Assembly (NCBI GenBank): GCA_034520885.1
Contig: JAXHNE010000004.1
Span: forward strand, 9,983 to 73,982
Length of the DNA stretch: 64,000 bases
Direction: 5' to 3'
DNA from: Candidatus Saccharimonadota bacterium
Lineage (GTDB): Bacteria > Patescibacteriota > Saccharimonadia > Saccharimonadales > JAXHNE01
Shown piece by piece: positions 1-64,000 of this stretch. The first letter of the stretch is position 1. The number at the start of each line of letters is the position of its first letter. The notes beneath the pieces are model-generated. The model ran no database searches. It was not told the origin of the DNA and saw only the letters and a list, made by a program, of their open reading frames with translations. Both the position numbers and the translations under genes were made by a program.

Positions 1-1
1 T

Positions 2-487
2 AGGGCAAGTATTGACGCTTTTGCCTCGGCCGCCAATGACGGTCACCTACGAGGAGTCCATGCGATTACCAACCGGAGTGGGGATGGAGGAGCAATGATT
101 GCTGGTCTAGTGTCTGCAGCAATTAATATTTCTATTGAAGGGGTGGAGTCACTTTATGCGTATCCACAAAAAAGATCGGAACGAAAACCGAGCGGGGTAA
201 TGAGTGCGAGAATCCTTGAAAATTTGATCACTATTCGAGGAATTAACCCCGGTAAAAAGGACGAGTCGTTGGCGGTCGCATTCATCGGCGATAAACCGTC
301 CGATATACAAGAAGCGCAACTCATGCATAATGATTTCGGTTTTCCCGTGGTCGGTTTTATGGTTCCCCGTCTTGGGGGCAGCGACCACCCCCTAGATAGA
401 CTTTTTGGAAAGCGAATGAGTGCGAATTCCGTGCGGGAGCAGTTAAGCTCGACGGCGCTTAAACGATACATAAAGGAGGAAGTGTAA
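2..487 (+). CDS. HAD-superfamily phosphatase, 5'-truncated by the window edge (GmhB/histidinol-phosphatase-like)
   Basis: The frame is open from position 2, and the first ATG is at 95. The translation contains TNRSGDG (like the HAD NQSG motif) and FIGDKPSDIQEA (HAD motif III, GDxxxD). The stop overlaps the thrS start at 487. Confidence 0.4.
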   Translation, partial: RASIDAFASAANDGHLRGVHAITNRSGDGGAMIAGLVSAAINISIEGVESLYAYPQKRSERKPSGVMSARILENLITIRGINPGKKDESLAVAFIGDKPSDIQEAQLMHNDFGFPVVGFMVPRLGGSDHPLDRLFGKRMSANSVREQLSSTALKRYIKEEV

Positions 488-2355
488 TGAGTGAAAAACA
501 GGATAAGTTGTATGCAATGCGGCATAGTTTGGCGCATATTATGGCAACCGCCGTTACGCGGCTGTGGCCGAAAGTAAAGCTGGGCGTCGGCCCGGTAGTG
601 GAAACCGGTTTTTACTACGACATCGATCTGGGTGACAAGCACCTTTCGGAGGAAGATTTTGAGAAGATCGAAGCCGAAATGCACAAAATCATCAAGGAAG
701 ACCAACCCTTTGAAAAGTCCGAAAAACCCATAGACGACGCCATTTTATGGGCCAGGGAAAACAACCAACCCTATAAGGAAGAGCTACTAAATGACTTAAA
801 ACGCGAAGGTACTACTCTGGCCAGTGAGCTGGACGCCGCTACCATGGGTATCGGGTTGCCAGCGGGTATTACCGGCGCTACGCCGGCCAAAGCGCGCGTC
901 GGTGACGTGTCGTTTTATACCAACGGTGACTTTACCGATTTGTGCCGCGGGCCGCACGTGGAATCCACCGGAAAAGTCGGTGCTTTTAAATTGATGCGCG
1001 TGGCCGGTGCCTACTGGCGCGGCGATGAAAACAAACCGCAAATGCAGCGACTGTACGGCGTAGCCTTTGATACGCCAAAGGAACTCCGCCAACATCTGGA
1101 TATGCTAGAAGAGGCCAAAAAACGTGACCATCGTAAACTTGGCCAGGAACTGGACTTATTCGTGATATCCGACCTCGTCGGGCCCGGTCTACCGCTGTTT
1201 ACGCCGCGTGGCACCATTTTGCGGGACGAACTCGGCAAATTCACGCAAGAACTTCGATCCGCGAACGGTTTCAAGCGGATCCATACTCCAAGTATCGCCA
1301 AACGAGATCTGTACAAAACCAGCGGGCACTGGGATAAGTTCGGCAACGAACTGTTTTTGGTGACCAGTCAGGAATCCAGCGAGGAGTTCGTGTTGCGCCC
1401 GATGAACTGCCCGCACCATATTCAAATTTATGCCTCCGCGCCGCGAAGCTATAAGGATCTCCCCTTAAAATACATGGAAAATGCCTCTGATTATCGGGAC
1501 GAAAAAACCGGAGAATTACACGGTTTAAGCCGCGTGCGTGCCTTTACGCAAGACGATAGCCACGTATTTGCTCGGGAGGATCAAATAAAAGAGGTGGCGA
1601 CCGAGTTGGTCGAAGCCGCCAATGACATGTATAAACAGCTGGATATGCGGCTTCAGTTTCGTCTGAGTTTCCGGGACGAAAGCGAAGGATATCTGGGCGA
1701 TCCCCGGCTATGGGAGCAAGCCCAAGCCAGGATTGAAGAGCTCGCCCAAGAAAACGATCTGGATTACTTCGTGGAAGAAGGTGAAGCGGCCTTTTACGGT
1801 CCGAAAATCGACTTTTTAGCGACGGATGCTTTGGGTCGACAGTGGCAAGTGGCCACGGTACAGCTGGACTTCGTTCAGCCCAATCGTTTTGAGCTGGAAT
1901 ACGTGAACGAAAAGGGTGAGCCGGCAACTCCCGTAATGATACATTGCGCGCTACTGGGTTCCATTGAGCGCTTTTTGTCCGTGTACATCGAGCATACGGC
2001 CGGAAAGTTTCCGGTTTGGTTAGCTCCGGAACAGGTGCGCATTATTACGGTAAATCAGGAGGATGAAACCATCGCTTTTGCCAACAAAGTGGTTGAGCAA
2101 GCCAATGAATTGGGGTTACGCGTGGAGCTGGATAACTCTCACGAATCGGTCGGCAAAAAAATTAGAAACGCCGAAGTTATGAAGGTGCCTTACACCATTG
2201 TTTTAGGCGAAAAAGAAATTCAGTCCGGCGAAGTCGTGCCCCGCGTTCGCGGCGATATGGAAGTGCAAAAACCGCATGCAGCTCACGAGGTAGAAAAATT
2301 CTTAAAATCCGTCACCAACGAAGCCAAATCCCGCACCACAAAATCCAGCCTATGA
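487..2355 (+). CDS. thrS: threonyl-tRNA synthetase (lacks N-terminal TGS domain)
   Basis: 622 aa. It carries the HxxxH editing motif (MRHSLAHIMATAVTRLWP), the class II core (FRDE, GLSRVRAFTQDDSHVF) and an anticodon-binding C-terminus. It aligns with E. coli ThrRS from residue ~70 onward. Confidence 0.95.
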   Translation: MSEKQDKLYAMRHSLAHIMATAVTRLWPKVKLGVGPVVETGFYYDIDLGDKHLSEEDFEKIEAEMHKIIKEDQPFEKSEKPIDDAILWARENNQPYKEELLNDLKREGTTLASELDAATMGIGLPAGITGATPAKARVGDVSFYTNGDFTDLCRGPHVESTGKVGAFKLMRVAGAYWRGDENKPQMQRLYGVAFDTPKELRQHLDMLEEAKKRDHRKLGQELDLFVISDLVGPGLPLFTPRGTILRDELGKFTQELRSANGFKRIHTPSIAKRDLYKTSGHWDKFGNELFLVTSQESSEEFVLRPMNCPHHIQIYASAPRSYKDLPLKYMENASDYRDEKTGELHGLSRVRAFTQDDSHVFAREDQIKEVATELVEAANDMYKQLDMRLQFRLSFRDESEGYLGDPRLWEQAQARIEELAQENDLDYFVEEGEAAFYGPKIDFLATDALGRQWQVATVQLDFVQPNRFELEYVNEKGEPATPVMIHCALLGSIERFLSVYIEHTAGKFPVWLAPEQVRIITVNQEDETIAFANKVVEQANELGLRVELDNSHESVGKKIRNAEVMKVPYTIVLGEKEIQSGEVVPRVRGDMEVQKPHAAHEVEKFLKSVTNEAKSRTTKSSL

Positions 2356-2630
2356 AAAAACTCAATAACTACTACAAATTAGCAGTCGTTTCGGGAGCCG
2401 CTGTGCTGTTATCCGGCACTTTGCTCATTTTTATTTTTATGGATATGTATAAAATTTCAGACGAAACCCTGAATGCTACGAACGTGGAAAAACGGGTGGC
2501 AAGCGAGAAGCTGGATAATTATCAAACATATACGAGAATTTTAATGCCGGTGATTGGGGTTGCGTTCGTGGCCTTTATCGTTTTTGCGGTTTTGGGTTTT
2601 TATCGTGAACCATCAAATTCGAAAAAGTGA
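2352..2630 (+). CDS. small membrane protein (2 TM), hypothetical
   Basis: 92 aa with two hydrophobic segments. Its start ATGA overlaps the thrS stop. It overlaps the next ORF. Confidence 0.35.
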   Translation: MKKLNNYYKLAVVSGAAVLLSGTLLIFIFMDMYKISDETLNATNVEKRVASEKLDNYQTYTRILMPVIGVAFVAFIVFAVLGFYREPSNSKK

Positions 2631-3744
2631 CTTTCGCAAGGAAGTAGAGATCTTGGTGGCGCGAATTCCCAAAGGGCGGGTGATGACTTACGGGCAGTTG
2701 GCGGCGCTTTGCGGACGGCCGCGGGCAGCCCGAATTGTCGGCGGAATAGCTCACTTTGGCGACCCTGAGTTGCCCTGGCACAGAGTCGTCAACAAACAAG
2801 GCGGACTTGCCAGCGGCTACCCCGGAGGCAAGTTTGCCCACCAGCAACATCTAGAGAGTGAAGGCGTCGAGGTGTCCGATGATTATTGTGTTGACGTAAA
2901 AAAGTTACTATGGCGCCCAGGTGACGTAGAAGCTAGTGCTATGGTGCTAAATTCCAACTTCCAACGTCCAACCCCTAAACCACCTTTGGTGGTTATAGTG
3001 GGGCCGACGGCGAGCGGGAAGTCAGCACTGGGTATGCAGCTGGCTAAGAAGTTTGGCGGAGAAATAATCTGTGCGGATTCACGCACTGTTTACAAAGGCT
3101 TGGATATAGGCACGGCCAAACCGAGCCAAGAAGACCAAGAAACGATACCGCATCACTTACTGGACGTAGTGGATCCCGGCGAATCGTTTAATGTAGTGGA
3201 TTTTAAGCGTTTGGCGAACCAAGCGATTAACGAAATTTCCGCACGAGGTAAGTTGCCGATAATGGTCGGCGGAAGCGGGCTCTACACTGACGCCGTACTT
3301 TTTGATTATGAGTTTTCCGCACCATCGGCTCCACGCGACCCGCAAAATCCCCGGCACCTGCACAAGGAAGCGCCGCGCTCGCGAAAACCGCTTCGCCCCG
3401 ATACGTTAATTATAGGTACGTCCATGGAACGGCACGAGCTGAAAAAACGAATTTCCAAGCGGGTGGAAGGTATGATTGAAGCCGGGCTGGCTGAAGAAGT
3501 AAGATGGCTCGCACAAAAATTCCCCGAGTCAAAAGCACTGCAAGCCCCGGGATACAGAGCGGTTTTACGTTACTTTGAAAACGATATTTCCCTGCAGGAA
3601 GCCAAGAATTTGTTCATCCAAAATGACTACCGGCTCGCTAAGCGGCAAATGACATGGTTCGGGCGTAACGAATATATTCAATGGGCCAAAGACCAGAGGC
3701 AGGCTGTAGAGTTTGCAACAACATTTTTGTACAAATATCGGTAG
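2554..3744 (+). CDS. miaA: single ORF encoding an N-terminal Atl-like alkyltransferase-like DNA-binding domain (PWHRVV, Cys replaced by Trp) fused in frame to tRNA dimethylallyltransferase MiaA
   Basis: The N-terminal part reads IPKGRVMTYGQLAALCGRPRAARIVGGIAHFGDPELPWHRVVN, an MGMT/Atl fold with W in place of the active-site C. From about aa 140 it reads VVIVGPTASGKSALGMQLAKKFGGEIICADSRTVYKGLDIGTAKP...HHLLDVVDP, the MiaA P-loop and DSxQ(V)YxGLDIGTAKP motifs. No stop separates the two parts. The true start is probably GTG ~2608 or ATG 2683. Confidence 0.75.
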   Translation: MGLRSWPLSFLRFWVFIVNHQIRKSDFRKEVEILVARIPKGRVMTYGQLAALCGRPRAARIVGGIAHFGDPELPWHRVVNKQGGLASGYPGGKFAHQQHLESEGVEVSDDYCVDVKKLLWRPGDVEASAMVLNSNFQRPTPKPPLVVIVGPTASGKSALGMQLAKKFGGEIICADSRTVYKGLDIGTAKPSQEDQETIPHHLLDVVDPGESFNVVDFKRLANQAINEISARGKLPIMVGGSGLYTDAVLFDYEFSAPSAPRDPQNPRHLHKEAPRSRKPLRPDTLIIGTSMERHELKKRISKRVEGMIEAGLAEEVRWLAQKFPESKALQAPGYRAVLRYFENDISLQEAKNLFIQNDYRLAKRQMTWFGRNEYIQWAKDQRQAVEFATTFLYKYR

Positions 3745-3775
3745 ATGCCGGGTATTTATCTGTTACAATGGATCC

Positions 3776-4444
3776 ATGATCGAGCAACTTTTTGGGTCGA
3801 AAACACGCGTAAAACTACTGCAATTATTCTACAGCCACCCCAACCGGTCTTTTTACGTACGTGAAATTACTCGCAAAATCGAGGAACAAATAAATTCCGT
3901 ACGCAGGGAGTTATCCAACTTGCTGAGCGTCGGTCTCATTAAGTCTTCGACTCACAACAACCGTTTGTATTACGAAGTCAACCAAGATTATGAGTTTTAT
4001 GAAGCACTGTCTCAAATTTTCGGTAAAGGCGTAACCGCCACGAAGAAGGCCGACCAAGCAGAGCCGAGCGAGGTCAGCGATATCAAGGAGCTGGGCAACG
4101 TAAGCTTGGCATTTTACACCGGGCAATTTACCCGGGATAACTTAGCGGGCGTGGACTTGGTTATCGTCGGAGATGTAAACCAGACGAAGGTAGAGAAGTT
4201 CGTGGCGGATATGGAGCAAAAAGAAGGCAAAGAGATTCGCTTTGCGGTAATGACCATGGATGAATTCCAGTATCGTCAGCAAGTGAACGACCGGTTCATT
4301 ACGTTGGCGGAAGATGCCAAAAAACAAGTGGTGATCGACAAGGAGAATATTTATACCGAAAATCCGGACAAAGAGCCGCAACCCGCCAAAAAAGAAGAAA
4401 CCTCCAAACGCAAACCAAGCAAGAAAACCAAATCAAAGGAGTAA
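3776..4444 (+). CDS. winged-helix DNA-binding protein with Lys-rich C-terminal tail (hypothetical regulator)
   Basis: The ATG is at 3776 (MIEQLFGSKTRVKLLQLFYS...REITRKIEEQINSVRRELSNLLSVGLI). The wHTH-like N-terminus is paralogous to ORF 53555. The tail is rich in K/E. Confidence 0.5.
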   Translation: MIEQLFGSKTRVKLLQLFYSHPNRSFYVREITRKIEEQINSVRRELSNLLSVGLIKSSTHNNRLYYEVNQDYEFYEALSQIFGKGVTATKKADQAEPSEVSDIKELGNVSLAFYTGQFTRDNLAGVDLVIVGDVNQTKVEKFVADMEQKEGKEIRFAVMTMDEFQYRQQVNDRFITLAEDAKKQVVIDKENIYTENPDKEPQPAKKEETSKRKPSKKTKSKE

Positions 4445-4447
4445 AAG

Positions 4448-5074
4448 ATGGAAATTCAATATTTCGGCGCTAATTGCATTCGAATTGTTTACAAAAAAAC
4501 CGGTTTCGTCATTGATGACAATCTCAGTGAACTCGGCCTAAATCCCGTCACCAAAGAAGGAGACGTGTTTTTAAGAACGCACGGTGAGTTCACGCCGAAT
4601 AAAAAACCAAAGCTAGTCGTTGACGGTCCCGGTGAATATGAAGTCTCTGACGTGTCCGTTAAAGCCATTGCCGCGCGTGCGCACATGGACGAAGAAGGGA
4701 AGAACGCAGCGACAATGTTCAAGCTGGATATCGCCGACGTGCGTATTGCCGTTACCGGGCACATTTATCCCGAGCTTACCGACGAACAGTTGGAAGAAAT
4801 GGGCACGGTTGACATGCTAATCGTCCCGGTCGGGAATGCCGGGTATACGCTGGATGCCATCGGCGCGGGTAAGATTATTAAAAAATTCGAGCCTAAAATC
4901 GTGATTCCGACGCACTACGCCGATAAAGCAGTGAAATACGAAGTACCACAAACGTCACTGGAAGACGCCATTAAAGAGTTGCCCTTTGAAATGAAGGAAA
5001 AAGTCGCCAAGTTCAAGGTGAAACATTCCGATATCCCGGATATTCCCGAAATCGTTATTCTCGAAAGGCAGTAA
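4448..5074 (+). CDS. metallo-beta-lactamase-fold hydrolase (UPF0173/UlaG-like)
   Basis: 208 aa. Pattern: VTGHIYPELT...DMLIVPVGNAGYTLDA...IVIPTHY, as in MBL-fold metal-dependent hydrolases. Confidence 0.65.
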   Translation: MEIQYFGANCIRIVYKKTGFVIDDNLSELGLNPVTKEGDVFLRTHGEFTPNKKPKLVVDGPGEYEVSDVSVKAIAARAHMDEEGKNAATMFKLDIADVRIAVTGHIYPELTDEQLEEMGTVDMLIVPVGNAGYTLDAIGAGKIIKKFEPKIVIPTHYADKAVKYEVPQTSLEDAIKELPFEMKEKVAKFKVKHSDIPDIPEIVILERQ

Positions 5075-5091
5075 TCGCCGCGACTTTAATA

Positions 5092-5121
5092 AAAAAACTC
5101 CTCATTTCCGAGGAGTTTTTT
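5092..5121. terminator. bidirectional rho-independent terminator between convergent MBL gene and rpmB
   Basis: Hairpin aaactcctc-atttccg-aggagttt flanked by A-run on one side and T-run on the other. Confidence 0.7.
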
Positions 5122-5143
5122 GCGTGTTTTGAAAAGCCTAGAG

Positions 5144-5338
5144 CTAGTTAGCGATTAATCCCTTTTTCTTGAGGGTGCGAATGGCTTGCGTGCTGAGCTT
5201 CATCTTGGTCTTTTTTCCGTCAACCATAACCGTTTTCGTCTGGAGGTTCGGTTTCCAGGTCTTTTTGGTGTGGCGCTGCGAAAAACTGACATTACTGCCG
5301 TATTGTTTGCCTTTACCGGTAAGTTCGCATCTTTGCAT
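5144..5338 (-). CDS. rpmB: 50S ribosomal protein L28
   Basis: 64 aa: MQRCELTGKGKQYGSNVSFSQRHTKKTWKPNLQTK... is the canonical L28 signature. Confidence 0.9.
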   Translation of the reverse strand: MQRCELTGKGKQYGSNVSFSQRHTKKTWKPNLQTKTVMVDGKKTKMKLSTQAIRTLKKKGLIAN

Positions 5339-5503
5339 GGTTAATCCTTTACCTCTTCGGATTTATTGAGATTCAAGGGATGATTGTACCGACAAACCCC
5401 TTAAAAGTCAACACATCATATGCCGCGCCGGCCGGGAAAAACGTTACCTTATCTACCTTTCGTTCCTGCCCGTACCGAACTTATCAAAAATATCGATGAT
5501 AAA

Positions 5504-5541
5504 TTACCACAAACATGTCCGATCGGACATGTTTGTGGTAA
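5504..5541. repeat. 38 bp perfect palindrome (17 bp arms around GATC) followed by T-rich tract
   Basis: ttaccacaaacatgtcc gatc ggacatgtttgtggtaa, then tgttttttagtttttatttttt. It lies between divergent rpmB and the S2P gene. Confidence 0.8.
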
Positions 5542-5603
5542 TGTTTTTTAGTTTTTATTTTTTGGGGCGGGCGGTCGGGCAGTGGCTGGTATACTGGTGA
5601 GGT

Positions 5604-6230
5604 ATGTTTGATAGCAATATTACCATTATGGTCATTGCCATTGCTTGTATTTTGGTGTCCATGACGCTTCACGAAGCCATGCACGCCTACAGTAGTTATT
5701 GGCTCGGGGATGACACCGCCAAACTACAAGGAAGACTCTCACTCAACCCGTTAAAACATATTGATCCGATTTTAACGATTGCCATACCGGCGCTTCTAGC
5801 GTTATCCGGCGGCCCGATATTCGGTGCCGCCCGCCCGGTGCCGTTTAACCCGTTTCGGGTGAAGTTCGAGGAGTTCGGAGCGGCCCTAGTCGGTATTGCC
5901 GGGCCGCTGACCAACCTGGTGTTAGCCTTGGCCGGAGCGGGAATTTTGCGATTGTTTATCGGCGACATGTCGCAAACGGTGATAAATGTTTTCGTGATAT
6001 TCATCCAGGTGAATATCGGCTTTTTCGTGTTTAATATGATTCCGTTCCCACCACTGGACGGCTCGCGGGTTTTTTACGCGGTCGCGCCCGAACCCGTGCA
6101 AAACGTTATGCGCACCATCGAGTCGTTCGGTTTGATGGGGTTGTTTTTGTTCTTGTTCGTTGCGCTACCAGTGATTTCTCCGGTGCTGAGCTCTATTATG
6201 CGAAGCATCACGAATTACTTGCTTCTTTAG
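5604..6230 (+). CDS. site-2 protease family (M50) integral-membrane zinc metalloprotease
   Basis: 208 aa with multiple TM segments. It carries HEAMHAYSSYWLGDDTA (HExxH in TM1) and LGDDTAKLQGRLSLNPLKHIDP, typical of COG1994/S2P. Confidence 0.7.
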   Translation: MFDSNITIMVIAIACILVSMTLHEAMHAYSSYWLGDDTAKLQGRLSLNPLKHIDPILTIAIPALLALSGGPIFGAARPVPFNPFRVKFEEFGAALVGIAGPLTNLVLALAGAGILRLFIGDMSQTVINVFVIFIQVNIGFFVFNMIPFPPLDGSRVFYAVAPEPVQNVMRTIESFGLMGLFLFLFVALPVISPVLSSIMRSITNYLLL

Positions 6231-6445
6231 CTCGTAATTAGTAGAGTTCGTGGTGGTGCTTAGCGCCGGATCGGCCAAAATGATAATCTGAACACTTATC
6301 ATAAAGGGAGCTCAATATTCGTATGTCGCCGTGGCGGCATCGTGCGGGCACCCACCTGGGAAACGACCAGGTTGTCATGGCCGATCTAGCAGTAAGCATA
6401 AAAATCCTCCGTGGCTTCGCAAAAAAAAGCGAAGCGACGGAGGAT

Positions 6446-6521
6446 GGTCGGGGATGCGGGATTTGAACCCACGACCTCACGGCCCCCAGCCGTGCGCGCT
6501 ACCGAGCTGCGCCAATCCCCG
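6446..6521 (-). tRNA. tRNA-Pro (anticodon GGG)
   Basis: The reverse complement folds as a cloverleaf: GGGGATT/GG/CGCA-GCTCGGTA-GCGC/G/CACGG-CTGGGGG-CCGTG/AGGTC/GTGGG-TTCAAAT-CCCGC/ATCCCCG/A-CCA. The anticodon is GGG with U33 and G37. CCA is encoded. Confidence 0.9.
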
Positions 6522-6630
6522 ATGATCTACATTTTATAGCATCAATACGTAATCACCATGATTTTTCCCGGTAGTGGTTCGTGATCAAACTAGTAGCGTT
6601 TACGTATGCAGTATCTGTTAAAATGTAAGC

Positions 6631-7311
6631 ATGTGGCAGGAGAAAAACCAAAAATTATATAAGAAGTTCACTTTTAAGGACTTTGTTGAGGCGTTGGACT
6701 TTATTAACCGGGTGGGCGCGATGGCCGAGGAACATAGTCATCACCCGACCATCGAAAACACGTTTAACACCGTAGAATTGAAGCTCAGCACTCACGACGC
6801 CGGCGATAAGGTCACCGAAAAAGATAAAAAACTCGCCAAGGCGATTGATGAGCTTTTGCGGGAAGAAGCTGACGAAAAAGAGGAGAGTACCTCTCCCCAT
6901 AACGGAAAAGTCAAACTGTATTGCGATGGCGGATCACGCGGCAACCCCGGACCGTCGGCGGCCGGGTACGTACTGCTGAACAAAGACGACCAGGTGATCC
7001 ATAAAAGCGGGGTATACCTGGGGGTCACGACCAATAATCAGGCGGAATACCAATCTTTAAAATTCGGCCTGGAGGAAGCGCAAAAACAGGGTGCTCACCA
7101 CGTTGACGTATTCATGGACAGCATGCTGGTAGTCAATCAAATGACCGGAAAGTTCAAAATAAAAAATCGTGATCTGTGGCCGATACATCACTCCATTAAG
7201 GAACTAAGCCAGGAATTTAAAAAGGTGAATTATTCCCATGTGCCGCGAGAACTCAATAAACTGGCCGACGCCGAAGTAAACGTCGTACTTGACGCACAAA
7301 AAAACACCTAG
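6631..7311 (+). CDS. rnhA: fusion of pterin-4a-carbinolamine dehydratase (PCD/DCoH)-like domain and RNase HI
   Basis: N-terminus: FKDFVEALDFINRVGAMAEEHSHHPTIENTFNTVELKLSTHDAGDKVTEKD ([E]xHHP...THD, the PCD signature). C-terminus: KLYCDGGSRGNPGPSAAGYVL...TNNQAEYQSLKFGLEEA...DSMLVVNQMTGKFKIKN...VPRELNKLADAEV (RNase H1 DEDD motifs). Confidence 0.75.
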   Translation: MWQEKNQKLYKKFTFKDFVEALDFINRVGAMAEEHSHHPTIENTFNTVELKLSTHDAGDKVTEKDKKLAKAIDELLREEADEKEESTSPHNGKVKLYCDGGSRGNPGPSAAGYVLLNKDDQVIHKSGVYLGVTTNNQAEYQSLKFGLEEAQKQGAHHVDVFMDSMLVVNQMTGKFKIKNRDLWPIHHSIKELSQEFKKVNYSHVPRELNKLADAEVNVVLDAQKNT

Positions 7312-7326
7312 TACGTCCAGGTGTTT

Positions 7327-7678
7327 TAGCGGTATTCTATAAGCCGGGTTCTGTTCCACCGGGAGGTGGAGCTAATCATCTATCTAGTCCGCTAATTGCT
7401 TAACGGATCGAGCGGTTCTTGTAACGCACCCCGGGCGGGAAACCGTTGTTGGGGTGCGTCTCCTTGCAGCAGGCAGGGTTTACCTCCTCCGCATGTCACC
7501 ATACGGAGCCGTGGGCTTTTACCCCACTCGTTTCACCTGTTCCACGAATGTGGAAGTTTCGTTTCTGTGGCACTTTCCCTGGAGTTTCCCCCGGTTGCTG
7601 TTAGCAACTGCCTTTCCCTGTGCTGCCCGGACTTTCCTCCTGGCTCTTAAAGAGCAGGCGATTAGCCGAATACCGCGT
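7327..7678 (-). ncRNA. rnpB: RNase P RNA, bacterial type A
   Basis: On the minus strand, P4 is present as 5' GGAGGAAAGUCCGGGC and 3' ACAGAACCCGGCUUA. AGGGAAAGUGCCACAGAAA is present. P1 forms by GCGGUAUUC/GAAUACCGC at the two ends. Length is ~350 nt. Confidence 0.85.
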
Positions 7679-7681
7679 GGA

Positions 7682-7711
7682 ATTATACAGTGAGTTTTAT
7701 AAAAACATCAA
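7682..7711 (-). promoter_or_regulatory. candidate sigma70-type promoter for rnpB (TTGATG-18-TATAAT)
   Basis: The minus strand reads ttgatg tttttataaaactcactg TATAAT, ending ~6 nt upstream of the P1 5' strand. Confidence 0.5.
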
Positions 7712-7853
7712 TGGTTTAAGAGGCATCGGGCTCGTGTCTGTGGGTAAAACCGTCAAGAAATTCAACGTCCGGCGGAACCCATTCGGGGTTCGAATCTCCA
7801 TACGACATCGTTATCTCCCTATACCTCTACCCGTTACCAGTTGGTTCTTCTTG

Positions 7854-8195
7854 CTATTTGGCGGCTTTAACGACCGCTTCGAAAGCTTTCGGTTCGTTTA
7901 CGGCCAATTCGGCAAGTACTTTTCGGTCCAGCTCCACGTTGGCTTTTTTCAGCCCGGCAATTAACTTTCCGTAGGTGGTGCCGTTTTGACGGGCGGCCGC
8001 GTTAATTCGCGCGTTCCAAAGCTGGCGAAAAGTTCGCTTGCGGTTCTTTCGGTCACGAGTGGCGTGTACCAGTGATTTGGTAATCGCTTGTTTCCCGCGG
8101 CGATAGCTGGCGCGGTGCGTCTTGGCCATGCCCTTTGTGCTTTTTCGAATATCACGCTGTTTTCGATGTTTGGTAACGCCTCGTTTCACACGCAT
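7854..8195 (-). CDS. rplT: 50S ribosomal protein L20
   Basis: 113 aa: MRVKRGVTKHRKQRDIRKSTKGMAKTHRASYRRGKQAITK... is the L20 signature. Confidence 0.95.
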   Translation of the reverse strand: MRVKRGVTKHRKQRDIRKSTKGMAKTHRASYRRGKQAITKSLVHATRDRKNRKRTFRQLWNARINAAARQNGTTYGKLIAGLKKANVELDRKVLAELAVNEPKAFEAVVKAAK

Positions 8196-8392
8196 TATTT
8201 GGCTCCCAAATTCTTCTTGATATTTTTGGCTTCTTTCCCGGTCACTTGTGCGGGGATAGAAAAGCTACGCTTGCGGGCAGCGGACTTCTTGCGCAAAAAG
8301 TGGTTGCTCATGGAACGGCCACGCAACACCTTCCCATTCTTGGTGATGCGAATACGCTGTTTGGTGCCGCTATGAGTTTTTAGCTTTGGCAT
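8195..8392 (-). CDS. rpmI: 50S ribosomal protein L35
   Basis: 65 aa: MPKLKTHSGTKQRIRITKNGKVLRGRS... Its stop overlaps the rplT start. Confidence 0.9.
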   Translation of the reverse strand: MPKLKTHSGTKQRIRITKNGKVLRGRSMSNHFLRKKSAARKRSFSIPAQVTGKEAKNIKKNLGAK

Positions 8393-8882
8393 TGGTGTTG
8401 CTCCTTATTACGAAATTTAGTTGGCGACCGGCCAGTTGCGGTTTTTGATCGACGACAATCTGATCGCCGAAGTAGTCAATAACTTTGTCAGCCAGATCGA
8501 ACCCCAAATCTTTATGGGCATTTTCCCGACCGCGGTAGAATACCGTGATCTTGGTTTTATGTCCAGCGTCCAAAAATTTCTGCACCTTCCTGAGCTTAAC
8601 CTGCAGATCATGATCGCTAATCTTGATCCCCAACCGCATTTGCTTTAGCTCGGAAGCTTTGGCGTTGCGCTTGCTTTTTTGAAGCTGCTTGGTCTTTTGA
8701 TAATTAAATTTACCCCAGTCAACAATTTTTACTACCGGTGGATCGGCGTTGGGAGAAATCTCGACGAGGTCGAGCCCATACTCAGTAGCGGTTTGTAACG
8801 CTTCGGCGCGCGACATGACCCCAAGCTGATCGCCTTGATCGTTGATGACGCGCAACTGTGGAGCTCGAATCTGCTGATTCAA
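8370..8882 (-). CDS. infC: translation initiation factor IF-3
   Basis: 170 aa. INDQGDQLGVMSRAEALQTATEYGLDLVEISPNADPPVVKIVDWGKFNYQ is the IF3 N and C domains. It has a non-ATG (TTG) start, as is usual for infC. Confidence 0.9.
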   Translation of the reverse strand: MNQQIRAPQLRVINDQGDQLGVMSRAEALQTATEYGLDLVEISPNADPPVVKIVDWGKFNYQKTKQLQKSKRNAKASELKQMRLGIKISDHDLQVKLRKVQKFLDAGHKTKITVFYRGRENAHKDLGFDLADKVIDYFGDQIVVDQKPQLAGRQLNFVIRSNTNAKAKNS

Positions 8883-9057
8883 GCGAGTATGTTTAGTAAT
8901 TACGTATTCTCCTTAGCATCATTGCTGGTTGATCAAAATAGTAACAGATTGGTATACAGAGGTCAACCACGTCAGAAATAGAAAGTGATAATTCGCTTTC
9001 GTAACAGATGAACATACCAAGATATATTCATTTTATTTCCTACGGAGGCCAATAACT

Positions 9058-10572
9058 TTATAGTTGTATCGGTTGCCGGCGGTATTGTAATGCTTCGCTC
9101 ACGTGTCGTTCGTCGATATCGCTCACATCATCTATATCGGCAATGGTACGGGCAACTTTTAAGATCCGCATGTAGCTTCGCGGCGAAATATCCAATCGTT
9201 GGGCGGCTTTCGTAAGCAGTGATTCCGCTGCCGCGGTAAGCCGGGCGTGTCGTTTTAGTTGTTTGTTGTCCAGACCGGCATTGGTAACTATCGGATCATC
9301 ATAACGCTTTTGTTGGCGGCGACGAGCACCATCTACCCGGTTCGCGATATTTTCACTGGTTTCCTCGTTAGCTTCGGAGGAAAGTAGTTTTTCGTGCCGT
9401 ACGTGGTCGACATCTACGAAAAGGTCAATTCTGTCAATTATCGGTCCGGAAAGTTTACGTTGGTACCGTACGATCTGGCCGGGCAAGCAGGTGCATTCCC
9501 GTGTGCTGCCATAAAAACCACAGGGGCAGGGGTTGGCCGTAGCGATTAATGTGAAATCCGCCGGAAAGGTATGTGAGCCCTTTGCCCGGGACACGGTGAT
9601 GACACGGTCTTCCAGGGGTTGTCGAAGTGCTTCGATTGTTGCTCTGGAGAATTCCGGTAACTCGTCAAAAAATAAAACGCCTTTATGGCTGAGACTAATC
9701 TCTCCCGGTCGAGGTCGCTGTCCACCACCGATGATGGAAATTTCACTGGCACTATGATGCGGAGAACGAAAAGGACGTTCGTGTACGATTCCCGCGTACT
9801 CTCTGTTCGTGAGGCTGTGTAGGTGAGTGATTTCCAGTATTTCTTCTTGGGTGAGGCGCGGTAAAATGGCCGGAAACGCCTTGGCCAGCATGCTTTTACC
9901 GGTGCCCGGCGGACCGCTCAGTAGAACGTTGTGGTTGCCGGCCGCCGCAATCTCCAAAGCCCGTTTAGCGCGTTGTTGGCCAACGATCTCGCCAAAATCG
10001 GTTTGTTGGGTACCGCCGGCTTCTGGCGGCTCGAAGGGTTTCGTATGAAGACTCGCCACCTCTTTCGTTTTAGTGAATAGCCCGTATAGATCCTGAATGG
10101 TATTGAGCGGGATCAGTTCGATATCCGGTATGAGTTTGGCTTGCTCTACATTGGCCCGGGGGATAATAAAACGGGTAATTCCTTTTTTCTTGGCATCGAG
10201 CAGACTACCAATCATGCCGCGAATCGGCCGGATAGAGCCATCCAGGCCGAGTTCGCCAAGGAAAATGGTGTTTTTGGCGTCGCGTGGACTGCCTTGTTCA
10301 CTTGCTAGTAGTATCGCCGCGGCAATAGCCAAGTCCAAAGCGGGCGTTTCTTTGGGCATATCGGCCGGAGCCAGATTAATGGTTATGCGTTTTTTGGGAA
10401 AGCTGATTTTGCTGCTGGCGAACGCGCTGCGTACGCGCTCCTTGGCTTCGTCGACCGCCTTATTGGCAAAGCCGACGATTACAAGGTTGGGGAGCCCGTT
10501 CGTAAGTACGCACTCTACGTCAATAAGCGTTCCGTCAATGCCGGCCGCAATACTCGAAACCCTAGCGTTCAT
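9058..10572 (-). CDS. comM: Mg-chelatase-like AAA+ ATPase YifB/ComM
   Basis: It has a Lon-like N-terminal domain (GLPNLVIVGFANKAVDEAKERV), Walker A (LLSGPPGTGKSMLAKA), Walker B/sensor (VLFFDELPEF) and a C-terminal Mg-chelatase domain. The likely start is MNARVSS. Confidence 0.85.
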   Translation of the reverse strand: MNARVSSIAAGIDGTLIDVECVLTNGLPNLVIVGFANKAVDEAKERVRSAFASSKISFPKKRITINLAPADMPKETPALDLAIAAAILLASEQGSPRDAKNTIFLGELGLDGSIRPIRGMIGSLLDAKKKGITRFIIPRANVEQAKLIPDIELIPLNTIQDLYGLFTKTKEVASLHTKPFEPPEAGGTQQTDFGEIVGQQRAKRALEIAAAGNHNVLLSGPPGTGKSMLAKAFPAILPRLTQEEILEITHLHSLTNREYAGIVHERPFRSPHHSASEISIIGGGQRPRPGEISLSHKGVLFFDELPEFSRATIEALRQPLEDRVITVSRAKGSHTFPADFTLIATANPCPCGFYGSTRECTCLPGQIVRYQRKLSGPIIDRIDLFVDVDHVRHEKLLSSEANEETSENIANRVDGARRRQQKRYDDPIVTNAGLDNKQLKRHARLTAAAESLLTKAAQRLDISPRSYMRILKVARTIADIDDVSDIDERHVSEALQYRRQPIQL

Positions 10573-10619
10573 TTTTCCACCTCCCGTTTTGCGGAAGTAT
10601 AACATCCATAAAAGTAAAA

Positions 10620-11856
10620 CCCCGCTTTTCTTGCGGGGTTTTAGCTATAAGTTGGTGTGGTTTTTGCTGGTGTTTGATGTTGGTTTCTTTTATGTAACAA
10701 CGGCTTGCGAGAAGCCGTTGTTACAGTAGTCGTTTTTGTTTTTGAGCACTTTTTTTATTCAAGTGCTACCCACATCTTAAACAGCTACAAAACCGCTGTC
10801 AACATGTTTAAGGTTTATTTTTACATTGCCCTGTGTATAACTAGTGAGACTTTGTCTCGCCGCCAAGAAAATTCGGGGTTTGTCCGGGCAAGCGAAAACG
10901 TTTTCTTCATGCAAAAACGCATCAAAAAAACGAAGCGTCCAATTAATGCTTATTGACTGCCTCGTAAAGCGCGTAGGCGGAGTGCTTAGCGAGAATCTCG
11001 ATCTACATACTCGCTAATTTTGGAGGTGATTTCGTGAAGATTGCCAGCGATAATATTTCACGACCATAGCTTGTTGGTTGAGACAAGAGCGCCAATGCGA
11101 AAAAAAATCAAAAACCGACCATAAGTTCGCGAACTCCGTGTACCCGAAAGCTCATAGCCCTGAAAGCCCGAATCCACATAAGCATAACTAGTATTATGCG
11201 GTCATAAAACGATTTTCCCGCATGAGAGATGACTCGGATATTACCTTAAAAGGGTTCATCATAATGAACAATCCCGTAAAAGGTAATAAAAAACTAGCTC
11301 AAGCAGACAGGACGGGTTCATAAAATCTGTTCGTCGTGACCTCGTAATGCTGTAGCGTTTCTTCCGTTGCTTAGTGTCCTTTCGAAACACATATGATCGC
11401 GATACGCGTAAAACTCATAAAACGAACACGCTTTAGCTATGAAGAGTCGCCTTAAAATGGCGTTTTAAGGCGAAAAAAACCGTCATTTTAGCGTTCGAAA
11501 AATCACGCATGACGGGGCACTAATAGGAATTACCAAAAAGAAGGAAAAGACGAGCAACGATAACAAAAACACTTCGGATAGTTAACTAAAATGTACGACA
11601 TAAATTATTTTACTTACAACAATATTAATCGTGCATATAAAACGTAATCTATAATACTAAGGTGTAAATTATTTTAATTACAACAAAAGATTATTGACAA
11701 ATGTGATCTAAAAATGTATCTTACCATCAGTAAGTTGAAACAAAAACTTACCCGACGGCTCAAAATTAAGCCGATATCGCTCTCGTTTGAGAGCGGTCAG
11801 TCAAGCCACGGACGGCAAGCGCTACAAAGTCATTCACAAAGAGCGGATTTGCCGTC
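10620..11856. other. ~1.2 kb AT-rich non-coding region (no ORF >85 aa) with several hairpins
   Basis: GC content drops visibly. There is a hairpin plus T-run at 10700-10745 (taacaacggc ttgcgagaa gccgttgtta cagtagtcgtttttgtttttg). Other hairpins are at 11455-11480. Confidence 0.6.
11694..11722 (+). promoter_or_regulatory. candidate promoter (TTGACA-17-TATCTT) in the AT-rich region
   Basis: ttgaca aatgtgatctaaaaatg tatctt. A transcript from here would end at the terminator 11873-11905. Confidence 0.35.
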
Positions 11857-11872
11857 TTGGCACTAAATAAAC

Positions 11873-11905
11873 ACCCTACGAAACCAGTAGGGTATTTTTA
11901 TTTTG
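11873..11905 (+). terminator. rho-independent terminator
   Basis: accctac gaaaccag tagggt followed by atttttatttt. It lies inside the annotated 5' end of ORF 11857, so that gene probably starts at ATG 11926. Confidence 0.6.
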
Positions 11906-11925
11906 TAGCGTACACTTTAAGCAAT

Positions 11926-12273
11926 ATGCGTCGTATTTTAGGCAAAATTGGCATTTTTCTCAGCATCGCCCTGGTGCTTATTTTCTTCCTGTTTAACACC
12001 AACCCGAACCAACTTCCGCTCTTGTTGCTGTTCGTGCCATTTATTTTGGTGTATGTCTTGATGCTGCTTTTTTTTCACGAGATCGCCCGGCTATTTTTAA
12101 GGAATCTCGGCCAACACCAACGTCGCTGGATAGTCGGTTTTATCGCCTTATTGCCGGTCGGCTTGTTGCTTACGATGTCCGCCGGACAAACCGAAGCGAA
12201 CGACATCGTTTTGTTCGTGATATTCATGGCGTTGGTCATTTTTTACTTTAGCCGAATAAACTTCCTAAAATAA
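11926..12273 (+). CDS. small polytopic membrane protein (3-4 TM), hypothetical; first gene of the T4SS-like cluster
   Basis: MRRILGKIGIFLSIALVLIFFLF... with several hydrophobic helices. It may be a VirB3-like component, but the fold is not recognisable by eye. Confidence 0.4.
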   Translation: MRRILGKIGIFLSIALVLIFFLFNTNPNQLPLLLLFVPFILVYVLMLLFFHEIARLFLRNLGQHQRRWIVGFIALLPVGLLLTMSAGQTEANDIVLFVIFMALVIFYFSRINFLK

Positions 12274-12301
12274 CGGAAGATTTTTTGATATACTAACAGA
12301 G

Positions 12302-12712
12302 ATGAATCAAGAGAAGATGCCTTCAGACCAATCAAGTGAGTTGCCGCCTCCGGTCGAGCGGCAAGCAAGTTACGTCAACGAGCGGGAGTCGGCCAAAAAA
12401 GTCGAACAAGGCACTGTTGGCAGTTCGATGTCCGCTGCACCCCAGTCAAACGATTCGGGGTCACAAGCTGTGCAGGGTACTCCGCCCTCCTCTCAACAAC
12501 CGGCTCAACAACAAGCGACCAGGCAGGTAGTGACACCGCACATTGCCGACGATGAAGACTTGATTGAGAAAGAGTGGATAGAGAGCGCCAAACGTATCGT
12601 CGCACAAACCAAGGGCGATCCCCACGCGCAATCAGAGGGTATAGGAGCAATAAAAAATGATTACAAAAAGAAGCGATTCAATATTGATAACAACGTAAGC
12701 CAAGGGGAGTAG
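12302..12712 (+). CDS. Pro/Gln/Ser-rich low-complexity protein, hypothetical
   Basis: 136 aa. Its stop is immediately before the ATPase ATG at 12714. Confidence 0.4.
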   Translation: MNQEKMPSDQSSELPPPVERQASYVNERESAKKVEQGTVGSSMSAAPQSNDSGSQAVQGTPPSSQQPAQQQATRQVVTPHIADDEDLIEKEWIESAKRIVAQTKGDPHAQSEGIGAIKNDYKKKRFNIDNNVSQGE

Positions 12713-12713
12713 C

Positions 12714-15650
12714 ATGTTGGTGAGTATAATCCTCGGCTTTTTATTCGTACTCCTTCTGGGGTTGCCTCCGGCATTTATCATTGCCCGAAAATCACTCCGG
12801 GAACAGAAGAACTTTGAACGCGGCCTTAAAATGGTGCCGCTAAAAATACATTTACCGCCACAAAGTGATGATGCGGAAGCTGGCGGGCGGGACACGCGTG
12901 ACGTAATTGATGAAAATATCTCCAAGGCGCAGATTATGTACAACATCGTTGCCGGAACGGCGCACCAGGGCTTCATGAATAAGTTTTTTTACGGGCAACG
13001 CCACATTTCCTTTGAGATCGTGGGCGTAGGAGGGTTCGTAGAGTTTTATACCGCCGTCCCGGTTTCGCTGGTAGAGGTAGTAAAACAAGCAGTGGTGAGC
13101 GCCTATCCTTCCGCGCAGCTAGAAGAAGTTCCGGAGTATAATTTATTTTCCTCGGTTGGGAAGATTAGCGGAACTGCCGGCGGGGAGCTCACCTTAAAAG
13201 AAAACGCCGCCTACCCGATTGCGACCTATCAAGACTTGAAACGTGATGCCCTACAATCCATGTTAAGTTCGTTATCTACCATTAATGATAACGATGGCGT
13301 GGGTATTCAATTTTTGATGCGCCCGGCGCATAGCGATTGGCGCAAAGAAGCTTCGGCCATTGCCAGTCAAAAACGAAAAGGAGAGAAAAAAGGTGGCGGC
13401 CCGGAGAAAGCTCTGGGATGGGTTAACCAGGCTTTCCGCGCCTTGACCGCACCTCCGGAAGAAGGAGGAGGTGGTGACAAACCGGAGCTTTCCAATGCCG
13501 ACCAAGCGGTTATTGATTCCATTGATGCCAAAACGCAACATCCCGGATTCGAGGTGATTATTCGTGTGGTAGCCTCTTCGGACGTATCACAGCGGGCACA
13601 AACAATAGTAAAAAACGTAGTTGCGGCTTTCGCATTATTCGATTCCCAAGGGAAGAATGGGTTTAAGTATACCCCGGCCAAGGATATCGAATCTTTCGTG
13701 ACGGCTTACATTATGCGATTCTTCCCGCAAGAAAACGACAAAAACGTTCTTAATACGGTGGAGCTTTCCACGCTATTTCACTTTCCGGACGAAAAGAATA
13801 TTCCAACGTCCCAGTTACAACGACAGGCCTCCAAGCAAGTCGATGGCCCGCGCAATATGAGTGAAGACGGAATGTTGCTCGGCTACAATCTGTTTCGTGG
13901 TGCCAAAAAACCGATTCGTTTGGCTCACGAAGATCGACAGCGCCACTTGTACGCGGTCGGGCAGACCGGTACCGGTAAGTCCACGTTTTTGGAGAACATG
14001 GCCCTGCAAGACATGCTGGCGGGGAATGGGCTGGCATTCGTGGATCCCCACGGTGATACCGCCGAAAAACTCCTCTCCATGGTGCCAAAAGAGCGCACCG
14101 AAGACGTGCTGTACTTCTGCCCGGCGGATATGGATTACCCCATGGGTCTCAATTTGTTCGAATACGTTGATGAATACCAAAAAGACTTCATTATCCAGGA
14201 ATGCATAAACATGCTGTACAAACTGTATGACCCGCAGCGCCAGGGAATTATCGGGCCGCGTTTTGAGCGCATTTTTACCAACTGCGCCCAGCTCTTGATG
14301 GCCGATCCGAACGGCGGCACCTTCGTTGATGTACCCAAGCTGTTAATTGACCCGCAGTTCATGAAGGAAAAGCTTAAGTACACCAAAGATCAAAACGTAT
14401 TGGACTTCTGGACGAAAGAGTGGCCGAACGCCCAACGCTCCCAGGACGCCGGTGAGGTGACCAGTTGGGTAGTAAGTAAGTTCGGAGCTTTCTTGAGTAA
14501 CGAGATGATGCGCAACATTATCGGCCAAAACAAGAGTTCCTTTAATTTGCGCGATATCATGGACAATAAAAAGATATTACTGGTTAATCTGAGCAAAGGG
14601 CGTACCGGTGATATAAATTCCCGATTACTGGGAATGATCTTCGTTATGAAGTTCCAGGCCGCGGCCATGAGTCGTTCGGACGTTCCGGAAAGCGAACGCG
14701 TTGATTTTGGGCTTTACGTGGATGAGTTCCAGAGTTTCTCCACCGACTCTTTCGCCACTATTATGTCCGAAGCCCGAAAGTATCGGCTGAGTCTGATCGT
14801 AGCCAACCAATTTACCACCCAGCTTACCGAGGAAATTCGCGATGCTGTCTTCGGTAATATTGGTACTATCGTGTCCTTCCGAGTGGGGCAAAATGACGTG
14901 GAAACGCTGGCTCGCTACTTCCAGCCGACATTTGACGGCGAAGATTTATTACGAATCCCCAACCACAACGCGGTGGTGAGGACTTTGGTGAACGGCGTCC
15001 CGACGGCGCCATTCAGCATGGCTACCATTCCGCCACTCGGAGAGCCCAACAAAGAGCTCTTCCTGGCATTACGGCAACTATCCGCCGCTAAGTACGGCCG
15101 TCCGAAAGCGAAGGTCGAGGCCGAAGTATTCGAACGGCTGGCTACCAAAGATTCACCGAAACCCGGGGTTGGTCAGTCCGGTATGTCTCCCGGCGGAGGT
15201 GGCTTAAAACCCGGAGCGGCTCGCAAGCGTCCGGGCTCCGGCCCATCATCGTTCCTGGATGATTGGTTAGCCAAGCGCAAAGCGGCACCGTCACCGTCCG
15301 GGGCGCCGACCGCAGCAACCAAAGCGAGTCCGCAGCAACCAGGAGGCCCTTCGAGCGGGCCCGCAGCGCCAAAGCAGCCTTCTTCCGCCCCACCGCAAAC
15401 GACTCCATCACCGGCATCCTCGTCGTCACCTCAAGCGGGCGCGGGGAGTGCTACCGGCCAACAAGCTTCGCCACCACCGACTCAGCCAAACCGAACCGAG
15501 CCGCAAAAAGCGTCATCTAACGAAACGCCGCCCCCTGCTAAAAAGACGGAAGGCGAGCTACATGTCCATAAAGACGACGGCACGGACGAAGACACTATCA
15601 CTATCGACAAAGATGGCACTTTGCACCGGGTCGGTGAATCGCAAGAATAA
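12714..15650 (+). CDS. type IV secretion/conjugation-type P-loop ATPase (VirB4/TrbE- or VirD4/TraG-like) with N-terminal TM anchor and long Pro/Ser/Ala-rich C-terminal tail
   Basis: It has an N-terminal TM helix. Walker A: AVGQTGTGKSTFLENMA...FVDPHGD. Walker B: GLYVDEFQSF. It has the EARKYRLSLIVANQFTTQL motif, typical of VirB4/VirD4/HerA-FtsK-like secretion ATPases. The C-terminal ~180 aa are disordered and PSA-rich. Confidence 0.7.
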   Translation: MLVSIILGFLFVLLLGLPPAFIIARKSLREQKNFERGLKMVPLKIHLPPQSDDAEAGGRDTRDVIDENISKAQIMYNIVAGTAHQGFMNKFFYGQRHISFEIVGVGGFVEFYTAVPVSLVEVVKQAVVSAYPSAQLEEVPEYNLFSSVGKISGTAGGELTLKENAAYPIATYQDLKRDALQSMLSSLSTINDNDGVGIQFLMRPAHSDWRKEASAIASQKRKGEKKGGGPEKALGWVNQAFRALTAPPEEGGGGDKPELSNADQAVIDSIDAKTQHPGFEVIIRVVASSDVSQRAQTIVKNVVAAFALFDSQGKNGFKYTPAKDIESFVTAYIMRFFPQENDKNVLNTVELSTLFHFPDEKNIPTSQLQRQASKQVDGPRNMSEDGMLLGYNLFRGAKKPIRLAHEDRQRHLYAVGQTGTGKSTFLENMALQDMLAGNGLAFVDPHGDTAEKLLSMVPKERTEDVLYFCPADMDYPMGLNLFEYVDEYQKDFIIQECINMLYKLYDPQRQGIIGPRFERIFTNCAQLLMADPNGGTFVDVPKLLIDPQFMKEKLKYTKDQNVLDFWTKEWPNAQRSQDAGEVTSWVVSKFGAFLSNEMMRNIIGQNKSSFNLRDIMDNKKILLVNLSKGRTGDINSRLLGMIFVMKFQAAAMSRSDVPESERVDFGLYVDEFQSFSTDSFATIMSEARKYRLSLIVANQFTTQLTEEIRDAVFGNIGTIVSFRVGQNDVETLARYFQPTFDGEDLLRIPNHNAVVRTLVNGVPTAPFSMATIPPLGEPNKELFLALRQLSAAKYGRPKAKVEAEVFERLATKDSPKPGVGQSGMSPGGGGLKPGAARKRPGSGPSSFLDDWLAKRKAAPSPSGAPTAATKASPQQPGGPSSGPAAPKQPSSAPPQTTPSPASSSSPQAGAGSATGQQASPPPTQPNRTEPQKASSNETPPPAKKTEGELHVHKDDGTDEDTITIDKDGTLHRVGESQE

Positions 15651-15652
15651 TC

Positions 15653-16216
15653 TCAGCCGCGCCGTTTTTTAGCGCGCACCAACACCTCGAATAATAACCC
15701 GCCAACGAAGCCGGCGGCGTAGAGCAATATAAAGAGTGTGTAATTGTACTGGAATCCGTAGTGTTTAGCGAAGTACAAAACCGTGATTGACCCCGCAAGC
15801 GCAATTAAACCGCCGCCAAGTACGCCGGACGGTCGAGCTATCGTTTTGCCCGCGGCATTGCTGATAGTTTCCACGCTTTTTTGGTGAACGACCTTGCTAA
15901 AGGCGCGTTGGGTGGGAGATAACCGCGAACGTACGTTTTTCATGGTTTTCTTGTAGCCTTCACGTTTTAGGTCGCCTTGGTGGTAAGCGGGGGGAGACTT
16001 AGTTTCTTGGGAGTTTAGCGGGGTATGTTCACGAGTTTCGGCAGTGCTTTCAACTTGTTCGCGCAGTGCTTCGATTTGTTCTTCGTTGGTTTCTTTTTCT
16101 TGTTCCGCCAGTTGTTTTACGCGCTCAATATTCTTCTTTGATTGTTCCGCGGAATCTACGTCGACTTCCGGTGTGGATTGTCGTTCGGGTGATTGTGGTG
16201 AGAGTCGTTCGCCCAT
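15653..16216 (-). CDS. coiled-coil protein with two C-terminal TM helices, hypothetical
   Basis: It has an E/Q/K-rich N-terminus and GLIALAGSITVLYF...LFILLYAAGFVGGLLF. It is convergent with the ATPase gene and overlaps the stop of the LPXTG gene. Confidence 0.45.
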   Translation of the reverse strand: MGERLSPQSPERQSTPEVDVDSAEQSKKNIERVKQLAEQEKETNEEQIEALREQVESTAETREHTPLNSQETKSPPAYHQGDLKREGYKKTMKNVRSRLSPTQRAFSKVVHQKSVETISNAAGKTIARPSGVLGGGLIALAGSITVLYFAKHYGFQYNYTLFILLYAAGFVGGLLFEVLVRAKKRRG

Positions 16217-17646
16217 TATTGTCCTCCGTTCGCGTAGTCCAGTCGGATGATCTGGGTTTCTTTACGCAGTAAATGCGCCCGTGCCAGGAAATATCCTACG
16301 AAAATAGTGACTGCCGTGGCAACGAGCATGCTTTCGCCCGGGCCGGTTTGCGGAAGAGTTCTCGTGGCGGTCTCGACCGTTTTGTTCACGGAGCGCGGCA
16401 CTTCAATATTTACGGAGTTTCCATAGAACGTATTATTCATGACCAGATCATAAGCAGTCGGATCAGAGGTGGATATAGGAGTTTCGGGGATCGGATCCTT
16501 AATCTCAACGGTGATAGTTTTTTGCACGGTTCGTCCGGGAGCTATGGTTTCTTCCGGCCAAACAATAACGTCATCGTCATTGATCTCGCCGCCGCTACGA
16601 TCAGTGATAGTGGCGTAGTGTAGGATGTCGCTGACATCTTCCTTTATGGTAAAGTCCGGCACCTCGACTTTGCCATCATTCTTAACACTTAAAGTGTATA
16701 CAATGCGATCGCCGGGTTGTGCCGTAGTACCGTTCGCATCATCAATATCTTGCGTAAGATTGCTGGCAGCCTTATCCAACTTTAGGCAAGTTTCTACGTT
16801 GTTAACTTCATCCGCTTCGGGGCAAGGATAACATTCTTCTTGGGTACTTTGGGTGCCAGGAATGTTGGGACACACGTCACAATCTTCGAAATTATACTGT
16901 ACCCCCTCTACGGCGGGACACACGTCACATTCTTCGACCGATGTTTGCACCCCGTTCTTGTTGGGACACACGTCACATTCATTAGTAGATTCTTGTACTC
17001 CGGGATCTGCCGGACAAGCATCTTCCGGCTCCGGCGGTGGAGGAGGCGGCGGTGGCGGTGGTGAGTACTTTCCGTCCGTCACGATATTGCCACAGTTGTA
17101 TAAGACAAAAACGGTATCACCGTGTTTGTTTGTCATTTTTAGTACTTTATAAGTGGAGTGACTGCCGCTATCGAATGCCCACAAGTTCCGCATGAAATAG
17201 GTAGTGTTTGCGATACTCACCGGATACTCGTCAGTTTGTTTACCGGTGCGCGTGACTACTGATCCACGACTTTCGCGTCCCATGGAGTCCAGCTGCTTGT
17301 TGTAGTCAGTCGACTTAATCCAAACGGTTTCTGCCTTTCCCAAGGTGCCGCAGTCAACTCCGTAGTATGAGAGGATTCTCTGAAAATCCCGGGTTTCATC
17401 CAGGCACATCAACCAAGCCTGGGTACGCGTATCGAATCCGCCATGGATAATATCGTTACTGGAGGCCGCCAGCGTTGGTTCCGGCGGGGAAATAACCGCG
17501 AACAACTGTACGAACATGCTCAGCACCACCATAACGACGCCGAGTCGGCGGAGTTTTTCTTCTTGCTTCAGCCGCCCGTAATAAAAAGCGATTTCGCCCA
17601 GAATACTGGGGTTGAAGGGAAGGTTGCTGACAAGTTTTCGAAACAT
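16216..17646 (-). CDS. LPXTG-anchored surface protein with signal/TM N-terminus, poly-proline tract, four ECDVCP repeats and a DUF11-like repeat domain
   Basis: It has an N-terminal hydrophobic segment (VVMVVLSMFVQLFAVISPP). It contains SPPPPPPPPPPEPED and 4x (E/N)ECDVCPxxxGVQ. DRIVYTLSVKNDGKVEVPDFTIKEDVSD matches the DUF11 conserved repeat. The C-terminus is LPQTG plus a hydrophobic stretch plus RKETQ, a sortase sorting signal. Confidence 0.7.
   Translation of the reverse strand: MFRKLVSNLPFNPSILGEIAFYYGRLKQEEKLRRLGVVMVVLSMFVQLFAVISPPEPTLAASSNDIIHGGFDTRTQAWLMCLDETRDFQRILSYYGVDCGTLGKAETVWIKSTDYNKQLDSMGRESRGSVVTRTGKQTDEYPVSIANTTYFMRNLWAFDSGSHSTYKVLKMTNKHGDTVFVLYNCGNIVTDGKYSPPPPPPPPPPEPEDACPADPGVQESTNECDVCPNKNGVQTSVEECDVCPAVEGVQYNFEDCDVCPNIPGTQSTQEECYPCPEADEVNNVETCLKLDKAASNLTQDIDDANGTTAQPGDRIVYTLSVKNDGKVEVPDFTIKEDVSDILHYATITDRSGGEINDDDVIVWPEETIAPGRTVQKTITVEIKDPIPETPISTSDPTAYDLVMNNTFYGNSVNIEVPRSVNKTVETATRTLPQTGPGESMLVATAVTIFVGYFLARAHLLRKETQIIRLDYANGGQ
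16855..17000. repeat. tandem ~55-60 bp DNA repeats (gggacacacgtcaca...) encoding the ECDVCP motif repeats
   Basis: Three near-identical copies of gggacacacgtcaca(t/a)tc are spaced ~57 bp apart. The adjacent GC-rich tract ggtggaggaggcggcggtggcggtggtg encodes poly-Pro. Confidence 0.8.
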
Positions 17647-17718
17647 TTTTCTTTTGCCTTATTTTTTTGGTGACGCTAGTGTTTATTTAATCATGAAACA
17701 AGGTGTTCAAGCAAGTGA

Positions 17719-19785
<2,067 letters not shown>

Positions 19786-19787
19786 TG

Positions 19788-19857
19788 TCAATTCTCAATT
19801 CTCAATTCTCAATTTTCAATTCGCTTCTAATTTCTAATTTCCAATTTCTAATTTCTG
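19788..19857. repeat. intergenic microsatellite: (caattct)x4 followed by (taatttc)x4
   Basis: caattctcaattctcaattctcaattttcaattcgcttctaatttctaatttccaatttctaatttctg, between the gyrB stop and the gyrA RBS. Confidence 0.85.
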
Positions 19858-19876
19858 TAACTGGAGGGAGGCACTA

Positions 19877-22474
19877 ATGGCTGAAGAAGATGTAAATAAT
19901 ACACCGGAACCAATCGTGCCCGAGCCGGAAGTAATGCCGCCACGTGACACTTCGCATTCGCGCGTGGTCGAAGATTTGTCCATCGAAAACGTCATGGAGG
20001 ACAACTACCTCCGCTATTCCATGAGCGTTATTGTGGAACGCGCTTTGCCGGACGTACGCGACGGTATGAAACCGGTGCATCGTCGTATTCTTTACACCAT
20101 GAACCGCGACGGTTTGCGCAGTACCGCCAAGTATCGTAAGAGTGCCAACGTGGTCGGTGCCGTCATGGGTGATTATCACCCGCACGGCGACGCCGCGATT
20201 TATGACTCCATGGTGCGCTTGGCCCAGCCGTGGGCTATGCGCTATATGCTGGTGAACGGGCAGGGGAACTTCGGATCCATGGACGGTGATCCACCGGCCG
20301 CTATGCGCTATACCGAAGCCAAGATGCAAAAGCTGGCCGATGAAGTCCTCACGGACATCGACAAGGAAACCGTCGATTACATGGATAACTATGATTCCCG
20401 GCTCAAAGAACCCAAAGTCCTCCCCGCGAAACTCCCTAACTTGTTGCTGAACGGACAGTTGGGTATTGCCGTGGGTATGGCGACTAACATCCCACCGCAC
20501 AATCTCGGGGAGCTAATGGATGCTACAATTCACCAGATTGATAATCCGGAAGCTCACGTTGATGATCTTTTGGAATACGTTAAAGGTCCGGACTTTCCGA
20601 CCGGCGGCGTGGTTTACGGCAAAGAATCGCTGCGTACGGCTTACGCGACCGGCCGTGGTGGTATCGTGGTGCGCGGTGTGGCCGAAGTCGTGGAAGGCGA
20701 AAAGAATAAACACCAAATTATTATTTCCGAAATTCCCTATGGCCTGAACAAGGCGAGCCTTCTAGAGAAGATTGCCGATCTGCACAAGGATAAAAAGGTC
20801 AGCGGGCTTGCCGACTTGCGTGATGAAAGCTCCCGCGGGAAAGTGCGTATCGTGGTGGATCTCAAAAAAGACGCCTACCCCAAAAAGCTACTCAACCAAC
20901 TGTTCAAGATGACGCCTTTGCAAACCTCCTTTAACTTCAACATGATGGCGTTGGTAGACGGTATTCAACCGCGTGTCATGGGCTTACAGGACATTATTCA
21001 AGAGCACATTAAGCACCGCCAAAAAGTGGTGCGCCGCCGCACGGAGTTCGAACTGCGCAAAGCCAAAGACCGCGCGCATGTCCTGGACGGCTTGAAGATC
21101 GCGCTGGATCATATCGACGAAGTTATCCAAACCATCCGCTCCAGCGAAACCACCGAAGAAGCCCAAGCTAACTTAATTAAAAAGTTCAAGCTCAGTGAAA
21201 TCCAAGCCAAGGCCATTTTGGCCATGCAGCTGCGCGCCCTGGCCGGTCTGGAACGCAAGAAAGTAGAAGACGAGCTGGCCGAGCTTAAAAAACTCATTTC
21301 CGAGCTGGAAAAGATCCTGGCCGATGAAGAAGAGATCCTCAAGATCATCAAAAACGAGTTCAAAGAACTCAAAGAACAATACGCTGACGAACGCCGCACC
21401 AAGATAATTTCGCACGAACTGGGCAAAATGAGCGACGAAGACCTGATTCCCGATGAAGACGTAGTCATTACGCTGACTCGCGGTGGCTACATCAAGCGCA
21501 ACAATGCCGATGAATACAAGCGCCAAGGTCGTGGCGGCAAGGGTAAGCGCGGCATCAGTACCAAGGAAGAAGACATCGTGGAACAGCTAATCTACGCCAG
21601 CACCCACGAATACCTCCTGTTCTTCACCAACAAGGGGCGCGTGTTCCGCATCAAGGCCTACGAAATTCCAAAATCCGGCCTAAACGCCAAGGGCATCGCC
21701 ATCGTGAACTTACTGCAAACCCAGCCGGAAGAAACCATCACCAGCTTTATTAAGCTGGAGGCCAAACCCAGCGACAACAAGGGGTATCTGTTCATGTGCA
21801 CCAAGCGGGGAACGGTAAAGAAAACGGCACTGGAACAATACCAAAATGTTCGCTCTACCGGTTTGATCGCTATTAATCTGGACGAAGGTGACGAACTGCG
21901 CTGGATTCGTGTAACAAGTGGTGATAACGAAGTGGTTATTTCCACCGCGCAAGGGCAGGCCATTCGCTTCCACGAGGAAGGCGTACGCGCTATGGGCCGT
22001 ACGGCTCGTGGTGTGCGCGGCATCCGTTTGCGAAAAGAGGATATCGTGATCGGAATGGACGTGGTGGAGGAAAACGCCAACATCTTTGTCATCAGCAGCA
22101 ACGGCTACGGCAAGCGCACCAAAGTGGCACAGTTTACCGCCCATGCCCGAGGTGGAGTGGGTATCCGATCCGCGATCGTGAATGATAAAACCGGTAAGCT
22201 CATCGGCGTAAAGTCGCTCAAGGGTGACAATAAAGAAGAAGTCATCATCATCTCCGAACACGGGCAAACGATTCGCTTGGGCTTACAAGACATCCCATCA
22301 CTGGGCCGCGCCACGCAGGGCGTACGCATTATGCGCCTGGCAGAAGATGACCACGTCGTATCACTGGCCTTAGTCGCCAAAGAGGAAGATGAAGAAGACG
22401 GAAAAGAAGCCGCCAAGCCGGCATCCGCTAAGAAAAAGCCGGAAACTAAACCCAAGAATTCAAAGAAGAAGTAA
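19877..22474 (+). CDS. gyrA: DNA gyrase subunit A
   Basis: [29 protein letters not shown], the active-site Tyr region, and C-terminal beta-pinwheel repeats with a KE-rich tail. Confidence 0.95.
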
Positions 22475-22513
22475 ATGTAGCAAAAAATGCTACATGGGTT
22501 GCCAAACAATTAG

Positions 22514-22542
22514 TTGACACACCTGTTTTATGTCTGTATATT
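22514..22542 (+). promoter_or_regulatory. 16S rRNA promoter (TTGACA-17-TATATT)
   Basis: ttgaca cacctgttttatgtctg tatatt, about 580 nt upstream of the mature 16S 5' end. Confidence 0.6.
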
Positions 22543-23202
22543 GGTACGAGTCTCTTGGTGGACTGGCTATGAGTCTGTCTTCAAAAATCTTGCGAGAATT
22601 TTTGACCACCCAAGAGAAGCCAACATGAACCTTCACACTTTAGACTCAGACGCAATTTCTTTCGCGTAGCACAGCGAGGCGTACTTCCTGTACGGCGAGC
22701 GAGCAACACAGAAAAAATTGTGTATGAGGCAAAGAGCAATCACGGGTTTCTGGCTATGCCAGAAAGCAGGAGATTGTGCTGTGAAGTTCAGGTTTGTTAA
22801 AAATTTATGTACGTGCCAATCACAACGCCAATACCACCCGTCAGAGCACTTCTGGTCTCGTAACAGGAGCTAAAGGATTTTCGTTTGGAGTTCTAATTCT
22901 TCAAGCCGCGATTCACTTACGGAATGTTTTAAATACTTAAAACAGTAACAGGTCTAACTTTGAGCGAAAGAATTGCCCCGTCATACGACAGGGCTTCAAA
23001 AATTCGCTTCGCTCATTTTGAAGCAAGTTCGAAGCTGATCCAACGAGAGGGCGATCCGTTCTCACCGAGCCCCGCCATACGACAAGGCCTCAAAAAAACG
23101 TTTCGCGGACTCATCATTTTTTGAAGAAGTTTGATCCCGGCTCAGGACTGAACGCTGTGCTGGACGTGCCTAAGACAGTGCGGAAGTCGTAGCGGCAGCG
23201 AG

Positions 23203-23312
23203 TTCCTCTCTGTGGTTCGGAACATAGTTAATAGTTAAGAAGTAATAGATAAGAAATTCAAAAATCTCACCTATTATCTATCATCTATATATTCCGAGCT
23301 AGAGAGAGGAAT
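23203..23312 (+). other. AT-rich ~110 nt insertion in 16S V1 flanked by inverted repeat ttcctctct/agagagaggaa
   Basis: It is absent from the E. coli-type helix 6 region. It contains agttaatagttaag and atctatcatctat motifs. Confidence 0.7.
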
Positions 23313-23423
23313 GTCGGCGAGCGGCGGACGGCTGAGTAACACGTAGGAACGTACCCCAAACTGAGGGATAAGCACCAGAAATGGTGTCTAATACCACATG
23401 TGGTGCGTCTCGCATAGGCGAGA

Positions 23424-23498
23424 CAATAGTTAATAGGAAAGTAGTTAATAGGTAAGAATTCAACCGAATATCATCTATCATCTATCAACTATCAATCT
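23424..23498 (+). other. AT-rich ~75 nt insertion in 16S V2 sharing agttaatag / atcatctatc motifs with the V1 insertion
   Basis: caatagttaataggaaagtagttaataggtaagaattcaaccgaatatcatctatcatctatcaactatcaatctg. Confidence 0.7.
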
Positions 23499-23638
23499 GA
23501 TTGGCGCTTCGCTCGCGCGAGGCGCATCAAAGCTTCGGCGGTTTGGGAACGGCCTGCGCAATGCATCAAAGCTTGTCGGCGAGGTAACGGCTTACCAAGG
23601 CGACGATCATTAGCTGGTCTGAGAGGATGATCAGCCAG

Positions 23639-23682
<44 letters not shown>

Positions 23683-24077
23683 AGGGAATTTTCCACAATG
23701 GACGAAAGTCTGATGGAGCAACGCCGCGTGCAGGATGAAGGCTTTCGGGTCGTAAACTGCTTTTAATAGTGAAGATTTTTGACGGTAGCTATTGAATAAG
23801 GATCGGCTAACTCCGTGCCAGCAGCCGCGGTCATACGGAGGATCCAAGCGTTATCCGGAATTACTGGGCGTAAAGAGTTGCGTAGGTGGCATCGTAAGTT
23901 GGTAGTGAAAGCGTGAGGCTCAACCTCATACCCATTATCAAAACTGCGACGCTAGAGGACGAGAGAGGTCGCTGGAATTGCTAGTGTAGGAGTGAAATCC
24001 GTAGATATTAGCAGGAACACCGATGGCGTAGGCAGGCGACTGGCTCGCTCCTGACACTAAGGCACGAAAGCGTGGGT

Positions 24078-24111
<34 letters not shown>

Positions 24112-24214
24112 CGTAAACGATGGATGCTGGCTGTAAGAAGTATCGACCCTTCTTGTAGCGAAGCTAACGCGTTAAGCATCCCGCCTGTGGAGTACGGCCG
24201 CAAGGCTAAAACAT

Positions 24215-24250
<36 letters not shown>

Positions 24251-24354
24251 GTGTTGTTTAATTCGATGGTAAGCGAAGAACCTTACCCAGGTTTGACATT
24301 CCGATTGAAGGACTCCGAAACGGACTGGTCTTCTTGAGCCGTGGTGACAGGTGT

Positions 24355-24401
<47 letters not shown>

Positions 24402-24687
24402 TCAACGAGCGCAACCCTTATAGTTAGTTGGATTTTTCTAGCTAGACTGCCCTGGTAACAGGGAGGAAGGAGGGGATGATGTCAGGTCAGTATTACCCTT
24501 ATGCCTGGGGCTAGAAACACGCTACAATGGCCGGTACAAAGGGCTGCCAAGTCGCGAGACGGAGCAAATCCCATCAAAGCCGGTCCCAGTTCGGATAGCA
24601 GGCTGAAATTCGCCTGCTTGAAGCCGGAATCGCTAGTAACGGTGAGTCAGAACATGAACCGCGGAACAGGTTCCCGGGTCTTGTACA

Positions 24688-25511
24688 AAATAAATGCGCC
24701 TGGCAGCGCATTGGACTAGGTGGTGAAAATCCACTTCCGCTATCCAGCGGATAGCTGAGAGCAGGGCATCTCTGGTAACAGAATGCCCGAAGGGCTCAAT
24801 ACGCAAAAGATAGTCTTAAATATCCGTTTGACAACGGAAGCTCGTAGCGATCTATGATATGTGTACCATAGGGAAGCTACCAAGAAAGAGTGTTTAGGAA
24901 TGTCCGAAACAGCCCAATGTGTGACCCAGGGAGATCCTATAGCCGAAGTAATCGCGCCTTTTAAGTAAGGCTAGGCAATAGGAAGTCAGCTGAGTTCGTA
25001 GTAGTACATGTAGTAAAATACATATATAAAGGAACGAACTTCGTGCTGAATCCGCATTACATTGTTGGTTTTGTTGATGGAGAGGGATGTTTTAGCATCA
25101 CTATCAATAAAAACGGCAACGGGTTACCGGAAGTTCGACTCATTTTCGAGATTGAACTTCGGGAAGATGATGAACCAATCTTGCATGAAATTAGTAAAGT
25201 TCTAGATTGCGGCAGTATTTACCGCTTAGAATACGAAAGGTATGCCAAATGGCGACCCCACGTAAAGCTAAAAATCAGTAACTTTAAGGGCATTTCAACC
25301 AAGATAATTCCATTTTTCCAACGGTATCCGCTTCAGGCTAAGAAGCGTTTGCAGTTTGAAAAGTTTTGCCAAGTAGCAGAGCTTATTAAAGCCAAACGGC
25401 ATCTTACACCTGAAGGAGTAGAGCAGATTCAAGCCTTAAGGCACGAAGACTCGCGTAGTGCGTTAGACGCGCACGCTACGTGGGGAGCAACAGAGATTAA
25501 CTGATTGCAAT
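24688..25511 (+). mobile_element. intron (group I-like) in 16S rRNA at the E. coli ~1391 position, carrying a LAGLIDADG homing endonuclease ORF
   Basis: Joining the flanks restores the universal CTTGTACACACCGCCCGTCA. Candidate P7 strands GGACUAGG ... AAGAUAGUC are present. The ORF occupies the 3' half. Exact boundaries are +/- a few nt. Confidence 0.8.
25043..25504 (+). CDS. LAGLIDADG-family homing endonuclease (intron-encoded)
   Basis: 153 aa. IVGFVDGEGCFSITI is the LAGLIDADG motif. It is a single-motif, homodimer-type enzyme. Confidence 0.85.
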   Translation: MLNPHYIVGFVDGEGCFSITINKNGNGLPEVRLIFEIELREDDEPILHEISKVLDCGSIYRLEYERYAKWRPHVKLKISNFKGISTKIIPFFQRYPLQAKKRLQFEKFCQVAELIKAKRHLTPEGVEQIQALRHEDSRSALDAHATWGATEIN

Positions 25512-25908
25512 CACCGCCCGTCAAACCATGGAAGTCGCCAATACCTGACGTCTGGCCCAGAGCCGGCCTAAGGTAGGGGAGATGACTGGGGTTAAGTCGT
25601 AACAAGGTATCCGTAGCGGAAGCTGCGGATGGATTACCTCCTTTCTAGGGAGATAAACTAAGCGGAGCTTAGCTAGTTGTTAGTAATCAGTCTACGGTTG
25701 TCAGTTCAGGAGTTCCTGCTGATAACTAAGCACAGAAAACAGATAACTAGCCGCAGGCTCCAGCTAGGCGATCCAAGGTCTGTTGTCCATAGTAAGCAAC
25801 AGATACCGTTGATAATTTATTATCTGAATGGAAATTACTAGAACCACGAATCTGAGTTGGTTTGCGCTACATAAAGTTTTAACCCAAAAACTTTGACCAA
25901 ACTAAAAG

Positions 25909-25940
25909 GCAGCCGAGCAAGTAGGCTGCTTTTTAGTTTT
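25909..25940 (+). terminator. rho-independent terminator downstream of 16S
   Basis: gcagcc gagcaagta ggctgc followed by tttttagtttt. This implies 16S is transcribed separately from 23S. Confidence 0.6.
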
Positions 25941-26126
25941 CTTTGGCTATTTTGAGCTTTTTGCCTCCGGTACTCAGGGCACCGTACCGGCATGTACGGC
26001 TTCTTCCGTTTCCTCACCAAGAAAGCCCAAACTAGCTCAAAGTCAAAGCTTTTGGCGAGTCGGCGACTAATCCTTTGCTGTTCTCGCGAAGAAAATCCAA
26101 AACTAGCCCAAAGCTAAAGTTTTTGA

Positions 26127-26732
26127 CTAAACCTTTTCTGGCAATTCTTCACTATCAGCGGTGACACTTTCTGGAAATTCGTACTTAAACTTCAGTATCA
26201 TTTCAGTGAATTTCATAATGTCTTTTGCTTCGGTTTGGCCCATGATAATAATCTCATGGTTTGCATCATTGCCAAGCTCCCGTATTTTGTCGACCCACAC
26301 CTTACTATTCGGTGGTGTATAGTGGTTGTCAACCAAATAGTCCACATAGGCCACAAACTTCTTACCTTCGTTCGCGCCAGCTTCCACAGCTATGTGCATT
26401 AGTAGCTTTCTGCCTGCAAGCACCACTGACGTATATGCGTTGGCTGCTGTTGAGCGCCTCATTTCAGCATACAAGTCTTCGATGTCCTTCGGTAAGTGGT
26501 CTATCGTCTCGCCAAGCATTGGTGCAGGAACTTGCTCGTCGTTGGATATTTTTGATATCAAAGTTGGCCTGTTGCATGAATGGCATATGTATAAAAATGC
26601 AGTTGGTGCTCCTGATGGTTTTAGACATGAGTAGCCTACGTTAGATGTTATATCTGCACTGCAGTTACCGCACGTATAACGTCTACTTTCTATAGTATTG
26701 ATTTGTCTCCAAGTACCAGTATGTGCTTGCAT
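26127..26732 (-). CDS. Zn-ribbon + DUF4145-like protein, hypothetical (possible defence-associated)
   Basis: N-terminus: CGNC...CHSC. C-terminus: LMHIAVEAG...VDYLVDNHY...IRELGNDANHE, resembling the DUF4145 R-x-GN-x-aH signature. This is memory-based, with no search. Confidence 0.45.
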   Translation of the reverse strand: MQAHTGTWRQINTIESRRYTCGNCSADITSNVGYSCLKPSGAPTAFLYICHSCNRPTLISKISNDEQVPAPMLGETIDHLPKDIEDLYAEMRRSTAANAYTSVVLAGRKLLMHIAVEAGANEGKKFVAYVDYLVDNHYTPPNSKVWVDKIRELGNDANHEIIIMGQTEAKDIMKFTEMILKFKYEFPESVTADSEELPEKV

Positions 26733-26868
26733 AGTTTTTCCTTTGTATTAATTAAATTGCGATTTTAGTGTTTTTGCCCTCTCGAGTAATCCCACATTAC
26801 GCTGGCTACACCATACACCTTAGGTTTGCAAAAAGCAAGAAACATTGTATAGCCATAAGCAGTATAAA

Positions 26869-27156
26869 CTAGTATTCTAAGGGGTAGCGTGTTACGCAAT
26901 CTAGTTGTGCTGCGTGTTTTGCCAGGAAAACTTCTTCAGGAGTTCGATACGAGTAGATATCCTTGATGTTTGCATCACCCGACGTGGAAAATCGTTCATT
27001 AACTTGTTCGCTACACGCTTTGCTGAGCAAACGAATATGGTTGTCGCGGTCAGCTTTAGATTGTTCAGCCCTACTGTCATAAACACCAACACTAACAACA
27101 AATAGACTTATCGTTAAAATGGTTACCCAAGACATCACCAAGATTGTATTCTTCAT
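26869..27156 (-). CDS. small secreted/membrane protein, hypothetical
   Basis: The probable start is MKNTILVMSWVTILTISLFVVSVGVY (signal/TM). Confidence 0.3.
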   Translation of the reverse strand: MKNTILVMSWVTILTISLFVVSVGVYDSRAEQSKADRDNHIRLLSKACSEQVNERFSTSGDANIKDIYSYRTPEEVFLAKHAAQLDCVTRYPLEY

Positions 27157-27336
27157 GACCCAATCATAGCACAAGAGGACTATCAGAATTTTCATTGGAG
27201 GGGTGGTTTGTTTCGCTGTACAGCGAATTTCTTATGCTCAGAGACTTTTAAGTCACTAGTTAGTTGCGGTATTTACTACAACAACAGAACACGTAAATAA
27301 TTTACAAAATTGTAAAAAAATTGTATCATATGACTT

Positions 27337-27753
27337 ATGCGAAATTTTGAAGCTTTGTTAGGGCAAACAAAAGAGGAGATTGATTCCTTTATGATAGAGA
27401 ACGATGCAGATGGGTGTGTAGGATGCCCTATGGCTCGTTTAGCTGCGGCTGATGTACTTTGGAGGCGAAAGAATTGGAATAGTATGGAAAGTAGGCCAAG
27501 CATCTACAATGATTTGCTTGAAAAAAATGGCGCAGAACTCATAGAGAAAGAGCTAAAATTTAGTGGCTTGAGCGGTGCATGCGATGGTTACTCTGAAAGG
27601 TGGTCACCAGATACTCCGCGACCAGCAGGAATGTGCAATAGCAAAGACATGGAGTATTCAAGAATTGAGATTACAGCAGGCCGGATATTAGAGACCTTCG
27701 ACTGGGTCCTGCCACCTGCAGTAAAAACGCTCATTGGTATTCGCCAAAAGTAG
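27337..27753 (+). CDS. hypothetical protein (138 aa, several Cys)
   Basis: An open reading frame with no recognisable motif. Confidence 0.3.
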   Translation: MRNFEALLGQTKEEIDSFMIENDADGCVGCPMARLAAADVLWRRKNWNSMESRPSIYNDLLEKNGAELIEKELKFSGLSGACDGYSERWSPDTPRPAGMCNSKDMEYSRIEITAGRILETFDWVLPPAVKTLIGIRQK

Positions 27754-27792
27754 CTTTTTATGAGTTCGAGTGATACGTGGTTTGTAAATTTC

Positions 27793-28221
27793 TTATTCTA
27801 CTTTTTGGTAGAGTTGGTGGTCTTCAAGGCGAACTTTACCTTTTTGCCAGTCGTTTAGGGCCAAATCAAGGATGAGTGATATACCCCAATCTTTACCTTC
27901 TGGTGTGAATCTGTAAATCTCTGACGGGTGTAAGCCGGTGGCATCTTGCCATATTTTAGTTGGGTGTTCACCAATTTCTATGAGGGGTTCGTAACTAGTA
28001 TTATCTATGGACGAAGGTACATAAAGACCCCTCATTCTTTGCAATACTCGTCTTACACCAGAGGTGACGGAAGGAATATGGGGCTCAATTTCTGGAGCGG
28101 TGAGCGCAGGTTCAAGCTCAACTGTCTTAGCTGAAGCGACAGTTGTCAGTATGAATACTCTTCCCAGCCTGAGGTTTGCAGGCGCAAATTCAAAGCTGGC
28201 TTGTTCTGAACCACTAGTCAT
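27793..28221 (-). CDS. hypothetical protein (142 aa)
   Basis: An open reading frame with no recognisable motif. Confidence 0.3.
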   Translation of the reverse strand: MTSGSEQASFEFAPANLRLGRVFILTTVASAKTVELEPALTAPEIEPHIPSVTSGVRRVLQRMRGLYVPSSIDNTSYEPLIEIGEHPTKIWQDATGLHPSEIYRFTPEGKDWGISLILDLALNDWQKGKVRLEDHQLYQKVE

Positions 28222-28308
28222 TAGATGATTTTTTACTTTCTATTAAACTTAAGCAACCATGAGCGGCATGCCTTTCTATGGTTGATCGTGGTAAAATTTT
28301 TACAGATA

Positions 28309-28546
28309 AAAGAGGAAATACAAACATGGCACGACTACCGGTACCAGGAGGGGATGTCGGAAACTGGGGTGAGATTCTCAACAGTTATCTCAAAGTCTCG
28401 CATGACTCCGGTGGAGCCATTAAATCCGGTAGCGTTACCAACGGAATGTTGGCGGGTAGTATTGCGCAAAACAAAATCACCAACTTAACCAGTGACCTAG
28501 CGGACAAGTACGTTTTGCCAGGGGGTGGCGTACCAGAAGCCGATCT
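28309..28546 (+). repeat. copy 1 of a 238 bp exact direct repeat (RBS + first 74 codons of fibre gene A)
   Basis: It is identical to 30748-30985: aagaggaaatacaaacATGgcacgactaccggtaccagga...gaagccgatct. Confidence 0.9.
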
Positions 28547-29474
28547 GAGTTCCGCTGTGCAAACGAAGCTTAATGCTTCGACGGCCTGGGGCGGTATTAC
28601 CGGTACGCTTAGTGACCAAACTGATTTACAAACCGCATTGGACGCAAAATTTAACACGAGTAGCATTATTGATGATGACACATTTGCTACTGCGACCGCG
28701 AGCAATGTTGCCAGCGCCGAATCAACTAAAACCTATATAGATACGGAGGTAGCTGCAGTACAAAGCGATGTAGACGACTTGGAGGCCGCCCAAACGGAAA
28801 TCAATGCTTTGCCAGCTGGTACGACCCCTGATGGTACGGAAGAGTTTCCAGCAGATCAATCAGGAACAACGGTTAAATTTACTTTGGACGAAGTGGGGGA
28901 TTTACTATTCGGACGCGATATTACGATGACTCCCGGGGTAGATGGTCATATAAGTGTTGTTGACTCGTCGGGCGTACCCGAACTGGCTTTGCGGCAAAAC
29001 ACCGCTGACAGCAATGACGGTATTGTGCTTAGTTTCGCTTTCGGTCAACCGGCGATTAGTCTGGGTGCCGGTTCAGCGGCAGTCGATGTACTGCTGGTAA
29101 GGACGGATGCTGGAAAGCTGCGTATGTCGGCAAGCGGCGGTGCGGTTCCCGCTCTAGAGGCGCCGGTCACTAATCCTATCGTTTCCACAACGGTTGATCG
29201 TACGTTTGTGGGAGGTGATGTGGGTAAAATAGTAGAAGTAACACACGGTTCCACCGTGCGAACCCAAACTGTTCCACCCAACTCATCAGTAGCGTACCCA
29301 GTAGGCAGTAATCTATATGTGCGCAAAACAGGAACGGCTAACGTCGCTATTGCTGCGGGTTCCGGCGTGACTATTCGTGACCCGAACGCGCTGGGACTTA
29401 CCATCTCAACACAATATGAAACAAGACGTCTGATGAAGCGGGCCACAGACGAATGGGTAATGACTCGATTATGA
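28326..29474 (+). CDS. phage-tail-fibre-like protein A (constant N-terminal module, unique C-terminus)
   Basis: MARLPVPGGDVGNWGEILNSYLKVSHDSGG... is identical to protein B for 74 aa, then diverges. It contains FATATASNVASAESTKTYIDTEVAAV, a motif common in tail fibres, and a Gly/Ser/Thr/Val-rich beta-type C-terminus. There is no signal peptide. Confidence 0.6.
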   Translation: MARLPVPGGDVGNWGEILNSYLKVSHDSGGAIKSGSVTNGMLAGSIAQNKITNLTSDLADKYVLPGGGVPEADLSSAVQTKLNASTAWGGITGTLSDQTDLQTALDAKFNTSSIIDDDTFATATASNVASAESTKTYIDTEVAAVQSDVDDLEAAQTEINALPAGTTPDGTEEFPADQSGTTVKFTLDEVGDLLFGRDITMTPGVDGHISVVDSSGVPELALRQNTADSNDGIVLSFAFGQPAISLGAGSAAVDVLLVRTDAGKLRMSASGGAVPALEAPVTNPIVSTTVDRTFVGGDVGKIVEVTHGSTVRTQTVPPNSSVAYPVGSNLYVRKTGTANVAIAAGSGVTIRDPNALGLTISTQYETRRLMKRATDEWVMTRL

Positions 29475-30289
29475 CGTTATTCACAAATACCGGTGCCAAA
29501 ATCGTCTCAAACACAGGAGGTCCGCTCAGGAACCGCAATACCGCATTTGTTGATGCGTTTTCTCGCGCCGATAGTGCGTCATTGGGGAACGGCTGGATTG
29601 ATGGTCATGATTGGGACAACACCGCTTATGAACCACTGGGAATTTACAACAAAGCCGCAGTGGTATCAGATCCAACTGCTCGTGTCGGTGCAGATTATGC
29701 CGAAGACCAATTCGAAGCACACCCGCCATTAGACGGCAAGCAACATCAAGGTATTGGTTGTGCCTGGAGAGATATGGGCACCGAATCGGTGTATTTGGAA
29801 GTTGAGTGGAGTGGTCTTATGAGTATTAACGAAGGTCACCATGTGGAAGGCGCCCCCATAGTGCATGTTGTTCCGGGATCGCCCGAACATGGGCTTGGTA
29901 TTTGGCCTTCTGCTTTAAATGATTCGACGCCGTTATTCTTTATTGCGGGAATTGGCAACCCGCCCGAAGATTTCGGAAATTATATTTATGCCGTCGCGGG
30001 GTACTCACATACGGATGGTATGCCACGCAAGTTGGGGATTCAAACGAACGGGACGACCGCAACGTTTTGGCTTGATGGCCCTCCGGGGGTCGGGACACAA
30101 ATAAGTCTTAGTGGTTTTGGTGGCAGCCCCGCTTATGGTTTAAATCCTTTTCCAGTTCCGGCGAACCTGCAAAACTCGACTCTACACGGTTTTGAGCTAG
30201 ATACGCACTATGTATCTCCCCCTTATGCGCAATGGACGGATATTCCTGCCACTCCTGTCGTAAATAGCATTGTAATTAAGCCAAATTGA
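29453..30289 (+). CDS. hypothetical protein overlapping the 3' end of fibre gene A (partner/assembly or second fibre component)
   Basis: 278 aa. Its start overlaps the upstream gene by 22 nt (translational coupling). The composition is Gly/Pro/Trp-rich. Confidence 0.45.
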   Translation: MGNDSIMTLFTNTGAKIVSNTGGPLRNRNTAFVDAFSRADSASLGNGWIDGHDWDNTAYEPLGIYNKAAVVSDPTARVGADYAEDQFEAHPPLDGKQHQGIGCAWRDMGTESVYLEVEWSGLMSINEGHHVEGAPIVHVVPGSPEHGLGIWPSALNDSTPLFFIAGIGNPPEDFGNYIYAVAGYSHTDGMPRKLGIQTNGTTATFWLDGPPGVGTQISLSGFGGSPAYGLNPFPVPANLQNSTLHGFELDTHYVSPPYAQWTDIPATPVVNSIVIKPN

Positions 30290-30747
30290 TATTTTTGGCT
30301 TAGGGTAGTCACGCACACGTTAATCTTAAGCTACATTTTAATGAGAGGCTATTATTTTTTCACGCCGGAGTTATTTGAATCACCGAAGTTATATTGCGAA
30401 AAAGGGTTTATAGAAAAAATCTAGGGCACTAATCGTGTCCATTATGCCATGATACGGTCATGAAAAAAGATGTCCCAGATGTCCGGTTCAGTCAACTAAT
30501 CCGGAACAAACAAGCGTCCAAGTAGTTTTCGGGTGTCGTGAACAGGTTCGGCCTGTTCTGTCTTGCGGCCCATTCGTCCAGGATGGAACGCAAGTGCTTG
30601 GTGGGGATACAACCGTAGAGTTTTCTCATGTAGCGCTTCATGACTCCCGTACATATAAACCCAATATAGCGCATGACAGCTGAAGCAACCACGAAAAACG
30701 GTGCTTTTTTATACGTTAGCGTGTTAAAATTTAAGCGAACTATTAAA

Positions 30748-30985
30748 GAAGAGGAAATACAAACATGGCACGACTACCGGTACCAGGAGGGGATGTCGGA
30801 AACTGGGGTGAGATTCTCAACAGTTATCTCAAAGTCTCGCATGACTCCGGTGGAGCCATTAAATCCGGTAGCGTTACCAACGGAATGTTGGCGGGTAGTA
30901 TTGCGCAAAACAAAATCACCAACTTAACCAGTGACCTAGCGGACAAGTACGTTTTGCCAGGGGGTGGCGTACCAGAAGCCGATCT
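30748..30985 (+). repeat. copy 2 of the 238 bp exact direct repeat
   Basis: It is identical to 28309-28546. Confidence 0.9.
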
Positions 30986-31724
30986 TGATAGTTCCGTACA
31001 AACTAAATTAAACCAAGCTTCTACCCACATAGCAGATGGCACTGCTGCCCATGCTGCTTCAGCCATTGGCTTTACCCCTGCAGGCTCCATCAGTTCTACT
31101 GATGTGCAAGCCGCACTTACGGAGATTGATACGGACGTGACAGCCATTCCAGAAGCAGTCGCGGGGCGTATGATTACTATTACTCCAACCGGCAGTAACA
31201 CTTCACGCTTTGATGTCTTGCCGGGGGTTGCGAGGCGAGTTGGCATCGGAACTACCACTGGATTTATAAATAATCAAACGGGGCCATTTGATGTTTTTGA
31301 TCCGATTAACGTTACGGGCATGGTGCAAGGTGATGAATTGCATATTCAGGCAAATGGGTACTGGAAGAACAACTCCGGGAGTGCCGCATCACTTACGTTG
31401 TATGTTGCAGTGAACGCTACGACCATTGCCACCTTTGCCGCATCATCTATAGCAACTAATGCTACGAACCGAGCGTGGACGATTGACTTAAAAATGACGT
31501 GTGGCACATTCATCGGCGCAACACTATTCGGTGGGGGTATTAGCACCTTGGGGGCTACTGATAATTCACAAAGTGCCGAGCGAGTGTGGTCTCGCCGTGT
31601 CTCTCAAGCGTTTGATTACACGAACGACTTTACGGTCAATATCACGGCAGAACATGACGTTGCAGACGCCAATGTAGAAACTTGGGGAATCCGCGCAGCA
31701 ATTTATCATACGATTGGAACATGA
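30765..31724 (+). CDS. phage-tail-fibre-like protein B (same N-terminal module, different C-terminus)
   Basis: It has the same N-terminal 74 aa. THIADGTAAHAASAIGFTPAGSISSTDVQAALTEID is a classic tail-fibre motif. The C-terminus is unrelated to protein A. Confidence 0.6.
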   Translation: MARLPVPGGDVGNWGEILNSYLKVSHDSGGAIKSGSVTNGMLAGSIAQNKITNLTSDLADKYVLPGGGVPEADLDSSVQTKLNQASTHIADGTAAHAASAIGFTPAGSISSTDVQAALTEIDTDVTAIPEAVAGRMITITPTGSNTSRFDVLPGVARRVGIGTTTGFINNQTGPFDVFDPINVTGMVQGDELHIQANGYWKNNSGSAASLTLYVAVNATTIATFAASSIATNATNRAWTIDLKMTCGTFIGATLFGGGISTLGATDNSQSAERVWSRRVSQAFDYTNDFTVNITAEHDVADANVETWGIRAAIYHTIGT

Positions 31725-32974
31725 GTATATCTAATTTACGAAATGGTGGTGCGGGTTCAGGTCCACAGTGTTGGACGGCTCCGGATGGCACGGAGTACAC
31801 CGTGGTTATTATGAATGACTGGAACGCACTTGCATGTCGCAGGGCACCGGGACAGGCGTGGGAAACGTTTGATTTATCCACCATTTCAGGTAACCCACTC
31901 GGCTTACCAGTGGGTTCGGGTGACGCTCACAACAGGCTGGCAATTTGCCGCGACTCATCAGGATATATTCACATTGTCGGCAACACGCACGGCGAGCAAG
32001 TCATGCACTATATCAAATCTAATCAGCCGGATTCAATTGCAGGTGGTTTTAGTTCGGCAGCCGGTCTTATTGATTTAACTCCATCGTTTGAGGGCGTGGA
32101 CCCAGCTAATGCTGTGCGGGGTACGTACGACACATTCCTGCCTTTTACTAACGGTGTTATTGCCTGGTTGCGGGGGCAAAGAGATCAGCAATCCGTGCTT
32201 GGACGCGACTCTGTTTGTTACGTATTGAAACCCGGAGAAACTAACTGGCAACCGTGGGATGGTGTGGGAGATCTTATAAAGTGTGACAATACTGAAAACA
32301 ATGGTGACCCCGAGCGAGCCTACTGCCACGCTGTTACGGTACACAATGACACCTTGTGGGTTTCGGGTGTGTGGCAATGGGATGCAGTTGAATCAGGGGA
32401 GCCTGAAGTGGATGAAGGTCAAGACACGCGTCGTGAGCCGTTCATGATTAAATCTGACGATTTTTCGACCGCAATCATGAACAATAACATACCAACGTTC
32501 ACATCAGTAAGCGGGCAGACGGTTATCATGCCCATACTGGAGCCGGAATCAAAAGCAGTAACAGACTGCACAATACCGAACACGCTAGATCCGTCATTAC
32601 TAGGCGGTAACCTCGGTTTTGACAGCAATGACAACATTCATTTTACAGAGTCCGGGTATGTAAATGGGCGACATCACTGGTGGGACGGCAGCGCCTGGCA
32701 GCAGGAGGACGATAGTGAGCTTTTCGTTCCTTTTATTGGTCTCGTGCAAGCGAAAGGACAACTGCACCACTACAAAACCAGTGGTGGAAAGCTGAAAATT
32801 ACGAACCTAGAAACAAACGATTTCTTTTACTTGGGCTATGACGTTCCGGGTAATTTTAGTCCACTACCAGACCCTATTGCGCTAAGCAATGGGGTGCTAA
32901 AATTCTCCATTCCGGACGGTGATGCCCCGCAGACTTATTCATTTGGTACTGGTACAAGACTCAAAATACCTTGA
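31682..32974 (+). CDS. hypothetical secreted-type protein overlapping the 3' end of fibre gene B
   Basis: 430 aa. It overlaps the upstream gene by 43 nt. It is Trp/Asp/Gly-rich and unrelated to the gene-A partner. Confidence 0.45.
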   Translation: MGNPRSNLSYDWNMSISNLRNGGAGSGPQCWTAPDGTEYTVVIMNDWNALACRRAPGQAWETFDLSTISGNPLGLPVGSGDAHNRLAICRDSSGYIHIVGNTHGEQVMHYIKSNQPDSIAGGFSSAAGLIDLTPSFEGVDPANAVRGTYDTFLPFTNGVIAWLRGQRDQQSVLGRDSVCYVLKPGETNWQPWDGVGDLIKCDNTENNGDPERAYCHAVTVHNDTLWVSGVWQWDAVESGEPEVDEGQDTRREPFMIKSDDFSTAIMNNNIPTFTSVSGQTVIMPILEPESKAVTDCTIPNTLDPSLLGGNLGFDSNDNIHFTESGYVNGRHHWWDGSAWQQEDDSELFVPFIGLVQAKGQLHHYKTSGGKLKITNLETNDFFYLGYDVPGNFSPLPDPIALSNGVLKFSIPDGDAPQTYSFGTGTRLKIP

Positions 32975-32986
32975 ATAGTTTAGTCG

Positions 32987-34801
32987 CTAAGTGGTCTTGT
33001 TTTTTACGTCTTGCTGAGTCGGGCTTTGATCCGTTCCACGGTTTGATGATGGATAGAACAAAGTTCCCGGTTTGGGCCCTTGGTTGGGGGTTGAATCGTA
33101 AAGCTGCTGTTGTGCGTCTTGTGGGCTTGATAGATTATTATGTATGGAAGGCAGGGTATTTTGACCAACAGTGTGGCTGAGGAGGGTTGATTGCAGACGG
33201 CGCTTGCGCCGCAAAAAGTAGACACCTGAAGTCAATAGGGCGATACCCCCAAAAGCAGTAATAAATATCAATAGTGCGTTACTGTTGTCCGAAGGCGATG
33301 GTTGGCCTGGCTGGTCGCTGCTTTGGCCGCCGCTGGATGACCCGCTGCCATATGCTGGCTCATTTTTGGAGCTGTTGTTTTCGCTTGTGACCCCGTCTTC
33401 GTCCCGTGTCCCCGCGTCTTGATCGTTGTACGAGTACGAATTGCCACTTGACCCCGAACCGGTGCCACCCCCCGTATTACTCGTGTCAGTACCGTCGTCG
33501 GTCGAAGGGGAGGTGTTATCACCACCACCGCTTCCACCTCCTCCGTCATCGCTTGGTGGCGGGTCGGGGCAAGTTGGACCGGAGTCCGGATCTGGCTGCT
33601 GACCATCCGGACCAATAGTGTTGTTTTCTTCGCAGACATTCACTACGCTACTGTCGTCGTAAAACGCAAACCCGACCGCGTCAATGACCGAATTATTTTT
33701 CATGACAGCATCGCGAACCCGCCTGAGCTCGATGAGTTTCATGTTTCTGTTTTCCTGCGCCACGGTGTTATTTCCGGTAAAGTTAAAGCCTAAAACACTG
33801 TCCACGATTATGGTTCTTTCGGAGTTCGTACCATGTTGTCTGTTGGAGTCATTATCAATAAATCGATAGTTTCTGCGCTTGAACGAGCTGGCGTCTGATG
33901 GGTTAGCTTTATTGGGCGGGACGATATGGATCTTCATTGCCATGCCATCAAGCGTATTGTTATTAAATAATACATTTTCTATAACGGCATCAGCCCCGCC
34001 GTTAGCCAGAAAATTTAGTCGGGCCGGGCCAAAAAGGTTATTACGAAATGTTAGGTTTTGCATATTTGCACCGGCGTAGTTGGCTTCAAAATCTATCATC
34101 GATCGCCGCACTTGGCGCATATCGTTATTTTCGAATAACAGGTTAGAGCCGTCCACTATAGCTAGTCCTTGGCGTCCATTTTGCGCGAATGTACCATTCC
34201 TGACGGTTAAGCCGTCTCCACCGCTCATGTATACGAAATCGCCCCACACTTGATAGCCTTCCACGTTGCTTAGAACGGTGTTTTCAGAATCAATAATGTT
34301 GTAAGCGTGTTGTGCTTCCAGCTCCGCTATGTACTGACCGTCCGGACCTCCGTTAGAATTCGGACCACGTACCGTAAGATCTTTGATAGTAATATTCTGA
34401 CTATCACTCACAGTTATGTTTGAACGATTACGCGGCCAGTTATACGCGGGAAAATAATTGCTGGGTGGTGAGGTGTCGTGTCCGTCCGTGTACTGAACCA
34501 TCTCTGAGCCATTTCCATCTAGCGTAAGCCCGCTACGCTCAAGGATCAACAGCGGTAACTCAGCATGATAGCAAGCATTGTTGCCAAATTGCAGCGTGGA
34601 GCCATCGGGGGCGTCGTCAACCCAAGACTGTATCTCGCCTGTAACATCTTCGCTACAATCGTCGGCAATCGACCCCGGTATTGTAACTGTCGTTGCGGCT
34701 CTTGAACCGGTCAGTAAAATTGTCATGCTAACGGCAAACAAACATACGAATAAAGCTTTCACGTAAAACTGTTTTGAACGGTGTTTTTTTTGATTTGCCA
34801 T
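32987..34801 (-). CDS. right-handed parallel beta-helix (pectate-lyase/tailspike-like) protein with signal peptide, Gly/Ser-rich linker and C-terminal TM anchor
   Basis: It has an N-terminal signal (ALFVCLFAVSMTILLTGS). Beta-helix rungs: NITIKDLTVRGPN, GLAIVDGSNLLFENNDM, LTFRNNLF and IENVLFNNNTLDG. There is a GS-rich spacer, then TM LLIFITAFGGIALLTSGVYFL followed by RRKRR. Confidence 0.6.
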   Translation of the reverse strand: MANQKKHRSKQFYVKALFVCLFAVSMTILLTGSRAATTVTIPGSIADDCSEDVTGEIQSWVDDAPDGSTLQFGNNACYHAELPLLILERSGLTLDGNGSEMVQYTDGHDTSPPSNYFPAYNWPRNRSNITVSDSQNITIKDLTVRGPNSNGGPDGQYIAELEAQHAYNIIDSENTVLSNVEGYQVWGDFVYMSGGDGLTVRNGTFAQNGRQGLAIVDGSNLLFENNDMRQVRRSMIDFEANYAGANMQNLTFRNNLFGPARLNFLANGGADAVIENVLFNNNTLDGMAMKIHIVPPNKANPSDASSFKRRNYRFIDNDSNRQHGTNSERTIIVDSVLGFNFTGNNTVAQENRNMKLIELRRVRDAVMKNNSVIDAVGFAFYDDSSVVNVCEENNTIGPDGQQPDPDSGPTCPDPPPSDDGGGGSGGGDNTSPSTDDGTDTSNTGGGTGSGSSGNSYSYNDQDAGTRDEDGVTSENNSSKNEPAYGSGSSSGGQSSDQPGQPSPSDNSNALLIFITAFGGIALLTSGVYFLRRKRRLQSTLLSHTVGQNTLPSIHNNLSSPQDAQQQLYDSTPNQGPKPGTLFYPSSNRGTDQSPTQQDVKNKTT

Positions 34802-34954
34802 GGCGGGGTAGTTTTGCCGGCTCGGTTGCTACTTTTGCCGGCTAATTTATACTTGTGCGCCTATCTGTTAGCGTTGTGTTTTGATCTCCAGCCTATAGTA
34901 TAAAGCATGTAACCTATATGCCTAAACGTAACGGGGCAATTTGCATTAAATAAA

Positions 34955-34990
34955 AAACACCTCGTAGGGTGTTGGTCGTGATGGGCGACC
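34955..34990 (-). terminator. rho-independent terminator after the tRNA-Ala/tRNA-Ile unit
   Basis: Minus strand: acaccctacgaggtgt followed by tttttatttaat. Confidence 0.55.
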
Positions 34991-35095
34991 CGGGACTGGC
35001 CGAGTTATACGACACGGCACCGTATCGTATGATACGGTGAACCTCGCTATTAAATGTTCGCTTTGACTCGGGCGTTAGTGAAATTGAATTCTTGC

Positions 35096-35171
35096 TGGTG
35101 GGCGACCCAGGATTTGAACCTGGGACCTCTTCATTATCAGTGAAGCGCTCTAACCACTGAGCTAGCCGCCC
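35096..35171 (-). tRNA. tRNA-Ile (anticodon GAT)
   Basis: Minus strand: GGGCGGC/TA/GCTC-AGTGGTTA-GAGC/G/CTTCA-CTGATAA-TGAAG/AGGTC/CCAGG-TTCAAAT-CCTGG/GTCGCCC/A-CCA. Confidence 0.9.
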
Positions 35172-35227
35172 GCGTACTTTATTGTCTTCTTTCGCTAGGG
35201 CCTGCCATACGTAGCCTTGGCGAAGTA

Positions 35228-35304
35228 TGGTGGAGCGTCGGGGACTCGAACCCCGGACCCCCTGCTTGCAAAGCAGGTGCTCTAGCCAACTGAGCTAACG
35301 CCCC
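35228..35304 (-). tRNA. tRNA-Ala (anticodon TGC), G3:U70 present
   Basis: Minus strand: GGGGCGT/TA/GCTC-AGTTGGCTA-GAGC/A/CCTGC-TTTGCAA-GCAGG/GGGTC/CGGGG-TTCGAGT-CCCCG/ACGCTCC/A-CCA. Acceptor pair 3 is G:U, the alanine identity element. Confidence 0.9.
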
Positions 35305-35768
35305 TCAGGATAAGACTCGCGTTATTGTAACGGAAACCATCCAATAAAACAAGCTTCTAACAGGGAAGAAACAAGATATCCATTGTTTTTCCACGTGGGT
35401 GGATACTGGAATTTGTTCAAAATTACACCATGGGTGATATTTTATTGTTCAATACGTAATTCGAATATTTCCACCGAAATTTAATTTAAATTGTATTTAA
35501 ATTAAATTTTATGTAAAATAGATCTGTAGTAATTGAAAGAGTGCTTTGAGGGCAGTGTGAGAGCCCTTAAAGCAAACATTAAAAACATGGGTTCTGCGCT
35601 TGAGTGTAGTTTGTTAGTTCTTAGTGAGAAGCACAGCACGGCGTACTCATTGGTACGGTACGCGAGCATTACAACTAAAACTGGCAAAATACACCAAGAA
35701 CAGTAACCGGTTACAAGCTGTGCTTGATGAGCGGGTTACTGAAGCGCATAAGCCATGAAGGAGGGAAG

Positions 35769-35942
35769 ATGGGGACTTATAAGGCAGGCGAACAAAACCA
35801 ACGAGTTTTATCCAAAAATAACACTGGTACGTATACCGTAAGCGTGCCAATTGAAATGATCCGCCAGCTAAAATGGCAAGACGGACAACGGATAAACTTG
35901 GAAAAACGTGGCAAAACCATCGTCATAAGCGACTGGGAATAG
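35769..35942 (+). CDS. SpoVT/AbrB (MazE-like) swapped-hairpin DNA-binding protein
   Basis: MGTYKAGEQNQRVLSKNNTGTYTVSVPIEMIRQLKWQDGQRINLEKRGKTIVIS fits the AbrB/MazE pattern. The RBS aaggaggg is 5 nt upstream. Its stop is 1 nt before the NUDIX GTG start. Confidence 0.55.
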   Translation: MGTYKAGEQNQRVLSKNNTGTYTVSVPIEMIRQLKWQDGQRINLEKRGKTIVISDWE

Positions 35943-35943
35943 C

Positions 35944-36363
35944 GTGAAGGTCTACGGTGTTCGAGTAATTGTTAGAAAGGGTGACAAGTATCTGTTGGTG
36001 CAACATAATCAGACGCCGCAATATCCTGGCGATGTAAGGGACCCGGAAAAGCGTGGTCTCTGGAGCTTTCCTGGTGGCCATTTTGAAGGTGACGAATCGC
36101 CAGAACAAGCAGTAGTGCGCGAGCTGCAAGAGGAATTTAAGCTTGTGGTTAATCAAATTAGCTATGTCGGCGAGTTGTCGTATAAAAACAAGCTTTATAA
36201 AGTGTACTCAGCAAAAACAGATCAAGAGATAATCTATTTTGATGAAAAAGAAATAGAAGCCTATCGCTGGTTTAGTTTTGAAGATGTTAAAGATTTGACG
36301 CGTTCAGGCTTAGAGCACACAGGTTACGAGTACAGTTTGCTGCAGAGTGTCCACAATTCTTGA
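35944..36363 (+). CDS. NUDIX hydrolase
   Basis: PGGHFEGDESPEQAVVRELQEEFKL is the NUDIX box Gx5Ex7REUxEExGU. It has a GTG start. Confidence 0.7.
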   Translation: MKVYGVRVIVRKGDKYLLVQHNQTPQYPGDVRDPEKRGLWSFPGGHFEGDESPEQAVVRELQEEFKLVVNQISYVGELSYKNKLYKVYSAKTDQEIIYFDEKEIEAYRWFSFEDVKDLTRSGLEHTGYEYSLLQSVHNS

Positions 36364-36493
36364 AAAACCACCAACTCCCCAAGAAAGTTCAATACGAGAT
36401 GCAGCTAAGCAGCGCCACCCAAGCCGCAGAGACCTTGACTAACCCCTTCCAAAGCGAAGACTAAATTACATCAATTGTCGCCAGAATATGAGT

Positions 36494-36521
36494 TGACCTG
36501 ATCTGTTATTCTTGCTATTAT
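36494..36521 (+). promoter_or_regulatory. 23S-5S promoter (TTGACC-16-TATTAT)
   Basis: ttgacc tgatctgttattcttgc tattat, about 620 nt upstream of the 23S 5' end. Confidence 0.55.
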
Positions 36522-38239
36522 GACCGGGCTGCTTGAGTTTAAGTCATTAGATTTGACCTAAACCGCCAAGCTAAAAACGTAAACTCAAGCTAATAGAAGC
36601 AACGCAGCAAAGGAATTTTCTTTATGTGTGGGCTTGGGTCGTAACTTAACAAGTTGAATGAAATCAAGTAAAGATGATCCCTCACCTTTTCTGCTTTCGA
36701 GTAATCTATAACTAGATTACGAGAATGAACGAAAAAGTGAGTGGATGTAAGGCAAACGGCATAGTATTGGTTGCTAGCGCAACGGTTCAAAGTTGAAAGT
36801 TCTTAAAGTATAAAGTTATGAAACCCATACTTTTTACTTTTAAGTTTATAAACTTTGTAACTCAAGTTGGTAGTTACCAATAACTAGTCAATCCGCCTTT
36901 GCCCCTTTGGGGGCTATGGGCGGACTTGTCGAAACTCTTCGGAGTGGAGACGAGTTGCACATCAAATCAACTCACGTGATTGTGCTTGGATGCAATACAA
37001 GGAAGAAGCGAGTAACGCAGCGAGCCGTACTTAGGTACGGTGAGTGAGTAACACAGCTTCTGACGCAGTAGTGCGCCAAGAACAACAACAGGGTAGCGAG
37101 CTTTGCTCGTTAGCAGGTTGTTGTGACACAAACGCGTGAAACGTAAAAAGTTACTCAAGCGCGCACAACGGATGCCTTGACGTAAGATACCGACGAAGGA
37201 CGTGAGGAGCTGCGATAAGCTCCGGGGAGCTGCTTACTAAGCTTTGAACCGGAGATGTCCGAATGGGGAAACCCGATGGGAGTCATGTCTCATCACCATT
37301 ATCTGAATGTGGCCTCATCTGATGTCAAAATTTTTGATTGAGCGCACAGATCAGTTGTCTGAAACAGCGGAAAATTATTAAGACGTATGTGTATAATACG
37401 TCGAAAGAATTTTACACTGTTGTCAGTCGCTGCTATGCGTGCTCAACAGAATATTTTGGCATTAGATGAGGCCTGATAGGATAATAGGCGGTAAGCGGGG
37501 GAACTGAATCATCTTAGTACCCTGAGGAAGAGAAAGTAAACAACGATGCCGGTAGTAGTGGCGAGCGAACCCGGTAGAGCCCAAACCTTATTATGCTCCA
37601 GCTGTATCTCACTGCTGAAGCAAGCAACTAGCAAATAGAAACTAGCTAATACCTAGTTCCTGATTCCTGGTTTCTTGTCAGTAGCGAGATGCAGCCGGTA
37701 AGGCTGGTAGGCTAATGCATATAAGGGGTTGTGACACTACAAATATCCAAGACGGAGCACTAGATTTATCTAGCATTCCGTTTTGGCAGTCTGAGCTACC
37801 ACCATCAGGCACAAAGTAAGAAATTTGCCGAGCGAGCAGAATCCGCTGGAAAGAGAGCCAAAGAGCGTGAAAGCCGCGTATGCCAAGCGAAGCAAACTTT
37901 GTTTTTGTAGCGCTTGCGCTCTGCGCAAGCAAGTTGAAAGTTGAAAGTTCTTAAAGTATAAAGCAAGTGATTCCTACTACTTTATACTTGTTACTTTTTA
38001 ACTTTTGAACTTGCACGCGTGGAACGCGAGCATTTGTCGAGTAGATCGGAACACGAGAAACTCTGATTGAATCCGGAGGGACCACCCTCCAAGGCTAAAT
38101 ATATCTTACGATCGATAGAGAACTAGTACCGTGAGGGAAAGGTTAAAAGAACCCCGGGAGGGGAGTGAAATAGAACCTGAAATTGTGTGCGTACAAGGAG
38201 TCGGAGCCAATGCTTCGCATTGGCAAATTCGAAGCACGA

Positions 38240-38400
38240 AGTAACGAAATAGGAAACAAGCACGAAACAAGAAATAAGAAGCACGAAACAAGAAATAAGA
38301 AGCACGAAACCGAAGGGTTTAAAGTTTCTGATTTCAGATTTCAGATTTGTTTCAAATTTCAAAATTTCGGATTTCAGATTTGCTGATGCGGAGCATCAGG
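38240..38400. repeat. tandem repeats inside a 23S expansion segment: (aagcacgaaacaagaaataag)x2-3 then (atttcagattt) units
   Basis: caagcacgaaacaagaaataagaagcacgaaacaagaaataagaagcacgaaaccgaagg ... tttctgatttcagatttcagatttgtttcaaatttcaaaatttcggatttcagatttgctg. The two halves are mutually complementary (long hairpin). Confidence 0.75.
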
Positions 38401-39616
38401 TGACGGCGTGCTTTTTGTAGAACGATCCAGCGAGTTACTGATACACGCAAGCTTAAGTCAATTGACGGAGGCGCAGTGAAAGCGAGCCTGAATAGGGCGA
38501 ATTAGTGTGTATTAGTAGACCCGAAACCGAGTGATCTAACCATGGCCAGGTTGAAGCGCAGGTAATACTGCGTGGAGGACCGCACCAGGGAGCGCTGCAA
38601 AGCTCTTGGATGAGCTGTGGTTAGCGGTGAAATGCCAATCGAACTCGGAGATAGCTGGTTCTCCTCGAAATAGCTTTAGGGCTAGCGTCGTACGGTAGCA
38701 TGTGGGGGTAGAGCTCTGTTTCGGACTGGGGCGCGCAAGCGTACCCACCCTTGACAAACTACGAATACCATATGTGGAACTACGGCAGTTAGAACGGCGG
38801 GGCTAAGCTCGTCGCTCAAAAGGGAAACAGCCCAGACCATCATCTAAGGTCCCTAAGTCTATGCTAAGTGGGAAACGAGGTGAGATTTCTTAAACAACGA
38901 GGATGTTGGCTTAGAAGCAGCCATTCATTTAAAGAGTGCGTAACAGCTCACTCGTCAAGAGATCTCGCGCGGAAAATGTAACGGGGCTAAGCATAGCACC
39001 GAAGATATGGGCTTGTGCGTAGCACAAGCGAGTTAAAAGTTCGTAAAGTTAAAAGTTCGTAAAGTTTTGAATATTTTTCATTACTTTCGACTTGCTACTT
39101 TCAACTTTCGACTTGCTCGTGCTATGCATGAGCGGTAGAGGAGCGTTGATATTGCATTGAAGTCGAACTGCGAGGTTCGGTGGAGCGGTATCAAGTGAGA
39201 ATGCTGGAATGAGTAACCATAAGGCAGGTGAGAATCCTGCCCACCGAAAGAGCAAGGTTTCCTGGGCCACGGTAATCGTCCCAGGGTTAGTCGGTCCTAA
39301 GCCGAGGCGCGTAGCGTAGGCGATGGACAACGGGTTAATATTCCCGTACTAGTCTTACTTTGTTGTCAATGCGCGGCATGTTAGCCGGAGCGGGTTCATG
39401 GTTATACCCGTCTAAGGAGTGTAATAACTCCGAATGCGATCCGCCAGCCGGCGGAGAGTCCGGTGAGAGTGCTGACCAGAAAAGTTTGACAGCTTATGAG
39501 TATGGCTATCCGTACCGCAAACCAACACAGGTGCTCAGGTCGAGTAGACCAAGGTGTACGAGTGATTCTTCGTTAAGGAACTCGGCAATACAGCGACCGT
39601 AACTTCGGGATAAGGT

Positions 39617-39965
39617 CTCCCAGCCCTAGTTTTGGGCTTTATCCAGTCTCATATATCAGTATGGACTGCGATATACTGTTGCCATGTTCTTTGTTTACCT
39701 TTTGCAACATAACAAAACAAAGCAGATTTATATCGGCTATTCGGCCGATCTAAAACGCAGAGTTAGTGAGCATAATGCAAAAGGTAAGAAGTTTACGACC
39801 AAATCGAGCGGTCGTTGGCTTCTAAAATATTACGAAGCTTACGCGTCCGAGACAGACGCAAAGCTTCGCGAGCGTAAACTAAAGCAACATGGCAGCGCAA
39901 AGCACAAGTTAGTTGAGCGACTCGAAGAAAGTTTAACTCTTCGAGCCCAAAACTAGGGCTGGGCG
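39617..39965 (+). mobile_element. ~307 nt insertion in a 23S variable helix (E. coli ~1710-1750 region) bounded by 19-21 bp perfect inverted repeats and encoding a GIY-YIG protein
   Basis: IR1 ctcccagccctagttttgggc (39617-39637); IR2 gcccaaaactagggctggg (39945-39963). The flanking sequence CGTAACTTCGGGATAAGG ... GAACTGTTTACCAAAAACACAG matches conserved 23S. Confidence 0.7.
39684..39956 (+). CDS. GIY-YIG nuclease domain protein (homing-endonuclease-like)
   Basis: 90 aa: MFFVYLLQHNKTKQIYIGYSADLKRRVSEHN has the GIY...YIG motif with the conserved R and E. A basic C-terminal tail follows. Confidence 0.7.
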   Translation: MFFVYLLQHNKTKQIYIGYSADLKRRVSEHNAKGKKFTTKSSGRWLLKYYEAYASETDAKLRERKLKQHGSAKHKLVERLEESLTLRAQN

Positions 39966-40250
39966 CAGCTAAGGAGCCCACGGAACTGTTTACCAAAAAC
40001 ACAGGTCTCTGCTAACACGAAAGTGGATGTATAGGGGCTGACTCCTGCCCGGTGCTGGAAGGTTAAGGGGATCGCTTCACGGCGAGAACTGAAGCCCCAG
40101 TGAACGGCGGCGGTAACTATAACCGTCCTAAGGTAGCGAAATTCCTTGTCAGGTAAGTTCTGACCCGCACGAATGGAGCAATCATGTGGGCACTGTCTCA
40201 ACGAAGAGCTCGGTGAAAGTGCATTGGCGGTAAAGATGCCGTCTGTCCGC

Positions 40251-40282
<32 letters not shown>

Positions 40283-40642
40283 ACAATTTGACATTGTGCC
40301 GAGTTTTAACATGTGCAGGATAGGTGGGAGACTTTGAAGCCCCGACGCTAGTCGGGGTGGAGTCATCAGTGAAATACCACTCTTGTTAAAATTTTGTACT
40401 TACTTGAACCGTTATCCGGTTTGGGAACAGTGTCTGATGGGTAGTTTAACTGGGGCGGTTGCCTCCCAAAGAGTAGCGGAGGCGTTCAAAGGTCGGCTAA
40501 GTTCGGATGGAAATCGAACCGATAGTGCAAGCGCAGAAGCCGGCTTGACTGTGAGGAGTACATTCCAAACAGACACGAAAGTGGGAGCTAGTGACCCGTC
40601 GTATCAGCCATTAGGCTAATGAACGTGGGATCGACGACGCAC

Positions 40643-40674
<32 letters not shown>

Positions 40675-40706
40675 TATAGCGCCCAATAGTTCACATAGAC
40701 GGCGCT

Positions 40707-40741
<35 letters not shown>

Positions 40742-40755
40742 AGGGGGAGCACCTT

Positions 40756-40826
<71 letters not shown>

Positions 40827-41553
40827 TTATATCCGCTGTGGACGATAGGAAACTTGAGAGGATCGACTCCTAGTACGAGAGGACCGGAGTGGACGCACCG
40901 CTGGTGTACCAGTTGTTCTACCAAGGGCATTGCTGGGTAGCTATGTGCGGATCGGATAAGCGCTGAAAGCATATAAAGCACGAAGCCGACCTCAAGATTA
41001 GGTTTCCCCATGAGGACCGTGATAGACGATCACGTTGATAGGCGCAAGGTGGAAGCATCGTGAGATGTGGAGCCGAAGCGTACTAATAGTCCCATTGACT
41101 TTTTACGACCAGAACAGACACACCGTTCTTGAAAAGCCAGGCCAAGCCTGACTTTTCCAAGAACTTCTGGCGCATTGCACAGTTTTCACCTGTGGGACGC
41201 GTGAGTAGTATTTTCATACAACTCACTTGCGTTTCCTCGGCGATAAACTGCACACTGCATCCAGATGTGCCCGTTCTGGAATTGTTTGTGTGACTTGTTC
41301 CGTTAGAGTTAGGATTACTTGTAATCCGTTAGCTCTTTTCGGGATTGACTAGTTATTGGTGCTTTATCAGCACTGCCTGTCTACCGAAAGGTAGGTTTGC
41401 CTTAACAGTTCATCTTTATCCGTGCACTTTTAGTGGACATCGACTAGCGCTAGTCAGCGCGAGTTAAAAAGTTCATAAAGTTATAAAGTAAAAAGTACGT
41501 TTAAGACTTTTCGACTTTCGACTTTATGCTTTGGACTCGACGACTACCGTCGT

Positions 41554-41663
41554 CGGTGCCCACAGCGCAAGGGAGACACCTGTTCCCATACCGAACACAG
41601 AAGTTAAGCCTTGCTGCGGTTACAATACTTGGGGTTCACCCCTGGGAAAATAGCACGGTGCCG
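41554..41663 (+). rRNA. rrf: 5S rRNA
   Basis: CCCATACCGAACACAGAAGTTAAGCC is the loop B/helix III consensus. Helix I forms as CGGUGCC/GGUGCCG (two G:U). It is ~110 nt and lies ~445 nt after 23S. Confidence 0.8.
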
Positions 41664-41675
41664 AATTATATAAAA

Positions 41676-41705
41676 GCCATCCGAAAGGGTGGCTTTTATC
41701 TTTTT
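41676..41705 (+). terminator. rho-independent terminator of the 23S-5S unit
   Basis: gccatcc gaaa gggtggc followed by ttttatcttttt. Confidence 0.7.
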
Positions 41706-41876
41706 AGAGCCGTGCTATTTTCCCGGAGAACCCCAGTATTAACTCAAGAATTATAATTGACATAAACGCAATGTAGTGCTATCATAAGCACATTCGAAGG
41801 AATAGAGGGTTTCGCTCACAAAGGGCGGAGCCCTTTTATTTTTATCGAGAGACAATATTAATAGGAGGCCTCACAA

Positions 41877-42074
41877 ATGGCAGGAACTAAAAACGGCGGG
41901 CGCGCAGCCGCTACAACCAATAAAACTAAGTACGGCGCTGATTTTTACGCAAAAATTGGTGCCAAGGGCGGTAAGCTCGGAAAGACGGGCGGTTTTTACG
42001 CGAATCGCGATCTGGCCCGTAAGGCCGGCGCCAAAGGCGGACGTATTTCACGCCGCACCAAGAAGACCGCTTAA
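41877..42074 (+). CDS. KGG-repeat general stress protein (YciG/Con-10-like)
   Basis: 65 aa with repeated KGG / GGK motifs: AKIGAKGGKLGKTGGFYANRDLARKAGAKGGRI. Confidence 0.6.
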   Translation: MAGTKNGGRAAATTNKTKYGADFYAKIGAKGGKLGKTGGFYANRDLARKAGAKGGRISRRTKKTA

Positions 42075-42099
42075 GCGATTCACCTCGCGTAGGCAACAA

Positions 42100-42126
42100 A
42101 AGTCCCCGGCAAAGCCGGGGACTTGT
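42100..42126. terminator. bidirectional terminator between KGG gene and convergent metalloprotease gene
   Basis: aagtccccggc aaa gccggggactt with T/A runs on both sides. Confidence 0.6.
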
Positions 42127-42248
42127 CTTGTTCTTGGCATACTGTGGAGAGTTTGTCTCGTTGTGGTGTGTCCTCGCCGTACGTAGATACGGTTCGCTCT
42201 TTCCCGCTCAAATCAATAAAAATTACCGGGCAATTTAGCCTTTCGGGT

Positions 42249-42713
42249 TTATTTTGTGGTGGCGACTTGGCGATAGGGGCGGCAGAGTCGGGAAGTGGAT
42301 ACTTTCCACGTTTGGCGGCAGTTCGGGCAACGGTAAAGCCGATCACTTTTTGCTTGAATACCGTTATTGAGACAATCCGGACAAGTGCTGCGGGAGTGCA
42401 GCCAATCGCGGTAGGTATCCAGGCATTTTTCAATGTGTTCTTCGGGGATGTTTACCGCATAACGCTTTCCGAGTTCCTGGGCTTTACGCCAAGCGGTTAC
42501 TTCTATGCGAAGCAGTTCGAAATCCGTCGTGAAGGTGGTGTGTTCCAGTAGGGCATGAGCCAGTTCGTGCAAAAGAGTGATTCGTTGTTTGTCGTTTTCG
42601 CTGTCAAAGCAGTAGGTCACCGTCGCGCTGCCCGGCGACCAATAAAAATGTTCGCCCTCCACGAAGGTAATGTGCGGGTAGTGAGTACGCAATTTAGTGA
42701 GTAGCTTTTTCAT
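42249..42713 (-). CDS. HExxH zinc metalloprotease (SprT/ImmA-like) with C-terminal CxxC...CxxC zinc ribbon
   Basis: LLHELAHALLEH (HExxH+E), CPDC...CPNC. Confidence 0.55.
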   Translation of the reverse strand: MKKLLTKLRTHYPHITFVEGEHFYWSPGSATVTYCFDSENDKQRITLLHELAHALLEHTTFTTDFELLRIEVTAWRKAQELGKRYAVNIPEEHIEKCLDTYRDWLHSRSTCPDCLNNGIQAKSDRLYRCPNCRQTWKVSTSRLCRPYRQVATTK

Positions 42714-43556
42714 TTTAATCTAGTTTTAAAGTGCTTTTCCGGGCTGTCTTGATCCTTCGCCAGTTCATAACAGCCGTAGACTACGGCTTCTTCGGGACGG
42801 GTGGCTTGTATGATTTTCGGTAGTGTGAGCAGTGGGTTTTCATAAATTTTAAGCTCTTCCATAAGGCGATCTTGGTATTTATCAAAGTGCGCCCCGACGC
42901 CACCGCCAAAAATAATAACTTCCGGCGTAAGGGTAGCAATGACATCGATCAGCCCAATAGCGATGCCAGCGGGCAATGGTGTACCATTTACCACTGTCTT
43001 TGGGGTCGATTTCGCTGGCTAGCTTGTCGTATTTTTTCACGATTGCGCCACCGGAGGCGAAGTCTTCCCAGCGCTGGAGCTTGCCGTCGTGTTCAAAGAG
43101 CATGTGCCCGATTTCACTATCTTGCGTGGTTTTTTCTATATGGCCATTTTGAATGATGGCGCCACCAATACCCGTGCTGATAGTAACGTACATGACCCGT
43201 TTGTATTTATCGGAAACGTGCTTTGCTTCGTACAGCCCCGCTACATTACAATCGTTTTCTATAAGTACTTCGCACCCGACGATGTTTTTTACGTCGGCAC
43301 CGATGGGGACGTTCGTCCAGGTAAGGCTGCCGAAAGCTACGCCCACCCCTTGTTTGCGGTCAACTTTTCCGGCGATGGCTACCGCGCAGCGAGTAAATTT
43401 TTTTGTTGATAATTTTTCAACGTTAATGGCCAATTTGTCACGGAAGTCGTCGTATAGAACGGGGGTTTTGAACTTTACGGACCGTTTAAGCTTACCGTCG
43501 CTCGTGAAACTGGCAAGCAGCGTTTTCGTCCCTCCGATATCAATGGCCAGATACAT
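42710..43556 (-). pseudogene. ROK-family sugar kinase (glucokinase-like), apparently frameshifted
   Basis: The N-terminal 224 aa ORF carries ROK motifs (LAIDIGGTK, AVAIAGKVD, IENDCNVAGLYE, TISTGIGGAI) but ends in out-of-frame junk (WHRYWADRCHCYPYAGSYYFWRWRRGAL). The correct C-terminus (IGLIDVIATLTPEVIIFGGGVGAHF...) is in another frame, in ORF 42710-42994. The shift lies near 42990-43010. Confidence 0.5.
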
Positions 43557-43678
43557 GTGTTCAGTCTAGCATAGAGCACCCCGAAAACTACCTTTGACCT
43601 TTAGGGGTAAAACGGATATAATTAGAGTAAATCTGATCGGAGTTACGGCTTACGGGCCGCCGCAGTAACGAAGGAGGC

Positions 43679-44752
43679 ATGTATAACATGTCAAAGAATA
43701 ATGCAGTGACCATGGACGAGCTGCTCGAGTCCAACGAGGTTACACAATTCAAAGCGGGCGATGTGGTCGAAGGGACGGTCATGTCGGTCAAAAAACACGA
43801 AGTGTGGGTTGACTTGGGCGCCAATGGCGTTGGAGTCGTGCTACGCCGGGAAGTCGGCCGTGGCAAAAAACTGGAGGAAGGGCAACAAGTGTCCGCCAGT
43901 GTTATTGACCCGGAGATAGAGGACGGGTACGCGCTGTTAAGCATGCGCCGGGCCGCCAAGGATCGTGGATGGGACGAATTGCAAAAGCTATTTGAAGCCG
44001 AGGAAATCGTGACGGTAAACCCTTATGACGCTAACCGCGGCGGGTTATTGGTGGAACTGGAAGGCATACGCGGCTTTTTGCCGGTGTCACAGCTGGCCGC
44101 CGGGCATTACCCCCGCGTTTCGGGCGCTGACAAAGACGAAATACTCCAAAAGCTGAATAAGCTACTGGATAAAGATATTCGCGTGCGCATTTTGGATATA
44201 AGCCGCAAGGAAAACAAACTGATCTTTTCCGAAAAAGAGGCCATCAAGGACGATATGCAAGAACGGTTCGCCAAGATGAACGTCGGTGACACCGTAAAAG
44301 GCGTAATTACCGGAGTGATTGACTTTGGCGCGTTCGTGAATGTCGACGGCGTTGAAGGCTTGATCCATATTTCGGAAATTTCCTGGGATCGCGTTGAAGA
44401 CCCCAAGGATTACGTAAAGGTGGACGATACGGTAGAGGCCAAGATTATCTCCATTGATAAAGACCGTTTGTCGCTGAGCCTGAAGCAAATGCAGGAAGAC
44501 CCATGGCTGAACGAGGTGAAATCCTTTAAGAAGGGTGACAGCGTAGAAGGTAAAATTACCCGCATTACGCCATTCGGCGCGTTCGTGCAGCTAAGTCCAT
44601 CAGTGGAGGCCTTGGTGCATGTCAGTGAAATGGGCGAAGGTGAAGGCGTTGATCCGGAAAAGATTTTCCAGCTGAACGAAAAGAAGAAGTTCAAGGTGAT
44701 CGATGTTGACACTGAAGCTCGTAAAATTGCTTTGAGCCTCAAAGACGCGTAA
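43679..44752 (+). CDS. rpsA: 30S ribosomal protein S1 (short, four S1 domains)
   Basis: Four repeats of the S1 fold: GDVVEGTV...V, GGLLVELEGIRGFLPVSQ, GDTVKGVITGVIDFGAFVNV...GLIHISEIS and GDSVEGKITRITPFGAFVQL...LVHVSEM. Confidence 0.85.
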   Translation: MYNMSKNNAVTMDELLESNEVTQFKAGDVVEGTVMSVKKHEVWVDLGANGVGVVLRREVGRGKKLEEGQQVSASVIDPEIEDGYALLSMRRAAKDRGWDELQKLFEAEEIVTVNPYDANRGGLLVELEGIRGFLPVSQLAAGHYPRVSGADKDEILQKLNKLLDKDIRVRILDISRKENKLIFSEKEAIKDDMQERFAKMNVGDTVKGVITGVIDFGAFVNVDGVEGLIHISEISWDRVEDPKDYVKVDDTVEAKIISIDKDRLSLSLKQMQEDPWLNEVKSFKKGDSVEGKITRITPFGAFVQLSPSVEALVHVSEMGEGEGVDPEKIFQLNEKKKFKVIDVDTEARKIALSLKDA

Positions 44753-44787
44753 GTGATGTAGATAACGAAGCCAGAAAGGAGACGAAT

Positions 44788-46548
44788 ATGGCACGAACAA
44801 TTCAAATTCAGGACCATATTACCGTCGGTGATCTGGCTGAAGAGTTGATGATGCCCACGACCGAGCTGATTGCCGAGCTCATGAAAAACGGCGTCATGGC
44901 CACGGTGAACGAACAGTTGGACTATGACACCGTGGAAATCATGCTGGAAGAAATGGGCATGGACGTGGAGTTGCAGCGGAAAAGTTCCGAAGAAGAGGAA
45001 GCTCCCGCCCGCAAAAAGAAGACATATAGCGATAAGGCCCAAGAACGGCCGCCGGTTATCGCGGTAATGGGGCACGTGGATCACGGCAAAACGTCACTCC
45101 TGGATGCCATTCGTGAAGCTGATGTGGCCACCGGTGAATCGGGCGGAATCACGCAACACATTTCCGCCTATCAAATTACGCACGATGACCGCCGGGTGAC
45201 ATTTTTGGATACGCCGGGGCATGAAGCCTTCGCCGCCCTGCGTGAGCACGGAGCACAACTGACCGATCTGGCGATATTGGTGGTCGCGGCCGACGACGGT
45301 ATTAAGCCGCAAACGCTGGAAGCCATTCGTTTTGCCCAAAAAGCAGGGGTCAAGATGATCGTGGCCATGAACAAAGTCGACAAACCGGACGCCGACTTAA
45401 ACAAATTGAAACAACAACTGGCCGATAACAACCTGCTCATCGAAGAGTGGGGAGGCGATACCGTTGCCTTGCCGGTGTCCGCTAAGACCAAGGAGGGCAT
45501 AAAAGAACTTTTGGATATGGTGCTGTTGACCGCTGATGTCGAAGAATTAAAGGCCGATACGGATATACCGGCCGAGGGCTTGGTGATTGAATCGCACATG
45601 GAAAAGGGTCGCGGCCCGATTGCTATCGCGCTCGTGGAAGGCGGCCAACTAAAACCCGGTGATTTTATTGTGGCCGGTGCTACCTATGCGCGAGTCCGGA
45701 ACCTGGAAGATACGCTCGGAAACCCCATAAAAACGGCCGGTCCGTCCACGCCGGTAATCATTTCCGGTTTTAAAGATTTACCGGCTTTCGGTAACGAATT
45801 CAAGGCGGTAAAGAATGAAAAGACCGCTCGCCTGGAAGTTCAGCAGGCCAAAGCTCAGAAAGCGACGGCCGCTTCCCAAGTTGGCAGTAGTGCGGATTTG
45901 ATTAATATAATGAATCGTTCTCGGGATTTGCAGCAGTTGAACGTAATCGTGAAGGCCGACGTGCAAGGGTCGCTTACCTCTGTCATTGATAGCCTTAAGT
46001 CGCTAGACACCAAAGAAGTGGCGGTTCGCGTTATTAGCTCCGGTATCGGGGCGATCAACGAAAATGATGCGTATTTGGCGCTTACCAGTAATGCGATTAT
46101 TTACGGGTTCAATGTAGAACTGCCGGCCGGTATTCGCCATAGCATAAATCGTGATAAAACCTCGGTTCGTTTATACCAAGTTATCTATGAATTAATTGAT
46201 GACGTGAAAGATGAAATGAGTAAACTCTTGGCACCGGAAGTCAAAGAAACCGACACCGGTAAACTAAAAGTACTCGCGGTGTTTAAAACCACCAAAACGG
46301 AAGTGATATGCGGCGGTGAAGTAACGAAAGGGCGCCTTGTCGCGCCGGCCTATGCCCGAATCTTCCGGGACAAAGAGCAAATTGCCGAAGCGGAAGTGAC
46401 TAACCTTAAGCGGGGCCCGCAGGACACCAAAGAGGTGCAAGAAGGCGAACAGTGCGGTGTTAACTTGGCAACCACTAACAAGCTACAGATAGAAGAAGGC
46501 GATAGACTGGAAGTCTTTACCAGAGAAGTTATTGAAAGATCACTGTAG
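44788..46548 (+). CDS. infB: translation initiation factor IF-2 (short N-terminus)
   Basis: PPVIAVMGHVDHGKTSLLDAIR, DTPGHEAF and NKVDK form the G domain. The beta-barrel domains II-IV follow. Confidence 0.95.
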   Translation: MARTIQIQDHITVGDLAEELMMPTTELIAELMKNGVMATVNEQLDYDTVEIMLEEMGMDVELQRKSSEEEEAPARKKKTYSDKAQERPPVIAVMGHVDHGKTSLLDAIREADVATGESGGITQHISAYQITHDDRRVTFLDTPGHEAFAALREHGAQLTDLAILVVAADDGIKPQTLEAIRFAQKAGVKMIVAMNKVDKPDADLNKLKQQLADNNLLIEEWGGDTVALPVSAKTKEGIKELLDMVLLTADVEELKADTDIPAEGLVIESHMEKGRGPIAIALVEGGQLKPGDFIVAGATYARVRNLEDTLGNPIKTAGPSTPVIISGFKDLPAFGNEFKAVKNEKTARLEVQQAKAQKATAASQVGSSADLINIMNRSRDLQQLNVIVKADVQGSLTSVIDSLKSLDTKEVAVRVISSGIGAINENDAYLALTSNAIIYGFNVELPAGIRHSINRDKTSVRLYQVIYELIDDVKDEMSKLLAPEVKETDTGKLKVLAVFKTTKTEVICGGEVTKGRLVAPAYARIFRDKEQIAEAEVTNLKRGPQDTKEVQEGEQCGVNLATTNKLQIEEGDRLEVFTREVIERSL

Positions 46549-46568
46549 ATATTGTATAAATATATACT

Positions 46569-48047
46569 ATGAATGAGGAGCGATTCTCGCCACGCTACGG
46601 CGAAGAATCACATGACGATACACAGCCGGGACGCAGCCGTTTTGAATCGGTAGTGGATTTCTTGCGTCGTTCGCGCGAAAAGGATGACGAAAATGAAGAT
46701 GATGACGCCGAAAAAGGTACTCGCCGTAAAAAAGGAAAAAGCTCGCGCTGGCGTCGTTTTTTGGGCCGAATGTTCGGTGGTGGCGAACAAGAAGCGGACG
46801 GGCGGTCAGCCGATCCCGAACGGTCGGCCCGCGCACCGCTCATTTCCTTGGAGCCGCTGCAAGCCAAACGGCAAGATAAAGCACCCGAAGAACCAACGCC
46901 ACAAGAAGCCCAAGAAACTTCACGAAGTGAGTCCGAACCGGCGTTAGCAGAAGAGTCATCAAGGCCAAACCCGAGCGAAGAAAACCCGGAAGATAATGAG
47001 CTGAATTCAGAGCGGGATACTCCCGGTATCTCTGAGGCCGAAGCAAAGCGATCTCGGGGGGTCAACCCGGATAACGAAACCCCGGAAGAGCCCGAAACTC
47101 AATCGCCAAATACGACACTCATTGAGCGAAATGAAAGCCAAACCGAAAAAGACAATGAGCAAGACCGTGGTAGAACCGGAAACGCTACCGGAGCTTTATT
47201 GGCGCTGGATTACTTGAATTATCGGGGGCGTAAGAAGTTAGAGCGCAAGCTGGAGAGCGAACAACGTGAACAAAATAAACAATTACGGGATTCCAAGGAG
47301 CAATTACAACACCAAAAGGAGCAGCTAGGCGCGCAACGGACGGAGTTAGCCGCTGCGCGCCAAAGAAAAAATGCCGAACAAAAACCCTTAGAAGCCCCGC
47401 GAGAACCGGAGCGACCCCCGGCTGCACCAGAGGTGGACGAGAAAACTCCCGCGGCGGAGCGCACTCCACAAAGCCCTGAGGAGCCCGAAGTCGAGGTAGT
47501 TTTTGAGCATCAGGAACTTCTTGAAACTGATAAGAACCAAAAGGAAGCGGCTCACGAGCGTGTACGGGCCGAAAATCAGGAATTGATAGAACTACGCAAA
47601 CTGCAGGAAAAAGAGCGTGACATTGCTCGTCAGCAAGCTCAGGAGCGTGAAAGGCTGGAGCTGGAGCGTCTGAAGTCGCAAGAAACCGAAAAAATTAACG
47701 AAGAGTTGCTACGCAGCGAAAGTACTTTCGTTGAGAAAGAGCACGAGCGGCACAACGAAATAAAAGATCAAAGCCAGCGGCTGGCACCCCCTACTTCGGT
47801 GGCCAGTGTCCTTCAAAAGCGCCAACCGCCAGAGTTCGGTGGAGACGATTCACTCGGAGAAACATCAAACGTACCGTTTACTAATGCAAACGCCGCCTCG
47901 GCTACCGATGTAAAAACAAAACCCCCGGATACTAAGAGTGCCGGAAGCGCTTCCGCTACTAACTTATATAAAACTGCCATAACCAGCGGGTTTATTACCG
48001 CAATAGTATTACTAGCGGCTTTTATCACCGCCGCGCTTCTGTTTTAA
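46569..48047 (+). CDS. highly charged, disordered/coiled-coil protein with C-terminal tail-anchor TM helix, hypothetical
   Basis: 492 aa. It is E/R/K/Q/P-rich and ends in ITSGFITAIVLLAAFITAALLF. Confidence 0.4.
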   Translation: MNEERFSPRYGEESHDDTQPGRSRFESVVDFLRRSREKDDENEDDDAEKGTRRKKGKSSRWRRFLGRMFGGGEQEADGRSADPERSARAPLISLEPLQAKRQDKAPEEPTPQEAQETSRSESEPALAEESSRPNPSEENPEDNELNSERDTPGISEAEAKRSRGVNPDNETPEEPETQSPNTTLIERNESQTEKDNEQDRGRTGNATGALLALDYLNYRGRKKLERKLESEQREQNKQLRDSKEQLQHQKEQLGAQRTELAAARQRKNAEQKPLEAPREPERPPAAPEVDEKTPAAERTPQSPEEPEVEVVFEHQELLETDKNQKEAAHERVRAENQELIELRKLQEKERDIARQQAQERERLELERLKSQETEKINEELLRSESTFVEKEHERHNEIKDQSQRLAPPTSVASVLQKRQPPEFGGDDSLGETSNVPFTNANAASATDVKTKPPDTKSAGSASATNLYKTAITSGFITAIVLLAAFITAALLF

Positions 48048-48176
48048 TCGCGGATTCATGGCTAAGTAGTTGTAAATATGCATAAGTATGTATAAATACT
48101 TGACTTTATTGTGTGTTTATGCTTAAATGTAATCGTCAAACAAAAACATAAACAATTTCATTTTTAAGGAATATAT

Positions 48177-49658
48177 ATGAGTGAAAAAGCCCCACAACTA
48201 CAGTATCCAGAGCAACTCACGTTTGATGATTTGCAACCTGAAAATGCAACAGATCAAATTGAGTTTTTTCATACGCTTGAAAACCCGGAAGACTTAGAGC
48301 AGCTACGTTCTGATTTTGCTGAAAGTGGCAATGATGAAGAAAAATTTGCCAAACAGTCTTCTGCGCTAGCACGGCATAATTTTGCTGATTTTATGAATGT
48401 GGAGGCTAATAAAGAAAACACCACGTCAAAGCAAATTAATGAAGCCCTTGGTAAAGACGCTGTAGATAATATACGAGACTTTTATCAGGACTTTGTGACG
48501 ATGCCCGATGATGAATTTAGAACCCGAATGATGGAGCTTCGTGAGGCTCGAACTGATAGTTTACGGGAAAAAGTGGAAAACGGTGAAGAAATCACGTATG
48601 TTCCTTGGGTTCACGGTGACTATAGTCAGTATTTAAAGCGGACCAATTTTGAGAACAAAAAACTAGTTAACGAGGCCATTTCCGCACCAGAAAAAAACGG
48701 CTCAAAAGTCATTGATTCAATAAAAGAGGAGCAAAATACTCCAAAAGTCGTAAAGCCAAATAGTGTCGTTGAGGTAGATGAGTTCAAAAATGCGGTGATT
48801 GAGCAAGACCCGAGCGCGCTTGAGGGGTTGGGCACTGTCATTGATGAGGATGCAAAAGAGAGCTACAAAAGCGTCGGTCAGGTTGGAAAACAAAAGCAAG
48901 AAATTTTAGACCATGATGAAGCAGCGCTTGCGGGCGTAGACACACTTATTGACAAGAAAGCGGAAGCTGGTGCTCTTCCGGAAGTGAAAGAACAAGAAAA
49001 ACGGCCAAAACTTTGGGAAAGAATGCGGAACAAGGCCAAGCAAGTATACGCGAAAGCTGGAGCAAAGTTTACGGAGCTCACGACATGGGCTACTGAATAC
49101 TTCGGTGATGACGAAAGAGGTAAAAGACGTACGGTGGCTACAGCGGTACTTGGCGTTGCAGCAGTGGGGCTTTTTTCGTATGCGATCAGTAAAATTGGTG
49201 AGGATGGGGGTATGACGGATACAGCAAAGGATATCATCAATGGTGGCGGAACAGGTTCTGGTGGTAGCGGAGAATCAGCTAGTGTCGGTGAAGCTGCAGC
49301 TGCAGCAACAGGAAGTTTAGCAGCCACGGCAGCTGAAGGCGTTGGCGAGGCAGACACGTCAAGCATACTAGAGCAATTTAATGTAACTGTACCGGAATTG
49401 ATCAACGCATTTAGTGAGCAAGTTCAGAGCGGAGAGGGTATTTCACATCTTTCAGAAAGGATTGGAATTAGTTTTGGCAATAATCTCGAGCAGTGGAACG
49501 CGTACAACCAGGGCGTAAGTGAGATATTGCAAGGCCTGGAAGGAACGTATAAGGGCCCCGACGGTTTGTTATATGTATCTGAAGGTGCTCAAGTACAACC
49601 TAGCCCTGAACAAATTCAACAGCTGCTTGAGTTAGCTGAAGAAGTAAAAAGTACGTAA
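48177..49658 (+). CDS. acidic protein with single internal TM helix and Gly/Ser/Ala-rich linker, hypothetical
   Basis: 493 aa. The TM is VATAVLGVAAVGLFSYAISKI. Confidence 0.4.
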   Translation: MSEKAPQLQYPEQLTFDDLQPENATDQIEFFHTLENPEDLEQLRSDFAESGNDEEKFAKQSSALARHNFADFMNVEANKENTTSKQINEALGKDAVDNIRDFYQDFVTMPDDEFRTRMMELREARTDSLREKVENGEEITYVPWVHGDYSQYLKRTNFENKKLVNEAISAPEKNGSKVIDSIKEEQNTPKVVKPNSVVEVDEFKNAVIEQDPSALEGLGTVIDEDAKESYKSVGQVGKQKQEILDHDEAALAGVDTLIDKKAEAGALPEVKEQEKRPKLWERMRNKAKQVYAKAGAKFTELTTWATEYFGDDERGKRRTVATAVLGVAAVGLFSYAISKIGEDGGMTDTAKDIINGGGTGSGGSGESASVGEAAAAATGSLAATAAEGVGEADTSSILEQFNVTVPELINAFSEQVQSGEGISHLSERIGISFGNNLEQWNAYNQGVSEILQGLEGTYKGPDGLLYVSEGAQVQPSPEQIQQLLELAEEVKST

Positions 49659-49693
49659 GAGTCTGATACAATAAACACAAACAGGAGAAGCTG

Positions 49694-50041
49694 ATGTTTA
49701 AATTAGATAACAATTTGTTGGTAGAACTGGGGCTCGGGGATTTGCCGGCCGAGGAAAAAAATAAAATGCTTGGCCATATCTACGAAACGCTGGAAATGCG
49801 CGTGGGTATGAAATTGGCCGAACAAATGAGCAATGATCAGTTGGATGAGTTCGAATCGTTCATCAACCAAAATGATGAATCAGGGGCGCTGAAGTGGTTG
49901 GAAACTAATTTTCCGGACTACAAGAAAGTGGTAGCTGAGGAGTTGGAAAAGCTTAAAGGCGAGATAAAGCAAAACGCGGCGGCAATCGTAGAAGCCAGCA
50001 AAGGTGATAACCAGCAACCAGAAGCACCGTCGCAGCAATAA
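49694..50041 (+). CDS. small acidic helical protein, hypothetical
   Basis: 115 aa with no motif. Confidence 0.35.
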   Translation: MFKLDNNLLVELGLGDLPAEEKNKMLGHIYETLEMRVGMKLAEQMSNDQLDEFESFINQNDESGALKWLETNFPDYKKVVAEELEKLKGEIKQNAAAIVEASKGDNQQPEAPSQQ

Positions 50042-50042
50042 A

Positions 50043-50966
50043 TTATTTGTTCAGTAAGTCACGATGGCCGGCGAGGAATGCCTCGGCGGTCATTTCTTTT
50101 TTGCCGGCGGGTGTAAGTTTTAGTAACTGTAGTGAATTTTGCCCGCAACAGAGGTGCAACTCGTTTTTATTTAACACAACAGTACCCGGTTTTCCGGAAA
50201 AACTGGAAACTTTTGCAGACGTAATTACAACATCTTTGCCGGCTAATTTCGTATAACTTTTTGGCCACTCATGGAAAGCGCGTATCTCTCGTTCCAACAC
50301 CTCCGCGGGTTTGTTCCAGTCAATTAAGCCGTCCTCCTTGGTGAGCTTTCGTGAATACGTGACTCGTTCCGGATGAGGTTGGTTTCTGGGGGTTAATTGC
50401 CGGGAGAGGTGTTTCGGGAGGTAACTTTTTAGCAGATTGTCGCTTAAGTTGATCAGTTTGTCGGTGAGTGAACCCGTTGTGTCGCTGGAACTAATTAGTT
50501 GGCTTTTTTGTACCAGTATTTTGCCGGTGTCCATACCTTCGTCGATTAGCATCAAAGTAACACCGGTAGATTTTTGCCCGCTTAAAATGGCGAAACTGAT
50601 TGGATCGGCACCTCTCCACTGGGGTAAACGCGAAAAATGACTGTTAATAATCCCCAGAGGAAAATAGTCGATGACGTCCCGGGAAACGATAATACCGAAA
50701 TCTATTAACACGCCCACTGGAGATGAAAGCCCACTGTTTTTTAATTTTTGGGAAAGCTCCGCTTTTGAACTGACCTCAGTAATCGGTAACTCGTGCCCTT
50801 GGGCTACATCCAAAACCGGAAAATTCCCGCGGTGACCCGGGGGTTTCGGTTTCGTGATTACCGTTTCGACATCACAATGTTTTAACAGTAACTCCAGGGA
50901 CTTTGCCGCCACCGGGCCGGTCCCAAAAAAAACGACCGGAGTTTTGGCTTTATCCCCAGAGACCAT
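50043..50966 (-). CDS. fmt: methionyl-tRNA formyltransferase
   Basis: VVFFGTGPVAAKSLELL, IINSHFSRLPQWRGADPI (SLLP-type motif) and a C-terminal tRNA-binding domain. Confidence 0.9.
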   Translation of the reverse strand: MVSGDKAKTPVVFFGTGPVAAKSLELLLKHCDVETVITKPKPPGHRGNFPVLDVAQGHELPITEVSSKAELSQKLKNSGLSSPVGVLIDFGIIVSRDVIDYFPLGIINSHFSRLPQWRGADPISFAILSGQKSTGVTLMLIDEGMDTGKILVQKSQLISSSDTTGSLTDKLINLSDNLLKSYLPKHLSRQLTPRNQPHPERVTYSRKLTKEDGLIDWNKPAEVLEREIRAFHEWPKSYTKLAGKDVVITSAKVSSFSGKPGTVVLNKNELHLCCGQNSLQLLKLTPAGKKEMTAEAFLAGHRDLLNK

Positions 50967-51525
50967 CGTTGCCTTTGACCTGTTTTTCGTAATCCAGCTT
51001 TTCTAATTGGCCGTCTTCCATAAGTTTGAAGAACCCGTCGGGTTTGTCTTTGATGTGGTCAATGAACACTTTTCCGTTGATGTGGTCAATTTCGTGCTGG
51101 AATATTCTTGCCAGGAAACCTTCCGCGGTGACGCGAATCTCCTGGCCGTTCTCGTTCAAGGCTTTGACCTTTACTTTCTGATAACGGGGAACTTTCCCGT
51201 ATATATCTTTTACGCTCAGGCAGCCTTCGAAATCATCAATGAGTTCGCCTTCGAACTTGGCAATCTCCGGGTTAATGAATACCGAAAAGCTTCGGTCTTG
51301 CTTGTCGTCAAAGTTGTTGCGCACGATCACGATACGATATGGCCGATCAACCTGAATGGCCGCCAGCGCGACTCCTACTTCATGATCGCGGCTGTCTTCC
51401 CAATCCAAGGTGGCGGCTTTCATGTCTTCGATGAGACGCTTTATTTCTTCGGACAGAACGCCTACCCGTTTGGAGCGTTGCCGCAAGTGCTCGTGAGGGA
51501 GCGTAATAATGTCATCTTTCTTCAT
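50950..51525 (-). CDS. def: peptide deformylase
   Basis: GVALAAIQV (motif 1), EGCLSV (motif 2) and QHEIDHINGKVF (motif 3). Confidence 0.9.
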   Translation of the reverse strand: MKKDDIITLPHEHLRQRSKRVGVLSEEIKRLIEDMKAATLDWEDSRDHEVGVALAAIQVDRPYRIVIVRNNFDDKQDRSFSVFINPEIAKFEGELIDDFEGCLSVKDIYGKVPRYQKVKVKALNENGQEIRVTAEGFLARIFQHEIDHINGKVFIDHIKDKPDGFFKLMEDGQLEKLDYEKQVKGNDGLWG

Positions 51526-51554
51526 TGGCGATAAGTATACCGTATGTTCGAGGG

Positions 51555-53492
51555 TTACAACAGGTTGATCGGGTCGATGTTGTAAGCTACATTTTTCGGG
51601 AGCGTTTCGATAATTTTAAGCAAATCACCACGCCTCTTGGACTTAACGATGAGCTGCCAATGAAACTTGCCATGTGCCTTGGCTTTGAATCGCGGACTCG
51701 GTCCGACAGTTTTGATTCGCAGGCCTTTCAATGTTCCCAGCCGTTCTTTTACGTACAGAATACGTTGCTTGGCCTGCTCCTCTTGTTTATGTGAGGCGGT
51801 TATTTGCAGCAAAAAACAAAACGGTGGATAAAGAAAAGTTTTGCGCTCCTCGAGTTCACGCGCCAAAAACGTTGAAAAATCTTTTTGTGAAGCGGCGGCG
51901 ATAAGCTGGCTATCGGGGTTATAGGTTTGAATGACTACTTCTCCCTCGCGGTGTCCCCGTGCTACGCGACCAATGATTTGGTGTAGTTGTTGGTACGTTT
52001 TTTCGCGGGCACTAAAATCCGGTATTCCCAGTGAACTGTCCGCTCGAACAATGCCGACTACCCGGAGCTTCGGGAGGTCGAGCCCTTTGCTGAGCAGTTG
52101 TGTGCCTACGAGAATATCTATTTTTCCGCTTCGAACATCCTCATAGCGCAACTCCAAGCGTTCACTTTTTGCCAGGTCGGTGTCAAACCGGGCAACGGTC
52201 GCTTCGGGAAATAGCTTTCGTACGTGCGAAATGAGGGCTTTGGTACCCACTTGTTTGTAAAAAATGTCCGGGCTGCCGCATTCGGGGCAGGCGGCGTAGG
52301 GGGAGACCGTGAGTCCACAAGTATGGCACCGCATACTATGGTGATCATCATGAAACGTTAAGGCGATGTCACAGTTAGGGCAAAGGTGTTCCCATCCGCA
52401 GGCCTGGCATAACACCAATCGTGCCGTTCCCCGGCGATTAAGGAATAAAAGAGTCTGTTCATTATTCTTGAGCGCGCGCTTTACGCGGGTAAGAAGTGAC
52501 CGTGAAAGGTGAGGGGAAGTGCTGAAATCACCACGCTGCTTAAGGTCCACGATCTCCACGTCCAAAGCCTCCTCTGGCTGGTCGGTTCGCATTCGAAGAA
52601 CGGGGAGTTTTTTCGCTTGAAGCAGCGCATGGTCAACCACTGAAGGAGTGGCAGAACCAAGAATCAATTTTGCACCGTGAAGCCGAGAAAGTTGCGCGGC
52701 AACGCGCACGGCGTGATAATGCGGAGATTGTTCTTGTTTGTAGGCGTCTTCGTGTGATTCATCGACTACCACGAGTCCCAGGGATTTTATCGGGGCGAAT
52801 AGCGAGGAGCGAGTCCCCACGATTAGTTGGCCTTCGTCACTCTCTACGATTGATTGCCATAGTTCCCGTCTTTGTTTGGTAGTAAGTTGGGAATGTAAGA
52901 CCAGAGGGCGAACATCGGTGAGGGCTTGTAAATCGGCCGCGAGTTGGGACGTAAGCCCAATCTCGGGCGTTAAAACCAACACGGACTGGTTGTTGCCGAG
53001 AAACCGCTTGGCGAGCTCGGCGTATACGCGGGTTTTTCCGGAACCAGTGTCCCCGTGCAATAAATATGTAGAGTCGTTGCCGTGAGTAATTTGATTTATC
53101 ACCTCCCGTTGCCGCGTCCACAGCTTGGGGTTGGTCGCTTTTTCCATTGGCTTCACGGGAAGTTTGTCCGTGGCCACGGGTTTCCCCTTAAGTACCGACC
53201 CCGGCATAAAAAGACGTAAACTACTTCCTGATGGCGACGGATAGTAAGACTCCATCCACTCCCAGAGCGCCAAGGCTTTGGCCGGTAAAGGTGGACTGTC
53301 CGCTACGCGGGCAATCGGTTTCACGGCAAACTCCGGTTTTTTTACTTCTCGCTCAACGAAACCAAAGAGCTCGCTTTTACGCACCGGCACGGTGACCACC
53401 GTTCCGCTACCCAAGGAGCGATTTGACGAATAGGTCAATGGTTTTTTACTGTGGTAAGCGTTTCCGGCAACTCGTACCTCATAGTAGTACAT
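51555..53492 (-). CDS. priA: primosomal protein N' (PriA helicase)
   Basis: LLHGDTGSGKTRVY (Walker A), DESH and the Cys-rich zinc-binding insert CQACGWEHLCPNCDIALTFH...CHTCG. Confidence 0.9.
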   Translation of the reverse strand: MYYYEVRVAGNAYHSKKPLTYSSNRSLGSGTVVTVPVRKSELFGFVEREVKKPEFAVKPIARVADSPPLPAKALALWEWMESYYPSPSGSSLRLFMPGSVLKGKPVATDKLPVKPMEKATNPKLWTRQREVINQITHGNDSTYLLHGDTGSGKTRVYAELAKRFLGNNQSVLVLTPEIGLTSQLAADLQALTDVRPLVLHSQLTTKQRRELWQSIVESDEGQLIVGTRSSLFAPIKSLGLVVVDESHEDAYKQEQSPHYHAVRVAAQLSRLHGAKLILGSATPSVVDHALLQAKKLPVLRMRTDQPEEALDVEIVDLKQRGDFSTSPHLSRSLLTRVKRALKNNEQTLLFLNRRGTARLVLCQACGWEHLCPNCDIALTFHDDHHSMRCHTCGLTVSPYAACPECGSPDIFYKQVGTKALISHVRKLFPEATVARFDTDLAKSERLELRYEDVRSGKIDILVGTQLLSKGLDLPKLRVVGIVRADSSLGIPDFSAREKTYQQLHQIIGRVARGHREGEVVIQTYNPDSQLIAAASQKDFSTFLARELEERKTFLYPPFCFLLQITASHKQEEQAKQRILYVKERLGTLKGLRIKTVGPSPRFKAKAHGKFHWQLIVKSKRRGDLLKIIETLPKNVAYNIDPINLL

Positions 53493-53554
53493 AACCCTAG
53501 TATAAAGTCTTAGTGGAATTTTCTTGAAATATTTTTCAGTGTTATGTACACTCT

Positions 53555-53881
53555 ATGTACGTTGTTCTAATAACAATAGAGACGCTTATGTTAGATGTAT
53601 TTATTACCAGTCGTGTGCGCCGAAAGATTATAGTGGTGTATGCCAAGTATCCGGATTTTAAAACCCACGTACGGGGGTTGGCCAAGCTTATCAAAGAAGA
53701 TGCCGGCAACATTCAACGCGAACTAAAGCGCCTGGAAAAGATCGGCTTTCTTACGTCCGAAAAACAAGGCAACACCAAAGTCTACTGCACCAATAAACAC
53801 TTCATTATCTTTAAAGAATTACAAAGTATCGTGTTGAAGTCACAACGCGCGAAACAAAAACGACAACAAGCTCGACAATAA
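53555..53881 (+). CDS. winged-helix DNA-binding protein, paralog of ORF 3776
   Basis: SRVRRKIIVVYAKYP...LAKLIKEDAGNIQRELKRLEKIGFLTSEKQGNTKVY parallels SKTRVKLLQLFYSHP...ITRKIEEQINSVRRELSNLLSVGLIKSSTHNNRLY in ORF 3776. It has a basic tail. Confidence 0.4.
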   Translation: MYVVLITIETLMLDVFITSRVRRKIIVVYAKYPDFKTHVRGLAKLIKEDAGNIQRELKRLEKIGFLTSEKQGNTKVYCTNKHFIIFKELQSIVLKSQRAKQKRQQARQ

Positions 53882-53910
53882 GCTTGCATTTTTATCTCTG
53901 TTAAAGTAGG

Positions 53911-54135
53911 ATGTATCGGATGATTCACGTAACGAAAAAAGATCCCAAGGAGTCCACGGAAGGTTTGATCCGTCGATTTTCCCGTAAAGTACAGCAGTCA
54001 GGTGTTTTGGCCGAAGTCAAGCAGAATCAACACTTTGAAAAACCCATGAGCAAGCGGGATCGCCGTAAAAAAGCGATCGTTCGTAAGCAGCGTAAGGCCG
54101 ACAAAGTAAAGAAACTGAAACTTGGGCGGCGTTAA
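53911..54135 (+). CDS. rpsU: 30S ribosomal protein S21
   Basis: LIRRFSRKVQQSGVLAEVKQNQHFEKP...KK...RK follows the S21 pattern. Confidence 0.8.
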   Translation: MYRMIHVTKKDPKESTEGLIRRFSRKVQQSGVLAEVKQNQHFEKPMSKRDRRKKAIVRKQRKADKVKKLKLGRR

Positions 54136-54212
54136 AGTTATAAAAAGCGCTTGCCTTCTTCGCGACATATCCGGATGCGCGCACCGGAAGAGTCTGGTAC
54201 ACTACTGTTGAA

Positions 54213-54665
54213 ATGAGCCTGAAACGAGACATTGACGCGGACTTAAAACAAGCACTCTTATCCGGTGATAAGCGGTTGGTTTCGGTATTGCGCGGCGTAA
54301 AAAGCGTCATCTTAAACGAAGAAGTCGCCCAGGGTAAACGCGAAAGCGGGCTGGAGGACGCCGTTATCATCGGTCTACTGCAAAAAGAGATCAAAAAGCG
54401 CAAGGAAGCCGCAGCGCTTTATCGTCAAGCGGGCGATAGTGACCGGACGGACCAAGAAGAATACGAGGCAAAAGTAATTTCCGGGTACGTTCCGGAAATG
54501 ATGAGCGAAGCGGAAGTAGCCGACATGGTCAAAACCGTTATAAGCGAGTTGGGCGTGGAGGATATGTCCGGCATGGGACGCGTAGTCGGTGAAGCCAAAA
54601 AACGAAGTCAAGGTCGAGCCGATGGAGCGGTCATTGCTAAAATAGCTAAGGAGCAGCTGGGATGA
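54213..54665 (+). CDS. yqeY: GatB/YqeY domain protein
   Basis: LKQALLSGDKRLVSVLRGVKS...LLQKEIKKRKEAAALYRQAG...VKTVISELG is a YqeY-family match. It follows rpsU, as is typical. Confidence 0.8.
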   Translation: MSLKRDIDADLKQALLSGDKRLVSVLRGVKSVILNEEVAQGKRESGLEDAVIIGLLQKEIKKRKEAAALYRQAGDSDRTDQEEYEAKVISGYVPEMMSEAEVADMVKTVISELGVEDMSGMGRVVGEAKKRSQGRADGAVIAKIAKEQLG

Positions 54666-55201
54666 TCATACTTATGGGCGTTGCCGGTTCCGGAAAAAGT
54701 TCCCAGGGTCGTATGTTGGCCGATGAAATGGGATTTCCATGGGTGTCAACCGGTGAATTTTTGCGCATGCTGATATCCGGCGAACGACGTAAAGCCATGT
54801 TGGAAGGAAAGTTGCTTGAGGATTCCGAGATTATCGGCCTCACGCAGAAAATATTCGCTATGATTGATACGGATAACGAGTTTATCTTGGATGGTTTCCC
54901 TCGGACGCCCGGCCAAGCGGATTGGCTTCTCGCGCAATTAAAGCACGGGCAACTTAACATCAGTGCGGTGATACATCTTCAAGCTAATCAAGATGTGGTG
55001 CGTGAGCGCCTTTTGGAGCGTGGGCGTCAGGATGATCATCCTGACGCCATCAAAGAACGTTTCGTGGAATATCGAGAAAGTATTCTCCCGATCCTGGAGC
55101 AATTCAAGGCCGCCGGCGTAGCGGTTCATGACATAGACGGCAATCAGTCCATGAAAGACGTACATAACGACATAGAAGCGGCGATTCGGTCGGCAACGTA
55201 A
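54662..55201 (+). CDS. adk: adenylate kinase (short, lid-less type)
   Basis: MIILMGVAGSGKSSQG (P-loop), ILDGFPRTPGQA. Confidence 0.9.
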   Translation: MIILMGVAGSGKSSQGRMLADEMGFPWVSTGEFLRMLISGERRKAMLEGKLLEDSEIIGLTQKIFAMIDTDNEFILDGFPRTPGQADWLLAQLKHGQLNISAVIHLQANQDVVRERLLERGRQDDHPDAIKERFVEYRESILPILEQFKAAGVAVHDIDGNQSMKDVHNDIEAAIRSAT

Positions 55202-55205
55202 CATT

Positions 55206-55973
55206 TTGATGACGAAAATAAAGACCCAAAAAGAAATCCGGACTATGCGCGAGGCCGGGGGTATGTTGGCGCGGGTTTTGGTTGCCGTGGAACGTGGGGC
55301 GAAAGCGGGCATGACTACCAAAGATTTGGCGAACATAGCCAAGAACGAACTAAAGGCTCTTGGCGGACAGCCGAGTTTTCTCGGTTATCAAGGGTTTCCG
55401 GACGTGTTGTGCGTATCGGTTAATGATGAAATCGTGCACGGCATACCTTCCGATAAACGCGTTTTACAAGAAGGGGATTTGGTGAGCGTCGATTTCGGAG
55501 TGACTTTGGACGGTTTGGTAACGGACTCGGCCATGAGCTTTTTTATAGGCGAAGTCAAAGATCGGCAAAAACGGGAACTATTGGCTACGACCAGCGTGGC
55601 GCTGGAGAATGCCATCAGTGTGCTTAAAGGAGGGATTCGCGTCGGTGACATATCGGCCGCGGCACAAACGACCATTGAGGAACACGGATTCGGGATCGTG
55701 CGCGACCTAGTAGGGCATGGCGTCGGGCATGAGCTACATGAACTTCCTAACATACCCAACTTCGGACGGTCCGGCACCGGTCCAAAGCTATTAACCGGTA
55801 TGACCGTCGCCATTGAGCCGATGGTAACTCTCGGGGCGCATCAAGTGGTCATTGACCCTGACGGATGGACGGTGCGAACTGCCGACGGAAGTCTCGCGGC
55901 CCACTTTGAGCACACCATATTAATTACCGAAAACGGGTATGAAATTTTGACGGATCGAACAAAAGTTTCATAA
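55206..55973 (+). CDS. map: methionine aminopeptidase type I
   Basis: GIPS...DLVSVDFGV...HGVGHELHE...IEPM are the metal ligands (D, D, H, E, E). Confidence 0.9.
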   Translation: MMTKIKTQKEIRTMREAGGMLARVLVAVERGAKAGMTTKDLANIAKNELKALGGQPSFLGYQGFPDVLCVSVNDEIVHGIPSDKRVLQEGDLVSVDFGVTLDGLVTDSAMSFFIGEVKDRQKRELLATTSVALENAISVLKGGIRVGDISAAAQTTIEEHGFGIVRDLVGHGVGHELHELPNIPNFGRSGTGPKLLTGMTVAIEPMVTLGAHQVVIDPDGWTVRTADGSLAAHFEHTILITENGYEILTDRTKVS

Positions 55974-56022
55974 CGCTTTCGTTTTACTAGAAGATTCCTT
56001 CGTTGGTTGCTATACTTCGTTT

Positions 56023-57258
56023 ATGCGCGAACAAACACCAACACATTTTGTTGGTCTTGATATTGGAACCCAGAACGTACGCTGTGTAGTGGGGATGGTG
56101 GATGAAGCCGATCCGACAAAACCGACCGTTATCGGGCACGGAAGCGCCATGAATCACGGGATGCGCAAAGGCGTCATTACCCATGTGGACGATGTCGCCG
56201 ATGCCGTATCCCATGCCATTATGGAAGCCGAACGTCTTTCAGGGGTTCACATTCAGCATGCTACGGTGAATGTCAACGGCTCACATGTCTCCGGCATTAA
56301 CTCGAAAGGCGTTATCGCGGTCAGTACGGCGGATAAGGAAATAGGTGAGGACGAACGACTTCGCGTGGAAGAAGCGGCCACCATTGTGCAGCTGCCGCCG
56401 AATCGTGAGATTATTCAGGTATTCGCGAAAAATTACCGTATCGATGGCCAGGATAACATCAAAGACCCCATAGGGATGCAAGGGGTGCGCCTAGAGGTGG
56501 ACACGCACATCGTCACCGCCTTGGCGCCGAACGTACGAAATTTGGAGCTGGTATTGGAAAAATCCAAACTCAAGTCGCAGCACAAAACGCTTTCTTCTTT
56601 GGCGGCCTCCGAAGCCGTACTGGATCGTAAGCAGAAGGAAGCCGGGACACTTCTTGTAGATATCGGGGCGGGAACCACCAATCTTTCGATTATAGAGGAC
56701 GGAGAAGTTCATCACGTGGCCGTTATCCCCGTCGGCAGTATAAATTTAACTAACGATCTGGCAATCGGGCTTAAAACCGAGCTGGAAATCGCGGAGAAGG
56801 TAAAACTTGAGTACGCGATCCTGGATGACTCTAACAAGGATTTGAATGCCAAAGTAGAACACGATGGCCGTTCGCATCTTTTTGAAATGACCGAAGTAAA
56901 AATGATTACCGAAGCTCGCATAGAAGAGCTGTTCGAACTAATAGATAAAGAACTTAAGGCGGTAAAGCGATCACGCAAACTCCCCGGTGGAGTAGTGTTC
57001 GTGGGCGGTGGTGCGAAAATTCCCGGGCTCGAAGGTTTTGCCAAGGAAAAGTTGCAGCTTGCGGCTCGGCCGGGCGCATTGCAGCCTTTAAGTGGGTTAG
57101 TGGACGTTGTTGATGACGGCGCTTACGCCAGCGCGGTCGGTTTGATGCTTTTGGATATGGTGCTTATTCCGGATGAGAACGCGGTGTTCGGCCGACCGAA
57201 CACCAAAGCTTTCGGTTTTATTGATGGATTAATGGGGAAGATAGGACTAAAGAAGTAG
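56023..57258 (+). CDS. ftsA: cell division protein FtsA
   Basis: FVGLDIGTQNVRCVVG, the actin-like fold, VDIGAGTTNLSI and VFVGGGAKIPGL. Confidence 0.9.
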   Translation: MREQTPTHFVGLDIGTQNVRCVVGMVDEADPTKPTVIGHGSAMNHGMRKGVITHVDDVADAVSHAIMEAERLSGVHIQHATVNVNGSHVSGINSKGVIAVSTADKEIGEDERLRVEEAATIVQLPPNREIIQVFAKNYRIDGQDNIKDPIGMQGVRLEVDTHIVTALAPNVRNLELVLEKSKLKSQHKTLSSLAASEAVLDRKQKEAGTLLVDIGAGTTNLSIIEDGEVHHVAVIPVGSINLTNDLAIGLKTELEIAEKVKLEYAILDDSNKDLNAKVEHDGRSHLFEMTEVKMITEARIEELFELIDKELKAVKRSRKLPGGVVFVGGGAKIPGLEGFAKEKLQLAARPGALQPLSGLVDVVDDGAYASAVGLMLLDMVLIPDENAVFGRPNTKAFGFIDGLMGKIGLKK

Positions 57259-57360
57259 GACTCGCTTTTTGTTCGCAAAAGTACTTTGAAGTGAGTTGCA
57301 ATTGATCATATACCCGCTATCGGGTATACTCACCCTACAGATGTAAGAGGGAATTATTAG

Positions 57361-58686
57361 ATGCCACAAGTTGCTCCAGCTATTGAAACGTTTGCCCGAA
57401 TTAAAGTTATCGGTGTTGGTGGCGCCGGAGGCGCCGCGGTTAATCGTATGATTGAATCCGGCGTAAAGGGGGTGGAGTTCGTCGTCGTTAACACTGACTC
57501 CCAAGCCCTGCACCACTCCAAGGCGGACACCAAGGTACATATCGGTAAAGACGAAACTCGTGGTCTTGGTGCCGGAGCCGACCCGGATGTTGGTGAAAAT
57601 GCCGCGGAAGAATCCAAGGAAGACATAGTAAACGTTGTAAAAGATGCCGATATGGTGTTCGTTACCATTGGTGCCGGTGGTGGTACCGGTAGTGGTGCCG
57701 GACACGTAGTTGCTCGACTGGCCAGAGAGGGAGGCTCCTTGGTTGTTGGTTTTGCAACAAAACCGTTTGCATTCGAGGGCCAGAAGCGTCGCAGAAACGC
57801 CGAGCACGCCATAGAAGCTCTGCGCAAAGAGGTGGATACATTAATTACTATTCCCAATGATCGTTTGCTGCAGACTATCGATCGCCAAACACCGCTTCTC
57901 GAAGCCTTTAAGGTGGCCGATGATGTCTTGCGCCAGGGCGTCCAGGGCATTTCCGATCTTATTACCGTACATGGGCTAATTAACTTGGACTTCGCCGACG
58001 TGAAAGCCGTAATGAGCAATGCCGGATCGGCGCTTATGGGAATTGGGCGCTCAAGTGGTGAAAATCGTGCCGTGCAAGCCGCACAACAAGCCGTGGAGTC
58101 TCCGCTCCTGGAGGTTTCTATCGATGGTGCCCGGGGCATTCTGTTCAATATTATCGGTGGTAACGATATGGCCATGCACGAAATTAATACCGCCGCCGAA
58201 ACCATTACCGCCGCCGCCGACCAAGAAGCGAATATCATATTCGGGGCAACCATTGATCCTGATCTTGAGGGTGAAATTGCCATTACCGTCGTTGCTACCG
58301 GGTTTGATGCCGCGTATTTTTCCAGTCGTTCAACACTCAACGAACAAGCCAAGGAAGAGCTATCCGCTTCTTCCGAGGAAGAGTCCGAACGGGGAGAATC
58401 CAAGACCAAAATTGGCGACGAAGCCATGAATGATATTGATATGGACTTGGATAATAAAGAATCCTCGGCTGACTTTTCCGCTGAAACTCCAATGCCGAAT
58501 ATTTGGTCAATCGACAATAAAGACGAAGATGATGAACAAAAAAATAGTAAAGAAAAATCCAAAACTTCGGATGCGTTTTCTTCCGACGAGGAAGATGCCG
58601 AACTGGAAAAACCTTCCTTTTTGCGTCGTCTTAAGAACAAGCGAAAGCAAGAAAAAGACGATACCGACAAGAAGTCTGGTAAATAA
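57361..58686 (+). CDS. ftsZ: cell division protein FtsZ with long acidic/Lys-rich C-terminal extension
   Basis: [30 protein letters not shown] (tubulin signature) and NDRLL. About 120 aa of disordered tail follow. Confidence 0.95.
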
Positions 58687-58699
58687 TATAACGCTATTT

Positions 58700-58738
58700 A
58701 CTTACCCCGTAGCAAGTAAATAGCGTTGTCCGAGAGCG
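58700..58738 (+). terminator. strong hairpin after ftsZ (14 bp stem), possible terminator
   Basis: aacgctatttactt accccgtagca agtaaatagcgtt; the T-tract is weak. Confidence 0.4.
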
Positions 58739-58930
58739 GTAATCCCCACATATTTTACCGGGGCAAAACCATGCATAATTATACAACAGAAATATCTGCC
58801 CCGGGGCTTGAAAAACACCATGGATAGCGCTAAAATAGGGGTTAGATACGCTATATATGGATAAAGATATACGGCGGTGGTACGTTGAAATGAACAAATA
58901 ATTTGATCTAAATCAAAGATCAGAAAGGGT

Positions 58931-59413
58931 ATGCATATGAAATGCAGCCGATGCCATAAGATCGATACGAAAGTGATCGAATCAAGAGACGTGGCTGACG
59001 GTGAAGCGATCCGCAGACGCCGTGCTTGCCTGAACTGCGAATATAGATTTACGACATACGAACGCCTTGAGCGACCACAACTGAATGTAGTGAAGAACGA
59101 CGGCACCCGTGAGTTATTTAACCGGGATAAACTACTTGCCGGACTTCTCCGGGCGTCGGAAAAGACCAAGATTACCAGTTTACAACTTGAAGAACTGGTG
59201 GCAACTGTCGAACAAAAAATCTATGCCTGTGGAGAACAGGAAGTAACTTCCGCGAAGGTCGGTGATCTCGTTATGGACGAACTCGCCAAGCTTGACGAAG
59301 TGGCTTATGTGCGGTTCGCAAGTGTTTACCGGCGGTTCAAAGATATCGCGGGTTTCGAAAAAGAGCTGCTGCAAATTCGCAAACGCAAAGCAGAACCTGT
59401 CAAGAACGTATAG
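58931..59413 (+). CDS. nrdR: transcriptional repressor NrdR
   Basis: MKCSRCHKIDTKVIESR...RRRACLNCEYRFTTYERLE is the zinc ribbon, followed by the ATP-cone. Confidence 0.9.
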   Translation: MHMKCSRCHKIDTKVIESRDVADGEAIRRRRACLNCEYRFTTYERLERPQLNVVKNDGTRELFNRDKLLAGLLRASEKTKITSLQLEELVATVEQKIYACGEQEVTSAKVGDLVMDELAKLDEVAYVRFASVYRRFKDIAGFEKELLQIRKRKAEPVKNV

Positions 59414-59558
59414 AACTTGACGGTTCCCCCCGACCCTTAAATCGGTAGATTTAAAGTTCGAGGGGAGCGAGCGAAGGAGACGTTTTGAGAGCGCGTTCAC
59501 CAACGCTACGAGCCAAATAAAAATCATAAAAATTAATAACTAAAAAAGTGAGGGTATT

Positions 59559-62360
59559 ATGGGACAAACAACAATCCTGGGCCGCAGGCGCTTCTTTACG
59601 GCCCCCAAAGAAAAGGCTTACGACAAGCTGTCATGGAAAGAAGTCGACTCCGTTTTAAAAAATCCGATGACCGGAGAGGTCGTCTTCGAACAAAAGGGAG
59701 TGGAATTTCCCGAAGGCTGGTCGGTTAATGCGATTAATATCGTTTCGCAAAAATACTTTACCGGTACGCCGGGCAACGAAGATCGCGAAGCATCTTTAAG
59801 GGATCTCATTGACCGCGTAGTGGATACCATTGCTCGCCACGGGATACAAGAAGGCTACTTTGAAGATGAAAAAGAACAAGAAGATTTTACGGAAGAGTTA
59901 AAATACATTCTGGCCACTCAACGCGCGGCGTTTAACTCGCCCGTGTGGTTTAACATTGGTGCGCCGGGCCGATCACAACAGGCCAGTGCGTGCTTTATTT
60001 TGGCGGTGGAAGACACTATGCCCTCAATCCTGAACTGGTACCGCGAAGAAGGCATGATCTTTAAGGGCGGTTCCGGTTCGGGCATTAATGTGAGCTCTAT
60101 ACGGTCTTCGTCGGAAGCGCTGGGTAAAAGTTCCGGCCAAGCCTCCGGGCCATTAAGCTTTATGCGTGGCGCGGATAGTTCCGCCGGCGCCATTAAAAGT
60201 GGCGGTAAAACCCGCCGCGCGGCCAAGATGGTGATCTTAAACGCTGATCACCCGGACGTAGAGGAGTTCGTGTGGTGCAAAGCCATTGAAGAACGCAAAG
60301 CTCGCGTCTTGGAAGAAGCCGGGTTTGACATGAGCTTGGACGGTAAGGACATCCACTCCGTCCAGTACCAGAACGCCAACAACTCGATACGGGTGACGGA
60401 CGAATTCATGAAAGCCGTAGAAAACGATGAAGACTGGGACTTAAAAGCCGTTAAAACCGGTAAGCCGGTAAAAACCATCAAAGCCCGTGATTTGTTTACG
60501 CAGATTTCCAAGTCCGCCTGGGAGTGTGCCGATCCGGGCATGCAATTCGACACCACTATTAACAAGTGGCATACCGCGCCGAATGCCGGGCGCATAAACG
60601 GCAGCAATCCGTGCAGTGAATACATGCACTTGGATAATTCGGCCTGTAATCTCGCTTCGCTTAACCTTTTGAAGTTTTTGGACGAAAACAACACCTTTGA
60701 TATCGAGGCCTTTAAGCACACCGTGGAACTTATCTTTACCGCCCAGGAAATTTTGGTGGGCTACAGTGAATATCCGACCGAGTCGATAACCAAGAACGCC
60801 AAAGCTTACCGAGAACTGGGCATCGGGTACGCCAACCTTGGCGCGCTTTTAATGGCCCAGGGCTTGCCGTACGATTCCGAGGAAGGTCGTGCCAAAGCCG
60901 CGGCGATTACCGCTTTGCTTACCGGCCACTCTTACGCCACGAGCGCGAAAATAGCCAATCGCGTCGGACCGTTTGCCGGGTTCCACAAAGATCGTAAAGG
61001 CATGCTCAAGGTGCTCAAAATGCACCGTGAAGAGGTTTCCAATATTGACGCTAAATTGGTACCGGAAGAACTGCTAAGCGCCGCGGCCGGTGCGTGGGAC
61101 GAGGCGGTAGAACTGGGTACTTTGTACGGAGTGCGCAACTCCCAGGCCAGCGTGCTGGCACCGACCGGGACGATCGGCCTGATGATGGACTGTGATACGA
61201 CCGGTATCGAGCCTGATCTCGGCTTGGTTAAGGTGAAGAAACTCGTTGGTGGCGGCACCATGAACATCGTTAACCAGACCGTGCCACGCGCCCTGGAGTC
61301 TTTGGGCTACAGCAAAAAGCAATCCAAGGAAATCGTTGACTATATTGACGAAGAAAAAACCATCTTCGGCGCTCCGCATCTGAAAAAAGAACACCAAGCG
61401 GTATTCGCGTGCTCCATGGGTGATAATGCCATTCACTATCGTGGGCACGTAAAGATGATGGGCGCGGTGCAACCGTTCCTTTCCGGAGCTATCAGTAAAA
61501 CGGTGAATATGCCGGAAGAAGCCAGCGTGGAAGACGTGGAACAGCTGCATATGGAAGCCTGGAAATTGGGACTCAAGGCAGTGGCAATCTACCGTGATAA
61601 CTGTAAAGTCGCCCAGCCACTCTCCATGGCCAAAAAAGAAGGCAGTGAAAAAGAGAAAGAAAAAGACGCGGCGGTAGAAACCGGTGCCCGCCTAACGGAT
61701 AGCGACAAAGTCGTCTTAAAGGGTGCCGTCCGTACGCGTTTACCGAAAGTCCGCAACTCCAAAACCTTCTCTTTCCAAGTTGCCTCCACGCACGGCTATA
61801 TGACCGTTGGCGAGTATGAAGACGGAAAACCCGGTGAGATTTTCGTGAACGTCAACAAACAAGGGTCAACCATGCGTGGTATTCTGGATGCCTTCGCGAT
61901 TAGTGTAAGCCATGGCTTACAATTCGGCGTACCGCTAAAAGATTATGTGCGGTCGATGCTTAATACTTCATTCGCGCCCGCCGGAATCACGGATGACCCC
62001 GATGTGCGCACCGCTTCGTCCATTGTTGACTACCTCGGAAAAAGGCTAGCGTTAACTTATCTTTCCTTCGATGATCGTCTGGAACTGGGGTTGGCAAGCA
62101 TTGATGACATGCCGGAATCGCAGACCAGCTTGTTAAGCGAGGAGATGCCGGAAGAAGAATCGGTTTCAACCGAAGAAGTCACGACCAGCGTCGTAGAGAT
62201 GAAATCGCAAGAGGAAGCGTCCGAACCGGCGAATCCATCATCTTCGGAAAAACCAAAAGAAGACACCGCGCCACTATGTTTTAATTGTGGGAATCAGACG
62301 CAGCGGTCTGGTAGCTGTTATGTCTGTACATCCTGCGGTAGCACCACTGGCTGCTCCTGA
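59559..62360 (+). CDS. nrdJ: class II (adenosylcobalamin-dependent) ribonucleotide reductase NrdJ with C-terminal zinc-finger
   Basis: EKAYDKLSWKEVDSVLKNPMTGEVVFEQKGVEFPEGWSVNAINIVSQKYF, NPCSEYMHLDNSACNLASLNL (catalytic Cys/Asn/Glu region). C-terminal zinc finger: CFNCGNQTQRSGSCYVCTSCGSTTGC. Confidence 0.9.
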   Translation: MGQTTILGRRRFFTAPKEKAYDKLSWKEVDSVLKNPMTGEVVFEQKGVEFPEGWSVNAINIVSQKYFTGTPGNEDREASLRDLIDRVVDTIARHGIQEGYFEDEKEQEDFTEELKYILATQRAAFNSPVWFNIGAPGRSQQASACFILAVEDTMPSILNWYREEGMIFKGGSGSGINVSSIRSSSEALGKSSGQASGPLSFMRGADSSAGAIKSGGKTRRAAKMVILNADHPDVEEFVWCKAIEERKARVLEEAGFDMSLDGKDIHSVQYQNANNSIRVTDEFMKAVENDEDWDLKAVKTGKPVKTIKARDLFTQISKSAWECADPGMQFDTTINKWHTAPNAGRINGSNPCSEYMHLDNSACNLASLNLLKFLDENNTFDIEAFKHTVELIFTAQEILVGYSEYPTESITKNAKAYRELGIGYANLGALLMAQGLPYDSEEGRAKAAAITALLTGHSYATSAKIANRVGPFAGFHKDRKGMLKVLKMHREEVSNIDAKLVPEELLSAAAGAWDEAVELGTLYGVRNSQASVLAPTGTIGLMMDCDTTGIEPDLGLVKVKKLVGGGTMNIVNQTVPRALESLGYSKKQSKEIVDYIDEEKTIFGAPHLKKEHQAVFACSMGDNAIHYRGHVKMMGAVQPFLSGAISKTVNMPEEASVEDVEQLHMEAWKLGLKAVAIYRDNCKVAQPLSMAKKEGSEKEKEKDAAVETGARLTDSDKVVLKGAVRTRLPKVRNSKTFSFQVASTHGYMTVGEYEDGKPGEIFVNVNKQGSTMRGILDAFAISVSHGLQFGVPLKDYVRSMLNTSFAPAGITDDPDVRTASSIVDYLGKRLALTYLSFDDRLELGLASIDDMPESQTSLLSEEMPEEESVSTEEVTTSVVEMKSQEEASEPANPSSSEKPKEDTAPLCFNCGNQTQRSGSCYVCTSCGSTTGCS

Positions 62361-62790
62361 CATTTCTGGCACGAACAGCCTAACGAGCAAAGCTCGTCAG
62401 TGCTGCTCGTTACGGCGCAGATCGAAGAGTTTTTCCTGCGATACTCACAAGAGGTACGAGGTAGTACCTCTTGCTGTGTTTCTCAAAAAGAACTTCCAAT
62501 CTGCATCCGTCCAGAAGTGTCAGGCGAGGCGAATTGTTCTGGCTGCTCCTGACAGGCAATCACCACCAACGGCTGAAACCAGGCAAAAGCCCGGTTTTGC
62601 CGTTGGTTCTCAGGCTATTTTGAATGTTTTAGCTGTGAGGCGCAGTCACCGTACCAATAAGGTACGCCTCCTTTGCGCTTCTCGCTAAGAACATCCAAAA
62701 TATCTCTGAGTGATAGCCTGTCAGTGTCAAAGTACTCCGTATCAGCATATTCACTAGAATCGAGCGTCTAAAACCTATACACTACGTAGT

Positions 62791-63051
62791 ATGAAAATGG
62801 TTATTCTTTATCATCCGGTATCGGAACAGGCGCGAAAAGTCGAGGAGTTCGCACGTGATTTTGAACGAACACAGCACGTAAAACCGGAATTAGTGAGCCT
62901 GGAAACCAAAGAGGGCGCTGATCTTGCCCGAGTATACGACGCGGTGCAATACCCGGCGATTATCGTGACTCGGGACGACGGGTCGCATATGAAGCAGTGG
63001 GAGGGCGAAAAATTGCCACTCATGGATGAAGTTGCCGCGCGCCTTCGCTAG
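62791..63051 (+). CDS. small hypothetical protein (possible thioredoxin-like fold without CxxC)
   Basis: 86 aa: MKMVILYHPVSEQ...PAIIVTRDDGS. There are no cysteines, so the function is unclear. Confidence 0.3.
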   Translation: MKMVILYHPVSEQARKVEEFARDFERTQHVKPELVSLETKEGADLARVYDAVQYPAIIVTRDDGSHMKQWEGEKLPLMDEVAARLR

Positions 63052-63119
63052 TGCTACACTTACAGTGTTAACAAGAGAGCAAATCCGTTTACTCGCCTGA
63101 ATTTTCAAAGAAACTTTGG

Positions 63120-63285
63120 CGAGCGAGAGCAGCTATCACCTGCAAGCCGTACGTGGCACGGAGCGAGAAGAACGTTGAAAGGCCAGTAGACCTCGCCGGT
63201 AAGAAGTGACCGTGATCACTGTAAGTAAGTCCCTGTCAGGATGGTACCGCTTTGGGTTACCCGAGCTCCTGAAATAAAGGGGCTT
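63120..63285 (+). promoter_or_regulatory. candidate T-box leader (Ile specifier ATC) with terminator upstream of ileS
   Basis: gcgagagcagctATCAcc (AGAGA-like motif and ATC followed by a purine). T-box-like caggATGGTACCGCtttGGG at 63226-63247. The terminator agctcc tgaaataaa ggggct tttttatttt at 63254-63283 overlaps it. Confidence 0.45.
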
Positions 63286-63304
63286 TTTATTTTCTAAAAG
63301 GAAA

Positions 63305-64000
63305 GTAAGTAAGCATGGGAAAGACATTCCACAAAAACAGTCGGCGCCGCGCCGAAGAATACGAAGAAGACCTTATTGCTCATTGGAAGAAAAATGGAAC
63401 ATTTGAAAAATCCATCAAGCAACGGGAAGGCGCGGACAACTTCGTGTTTTATGACGGGCCGCCGTTTTTAACCGGCACCCCGCATCACGGTCATTTATTA
63501 ATATCCGCCGTGAAAGACGCGGTCGGTCGTTTCCAAACCATGAAAGGCAAGAAGGTGGAGCGGCGTTGGGGCTGGGACTGCCATGGGCTGCCAGCGGAAG
63601 TGTTCGTAGAAAAACAACTCGGCATCAATAACAAGCAAGAGATCGGCACTAAGATTAGTGTGCACGATTACGTAAAAGCTTGCCGTGCGGCCATGGTGAA
63701 AACCGGTACGCAATGGGAGGACGCCATTGATCGGATTGGTCGCTGGGTGGAGTTCGAGGGTGCCTACAAAACTATGGATACCGAATACATGGAAAGTGTT
63801 TGGTGGGCTTTTAAAACTCTGTATGAAAAAGGGAGCATTTACGAGGGCGAAAAGATTTTAGTGTACTGCACGAAGGACGCTACGCCGATCTCTAAGTCCG
63901 AAGTGGCCATGGAGAATAGCTACAAAGAGATTACCGATCCCAGCGTATTCGTTTATTTCCAATTGGAAGACAGTGATGAATATATCTTGGCGTGGACGAC
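63305..64000 (+). CDS. ileS: isoleucyl-tRNA synthetase, 5' part (runs off window)
   Basis: MGKTFHKNSRRRAEEYEEDLIAHWKK...FVFYDGPPFLTGTPHHGHLL (HIGH motif)...WGWDCHGLPAE. No stop occurs before the window end. Confidence 0.9.

Follow-up and report, generated by a model that had tools for sequence, protein, structure and literature searches.

The plus-strand unit analysed here, comprising a leader RNA, a four-helix membrane protein, a small acidic protein, and a 978-aa ATPase, forms an operon of the core Saccharibacteria chromosome, and its ATPase belongs, by sequence and fold, to the VirD4/TraG/TrwB coupling-protein (T4CP) branch. The ATPase is most likely a domesticated T4CP-type translocation motor. 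The two convergent genes that follow make up a surface module of their own, which evolves fast, is dispensable, and was inserted between the ATPase gene and gyrB in part of the lineage. We have moderate confidence in the identity and architecture assignments taken together with the separation of this adhesin pair. Positions refer to the window, the whole 64,000-nucleotide stretch of DNA that was analysed (Table 1).

Table 1. Coordinates of the operon, its leader, and the adjacent adhesin pair
Feature	Position (nt)	Strand	Length or residues (aa)	Basis or counterpart
Putative sigma-70-like promoter, TTGACA-17-TATCTT, 5' of leader RNA	11694..11722	+		Consensus scan, 10/12 matches
Element B, conserved structured RNA	11776..11866	+		Covariance model, RNAalifold
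Intrinsic-terminator-like hairpin and T-run, between element B and first ORF	11873..11905	+		
Small 4-TM membrane protein	11926..12273 (ORF 11857/11926-12273)	+	115	ORF calling; syntenic with SEML1_0140
Small acidic P/Q-rich protein	12302..12712	+	136	ORF calling; syntenic with SEML1_0141
Its conserved C-terminal helical motif	12545-12694	+	82-131	
Membrane-anchored T4CP-family ATPase	12714..15650	+	978	ORF calling; syntenic with SEML1_0142
N-terminal TM helix	12726..12782	+	5-23	Hydropathy 2.69
N-terminal domain, Pfam DUF8128 (PF26449)	12819..13853	+	36-380	
T4CP-like NTPase domain	13854..15143	+	381-810	
Walker A, GQTGTGKS	13959-13982	+	416-423	
FVDPHGD			442-448	
YVDEFQSF, containing Walker B	14715-14738	+	668-675	
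EARKY			686-690	
Disordered P/S/G/A-rich C-terminal tail	15144..15647	+	168	Composition
Tail-end motif, GEL.V...EDTIxIDkDGxLH	15552-15626	+	947-971	
Coiled-coil/2-TM protein, separate convergent transcription unit	15653..16216	-	187	ORF calling; syntenic with SEML1_0143
DUF11-LPXTG surface protein (adhesin)	16216..17646	-	476	ORF calling; syntenic with SEML1_0144
LPQTG, then TM helix	16342-16356	-	431-435	
Four CxxCP repeats, 16-aa period	16819-16977	-		
Poly-Pro linker, 9-residue proline run	17035-17061	-		

A conserved chromosomal locus

The five genes described in a first-pass annotation of this DNA are all present as ORFs, and a polytopic membrane protein and a PQ-rich protein do precede the ATPase. 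The source organism is a Saccharibacterium, and across 80 Saccharibacteria species the genes run infC<comM<gap>4-TM protein>small acidic protein>ATPase>gyrB>gyrA, with an ATPase identity of 57-77%, close to that of gyrB (63-83%). The proposed k-mer comparison, run against the window, finds the tetranucleotide composition of the locus typical (rank 16 of 59); this native composition and the fixed gene order contradict the term island. Instead, this is a core region of the Saccharibacteria chromosome, syntenic and native in composition. We note that it is largely universal at this position with no secretion partners, a finding that the annotation itself had set against its reading, in relatives that are all presumed epibionts, none free-living.

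Pfam scans of 25 large ORFs in the window identified no relaxase or VirB components, as the annotation had observed, and its conclusion that the genes are not part of a conjugative element here stands. VirB4, VirB6, VirB8, and pilin genes are absent from the locus. No T4SS genes lie near the ATPase gene in the window, in 80 Saccharibacteria loci, or in four other lineages. The sole related locus with another T4SS gene (L090) is distant and non-Saccharibacterial.

The leader RNA and two small proteins precede the ATPase

The gap upstream of the operon (10606-11925) had been described as an AT-rich non-coding stretch; it is AT-rich (39.6% GC versus 48.6% for the window) but not featureless, containing two conserved promoter/leader elements, of which element B lies directly 5' of the operon. 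In element B, a 5' hairpin (CGCUC...GAGCG around a stem that varies) is joined by an invariant GGUCAGUC linker to a long 3' hairpin, and nucleotide identity is 75-93% across about 50 species. Its covariance model finds exactly one plus-strand copy in 75 related loci, and no match was found in Rfam. RNAalifold gives 22 base pairs, 13 with compensatory changes; double changes occur at 17 of the 22, and 96.5% of cells are paired versus 29-50% in slid controls. A comparable hairpin and T-run follows element B in at least 30 of 67 related loci. We infer a regulatory role for this RNA, and the promoter-like sequence upstream probably drives its transcription.

The start codon of the 4-TM protein is most likely the ATG at 11926, in line with the coordinate given in the first-pass annotation; an alternative TTG at 11857 falls within element B. 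Its four hydrophobic segments correspond to four predicted TM helices, and an ORF of ~110-130 aa with three or four TM segments occupies the same position in 70 of 78 loci; it matches no Pfam or PDB family, VirB3 and PrgI included. The small acidic protein, which also matches no Pfam family, has no TM segment and a disordered, variable N-terminal half, followed by a motif with the consensus ADDxDLIEKEWVxKAKxIVxxTKxDPxxQ...KADYxKKRYNKDIK that is recognisable even in a lineage with just 42% ATPase identity. It is found in 77 of 81 loci, in most of which its stop codon lies -3 to +24 nt from the first tblastn-aligned ATPase residue; in the window the two genes are 1 nt apart and the ATPase gene has a GGGGAG ribosome-binding site. 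Its conservation and translational coupling to the ATPase count in favor of a shared role in a translocation motor.

The ATPase joins a coupling-protein-like NTPase to a predicted VirB4-like domain

The ATPase is 100% identical to an NCBI 'ATP-binding protein [Candidatus Saccharibacteria bacterium]', and the membrane anchor, length, and FVDPHGD, YVDEFQSF, and EARKY motifs reported earlier were all located. Its proposed identity as a type IV secretion or conjugative ATPase is also upheld, and HMM classification, suggested as a way to separate VirB4, VirD4/TcpA, and HerA, places the ATPase domain with VirD4 and the T4CPs. The best NCBIfam matches, all far below the curated cutoffs, are VirD4-like CD1115 (3e-10), SXT TraD (9e-9), and TrbC (7e-7), with the VirB4 and HerA models at only ~0.05-0.09. 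Searches of the PDB by sequence return TrwB (best) and DotL for the single protein, and the same two for the family profile (1.6e-8 and 1e-6, respectively). Among 51 diverse homologues, Pfam matches include TrwB_AAD_bind (48), TraG-D_C (49; the window protein falls just short of its cutoff, at 21.2 versus 22 bits), and T4SS-DNA_transf (28), and residues G416, K422, D670, and E671 are invariant. FtsK_SpoIIIE matches only 10 of the 51, all weakly, and with the T4CP sequence and fold matches and the poor HerA scores, FtsK or HerA identity was rejected.

The AF2 model (pLDDT 90.3) is consistent with this assignment. Foldseek matches the C-terminal domain to TrwB (target TM 0.60), Cag-beta, and DotL, and the overall model to full-length VirB4. 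With TrwB/VirD4-type proteins, its best sequence and C-terminal fold matches, the ATPase shares an FtsK/HerA-superfamily NTPase with Walker A and B, an all-helical insertion (aa ~487-603 in the model), an N-terminal membrane anchor, and a TraG-D_C-type region. It differs from them in having one TM helix rather than two (AF2 predicts a helix at aa 2-38, and a TM helix is present in 50 of 51 diverse family members), about 345 additional residues between anchor and NTPase, and a long disordered tail that ends in a motif, and in being a core chromosomal protein with no relaxase or T4SS gene nearby and an essential counterpart in the cultured relative Southlakia epibionticum ML1. The tail, first described as 180 aa long and Pro/Ser/Ala-rich, is 168 aa long and P/S/G/A-rich; most of 60 inspected orthologue C-termini keep its terminal motif, whereas the linker varies in length and sequence.

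The additional residues correspond to DUF8128, a Pfam assignment precomputed for orthologues. Modeled alone (pLDDT 84, pTM 0.82), this domain has as its top 14 PDB matches only R388 TrwK/VirB4 entries (E 1.3e-6 to 3.7e-4, probability 1.0, TM 0.42-0.46), and the next match is unrelated (E 6.6e-3). Sequence profiles give no VirB4 support, and the VirB4-like fold, at a TM of ~0.45, is predicted from AF2 and Foldseek only. The ATPase shares with TrwK/VirB4 of the R388 inner-membrane complex its overall two-domain plan and this predicted fold, which matches VirB4 only, but it lacks a VirB4 HMM match, has an ATPase domain closer to T4CPs, carries its own TM helix, and has no recognisable VirB3-like gene beside it.

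Homologues are encoded by phages and a probable mobile element

Collinear full-length homology, N-terminal domain included, extends to the SPO1-like and phage G 'VirD4 component-like' family (phrog_5156; 3e-87; 49 phage records with homologues), illustrated by an SP8 protein with 21% identity over 756 aa (E 3e-27), and to a 34%-identical member, probably of a mobile element, whose gene is flanked by a VirB4-like gene (AAA_10 / P-loop_TraG) on one side and a Replic_Relax gene on the other. The phage genes lie between those for an Alp7A-like segregation actin and a Replic_Relax DNA-binding protein, the latter next in order in SPO1-like phages. Unlike the Saccharibacteria ATPase, the phage proteins have no TM helix, and the Saccharibacteria locus has no Replic_Relax gene.

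A candidate membrane translocation motor

The only functional data at hand for the locus are the published Tn-seq results for ML1 (Wang et al. 2023, PMC10633639, Table S1), in which SEML1_0140-0144, between YifB/ComM and gyrB-gyrA, match the window in gene order, strands, sizes, and annotations; the orthology of SEML1_0142 to the ATPase is assigned on these features rather than by alignment. SEML1_0142 (ES/ES/ES) belongs to the class I essential genes, which number only 61; SEML1_0141 is essential (GD/ES/ES), SEML1_0140 is scored as a growth-defect gene (NE/GD/GD), and SEML1_0143 and SEML1_0144 are non-essential (NE). The text of that paper does not discuss the locus, and leaves the N-terminal domain of SEML1_0142 unassigned. 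A paralogue, SEML1_0293, fits the 'non-essential t4cp' that Quinonero-Coronel et al. mention.

We propose that a single N-terminal helix would anchor the ATPase in the cytoplasmic membrane, with the cytoplasmic DUF8128 domain, VirB4-N-terminal-like by prediction, between anchor and NTPase. In VirB4 itself, the N-terminal domain docks the ATPase onto membrane subunits. The RecA-like NTPase domain, catalytically intact and with a TrwB-type all-helical insertion, would drive a ring-shaped, presumably hexameric, NTP-dependent translocation or unfolding motor at the membrane, and the conserved motif ending the long disordered tail probably recruits a partner. The small acidic protein could be an adaptor or regulator, as CagZ is for the Cag-beta T4CP. 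Both systems pair the gene for a T4CP-family ATPase with that for a small protein, and Cag-beta (PDB 8dol) is among the structural matches; the two small proteins have no sequence similarity, and the likeness is by analogy only.

As to partner and substrate, we infer, tentatively and with slightly more doubt than conviction, that the motor feeds or powers the T4SS of these epibionts, which is essential, lacks a relaxase, and is encoded separately. In ML1 the T4SS is a cluster near dnaA (SEML1_0006-0019), ~130 kb from the ATPase locus and, according to the authors, without a recognisable coupling protein (PMC10633639). The pairing of the mobile-element member with VirB4-like and Replic_Relax genes, and likewise the Replic_Relax gene of SPO1-like phages, argue for a coupling role. 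Against it, most ML1 T4SS genes are class II essential, unlike the class I ATPase (PMC10633639), and the homologues of lytic Bacillus phages need no T4SS and have no TM helix.

The main alternative, which we consider rather doubtful, is a stand-alone membrane translocase: working without the T4SS, the ATPase would move or segregate DNA (or another polymer) as a second FtsK/TraB-like motor, for instance when the epibiont divides by budding. In chromosomal loci the ATPase gene never has T4SS genes beside it, it is class I essential as information-processing genes are, and it is found more widely than VirB4: of 3,035 Patescibacteria genomes, 2,918 have T4CP homologues and only 2,417 have VirB4 (PMC12102498), so many genomes may have the ATPase without a T4SS. 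The lack of linkage and these counts also weigh against the coupling role. Topology and division genes recur beside it (gyrB-gyrA in two lineages, ScpA-ScpB, FtsE-FtsX, SMC_N/DivIC), and the segregation actin and Replic_Relax protein flanking the phage homologues would suit such a role. However, context is a weak signal because nearly any neighbour in such tiny genomes is a housekeeping gene, ML1 already has a canonical, essential FtsK (SEML1_0096), no DNA-binding domain (FtsK gamma, wHTH) was found, and the mobile-element member has VirB4 for a partner, as expected of a true T4CP.

The adhesin pair is a separate module

The convergent genes do encode, as first described, a coiled-coil membrane protein and a sortase-substrate adhesin. 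The former has an N-terminal coiled-coil/charged region and two C-terminal TM helices, with a median identity of 36%. The latter comprises an N-terminal TM/signal anchor, a conserved N-terminal domain, the poly-Pro linker, CxxCP repeats, DUF11 (31.2 bits versus a cutoff of 24.6), LPQTG, a TM helix, and a conserved tail; the stop codon of its gene shares 1 nt with the start of the 187-aa gene. Of 56 orthologues, 42 carry LPxT[GAS] and the rest IPNTG- or LVNTG-type variants. The CxxCP repeats are concentrated in the window and its nearest relatives; elsewhere they occur as scattered single copies.

The first-pass annotation took all five genes as one minimal T4SS-like host-interaction cluster; on this model the ATPase and its membrane partners would export or display the adhesin. 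The genes are adjacent, with convergent stops 2 nt apart, the arrangement is kept in 47 of 66 loci, and the adhesin's unusually long conserved cytoplasmic tail after the TM helix could touch a cytoplasmic partner. Nonetheless, this model is disfavoured and we consider it very improbable. Being convergent, the genes belong to separate transcription units. The pair is all-or-none, with neither gene present in the other 19 loci (in 11 of which gyrB begins ~90-170 nt after the ATPase gene), and distant lineages keep the ATPase and small partner without it. Essentiality in ML1 is opposite in the two units, where the T4SS is in any case separate, and median identities of 36-42% for the pair versus 62% for the ATPase reflect different evolutionary rates. 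Further, Sec plus sortase suffices for the adhesin, which carries an N-terminal TM/signal and a sortase-type signal of its own.

Least probable, and likewise disfavoured, is that the ATPase is a mobile-element remnant or cargo, or that it serves in anti-phage defence as a HerA- or MADS mad8-type ATPase, as the full-length phage homology, relatives in IMG/VR contigs, a PADLOC mad8 match (3.7e-14), and the weak HerA match might suggest: the mad8 match is limited to the generic P-loop core, no integrase, tRNA flank, or partner defence genes accompany the locus, its position is fixed and its composition native, and the ATPase is highly conserved, with an essential counterpart in ML1.

A conserved ATPase operon upstream of gyrB

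All five genes described in the first-pass annotation were found in the window, which belongs to a Saccharibacteria (Saccharimonadales) genome. The 4-TM membrane protein, the P/Q-rich acidic protein and the 978-aa ATPase form an operon, led by a structured RNA (element B), and the adhesin pair, a 187-aa membrane protein and a 476-aa DUF11/LPXTG protein, is convergent with it. The ATPase motifs, its N-terminal TM helix and its Pro/Ser/Ala-rich tail (here 168 aa) are as described, as are the LPQTG motif, poly-Pro run and four CxxCP repeats of the adhesin, and gene and Pfam scans of the window gave no relaxase or VirB-type genes. As an interpretation, the first-pass annotation was right about the ATPase family, but wrong about which genes form the unit and what kind of unit it is.

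Coordinates of features at the ATPase locus and in the adjoining noncoding gap
Feature	Position	Strand	Remarks
Element A	~10615-10842	-	~90% identical across species
Element A, terminator-like hairpin	10643-10615	-	Just before comM ATG 10605
Element A, two near-invariant hairpins	10693-10725 and ~10752-10776	-	Occasional compensatory changes
Element A, promoter	-35 at 10802, -10 at 10774	-	TTGACA, 17-nt spacer, TAAGAT
Lone DnaA-box-like TTATACACA	10832-10840		Further upstream in element A
Promoter-like site before element B	11694-11722
Element B, structured RNA	11776-11866	+
Hairpin and T-run after element B	11873-11905		Also in at least 30 of 67 related loci; ATG 11926 next
4-TM membrane protein	Most likely ATG 11926	+	115 aa; from ORF scan
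P/Q-rich acidic protein	12302-12712	+	136 aa
ATPase	12714-15650	+	978 aa
ATPase, N-terminal TM helix	aa 5-23		One helix; present in 50 of 51 sampled family members
ATPase, Walker A	aa 416-423		GQTGTGKS; residues invariant across 51 homologues
ATPase, Walker B	D670, E671		Inside YVDEFQSF; invariant across 51 homologues
ATPase, C-terminal tail	168 aa		P/S/G/A-rich
187-aa protein	15653-16216	-	Two C-terminal TM helices
DUF11 protein	16216-17646	-	476 aa

The gene order infC(-), comM(-), a gap of 1.2 to 2 kb, membrane protein(+), acidic protein(+), ATPase(+), gyrB(+), gyrA(+) is invariant in 80 species-representative genomes; these best 80 related loci all appear to come from Saccharibacteria or unclassified Patescibacteria MAGs, with three records carrying other names. 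ATPase identities across the related loci are 57 to 77% (median, 62%), a conservation comparable to that of gyrB (63 to 83%) and above that of ComM (median, 55%). Positions 11926-17646 have a tetranucleotide distance of 0.0125, against 0.0124 ± 0.0022 for other window segments, and the window contains no integrase. With native composition and universal synteny, a genomic island or horizontal transfer is ruled out, and the earlier suggestion of an island is abandoned. The proposal of a minimal type IV secretion system (T4SS) locus is likewise not sustained: VirB4 and VirB3/6/8-like channel subunits are absent from the window and related loci, and no relaxase or T4SS channel genes lie beside the ATPase in the window or in the 80 Saccharibacteria loci.

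The small acidic partner is conserved and translationally coupled to the ATPase. In the window a 1-nt spacer separates the two genes, with a GGGGAG ribosome-binding site, and at most loci the distance from the acidic-protein stop to where the ATPase tblastn match begins is between -3 and +24 nt. Homology searches with the acidic protein returned only 15 close relatives, none in a named family, and 30 orthologues of the 4-TM protein gave no Pfam or PDB signal for VirB3/PrgI or a known small transporter. In a more distant lineage, with an ATPase 42% identical, gyrB-gyrA still lie downstream and a 149-aa protein sharing a C-terminal motif with the 136-aa acidic protein lies upstream; the DUF11 gene, the small 4-TM gene and the leader RNA are all missing from this lineage. 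The comparison indicates that the conserved core consists of the small acidic protein and the ATPase, and that the adhesin pair is a lineage-specific insertion.

Nothing functionally ties the adhesin pair to the ATPase, and the view of both as one cluster is disfavored. Among 66 loci showing both the ATPase and gyrB, 47 have both adhesin-pair genes, 19 have neither and none has a single one; in 11 of the 19 without the pair, gyrB starts roughly 90 to 170 nt after the ATPase. Since the DUF11-gene stop overlaps the start of the 187-aa gene, the pair forms its own operon. Both genes evolve fast (median identities, 36% and 42%). The 476-aa protein matches DUF11 (PF01345) at 31.2 bits (cutoff, 24.6) and carries the signal of a sortase substrate in its LPQTG (aa 431-435), TM helix (aa 439-457) and following RAHLLRK. 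Behind an N-terminal TM/signal, its N-domain and C-terminal part are conserved and the middle varies. LPxT[GAS] is present in 42 of 56 orthologues, and about a quarter carry IPNTG-, LVNTG- or LTNTG-type variants in place of LPxTG. No sortase gene is present in the window. We note that in the window (16219-16356) and in orthologues from loci L002 to L081 the LPxTG-PG and TM helix are followed by a conserved tail of ~25 aa, ARSRLLxKELDIVRxEY..GG, which is atypically long and conserved, unlike the much shorter basic tail of ordinary sortase signals.

A coupling-protein-type motor with a predicted VirB4-type N-terminal domain

The ATPase is 100% identical to an NCBI entry named only as an ATP-binding protein of a Candidatus Saccharibacteria bacterium. 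Its Walker A and Walker B motifs are intact, placing it in the FtsK/HerA superfamily of P-loop NTPases, and the profile classification that the first-pass annotation had called for puts it on the side of the type IV coupling proteins (T4CPs), not of FtsK or HerA. Among NCBIfam models it matches VirD4-like CD1115 (3e-10), SXT TraD (9e-9) and TrbC (7e-7), with VirB4 and HerA models reaching E values of only ~0.05 to 0.09 (VirB4, ~0.06). The window ATPase does not reach the curated T4CP cutoff (TraG-D_C, 21.2 bits versus 22) or the NCBIfam cutoffs (CD1115, 39.5 versus 250; SXT_TraD, 34 versus 366), and its position just under the curated cutoffs suggests a divergent T4CP member. The single sequence matches only TrwB and DotL in the PDB, and a profile of 51 diverse homologues matches TrwB (1.6e-8), DotL (1e-6) and HerA (1e-3). 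Across these 51 sequences, TraG-D_C is found in 49, TrwB_AAD_bind in 48 (best, 3e-13) and T4SS-DNA_transf in 28 (best, 1e-15). The VirB4 sequence models fare poorly, with CagE_TrbE_VirB in none of the 51, AAA_10 in eight and P-loop_TraG in one; FtsK_SpoIIIE matches ten, all weakly, and is not found in the window ATPase.

An AlphaFold2 model of aa 1-810 (pLDDT, 90.3; pTM, 0.81) starts with a long N-terminal helix and an alpha/beta N-domain; its RecA-like core is interrupted between strands by seven helices (aa ~487-603), an all-helical insertion at the site of the TrwB all-alpha domain. Foldseek searches of the PDB with this model ranked full-length R388 TrwK/VirB4 first (E, 3e-14; ~900 aligned columns; TM, ~0.3) and TrwB second (E, 6e-12; target TM, 0.60), followed by Cag-beta, HerA and DotL. 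The inserted all-alpha domain and the TrwB-like overall fold predicted by the model are those of a T4CP. Because VirB4 ranked first with the whole model, the N-terminal domain (DUF8128, aa 36-380) was modeled alone (pLDDT, 84; pTM, 0.82), and its top 14 Foldseek matches are all TrwK/VirB4 (E, 1.3e-6 to 3.7e-4; probability, 1.0; TM, 0.42 to 0.46), below which there is a sharp fall to unrelated folds. The ATPase is thus predicted to have a VirB4-type N-terminal domain, a likeness at the level of fold only: an N-domain profile gave only spurious designed-repeat matches in the PDB, with no sequence support for VirB4 likeness, and hhalign against one VirB4-like protein gave no match. Canonical T4CPs have two TM helices, whereas this ATPase has one. 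The tail is a variable disordered stretch that closes with a conserved terminal motif. Overall, the best description is a T4CP-type motor that has its own TM anchor and a VirB4-type N-terminal domain. Searching the literature for DUF8128 gave nothing.

The syntenic gene of Southlakia epibionticum is essential

In Southlakia epibionticum ML1 (GenBank BioProject PRJNA957798) the same gene arrangement is found (Wang et al. 2023, PMC10633639, Tables S1 and S2). The window ATPase corresponds to SEML1_0142 by gene order, strand, size and annotation, rather than by alignment. SEML1_0142 is flagged there as a core and Patescibacteria-enriched family and is class I essential (ES at the first time point), one of 61 such genes in ML1; 11 insertions survive in it, its residues 71-380 are given no domain assignment, and the SEML1_0140-0144 locus is absent from the running text.

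Transposon sequencing calls for the syntenic region of ML1 (PMC10633639)
Gene	Product	Length	Strand	Call
SEML1_0138	YifB			NE
SEML1_0140		354 bp	+	NE/GD/GD
SEML1_0141		420 bp	+	GD/ES/ES
SEML1_0143		582 bp	-	NE
SEML1_0144	DUF11	1608 bp	-	NE
SEML1_0145	gyrB			ES/ES/ES
SEML1_0146	gyrA			GD/ES/ES

The T4SS of ML1 (SEML1_0006-0019) adjoins dnaA, and the authors report that recognizable coupling and relaxase proteins are missing from it; ML1 also has two sortases, an essential canonical FtsK (SEML1_0096) and, besides SEML1_0142, the nonessential T4CP-like gene SEML1_0293 (PF10412) (PMC10633639). ML1 therefore carries two T4CP-like genes of opposite essentiality. Quinonero-Coronel et al. 2025 (PMC12102498) surveyed 3,035 Patescibacteria genomes and found 5,713 VirD4-like homologues, most of them distant from virB4, in 2,918 and VirB4 in 2,417; they call "the t4cp homologue" of ML1 nonessential, a statement that appears to refer only to SEML1_0293 and not to SEML1_0142.

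Relatives in phages and mobile elements

The ATPase family comprises 5,517 cluster representatives at E ≤ 1e-30, many of them full-length at 31 to 42% identity. Chromosomal contexts of distant members vary and are of housekeeping type (ScpA-ScpB, FtsE-FtsX, S20/SMC_N), and an ORF of 116 to 150 aa often lies directly upstream. T4CP-type linkage is seen in one distant member only, 34% identical and encoded on a metagenomic contig (L090). Tad-like genes and those for a VirB4-like ATPase (AAA_10 / P-loop_TraG) and an M23 peptidase precede it, and a Replic_Relax gene follows immediately; this is the position of a T4CP in a transfer module.

Full-length homologues are also encoded by Bacillus phage G, SPO1-like phages, Geobacillus phages and a Microcystis phage, with a match to phrog_5156 at 3e-87 and 49 phage records carrying homologues. 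The 906-aa homologue of Bacillus phage SP8 (L086) is collinear (21% identity over 756 aa; E, 3e-27) and has no TM helix; its gene overlaps a Replic_Relax gene whose product is 31% identical to that of L090, and the two follow an Alp7A-like actin gene ~1 kb upstream, with three small ORFs between. The pair of DUF8128 ATPase and Replic_Relax (PF13814) thus recurs at L086 2770-8280 and L090 3987-10470. By these phage and mobile-element contexts, the family is a branch of the T4CPs whose members in mobile elements are associated with DNA-handling proteins; in Patescibacteria it became fixed in the chromosome without them. Among the closest relatives with other N termini, a response-regulator receiver domain or TPR repeats replace DUF8128, and some close homologues (among P0123-P0131, P0235, P0260 and P0270) reach lengths of 1,400 to 2,000 aa, which implies very long tails.

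Possible roles of the ATPase

The Patescibacteria, Saccharibacteria among them, depend on host cells, and to our knowledge no T4SS before theirs had been shown to be essential to the bacterium that carries it. The ATPase is the best candidate for the missing motor of this system, because it belongs to the T4CP family, is membrane-anchored, is conserved at near gyrase level and has its syntenic counterpart among the 61 class I essential genes. The intact NTPase, the membrane anchor, the two-domain architecture and the essentiality of the syntenic genes are directly supported. Beyond these, the ATPase would assemble as a ring, as in TrwB, with the N-domain serving as a docking module, as in VirB4, the small acidic partner perhaps acting as adaptor or regulator and the C-terminal motif as a possible recruitment site. 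The VirB4-like N-domain suggests, as hypotheses, docking on VirB3-, VirB6- or TrsD-like subunits and adaptor binding through the small partner and C-terminal motif.

Coupling to the separately located T4SS is, tentatively, the most likely mode of action: the Southlakia T4SS lacks a coupling protein, ATPase and T4SS share essentiality and lineage enrichment, and in a mobile element one relative is found paired with VirB4. A stand-alone translocase comes next, somewhat less probable. In its favor, no T4SS genes are linked to the ATPase in the chromosomal loci, its distribution is wider than that of VirB4, phages encode homologues of it, and its gene neighbors include chromosome and division genes. 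Were it to act alone, it would be a new essential translocase of reduced-genome bacteria. Other roles fall away. The ATPase does not fit an FtsK/SpoIIIE DNA translocase, a type defined by its FtsK_SpoIIIE motor, 4-TM N-domain and gamma domain, and a replacement for FtsK is rejected since ML1 already has a canonical essential one; matches to HerA helicase are weak and confined to the P-loop core, the N-domain being VirB4-like rather than a HAS barrel, and no NurA-like neighbor was found; and membership of a defense system has generic P-loop matches only.

Returning to the T4SS motor, ML1 is the only genetically tractable species, and the literature has discussed only the nonessential paralogue of SEML1_0142. 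Databases and one survey already record the gene family and its occurrence in Patescibacteria. What is new is the link to an overlooked class I essential gene with an essential small partner, the phage and mobile-element relatives pairing with Replic_Relax, and the predicted VirB4-like fold of DUF8128, which bears on the divergence of VirB4 and VirD4. A far broader scenario, which we consider improbable, would make the DUF8128 ATPases an ancient branch joining a VirB4-type N-domain to a VirD4-type motor, intermediate between both T4SS ATPases and found with Replic_Relax in mobile elements and SPO1-like phages; in Patescibacteria it would have been exapted as an essential, near-universal membrane motor with an acidic adaptor, powering uptake or exchange of host macromolecules, whether by way of the pilus-bearing T4SS or apart from it, and in Saccharibacteria it would be gated by a riboswitch-like leader RNA.

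A structured leader RNA in the noncoding gap

Two elements of the noncoding gap, A and B, are far better conserved than the flanking proteins. Element B is a candidate cis-regulatory RNA with covarying secondary structure in a 5′ leader. RNAalifold gives 22 pairs, 13 with compensatory changes; 96.5% of cells are paired, compared with 29 to 50% in slid controls, and double changes occur at 17 of the 22 pairs. The strand is set by a G-U pair that 74 of 77 sequences retain. The covariance model finds exactly one copy in 75 related loci, always on the + strand upstream of the 4-TM gene, with the 3′ end ~12 to 185 nt (mostly 20 to 95) from the first ORF. Rfam 15, at gathering and permissive thresholds, gave no credible match in the gap or for element B, and a literature search for Saccharibacteria RNA motifs had no relevant results.

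Riboswitch-controlled small exporters show a similar succession of promoter, structured RNA, terminator and small membrane protein; element B could be a riboswitch-like attenuator or, equally, a stand-alone small RNA. The model has no copy in six more distant loci, so the RNA appears confined to the clade with the 4-TM gene and may control that gene rather than the ATPase; more distant lineages that retain the ATPase are without it. We know of almost no regulatory RNAs in the Patescibacteria phylum, and this new leader RNA adds a candidate class.

Element A, which loci without comM also keep, may serve comM-infC-rpmI-rplT as an attenuating leader of the L20 type. An oriC in the AT-rich gap is rejected: there is one perfect DnaA box only and no cluster, near-matches in the window number 43 against 48 expected, and cumulative GC skew rises without a turn.

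Other features of the window

The remaining genes are housekeeping: ThrRS, MiaA, RNase H, RNase P RNA, infC-rpmI-rplT, ComM/YifB, gyrB, gyrA, the 16S, 23S and 5S rRNAs, S1, IF-2, Fmt, PriA and ribonucleotide reductase. The 16S (23118-24735) and 23S (37144-41107) genes are separated by 12 kb, a stretch that contains protein-coding genes and, on the opposite strand, tRNA-Ile and tRNA-Ala (35096-35304). Just past the 16S gene are a LAGLIDADG endonuclease ORF (25043-25504) and a weak group II intron D1-D4 match (24953-25034), and the 23S match, at 3,964 nt against a 2,925-nt model, indicates an insertion of ~1 kb. Apparent fusion ORFs occur at 2554-3744 and 6631-7311, one joining a methylguanine-methyltransferase DNA-binding domain to MiaA (IPP transferase) and the other a pterin-4a-carbinolamine dehydratase to RNase H.

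Follow-up and report, generated by a model that had tools for sequence, protein, structure and literature searches.

The 23S rRNA gene of this CPR bacterium contains a small GIY-YIG open reading frame (ORF) held between perfect inverted repeats. This raises the question of whether the ORF belongs to an intron, to an expanded rRNA helix, or to a genetic element in its own right. We addressed it in the window, by which we mean the whole stretch of 64,000 nucleotides that was analysed, and by comparison with related loci.

Position and boundaries of the insert

The features on which the analysis rests are the following.

37144–41107, + strand: host gene, 23S rRNA (Rfam RF02541, 2441.9 bits, model positions 1–2925)
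39595–39617, + strand: helix 62 hairpin, GACCGUAACUUCGGGAUAAGGUC (Rfam alignment; BLAST homology with E. coli rrlH stops at position 1703)
39619–39638, + strand: 5' arm of the inverted repeat, CCCAGCCCTAGTTTTGGGCT (repeat search, 20 of 20 positions complementary)
39639–39671, + strand: spacer of ~34 nt specific to the window (comparison with loci L001, L009, L010 and L012; predicted fold)
39672–39677, + strand: −10-like hexamer TATACT, 6 nt 5' of the ATG (conservation; family-wide positional test)
39684–39956, + strand: ORF of a 90-aa single-domain GIY-YIG nuclease (Pfam PF01541, E = 2.7e-14)
39944–39963, + strand: 3' arm of the inverted repeat, AGCCCAAAACTAGGGCTGGG (repeat search and comparison with relatives)
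39964–39984, + strand: return of rRNA conservation, CGCAGCUAAGGAGCCCACGGA, then ACUGUUUACCAAAAACAC of helix 64 (Rfam alignment; BLAST match resumes at E. coli 1772)

The 23S rRNA gene is 3964 nt long, against 2925 positions in the model, and contains several further expansions that lack ORFs. A group-II-like LAGLIDADG insertion of a type typical of CPR, with a D1–D4 match at 24953–25034, lies in the 16S rRNA gene of the same window. In the Rfam alignment of the 23S gene, a 319-nt unaligned insert fell in the loop of the hairpin after helix 62, at model positions ~1751–1780. The helix 62 hairpin is the final conserved rRNA 5' of the unit (E. coli ~1703), and BLAST found no homology to E. coli rrlH between E. 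coli 1703 and 1772, which is helix 63 (H63). Repeat search and alignment together delimit a unit of 345 bases, 39619–39963, standing where H63 belongs. Both the location and the assignment to E. coli helix 63 in the initial annotation were therefore correct. The annotation had also described the insert as an extension of the native helix, and this we revise: H63 of relatives is a short hairpin, GCCUCCUUCGGGAGGC or GCCUUCUUAGAGAAGGC, and in the window that hairpin has been replaced in its entirety, as is typical of intervening sequences (IVSs), which stand in for a small loop or a hairpin in one of the peripheral 23S helices. Empty H63 sites read GGUCUGCCUCCUUCGGGAGGCCGCAG and GGTCTGCCTCCTTCGGGAGGCCGCAG.

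The two arms are 20 nt long, 100% complementary and separated by 305 nt, in agreement with the 19–21 bp first reported for them. Like the complementary termini of IVSs, they can form a long stem, here of 20 Watson-Crick pairs and one G-U pair. Shuffling comparable 100-nt flanks 410 times gave no repeat with a score above 11. The whole segment has a minimum free energy of −150.7 kcal/mol (z = −10.7 relative to shuffles) with the arms paired, so both the repeat search and the fold prediction bear out the proposed pairing of the flanks, which would clamp the insert out of the rRNA fold. The G-U content of stems after extension (6.9%) is biased by the stem-finding procedure and was dropped as a test of DNA- versus RNA-level constraint. 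Within the spacer, a small hairpin (CCAGTC...GGACTG) occupies 39643–39668. The spacer is missing in relatives: in L001, L009, L010 and L012, the arm leads directly into ATACTGTTGCC-ATG.

The nuclease gene and its candidate expression signals

The ORF fills nearly all of the space between the arms. It starts with ATG 45 nt after the 5' arm, takes up 260 of the 305 nt (39684–39943) and continues 13 nt into the 3' arm, which contains its last codons and the TAG stop. The PF01541 match reaches 53.6 bits, compared with a cut-off of 22.6, and a long helix rich in K and R makes up the C-terminal third (residues 70–89 in the AlphaFold model, pLDDT 78.5 for the 90-aa protein); the initial annotation was right to describe a 90-aa GIY-YIG protein with a basic tail. 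Residues Y5, Y16, G18, R26, H30, E51 and R62 are invariant, and Y5, Y16, R26, H30 and E51 supply the Tyr, Tyr, Arg, His and Glu of the GIY-YIG catalytic site. The best sequence and fold matches of the protein are UPF0213 (BH0048, EF2693; structures 1zg2 and 1ywl) and the Slx1 nuclease domain (entries 7cq2 and 6seh). For 1zg2, the match has E = 0.0018 by sequence and a Foldseek probability of 1.00, but the likeness to UPF0213 and Slx1 is weak (22 bits, TM ~0.55–0.6). I-TevI was only the 13th fold match, with a probability of 0.51. UPF0213 and Slx1 are cellular proteins for which, to our knowledge, neither flanking repeats nor a location inside RNA genes has been reported.

Six lineages with a unit at H63 (the window, L001–3, L009, L010, L011 and L012) have an intact ORF, with dN/dS of 0.07–0.17 and dS above 1. 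Because it is intact in all six, evolves at this dN/dS and keeps its catalytic residues, we conclude from sequence comparison that it is a working gene under strong purifying selection and no relic. A degenerate relic with a frameshift in relatives, an outcome foreseen by the initial annotation, does not fit these data.

The hexamer TATACT or TATAAT is kept in six of six H63 lineages. Across the family, a −10-like box lies 5–8 nt before the ATG at 21 of 82 loci, where 1.5 would be expected. Scans of 39300–40300 detected no intrinsic terminator and no sigma-70 two-hexamer promoter, and from the latter we take it that the hexamer has no −35 partner. No Shine-Dalgarno sequence precedes the ORF; the 3' end of the 16S rRNA has a normal anti-Shine-Dalgarno sequence, CCUCCU. 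In the fold prediction, the start codon is base-paired. TATACT is a candidate internal promoter, which would give a leaderless mRNA beginning at the A of the AUG.

A family of units at unrelated sites

Relatives of the unit were gathered with two peptide patterns, giving 82 distinct loci among which the proportions of contexts are biased by this manner of collection. The proteins are mostly 80–95 aa. An inverted repeat scoring at least 12 was present at 54 of the 82 loci and in none of the 410 shuffles, and at every locus the host gene lies on the strand of the ORF. In 23S rRNA genes, the sites (E. coli numbering) are 268, 540 (H25), 1163 (H45), 1703 (H63) and 1854 (H68); in 16S rRNA genes they are 66–69, 1126 and 1408. 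Two distinct sites in RNase P RNA are also occupied, and at L013–15 and L017 the Rfam model RF00010 spans the unit (E from 3e-8 to 3e-26). Other units lie 0–15 nt 5' of nine tRNAs, at cistron junctions, or fused to type IV pilins as their leader. L024 and L021 each have two units within one 23S gene. Members also occur in phyla outside CPR, one host being the culture-collection strain Paracoccus isoporae DSM 22220, which has a copy at H25 (L034). In Lacimicrobium alkaliphilum the unit is on a contig of only 290 bp (L060), which hints at differences between rRNA operons. One family copy is present in 110 assemblies, and many members are on contigs of 0.5–2 kb.

The arms are shared among these sites. 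At H63, the 5' arm is identical in L001–3, L009, L010 and L012, and in L011 two compensatory changes keep the pairing; the arms are thus identical in five of six H63 lineages, whereas the DNA of the ORF is only 67–79% identical. A nearly identical arm is found in the RNase P RNA genes of L013–15, L017 and L018, in L008, L016 and L019, and in solo hairpins. The counterparts read TCCAGCCCCAGTTTTAGGT in RNase P RNA genes (L013–15, L017) and CCCAGCCCTAGTTTTAAGGT in L008. Solo hairpins with the same arms but no ORF occur in L013 (at the P18 position of RNase P RNA), L016 and L018; the window has a single copy of the unit and no solo hairpin. Terminal inverted repeats common to unrelated sites are a property of IS elements and MITEs. 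The idea that the repeat is nothing but the native H63 stem was rejected for the inner ~14 bp, since homologues located in RNase P RNA genes or between genes are bordered by the same arm, which also recurs in solo hairpins; judged by this sharing, at least that part of the repeat is borne by the insert and not derived from rRNA. The outermost CCC/GGG pairs, which resemble native stems (H63, RNase P P3 and tRNA 5' ends), could be native-like, so the shared motif could partly be convergence.

The proteins, in turn, group by site. Those at H63, 23S:268, 23S:1854 and H25 each form a coherent clade. Given that the H63 proteins form a monophyletic clade in which dS is saturated, a long vertical residence at the site is possible. 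L012 (labelled Ca. Saccharibacteria) has the same H63 site and a protein 71% identical to that of the window; this match and the 16S insertion of CPR type point to a CPR host. The closest proteins from other sites (52–60% identity) are encoded at the RNase P loci L013–15 and L017 and at L008. The H63 units of L024 (Moranbacteria) and L021 (Verrucomicrobia) have related arms and the same junctions, ...GG(U/C)(C/U) before the unit and CGCAG after it. The collected loci included no near-identical copies from hosts that clearly differ.

The initial annotation had called for a check of relatives for presence or absence of the insert, and the site proved to be polymorphic. Relatives with flanks 82–97% identical to those of the window have an empty H63, an expansion without an ORF, or a GIY-YIG unit, the sporadic presence known from IVSs. 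The closest relative by flanks, L132 (92/94% identical), has an empty H63 with the hairpin GCCUUCUUAGAGAAGGC. The ORF-less H63 expansions of relatives are 130–365 nt long, unrelated, and also start with GCCCCCAC...; we considered that they might be decayed copies of the unit, but this is not supported, as a translated HMM search of high sensitivity gave no trace of GIY-YIG in them.

Target duplications accompany the unit at sites that are not RNA genes, including pilin and cistron sites (GGATTTAC in L218, TGAA or TTGA elsewhere), and none was seen at rRNA or RNase P sites. A duplication of fixed length, as made by IS elements and MITEs, was rejected because the duplications are of 2–8 bp, variable, and confined to sites outside RNA genes. 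Duplications that are variable or absent do not fit a simple transposase with a fixed stagger. The only ORF of the unit is the GIY-YIG domain, with no recognised transposase or recombinase (DDE, HUH, Ser/Tyr) beside it, and we know of no GIY-YIG protein that has been shown to act as a transposase.

Origin of the unit and its place among known elements

With moderate confidence, we read 39619–39963 as a self-contained, ORF-bearing IVS that replaces H63 in a CPR/Patescibacteria bacterium, one of a large and little-studied family of cassettes that pass from one hairpin tip or gene junction to another. On this reading the unit is mobile and resembles Ssn and other hairpin-repeat modules. The course of events that we envisage comprises excision from the rRNA, nuclease activity and mobility. 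The arms would pair in the rRNA precursor into a helix of ~21 bp and keep the 305-nt loop out of the ribosome fold. In size, such a helix would match the substrates of RNase III, as the stems of classical IVSs do, and the insert would be either excised, leaving the 23S rRNA fragmented, or tolerated on the ribosome surface. (No RNase III signature motif was found in the 64-kb window, which on this scale says little.) The message for the nuclease may be either the processed precursor or a leaderless transcript started by the conserved −10 box, which lies 6 nt ahead of the AUG. On the model of Ssn nucleases, the enzyme may act on the hairpin-forming ends of its own element or on hairpin targets, and this activity could drive insertion or maintenance.

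The initial annotation had offered two alternatives, a passive ORF-carrying expansion segment and a minimal mobile insertion in a tolerant loop. The second fits the comparative data much better than the first, because H63 is empty in L132, the ORF is under purifying selection, and the unit occurs at many non-homologous sites. To this picture it must be added that rRNA is only one of several host contexts.

The same annotation glossed the second option as a homing-endonuclease-only element, and a free-standing homing endonuclease gene within an IVS is the first alternative to be weighed. The enzyme would cut the duplex of an empty H63 allele and the gene would be copied in by recombinational repair; the inverted repeat would serve at the RNA level only, for insulation or RNase III excision. 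We consider this unlikely, though far from negligible. The protein clades follow insertion site, the H63 units of L024 and L021 sit at identical rRNA junctions in the pattern of homing into a conserved site, and RNA-gene sites are free of target duplications, as homing predicts. A further point is an NCBIfam match, though a weak one, to 'group I intron endonuclease' (residues 3–39, E = 9e-5), far below the cut-off. I-TevI-type enzymes, however, comprise ~245 aa, including a DNA-binding domain joined by a linker, and usually reside in self-splicing introns. The window protein shares with I-TevI and the T4 Seg proteins the GIY-YIG domain, the selfish ORF in or between genes, and site-specific clades, but it is the catalytic domain alone (~85–90 aa, a single domain plus the C-terminal helix), and its nearest folds are UPF0213 and Slx1, with I-TevI lower. 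Having no DNA-binding domain, this bare ~85-aa domain fails the definition of a classical homing endonuclease. Moreover, the same arms and sister proteins occur at RNase P RNA, intergenic sites and H68, a spread over non-homologous sites that allele homing cannot yield. The conservation of the arms in sequence, beyond pairing alone, and the target duplications at pilin and cistron sites also speak against it.

A less probable alternative, to which we give little credence, is that an immobile, vertically inherited H63 expansion houses a nuclease domesticated for the host, for example in DNA repair or in the control of recombination or transformation, as proposed for Ssn, with the rRNA gene supplying strong transcription. 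Long-term retention is indicated by purifying selection at saturated dS, the proteins at H63 form a monophyletic clade, and H63 in this lineage tolerates ORF-less expansions of 130–365 nt. Free-standing small GIY-YIG genes are common in cells, and SsnA of N. meningitidis has a host-level role in transformation (PMC11893778). Against this, one such free-standing gene, P0009 between ftsE and ftsX, is itself flanked by a repeat, CGCACATACCTTTA/TAAAGGTATGTGCG. H63 is empty in L132, even though by its flanks L132 is nearer to the window than the ORF-bearing relatives are. The unit also recurs in many RNAs and phyla, twice within one 23S gene, and both solo hairpins and target duplications exist.

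An intron with an endonuclease ORF, whether self-splicing or enzyme-spliced (group I, group II or archaeal-type bulge-helix-bulge), is close to refuted, and we give it very little weight. The group-II-like LAGLIDADG insertion in the 16S rRNA gene counts in its favour. Rfam scans at gathering thresholds, however, gave no intron core, and permissive covariance scans of 39560–40020 returned no intron family at E ≤ 10. This region has no group I core (P3–P9), and none of the group II domains D1–D6, D5 included, matched in the insert region. Inside the stem, 45 nt before the ORF and 0 nt after it leave no non-coding RNA of ribozyme size (above ~200 nt), and the site is the tip of a variable hairpin and not a conserved core. 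All 30 GIY-YIG ORFs that Tsurumaki et al. (2024) found in CPR rRNA genes, 15 in 16S and 15 in 23S, are in insertions unlike either intron class (PMC11270868). The initial view that this is no canonical group I or group II intron thus stands, with no core found and the 305 nt between the arms being nearly all ORF. Finally, a decaying relic or chance ORF in a structured expansion segment, for which the missing Shine-Dalgarno sequence and the paired start codon could be cited, is refuted by the Pfam match (E = 2.7e-14), the dN/dS of 0.07–0.17 over six intact lineages, and the invariant catalytic residues.

Read as a mobile, ORF-bearing IVS, the unit can be compared with several known systems. An insertion of at least 100 bp relative to E. 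coli, without an Rfam intron model and with an ORF matching PF01541, it falls in the category of CPR non-intron GIY-YIG insertions (Brown 2015; Tsurumaki 2024). Such ORFs were described as sparse and without concentration at particular sites, and their spread by homing as improbable (PMC11270868); the same paper cites Brown 2015 for the report that insertions in CPR rRNA genes are absent from transcripts. Since GIY-YIG ORFs in rRNA insertions of this non-intron kind have been catalogued before, the window instance is nothing unusual in a CPR bacterium. The catalogue (PMC11270868) does not include terminal inverted repeats, their sharing across sites, site-specific protein clades, members outside rRNA or CPR, or a link to Ssn-type nucleases, and these family-wide properties appear to be undescribed.

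The S23p IVSs of Coxiella burnetii and Leptospira (Warrier et al. 2016, PMC4990558) are likewise sporadic inserts of 0.3–0.45 kb in place of the small loop of a peripheral 23S helix, with a terminal stem of 20–28 bp enclosing a small ORF. In Coxiella, the stem is of 28 bp and RNase III cuts the IVS out (PMC4990558). The site differs, H63 here as opposed to H25, H45 and H9 in classical IVSs, but relatives of the window unit do occupy H25 and H45. The ORF also differs in kind: a GIY-YIG gene under purifying selection here, a decaying and apparently untranslated four-helix S23p in Coxiella.

Ssn nucleases are 94-aa single-domain GIY-YIG proteins that cut single-stranded DNA beside the hairpin repeats flanking their genes, an arrangement called 'identical to IS architecture' (Chenal et al. 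2025, PMC11893778); the paper makes no mention of rRNA. The Ssn/SRM modules and our units have in common a single domain of ~90 aa and, in outline, an IS-like bracketing of the gene by inverted repeats with solo copies elsewhere, which for our units means L013, L016 and L018 but not the window. CCAGCAC/GTGCTGG, the outer arm, comes near to the pattern of the SRM stem, YYVSBRH/WNVSBRG. Ssn genes, however, are flanked by a complete 28-nt hairpin on each side, whereas here a single hairpin is split, one half lying on either side of the gene, which occupies the loop. Canonical Ssn repeats around family ORFs were rejected: a regular-expression scan of all loci (~2 Mb) for HGTCWY..YYVSBRH..WNVSBRG..RNCYNB found only 12 distinct sites and none adjoining a family ORF. 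No collected locus has an SRM-flanked ssn gene, and tblastn against plasmids with two queries returned no sequence link to bona fide Ssn proteins.

IS200/IS605 and REP/RAYT elements also combine a small nuclease gene with hairpin repeats and scattered ORF-less copies; they differ in having HUH/Y1 transposases and subterminal hairpins, where our units have a GIY-YIG nuclease and terminal inverted repeats. We know of no preference of these elements for stable-RNA genes. A mechanism acting on single-stranded DNA has been proposed for such hairpin-associated elements (PMC11893778, discussion).

A broader reading, possible but tentative when all its parts are taken jointly, is that these units form a widespread, unrecognised class of autonomous mini-elements of ~300 bp, with terminal inverted repeats of 15–22 bp and an Ssn-like, domain-only nuclease. 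Their targets would be the tips of hairpins and the processing sites of genes with high expression, namely rRNA helices (H25 and H45 included), RNase P RNA, the 5' leaders of tRNAs, junctions between cistrons and the leader peptides of pilins, and they would lean on host RNase III, RNase P, translational coupling and prepilin peptidase for both harmlessness and expression. The same reading would make them the live progenitors of the classical ORF-less rRNA IVSs.

The question of where IVSs come from dates from 1990. Their origin in bacterial rRNA is still called unclear, and two old hypotheses see them either as remnants of transposition or as mobile elements whose ORF provided mobility (PMC4990558). 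The family described here offers IVS-shaped units with an intact, selected nuclease gene, shared ends, solo hairpins and copies at H25 and H45, and may be the active form of rRNA IVSs. Hosts outside CPR, a culture-collection strain and a copy in 110 assemblies make this hypothesis directly testable. The family also joins two literatures that do not cite each other, on CPR rRNA insertions and on Ssn/hairpin-repeat nucleases. RNase P RNA as a place of residence, and pilins whose leader peptide is replaced in frame, would be new kinds of safe harbour for a selfish gene. On the practical side, inserts of this kind break rRNA assemblies and gene calling.

The unit in helix 63 of the 23S rRNA gene

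The 23S rRNA gene of the window is ~1 kb longer than its Rfam model owing to several insertions. In the covariance-model alignment, the loop of the hairpin that follows helix 62 (H62) is a 319-nt unaligned block, and BLAST homology to E. coli rrlH breaks off over helix 63 (H63), from E. coli position 1703 to 1772. An ORF lies here within a perfect inverted repeat, the two halves of which we call arms; the repeat score of shuffled flanks of the same size never exceeded 11 in 410 trials. The place of the insert, its repeat, its ORF and its assignment to H63, all proposed in the initial annotation, are thus borne out by Rfam, BLAST, repeat and Pfam results.

Features of the H63 unit
37144–41107, + strand: 23S rRNA gene (Rfam RF02541)
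39595–39617, + strand: H62 hairpin GACCGUAACUUCGGGAUAAGGUC, directly before the unaligned block
39619–39638, + strand: 5' arm CCCAGCCCTAGTTTTGGGCT, perfect 20-nt inverted repeat
39672–39677, + strand: -10-like hexamer TATACT, from a family-wide positional test
39684–39956, + strand: 90-codon ORF, Pfam GIY-YIG (E = 2.7e-14)
39944–39963, + strand: 3' arm AGCCCAAAACTAGGGCTGGG, perfect 20-nt inverted repeat

The arms belong to the insert. Both arms (40 nt) are identical in five of six H63 lineages, while the DNA identity of the ORF is only 67–79%; in L011 (L numbers denote loci of relatives) the arms still pair, with two compensatory changes, one G-U pair and a bulge. The arm is present at non-homologous sites as well, beside the closest proteins outside the H63 clade (the window copy with L001–L003 and L009–L012): TCCAGCCCCAGTTTTAGGT flanks the ORF in L013–L015 and L017, where the RNase P RNA model RF00010 spans the unit (E 3e-8 to 3e-26), CCCAGCCCTAGTTTTAAGGT flanks it upstream of glmS in L008, and related arms are found in L016, L018 and L019. 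In addition, ORF-less solo hairpins with window-like arms (CCCAGCTCCAGTTTTG...CAAAACTGGAGCTGGG) and loops of 25–37 nt occur in L013, where one replaces P18 of the RNase P RNA, in L016 (two) and in L018. These look like miniature derivatives of the unit.

Among relatives that share the 22-nt H62 flank, H63 without the unit takes the form of a short hairpin, for example GCCUCCUUCGGGAGGC. The native hairpin has therefore been replaced by the unit and not, as had first been proposed, extended. The outermost C-rich/G-rich arm pairs resemble native stems at several host sites, and ORF-less H63 expansions in relatives, which carry no nuclease remnant, also begin with GCCCCCAC, so part of the shared motif may be convergence.

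Sites, hosts and proposed mobility of the family

We collected 80 loci by searching one genome per species for two peptide patterns derived from the H63 clade, and 120 further 23S fragments by a metagenome scan with the H62 flank; the pattern-based collection biases the proportions of sites and contexts. The family is large, with 1150 proteins at E ≤ 1e-5 when the Paracoccus copy is the query and 2361 cluster representatives at E ≤ 1e-3 with the window protein, many of them on 0.5–2 kb contigs typical of broken rRNA assemblies. A flanking inverted repeat scored at least 12 in 54 of 82 distinct loci and at least 19 in 24. Arms vary between clades around a common core, (C)CC[ACT]GCACCTA or CCCC[AC]CACC.

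Copies of the unit by host site (rRNA in E. coli numbering; taxon labels of rRNA contigs in metagenome bins may be wrong)
23S, 268: L024, L028–L030, L083
23S, 540 (H25): L026/L027 (Cloacimonadales); L034 (Paracoccus isoporae DSM 22220; 3129–3416); L043; L213 (4.9-Mb genome); L214–L217; nine of the 120 metagenome fragments (L118, L160, L169, L176, L182, L184, L186, L189, L198); protein P0066 in a 4.9-Mb genome; protein P0042 in 110 assemblies
23S, 1163 (H45): L038; L067 (Bellilinea)
23S, 1703 (H63): window clade; L021 (Verrucomicrobia); second copy in L024
23S, 1854 (H68): L032, L044, L045 (Acidobacteria)
16S, 66–69: L049, L054, L073
16S, 1126: L035
16S, 1408: L059
RNase P RNA, P3 position, just 5' of GAGGAAAGUCC: L040 3984–4559, L050 1471–2132, L061
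RNase P RNA, ~190 nt after GAGGAAAGUCC: L013 3729–4425, L014 3732–4359, L015 3742–4358, L017 864–1492, also L018
5' of tRNA genes: L023, L039, L042, L063, L071, L072, L078, L082, L086 (about 4250–4340 in most)
Pilin fusions: proteins P0151, P0161, P0162, P0171, P0177, P0179, P0186, P0198, P0229, P0241; loci L218 1472–1770, L221/L222 779–1070
Solo hairpins: L013 4327–4397; L016 4329–4383 and 5981–6035; L018 3745–3815

One clade occupies H25, a classical site of rRNA intervening sequences (IVSs), in non-CPR bacteria, and the assemblies with P0042 include a TARA ocean sample. Two units can share one 23S gene, at 268 and H63 in L024 (1338–1630 and 3575–3866; Moranbacteria) and at H25 and H63 in L021 (2539–2802 and 3977–4256). 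In every case the host gene lies on the ORF strand. In the isolate Lacimicrobium alkaliphilum X13M-12 (L060), the unit stands alone on a 290-bp contig, a signature of a repeat, or of differences between rRNA operons, that broke the assembly.

Beyond rRNA, RNase P RNA genes carry the GIY-YIG gene with its inverted repeat in one of two helices, the second of which we take to be P13/P14 by analogy with E. coli. At nine loci the unit is followed within 0–15 nt by a tRNA gene of the same strand, whose first bases overlap the 3' arm; in L023, L071 and L072, 8–10 nt of the tRNA 5' end occur a second time upstream of the unit. Many of the remaining loci are cistron junctions, where the upstream stop codon abuts the 5' arm and the end of the 3' arm supplies the GTG or ATG of the next gene. 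Finally, about 20 of the best 150 relatives, at 210–290 aa, are in-frame fusions to a type IV pilin-like protein, in which the nuclease stands in for the leader peptide and the prepilin-peptidase site is retained (..KSGAG|FTLIELL, ..KNGAG|FTLIETI), its 'GAG' encoded by the 3' arm. In L218, a 40-aa ORF upstream is what remains of the old leader, copies of GGATTTAC stand on either side of the unit, and a gene for prepilin peptidase is found 1 kb upstream. This arrangement suggests that the fused nuclease is released by prepilin peptidase.

At some non-RNA sites, target duplications point to genuine insertion: GGATTTAC is repeated in the pilin gene, TGAA or TTGA at junctions between cistrons, and 7–10 nt at the 5' ends of tRNAs. 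A standard transposase would not be expected to leave duplications that vary in length and are missing from RNA-gene sites. We also ranked relatives by the identity of 400 nt on each side of H63. H63 is empty in L132 (92% and 94% flank identity) and holds ORF-less expansions of ~200 nt in L140 and L100 (~90% and 94–97%), and L001, L002 and L009, which carry the ORF, are not nearer by this measure (86–87% and 91–96%); the unit was therefore gained or lost among close lineages. We found no near-identical copies in clearly different hosts that would speak for recent transfer.

These observations describe a unit of IVS shape that has ends of its own and a nuclease gene under selection, occupies many sites, is co-oriented with its host and is polymorphic among relatives. 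The protein clades go with insertion site, and those of H63 and RNase P are sisters. Classical site-specific homing, the main rival, accounts for the site-specific clades but fails to explain the shared ends at unrelated sites.

The encoded protein and its expression

A permissive scan of 39560–40020 with all 4227 Rfam families returned only the LSU model and two chance matches. With this, and with just 45 nt of non-coding sequence inside the stem, the intron reading is out, in keeping with the earlier view that the insert does not look like a canonical group I or II intron. A relic ORF can likewise be dismissed: relatives with 68–75% identity occupy the identical 23S place in L001–L003 and L009–L012, pairwise dN/dS in the H63 group is 0.07–0.17 (synonymous sites being saturated), and the catalytic residues Y5, Y16, R26, H30 and E51 are invariant in 12 sequences.

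In the AlphaFold model (pLDDT 78.5), the expected beta-beta-alpha-beta-alpha core is followed by a long C-terminal helix. Because its best matches in sequence and fold are the Slx1 nuclease domain and two small UPF0213 proteins, BH0048 and EF2693, with I-TevI ranking lower, the protein is a bare catalytic domain and not a modular homing endonuclease. It therefore does not qualify as a classical homing endonuclease, which the label 'homing-endonuclease-only element' would imply. Of the two options first offered, an expansion segment or a minimal mobile insertion in a tolerant loop, the second is the better, albeit with such a bare domain and with the helix replaced.

No Shine-Dalgarno sequence precedes the ATG, although the 16S 3' end has a normal anti-SD, and a generic scan found no promoter or terminator around the unit. 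Across the family, 21 of 82 loci, where 1.5 would be expected, have a TATAAT-like hexamer (at least 5 of 6 positions) 5–8 nt upstream of the ATG, usually at 6 nt; among them are all six lineages with the unit at H63 and every RNase P copy at P13/P14. By its spacing we infer that transcription would start on the A of the AUG or beside it, giving a leaderless mRNA; the motif could instead act in RNA. Other clades have a plain GGAGG (L026) or no signal before the ATG. According to the predicted fold, the start codon and its surroundings, UUGCCAUGUU, are base-paired with AACAUGGCA, which encodes the conserved KQHGS motif (39678–39706 with 39884–39905); this pairing could limit translation from the full-length precursor.

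At the RNA level, the predicted ~21-bp arm duplex would insulate the rRNA fold and would be long enough for RNase III. Since H63 is a surface helix and the site of the eukaryotic expansion segment ES27L, retention would probably be tolerated too.

Known systems and other rRNA insertions

RNase III excises the IVSs of Coxiella, Leptospira and Salmonella, and classical IVSs, like the window unit, are described as replacing a native hairpin (PMC4990558). As cited in PMC11270868, Brown et al. 2015 reported CPR rRNA insertions to be absent from transcripts and first reported GIY-YIG ORFs in non-intron insertions. Tsurumaki et al. 2024 listed 30 such ORFs, calling them sparse and probably not spread by homing (PMC11270868). 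The window element belongs to this already catalogued kind.

At the DNA level, the nearest functional precedent for the nuclease would be the Ssn family of GIY-YIG enzymes, single-domain proteins of 94 aa that bind to a hairpin repeat and cleave adjacent single-stranded DNA; their genes lie between such repeats in an IS-like layout (PMC11893778). In the window unit, by contrast, the gene sits in the loop of a single hairpin, and our scan of the collected loci found no published SRM motif flanking family ORFs. We therefore regard the unit as Ssn-like in layout, without placing it in the Ssn family (cd10448). Canonical Neisseria-type NTS/SRM repeats (e.g. TGTCATTCCCGCGAAAGCGGGAATCCAG) do occur, not adjoining the studied ORFs, in L037 (2711), L038 (1279 and 1330) and L091 (2254), labelled CPR, and in L059 (4159), labelled Pseudomonadales, which suggests a separate Ssn/SRM system in the same organisms.

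Our literature search, made without most subscription journals and hence weak evidence, found no description of the terminal repeats and their sharing between sites, of copies in RNase P RNA, tRNA leaders and pilin genes, of copies in classical IVS helices of non-CPR bacteria, or of the solo hairpins and the Ssn link. The family makes the old question of IVS origin experimentally approachable, and the named culture-collection host P. isoporae DSM 22220 would permit direct experiments on the H25 copy.

The window 23S gene has further, ORF-less expansions, none with GIY-YIG arms: +169 nt near model position 170 (37311–37473 region), with a 44-nt, 77% complementary inverted repeat, and, within 37144–39100, +125 near 283, ~+80 near 312, +142 near 370 and ~+190 at H25. 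An insertion of ~0.87 kb splits the 16S gene at about E. coli position 1397, in agreement with the known CPR insertion site at position 1400.

Features of the 16S insertion
24688–25560: insertion
24953–25034: group-II D1–D4 match
25043–25504: LAGLIDADG_1 ORF (E = 2e-24)

With the 3' exon starting again at about 25512 and the anti-SD CCUCCU at the 16S end near 25650, the Rfam 16S end coordinate of 24735 is wrong. Between 16S and 23S, two tRNAs lie on the opposite strand (35099–35304), and the ~11.5-kb gap (25650–37144) holds protein-coding genes (DUF4145, BNR_4, Beta_helix, NUDIX and several without a Pfam match); the rRNA genes are therefore unlinked.
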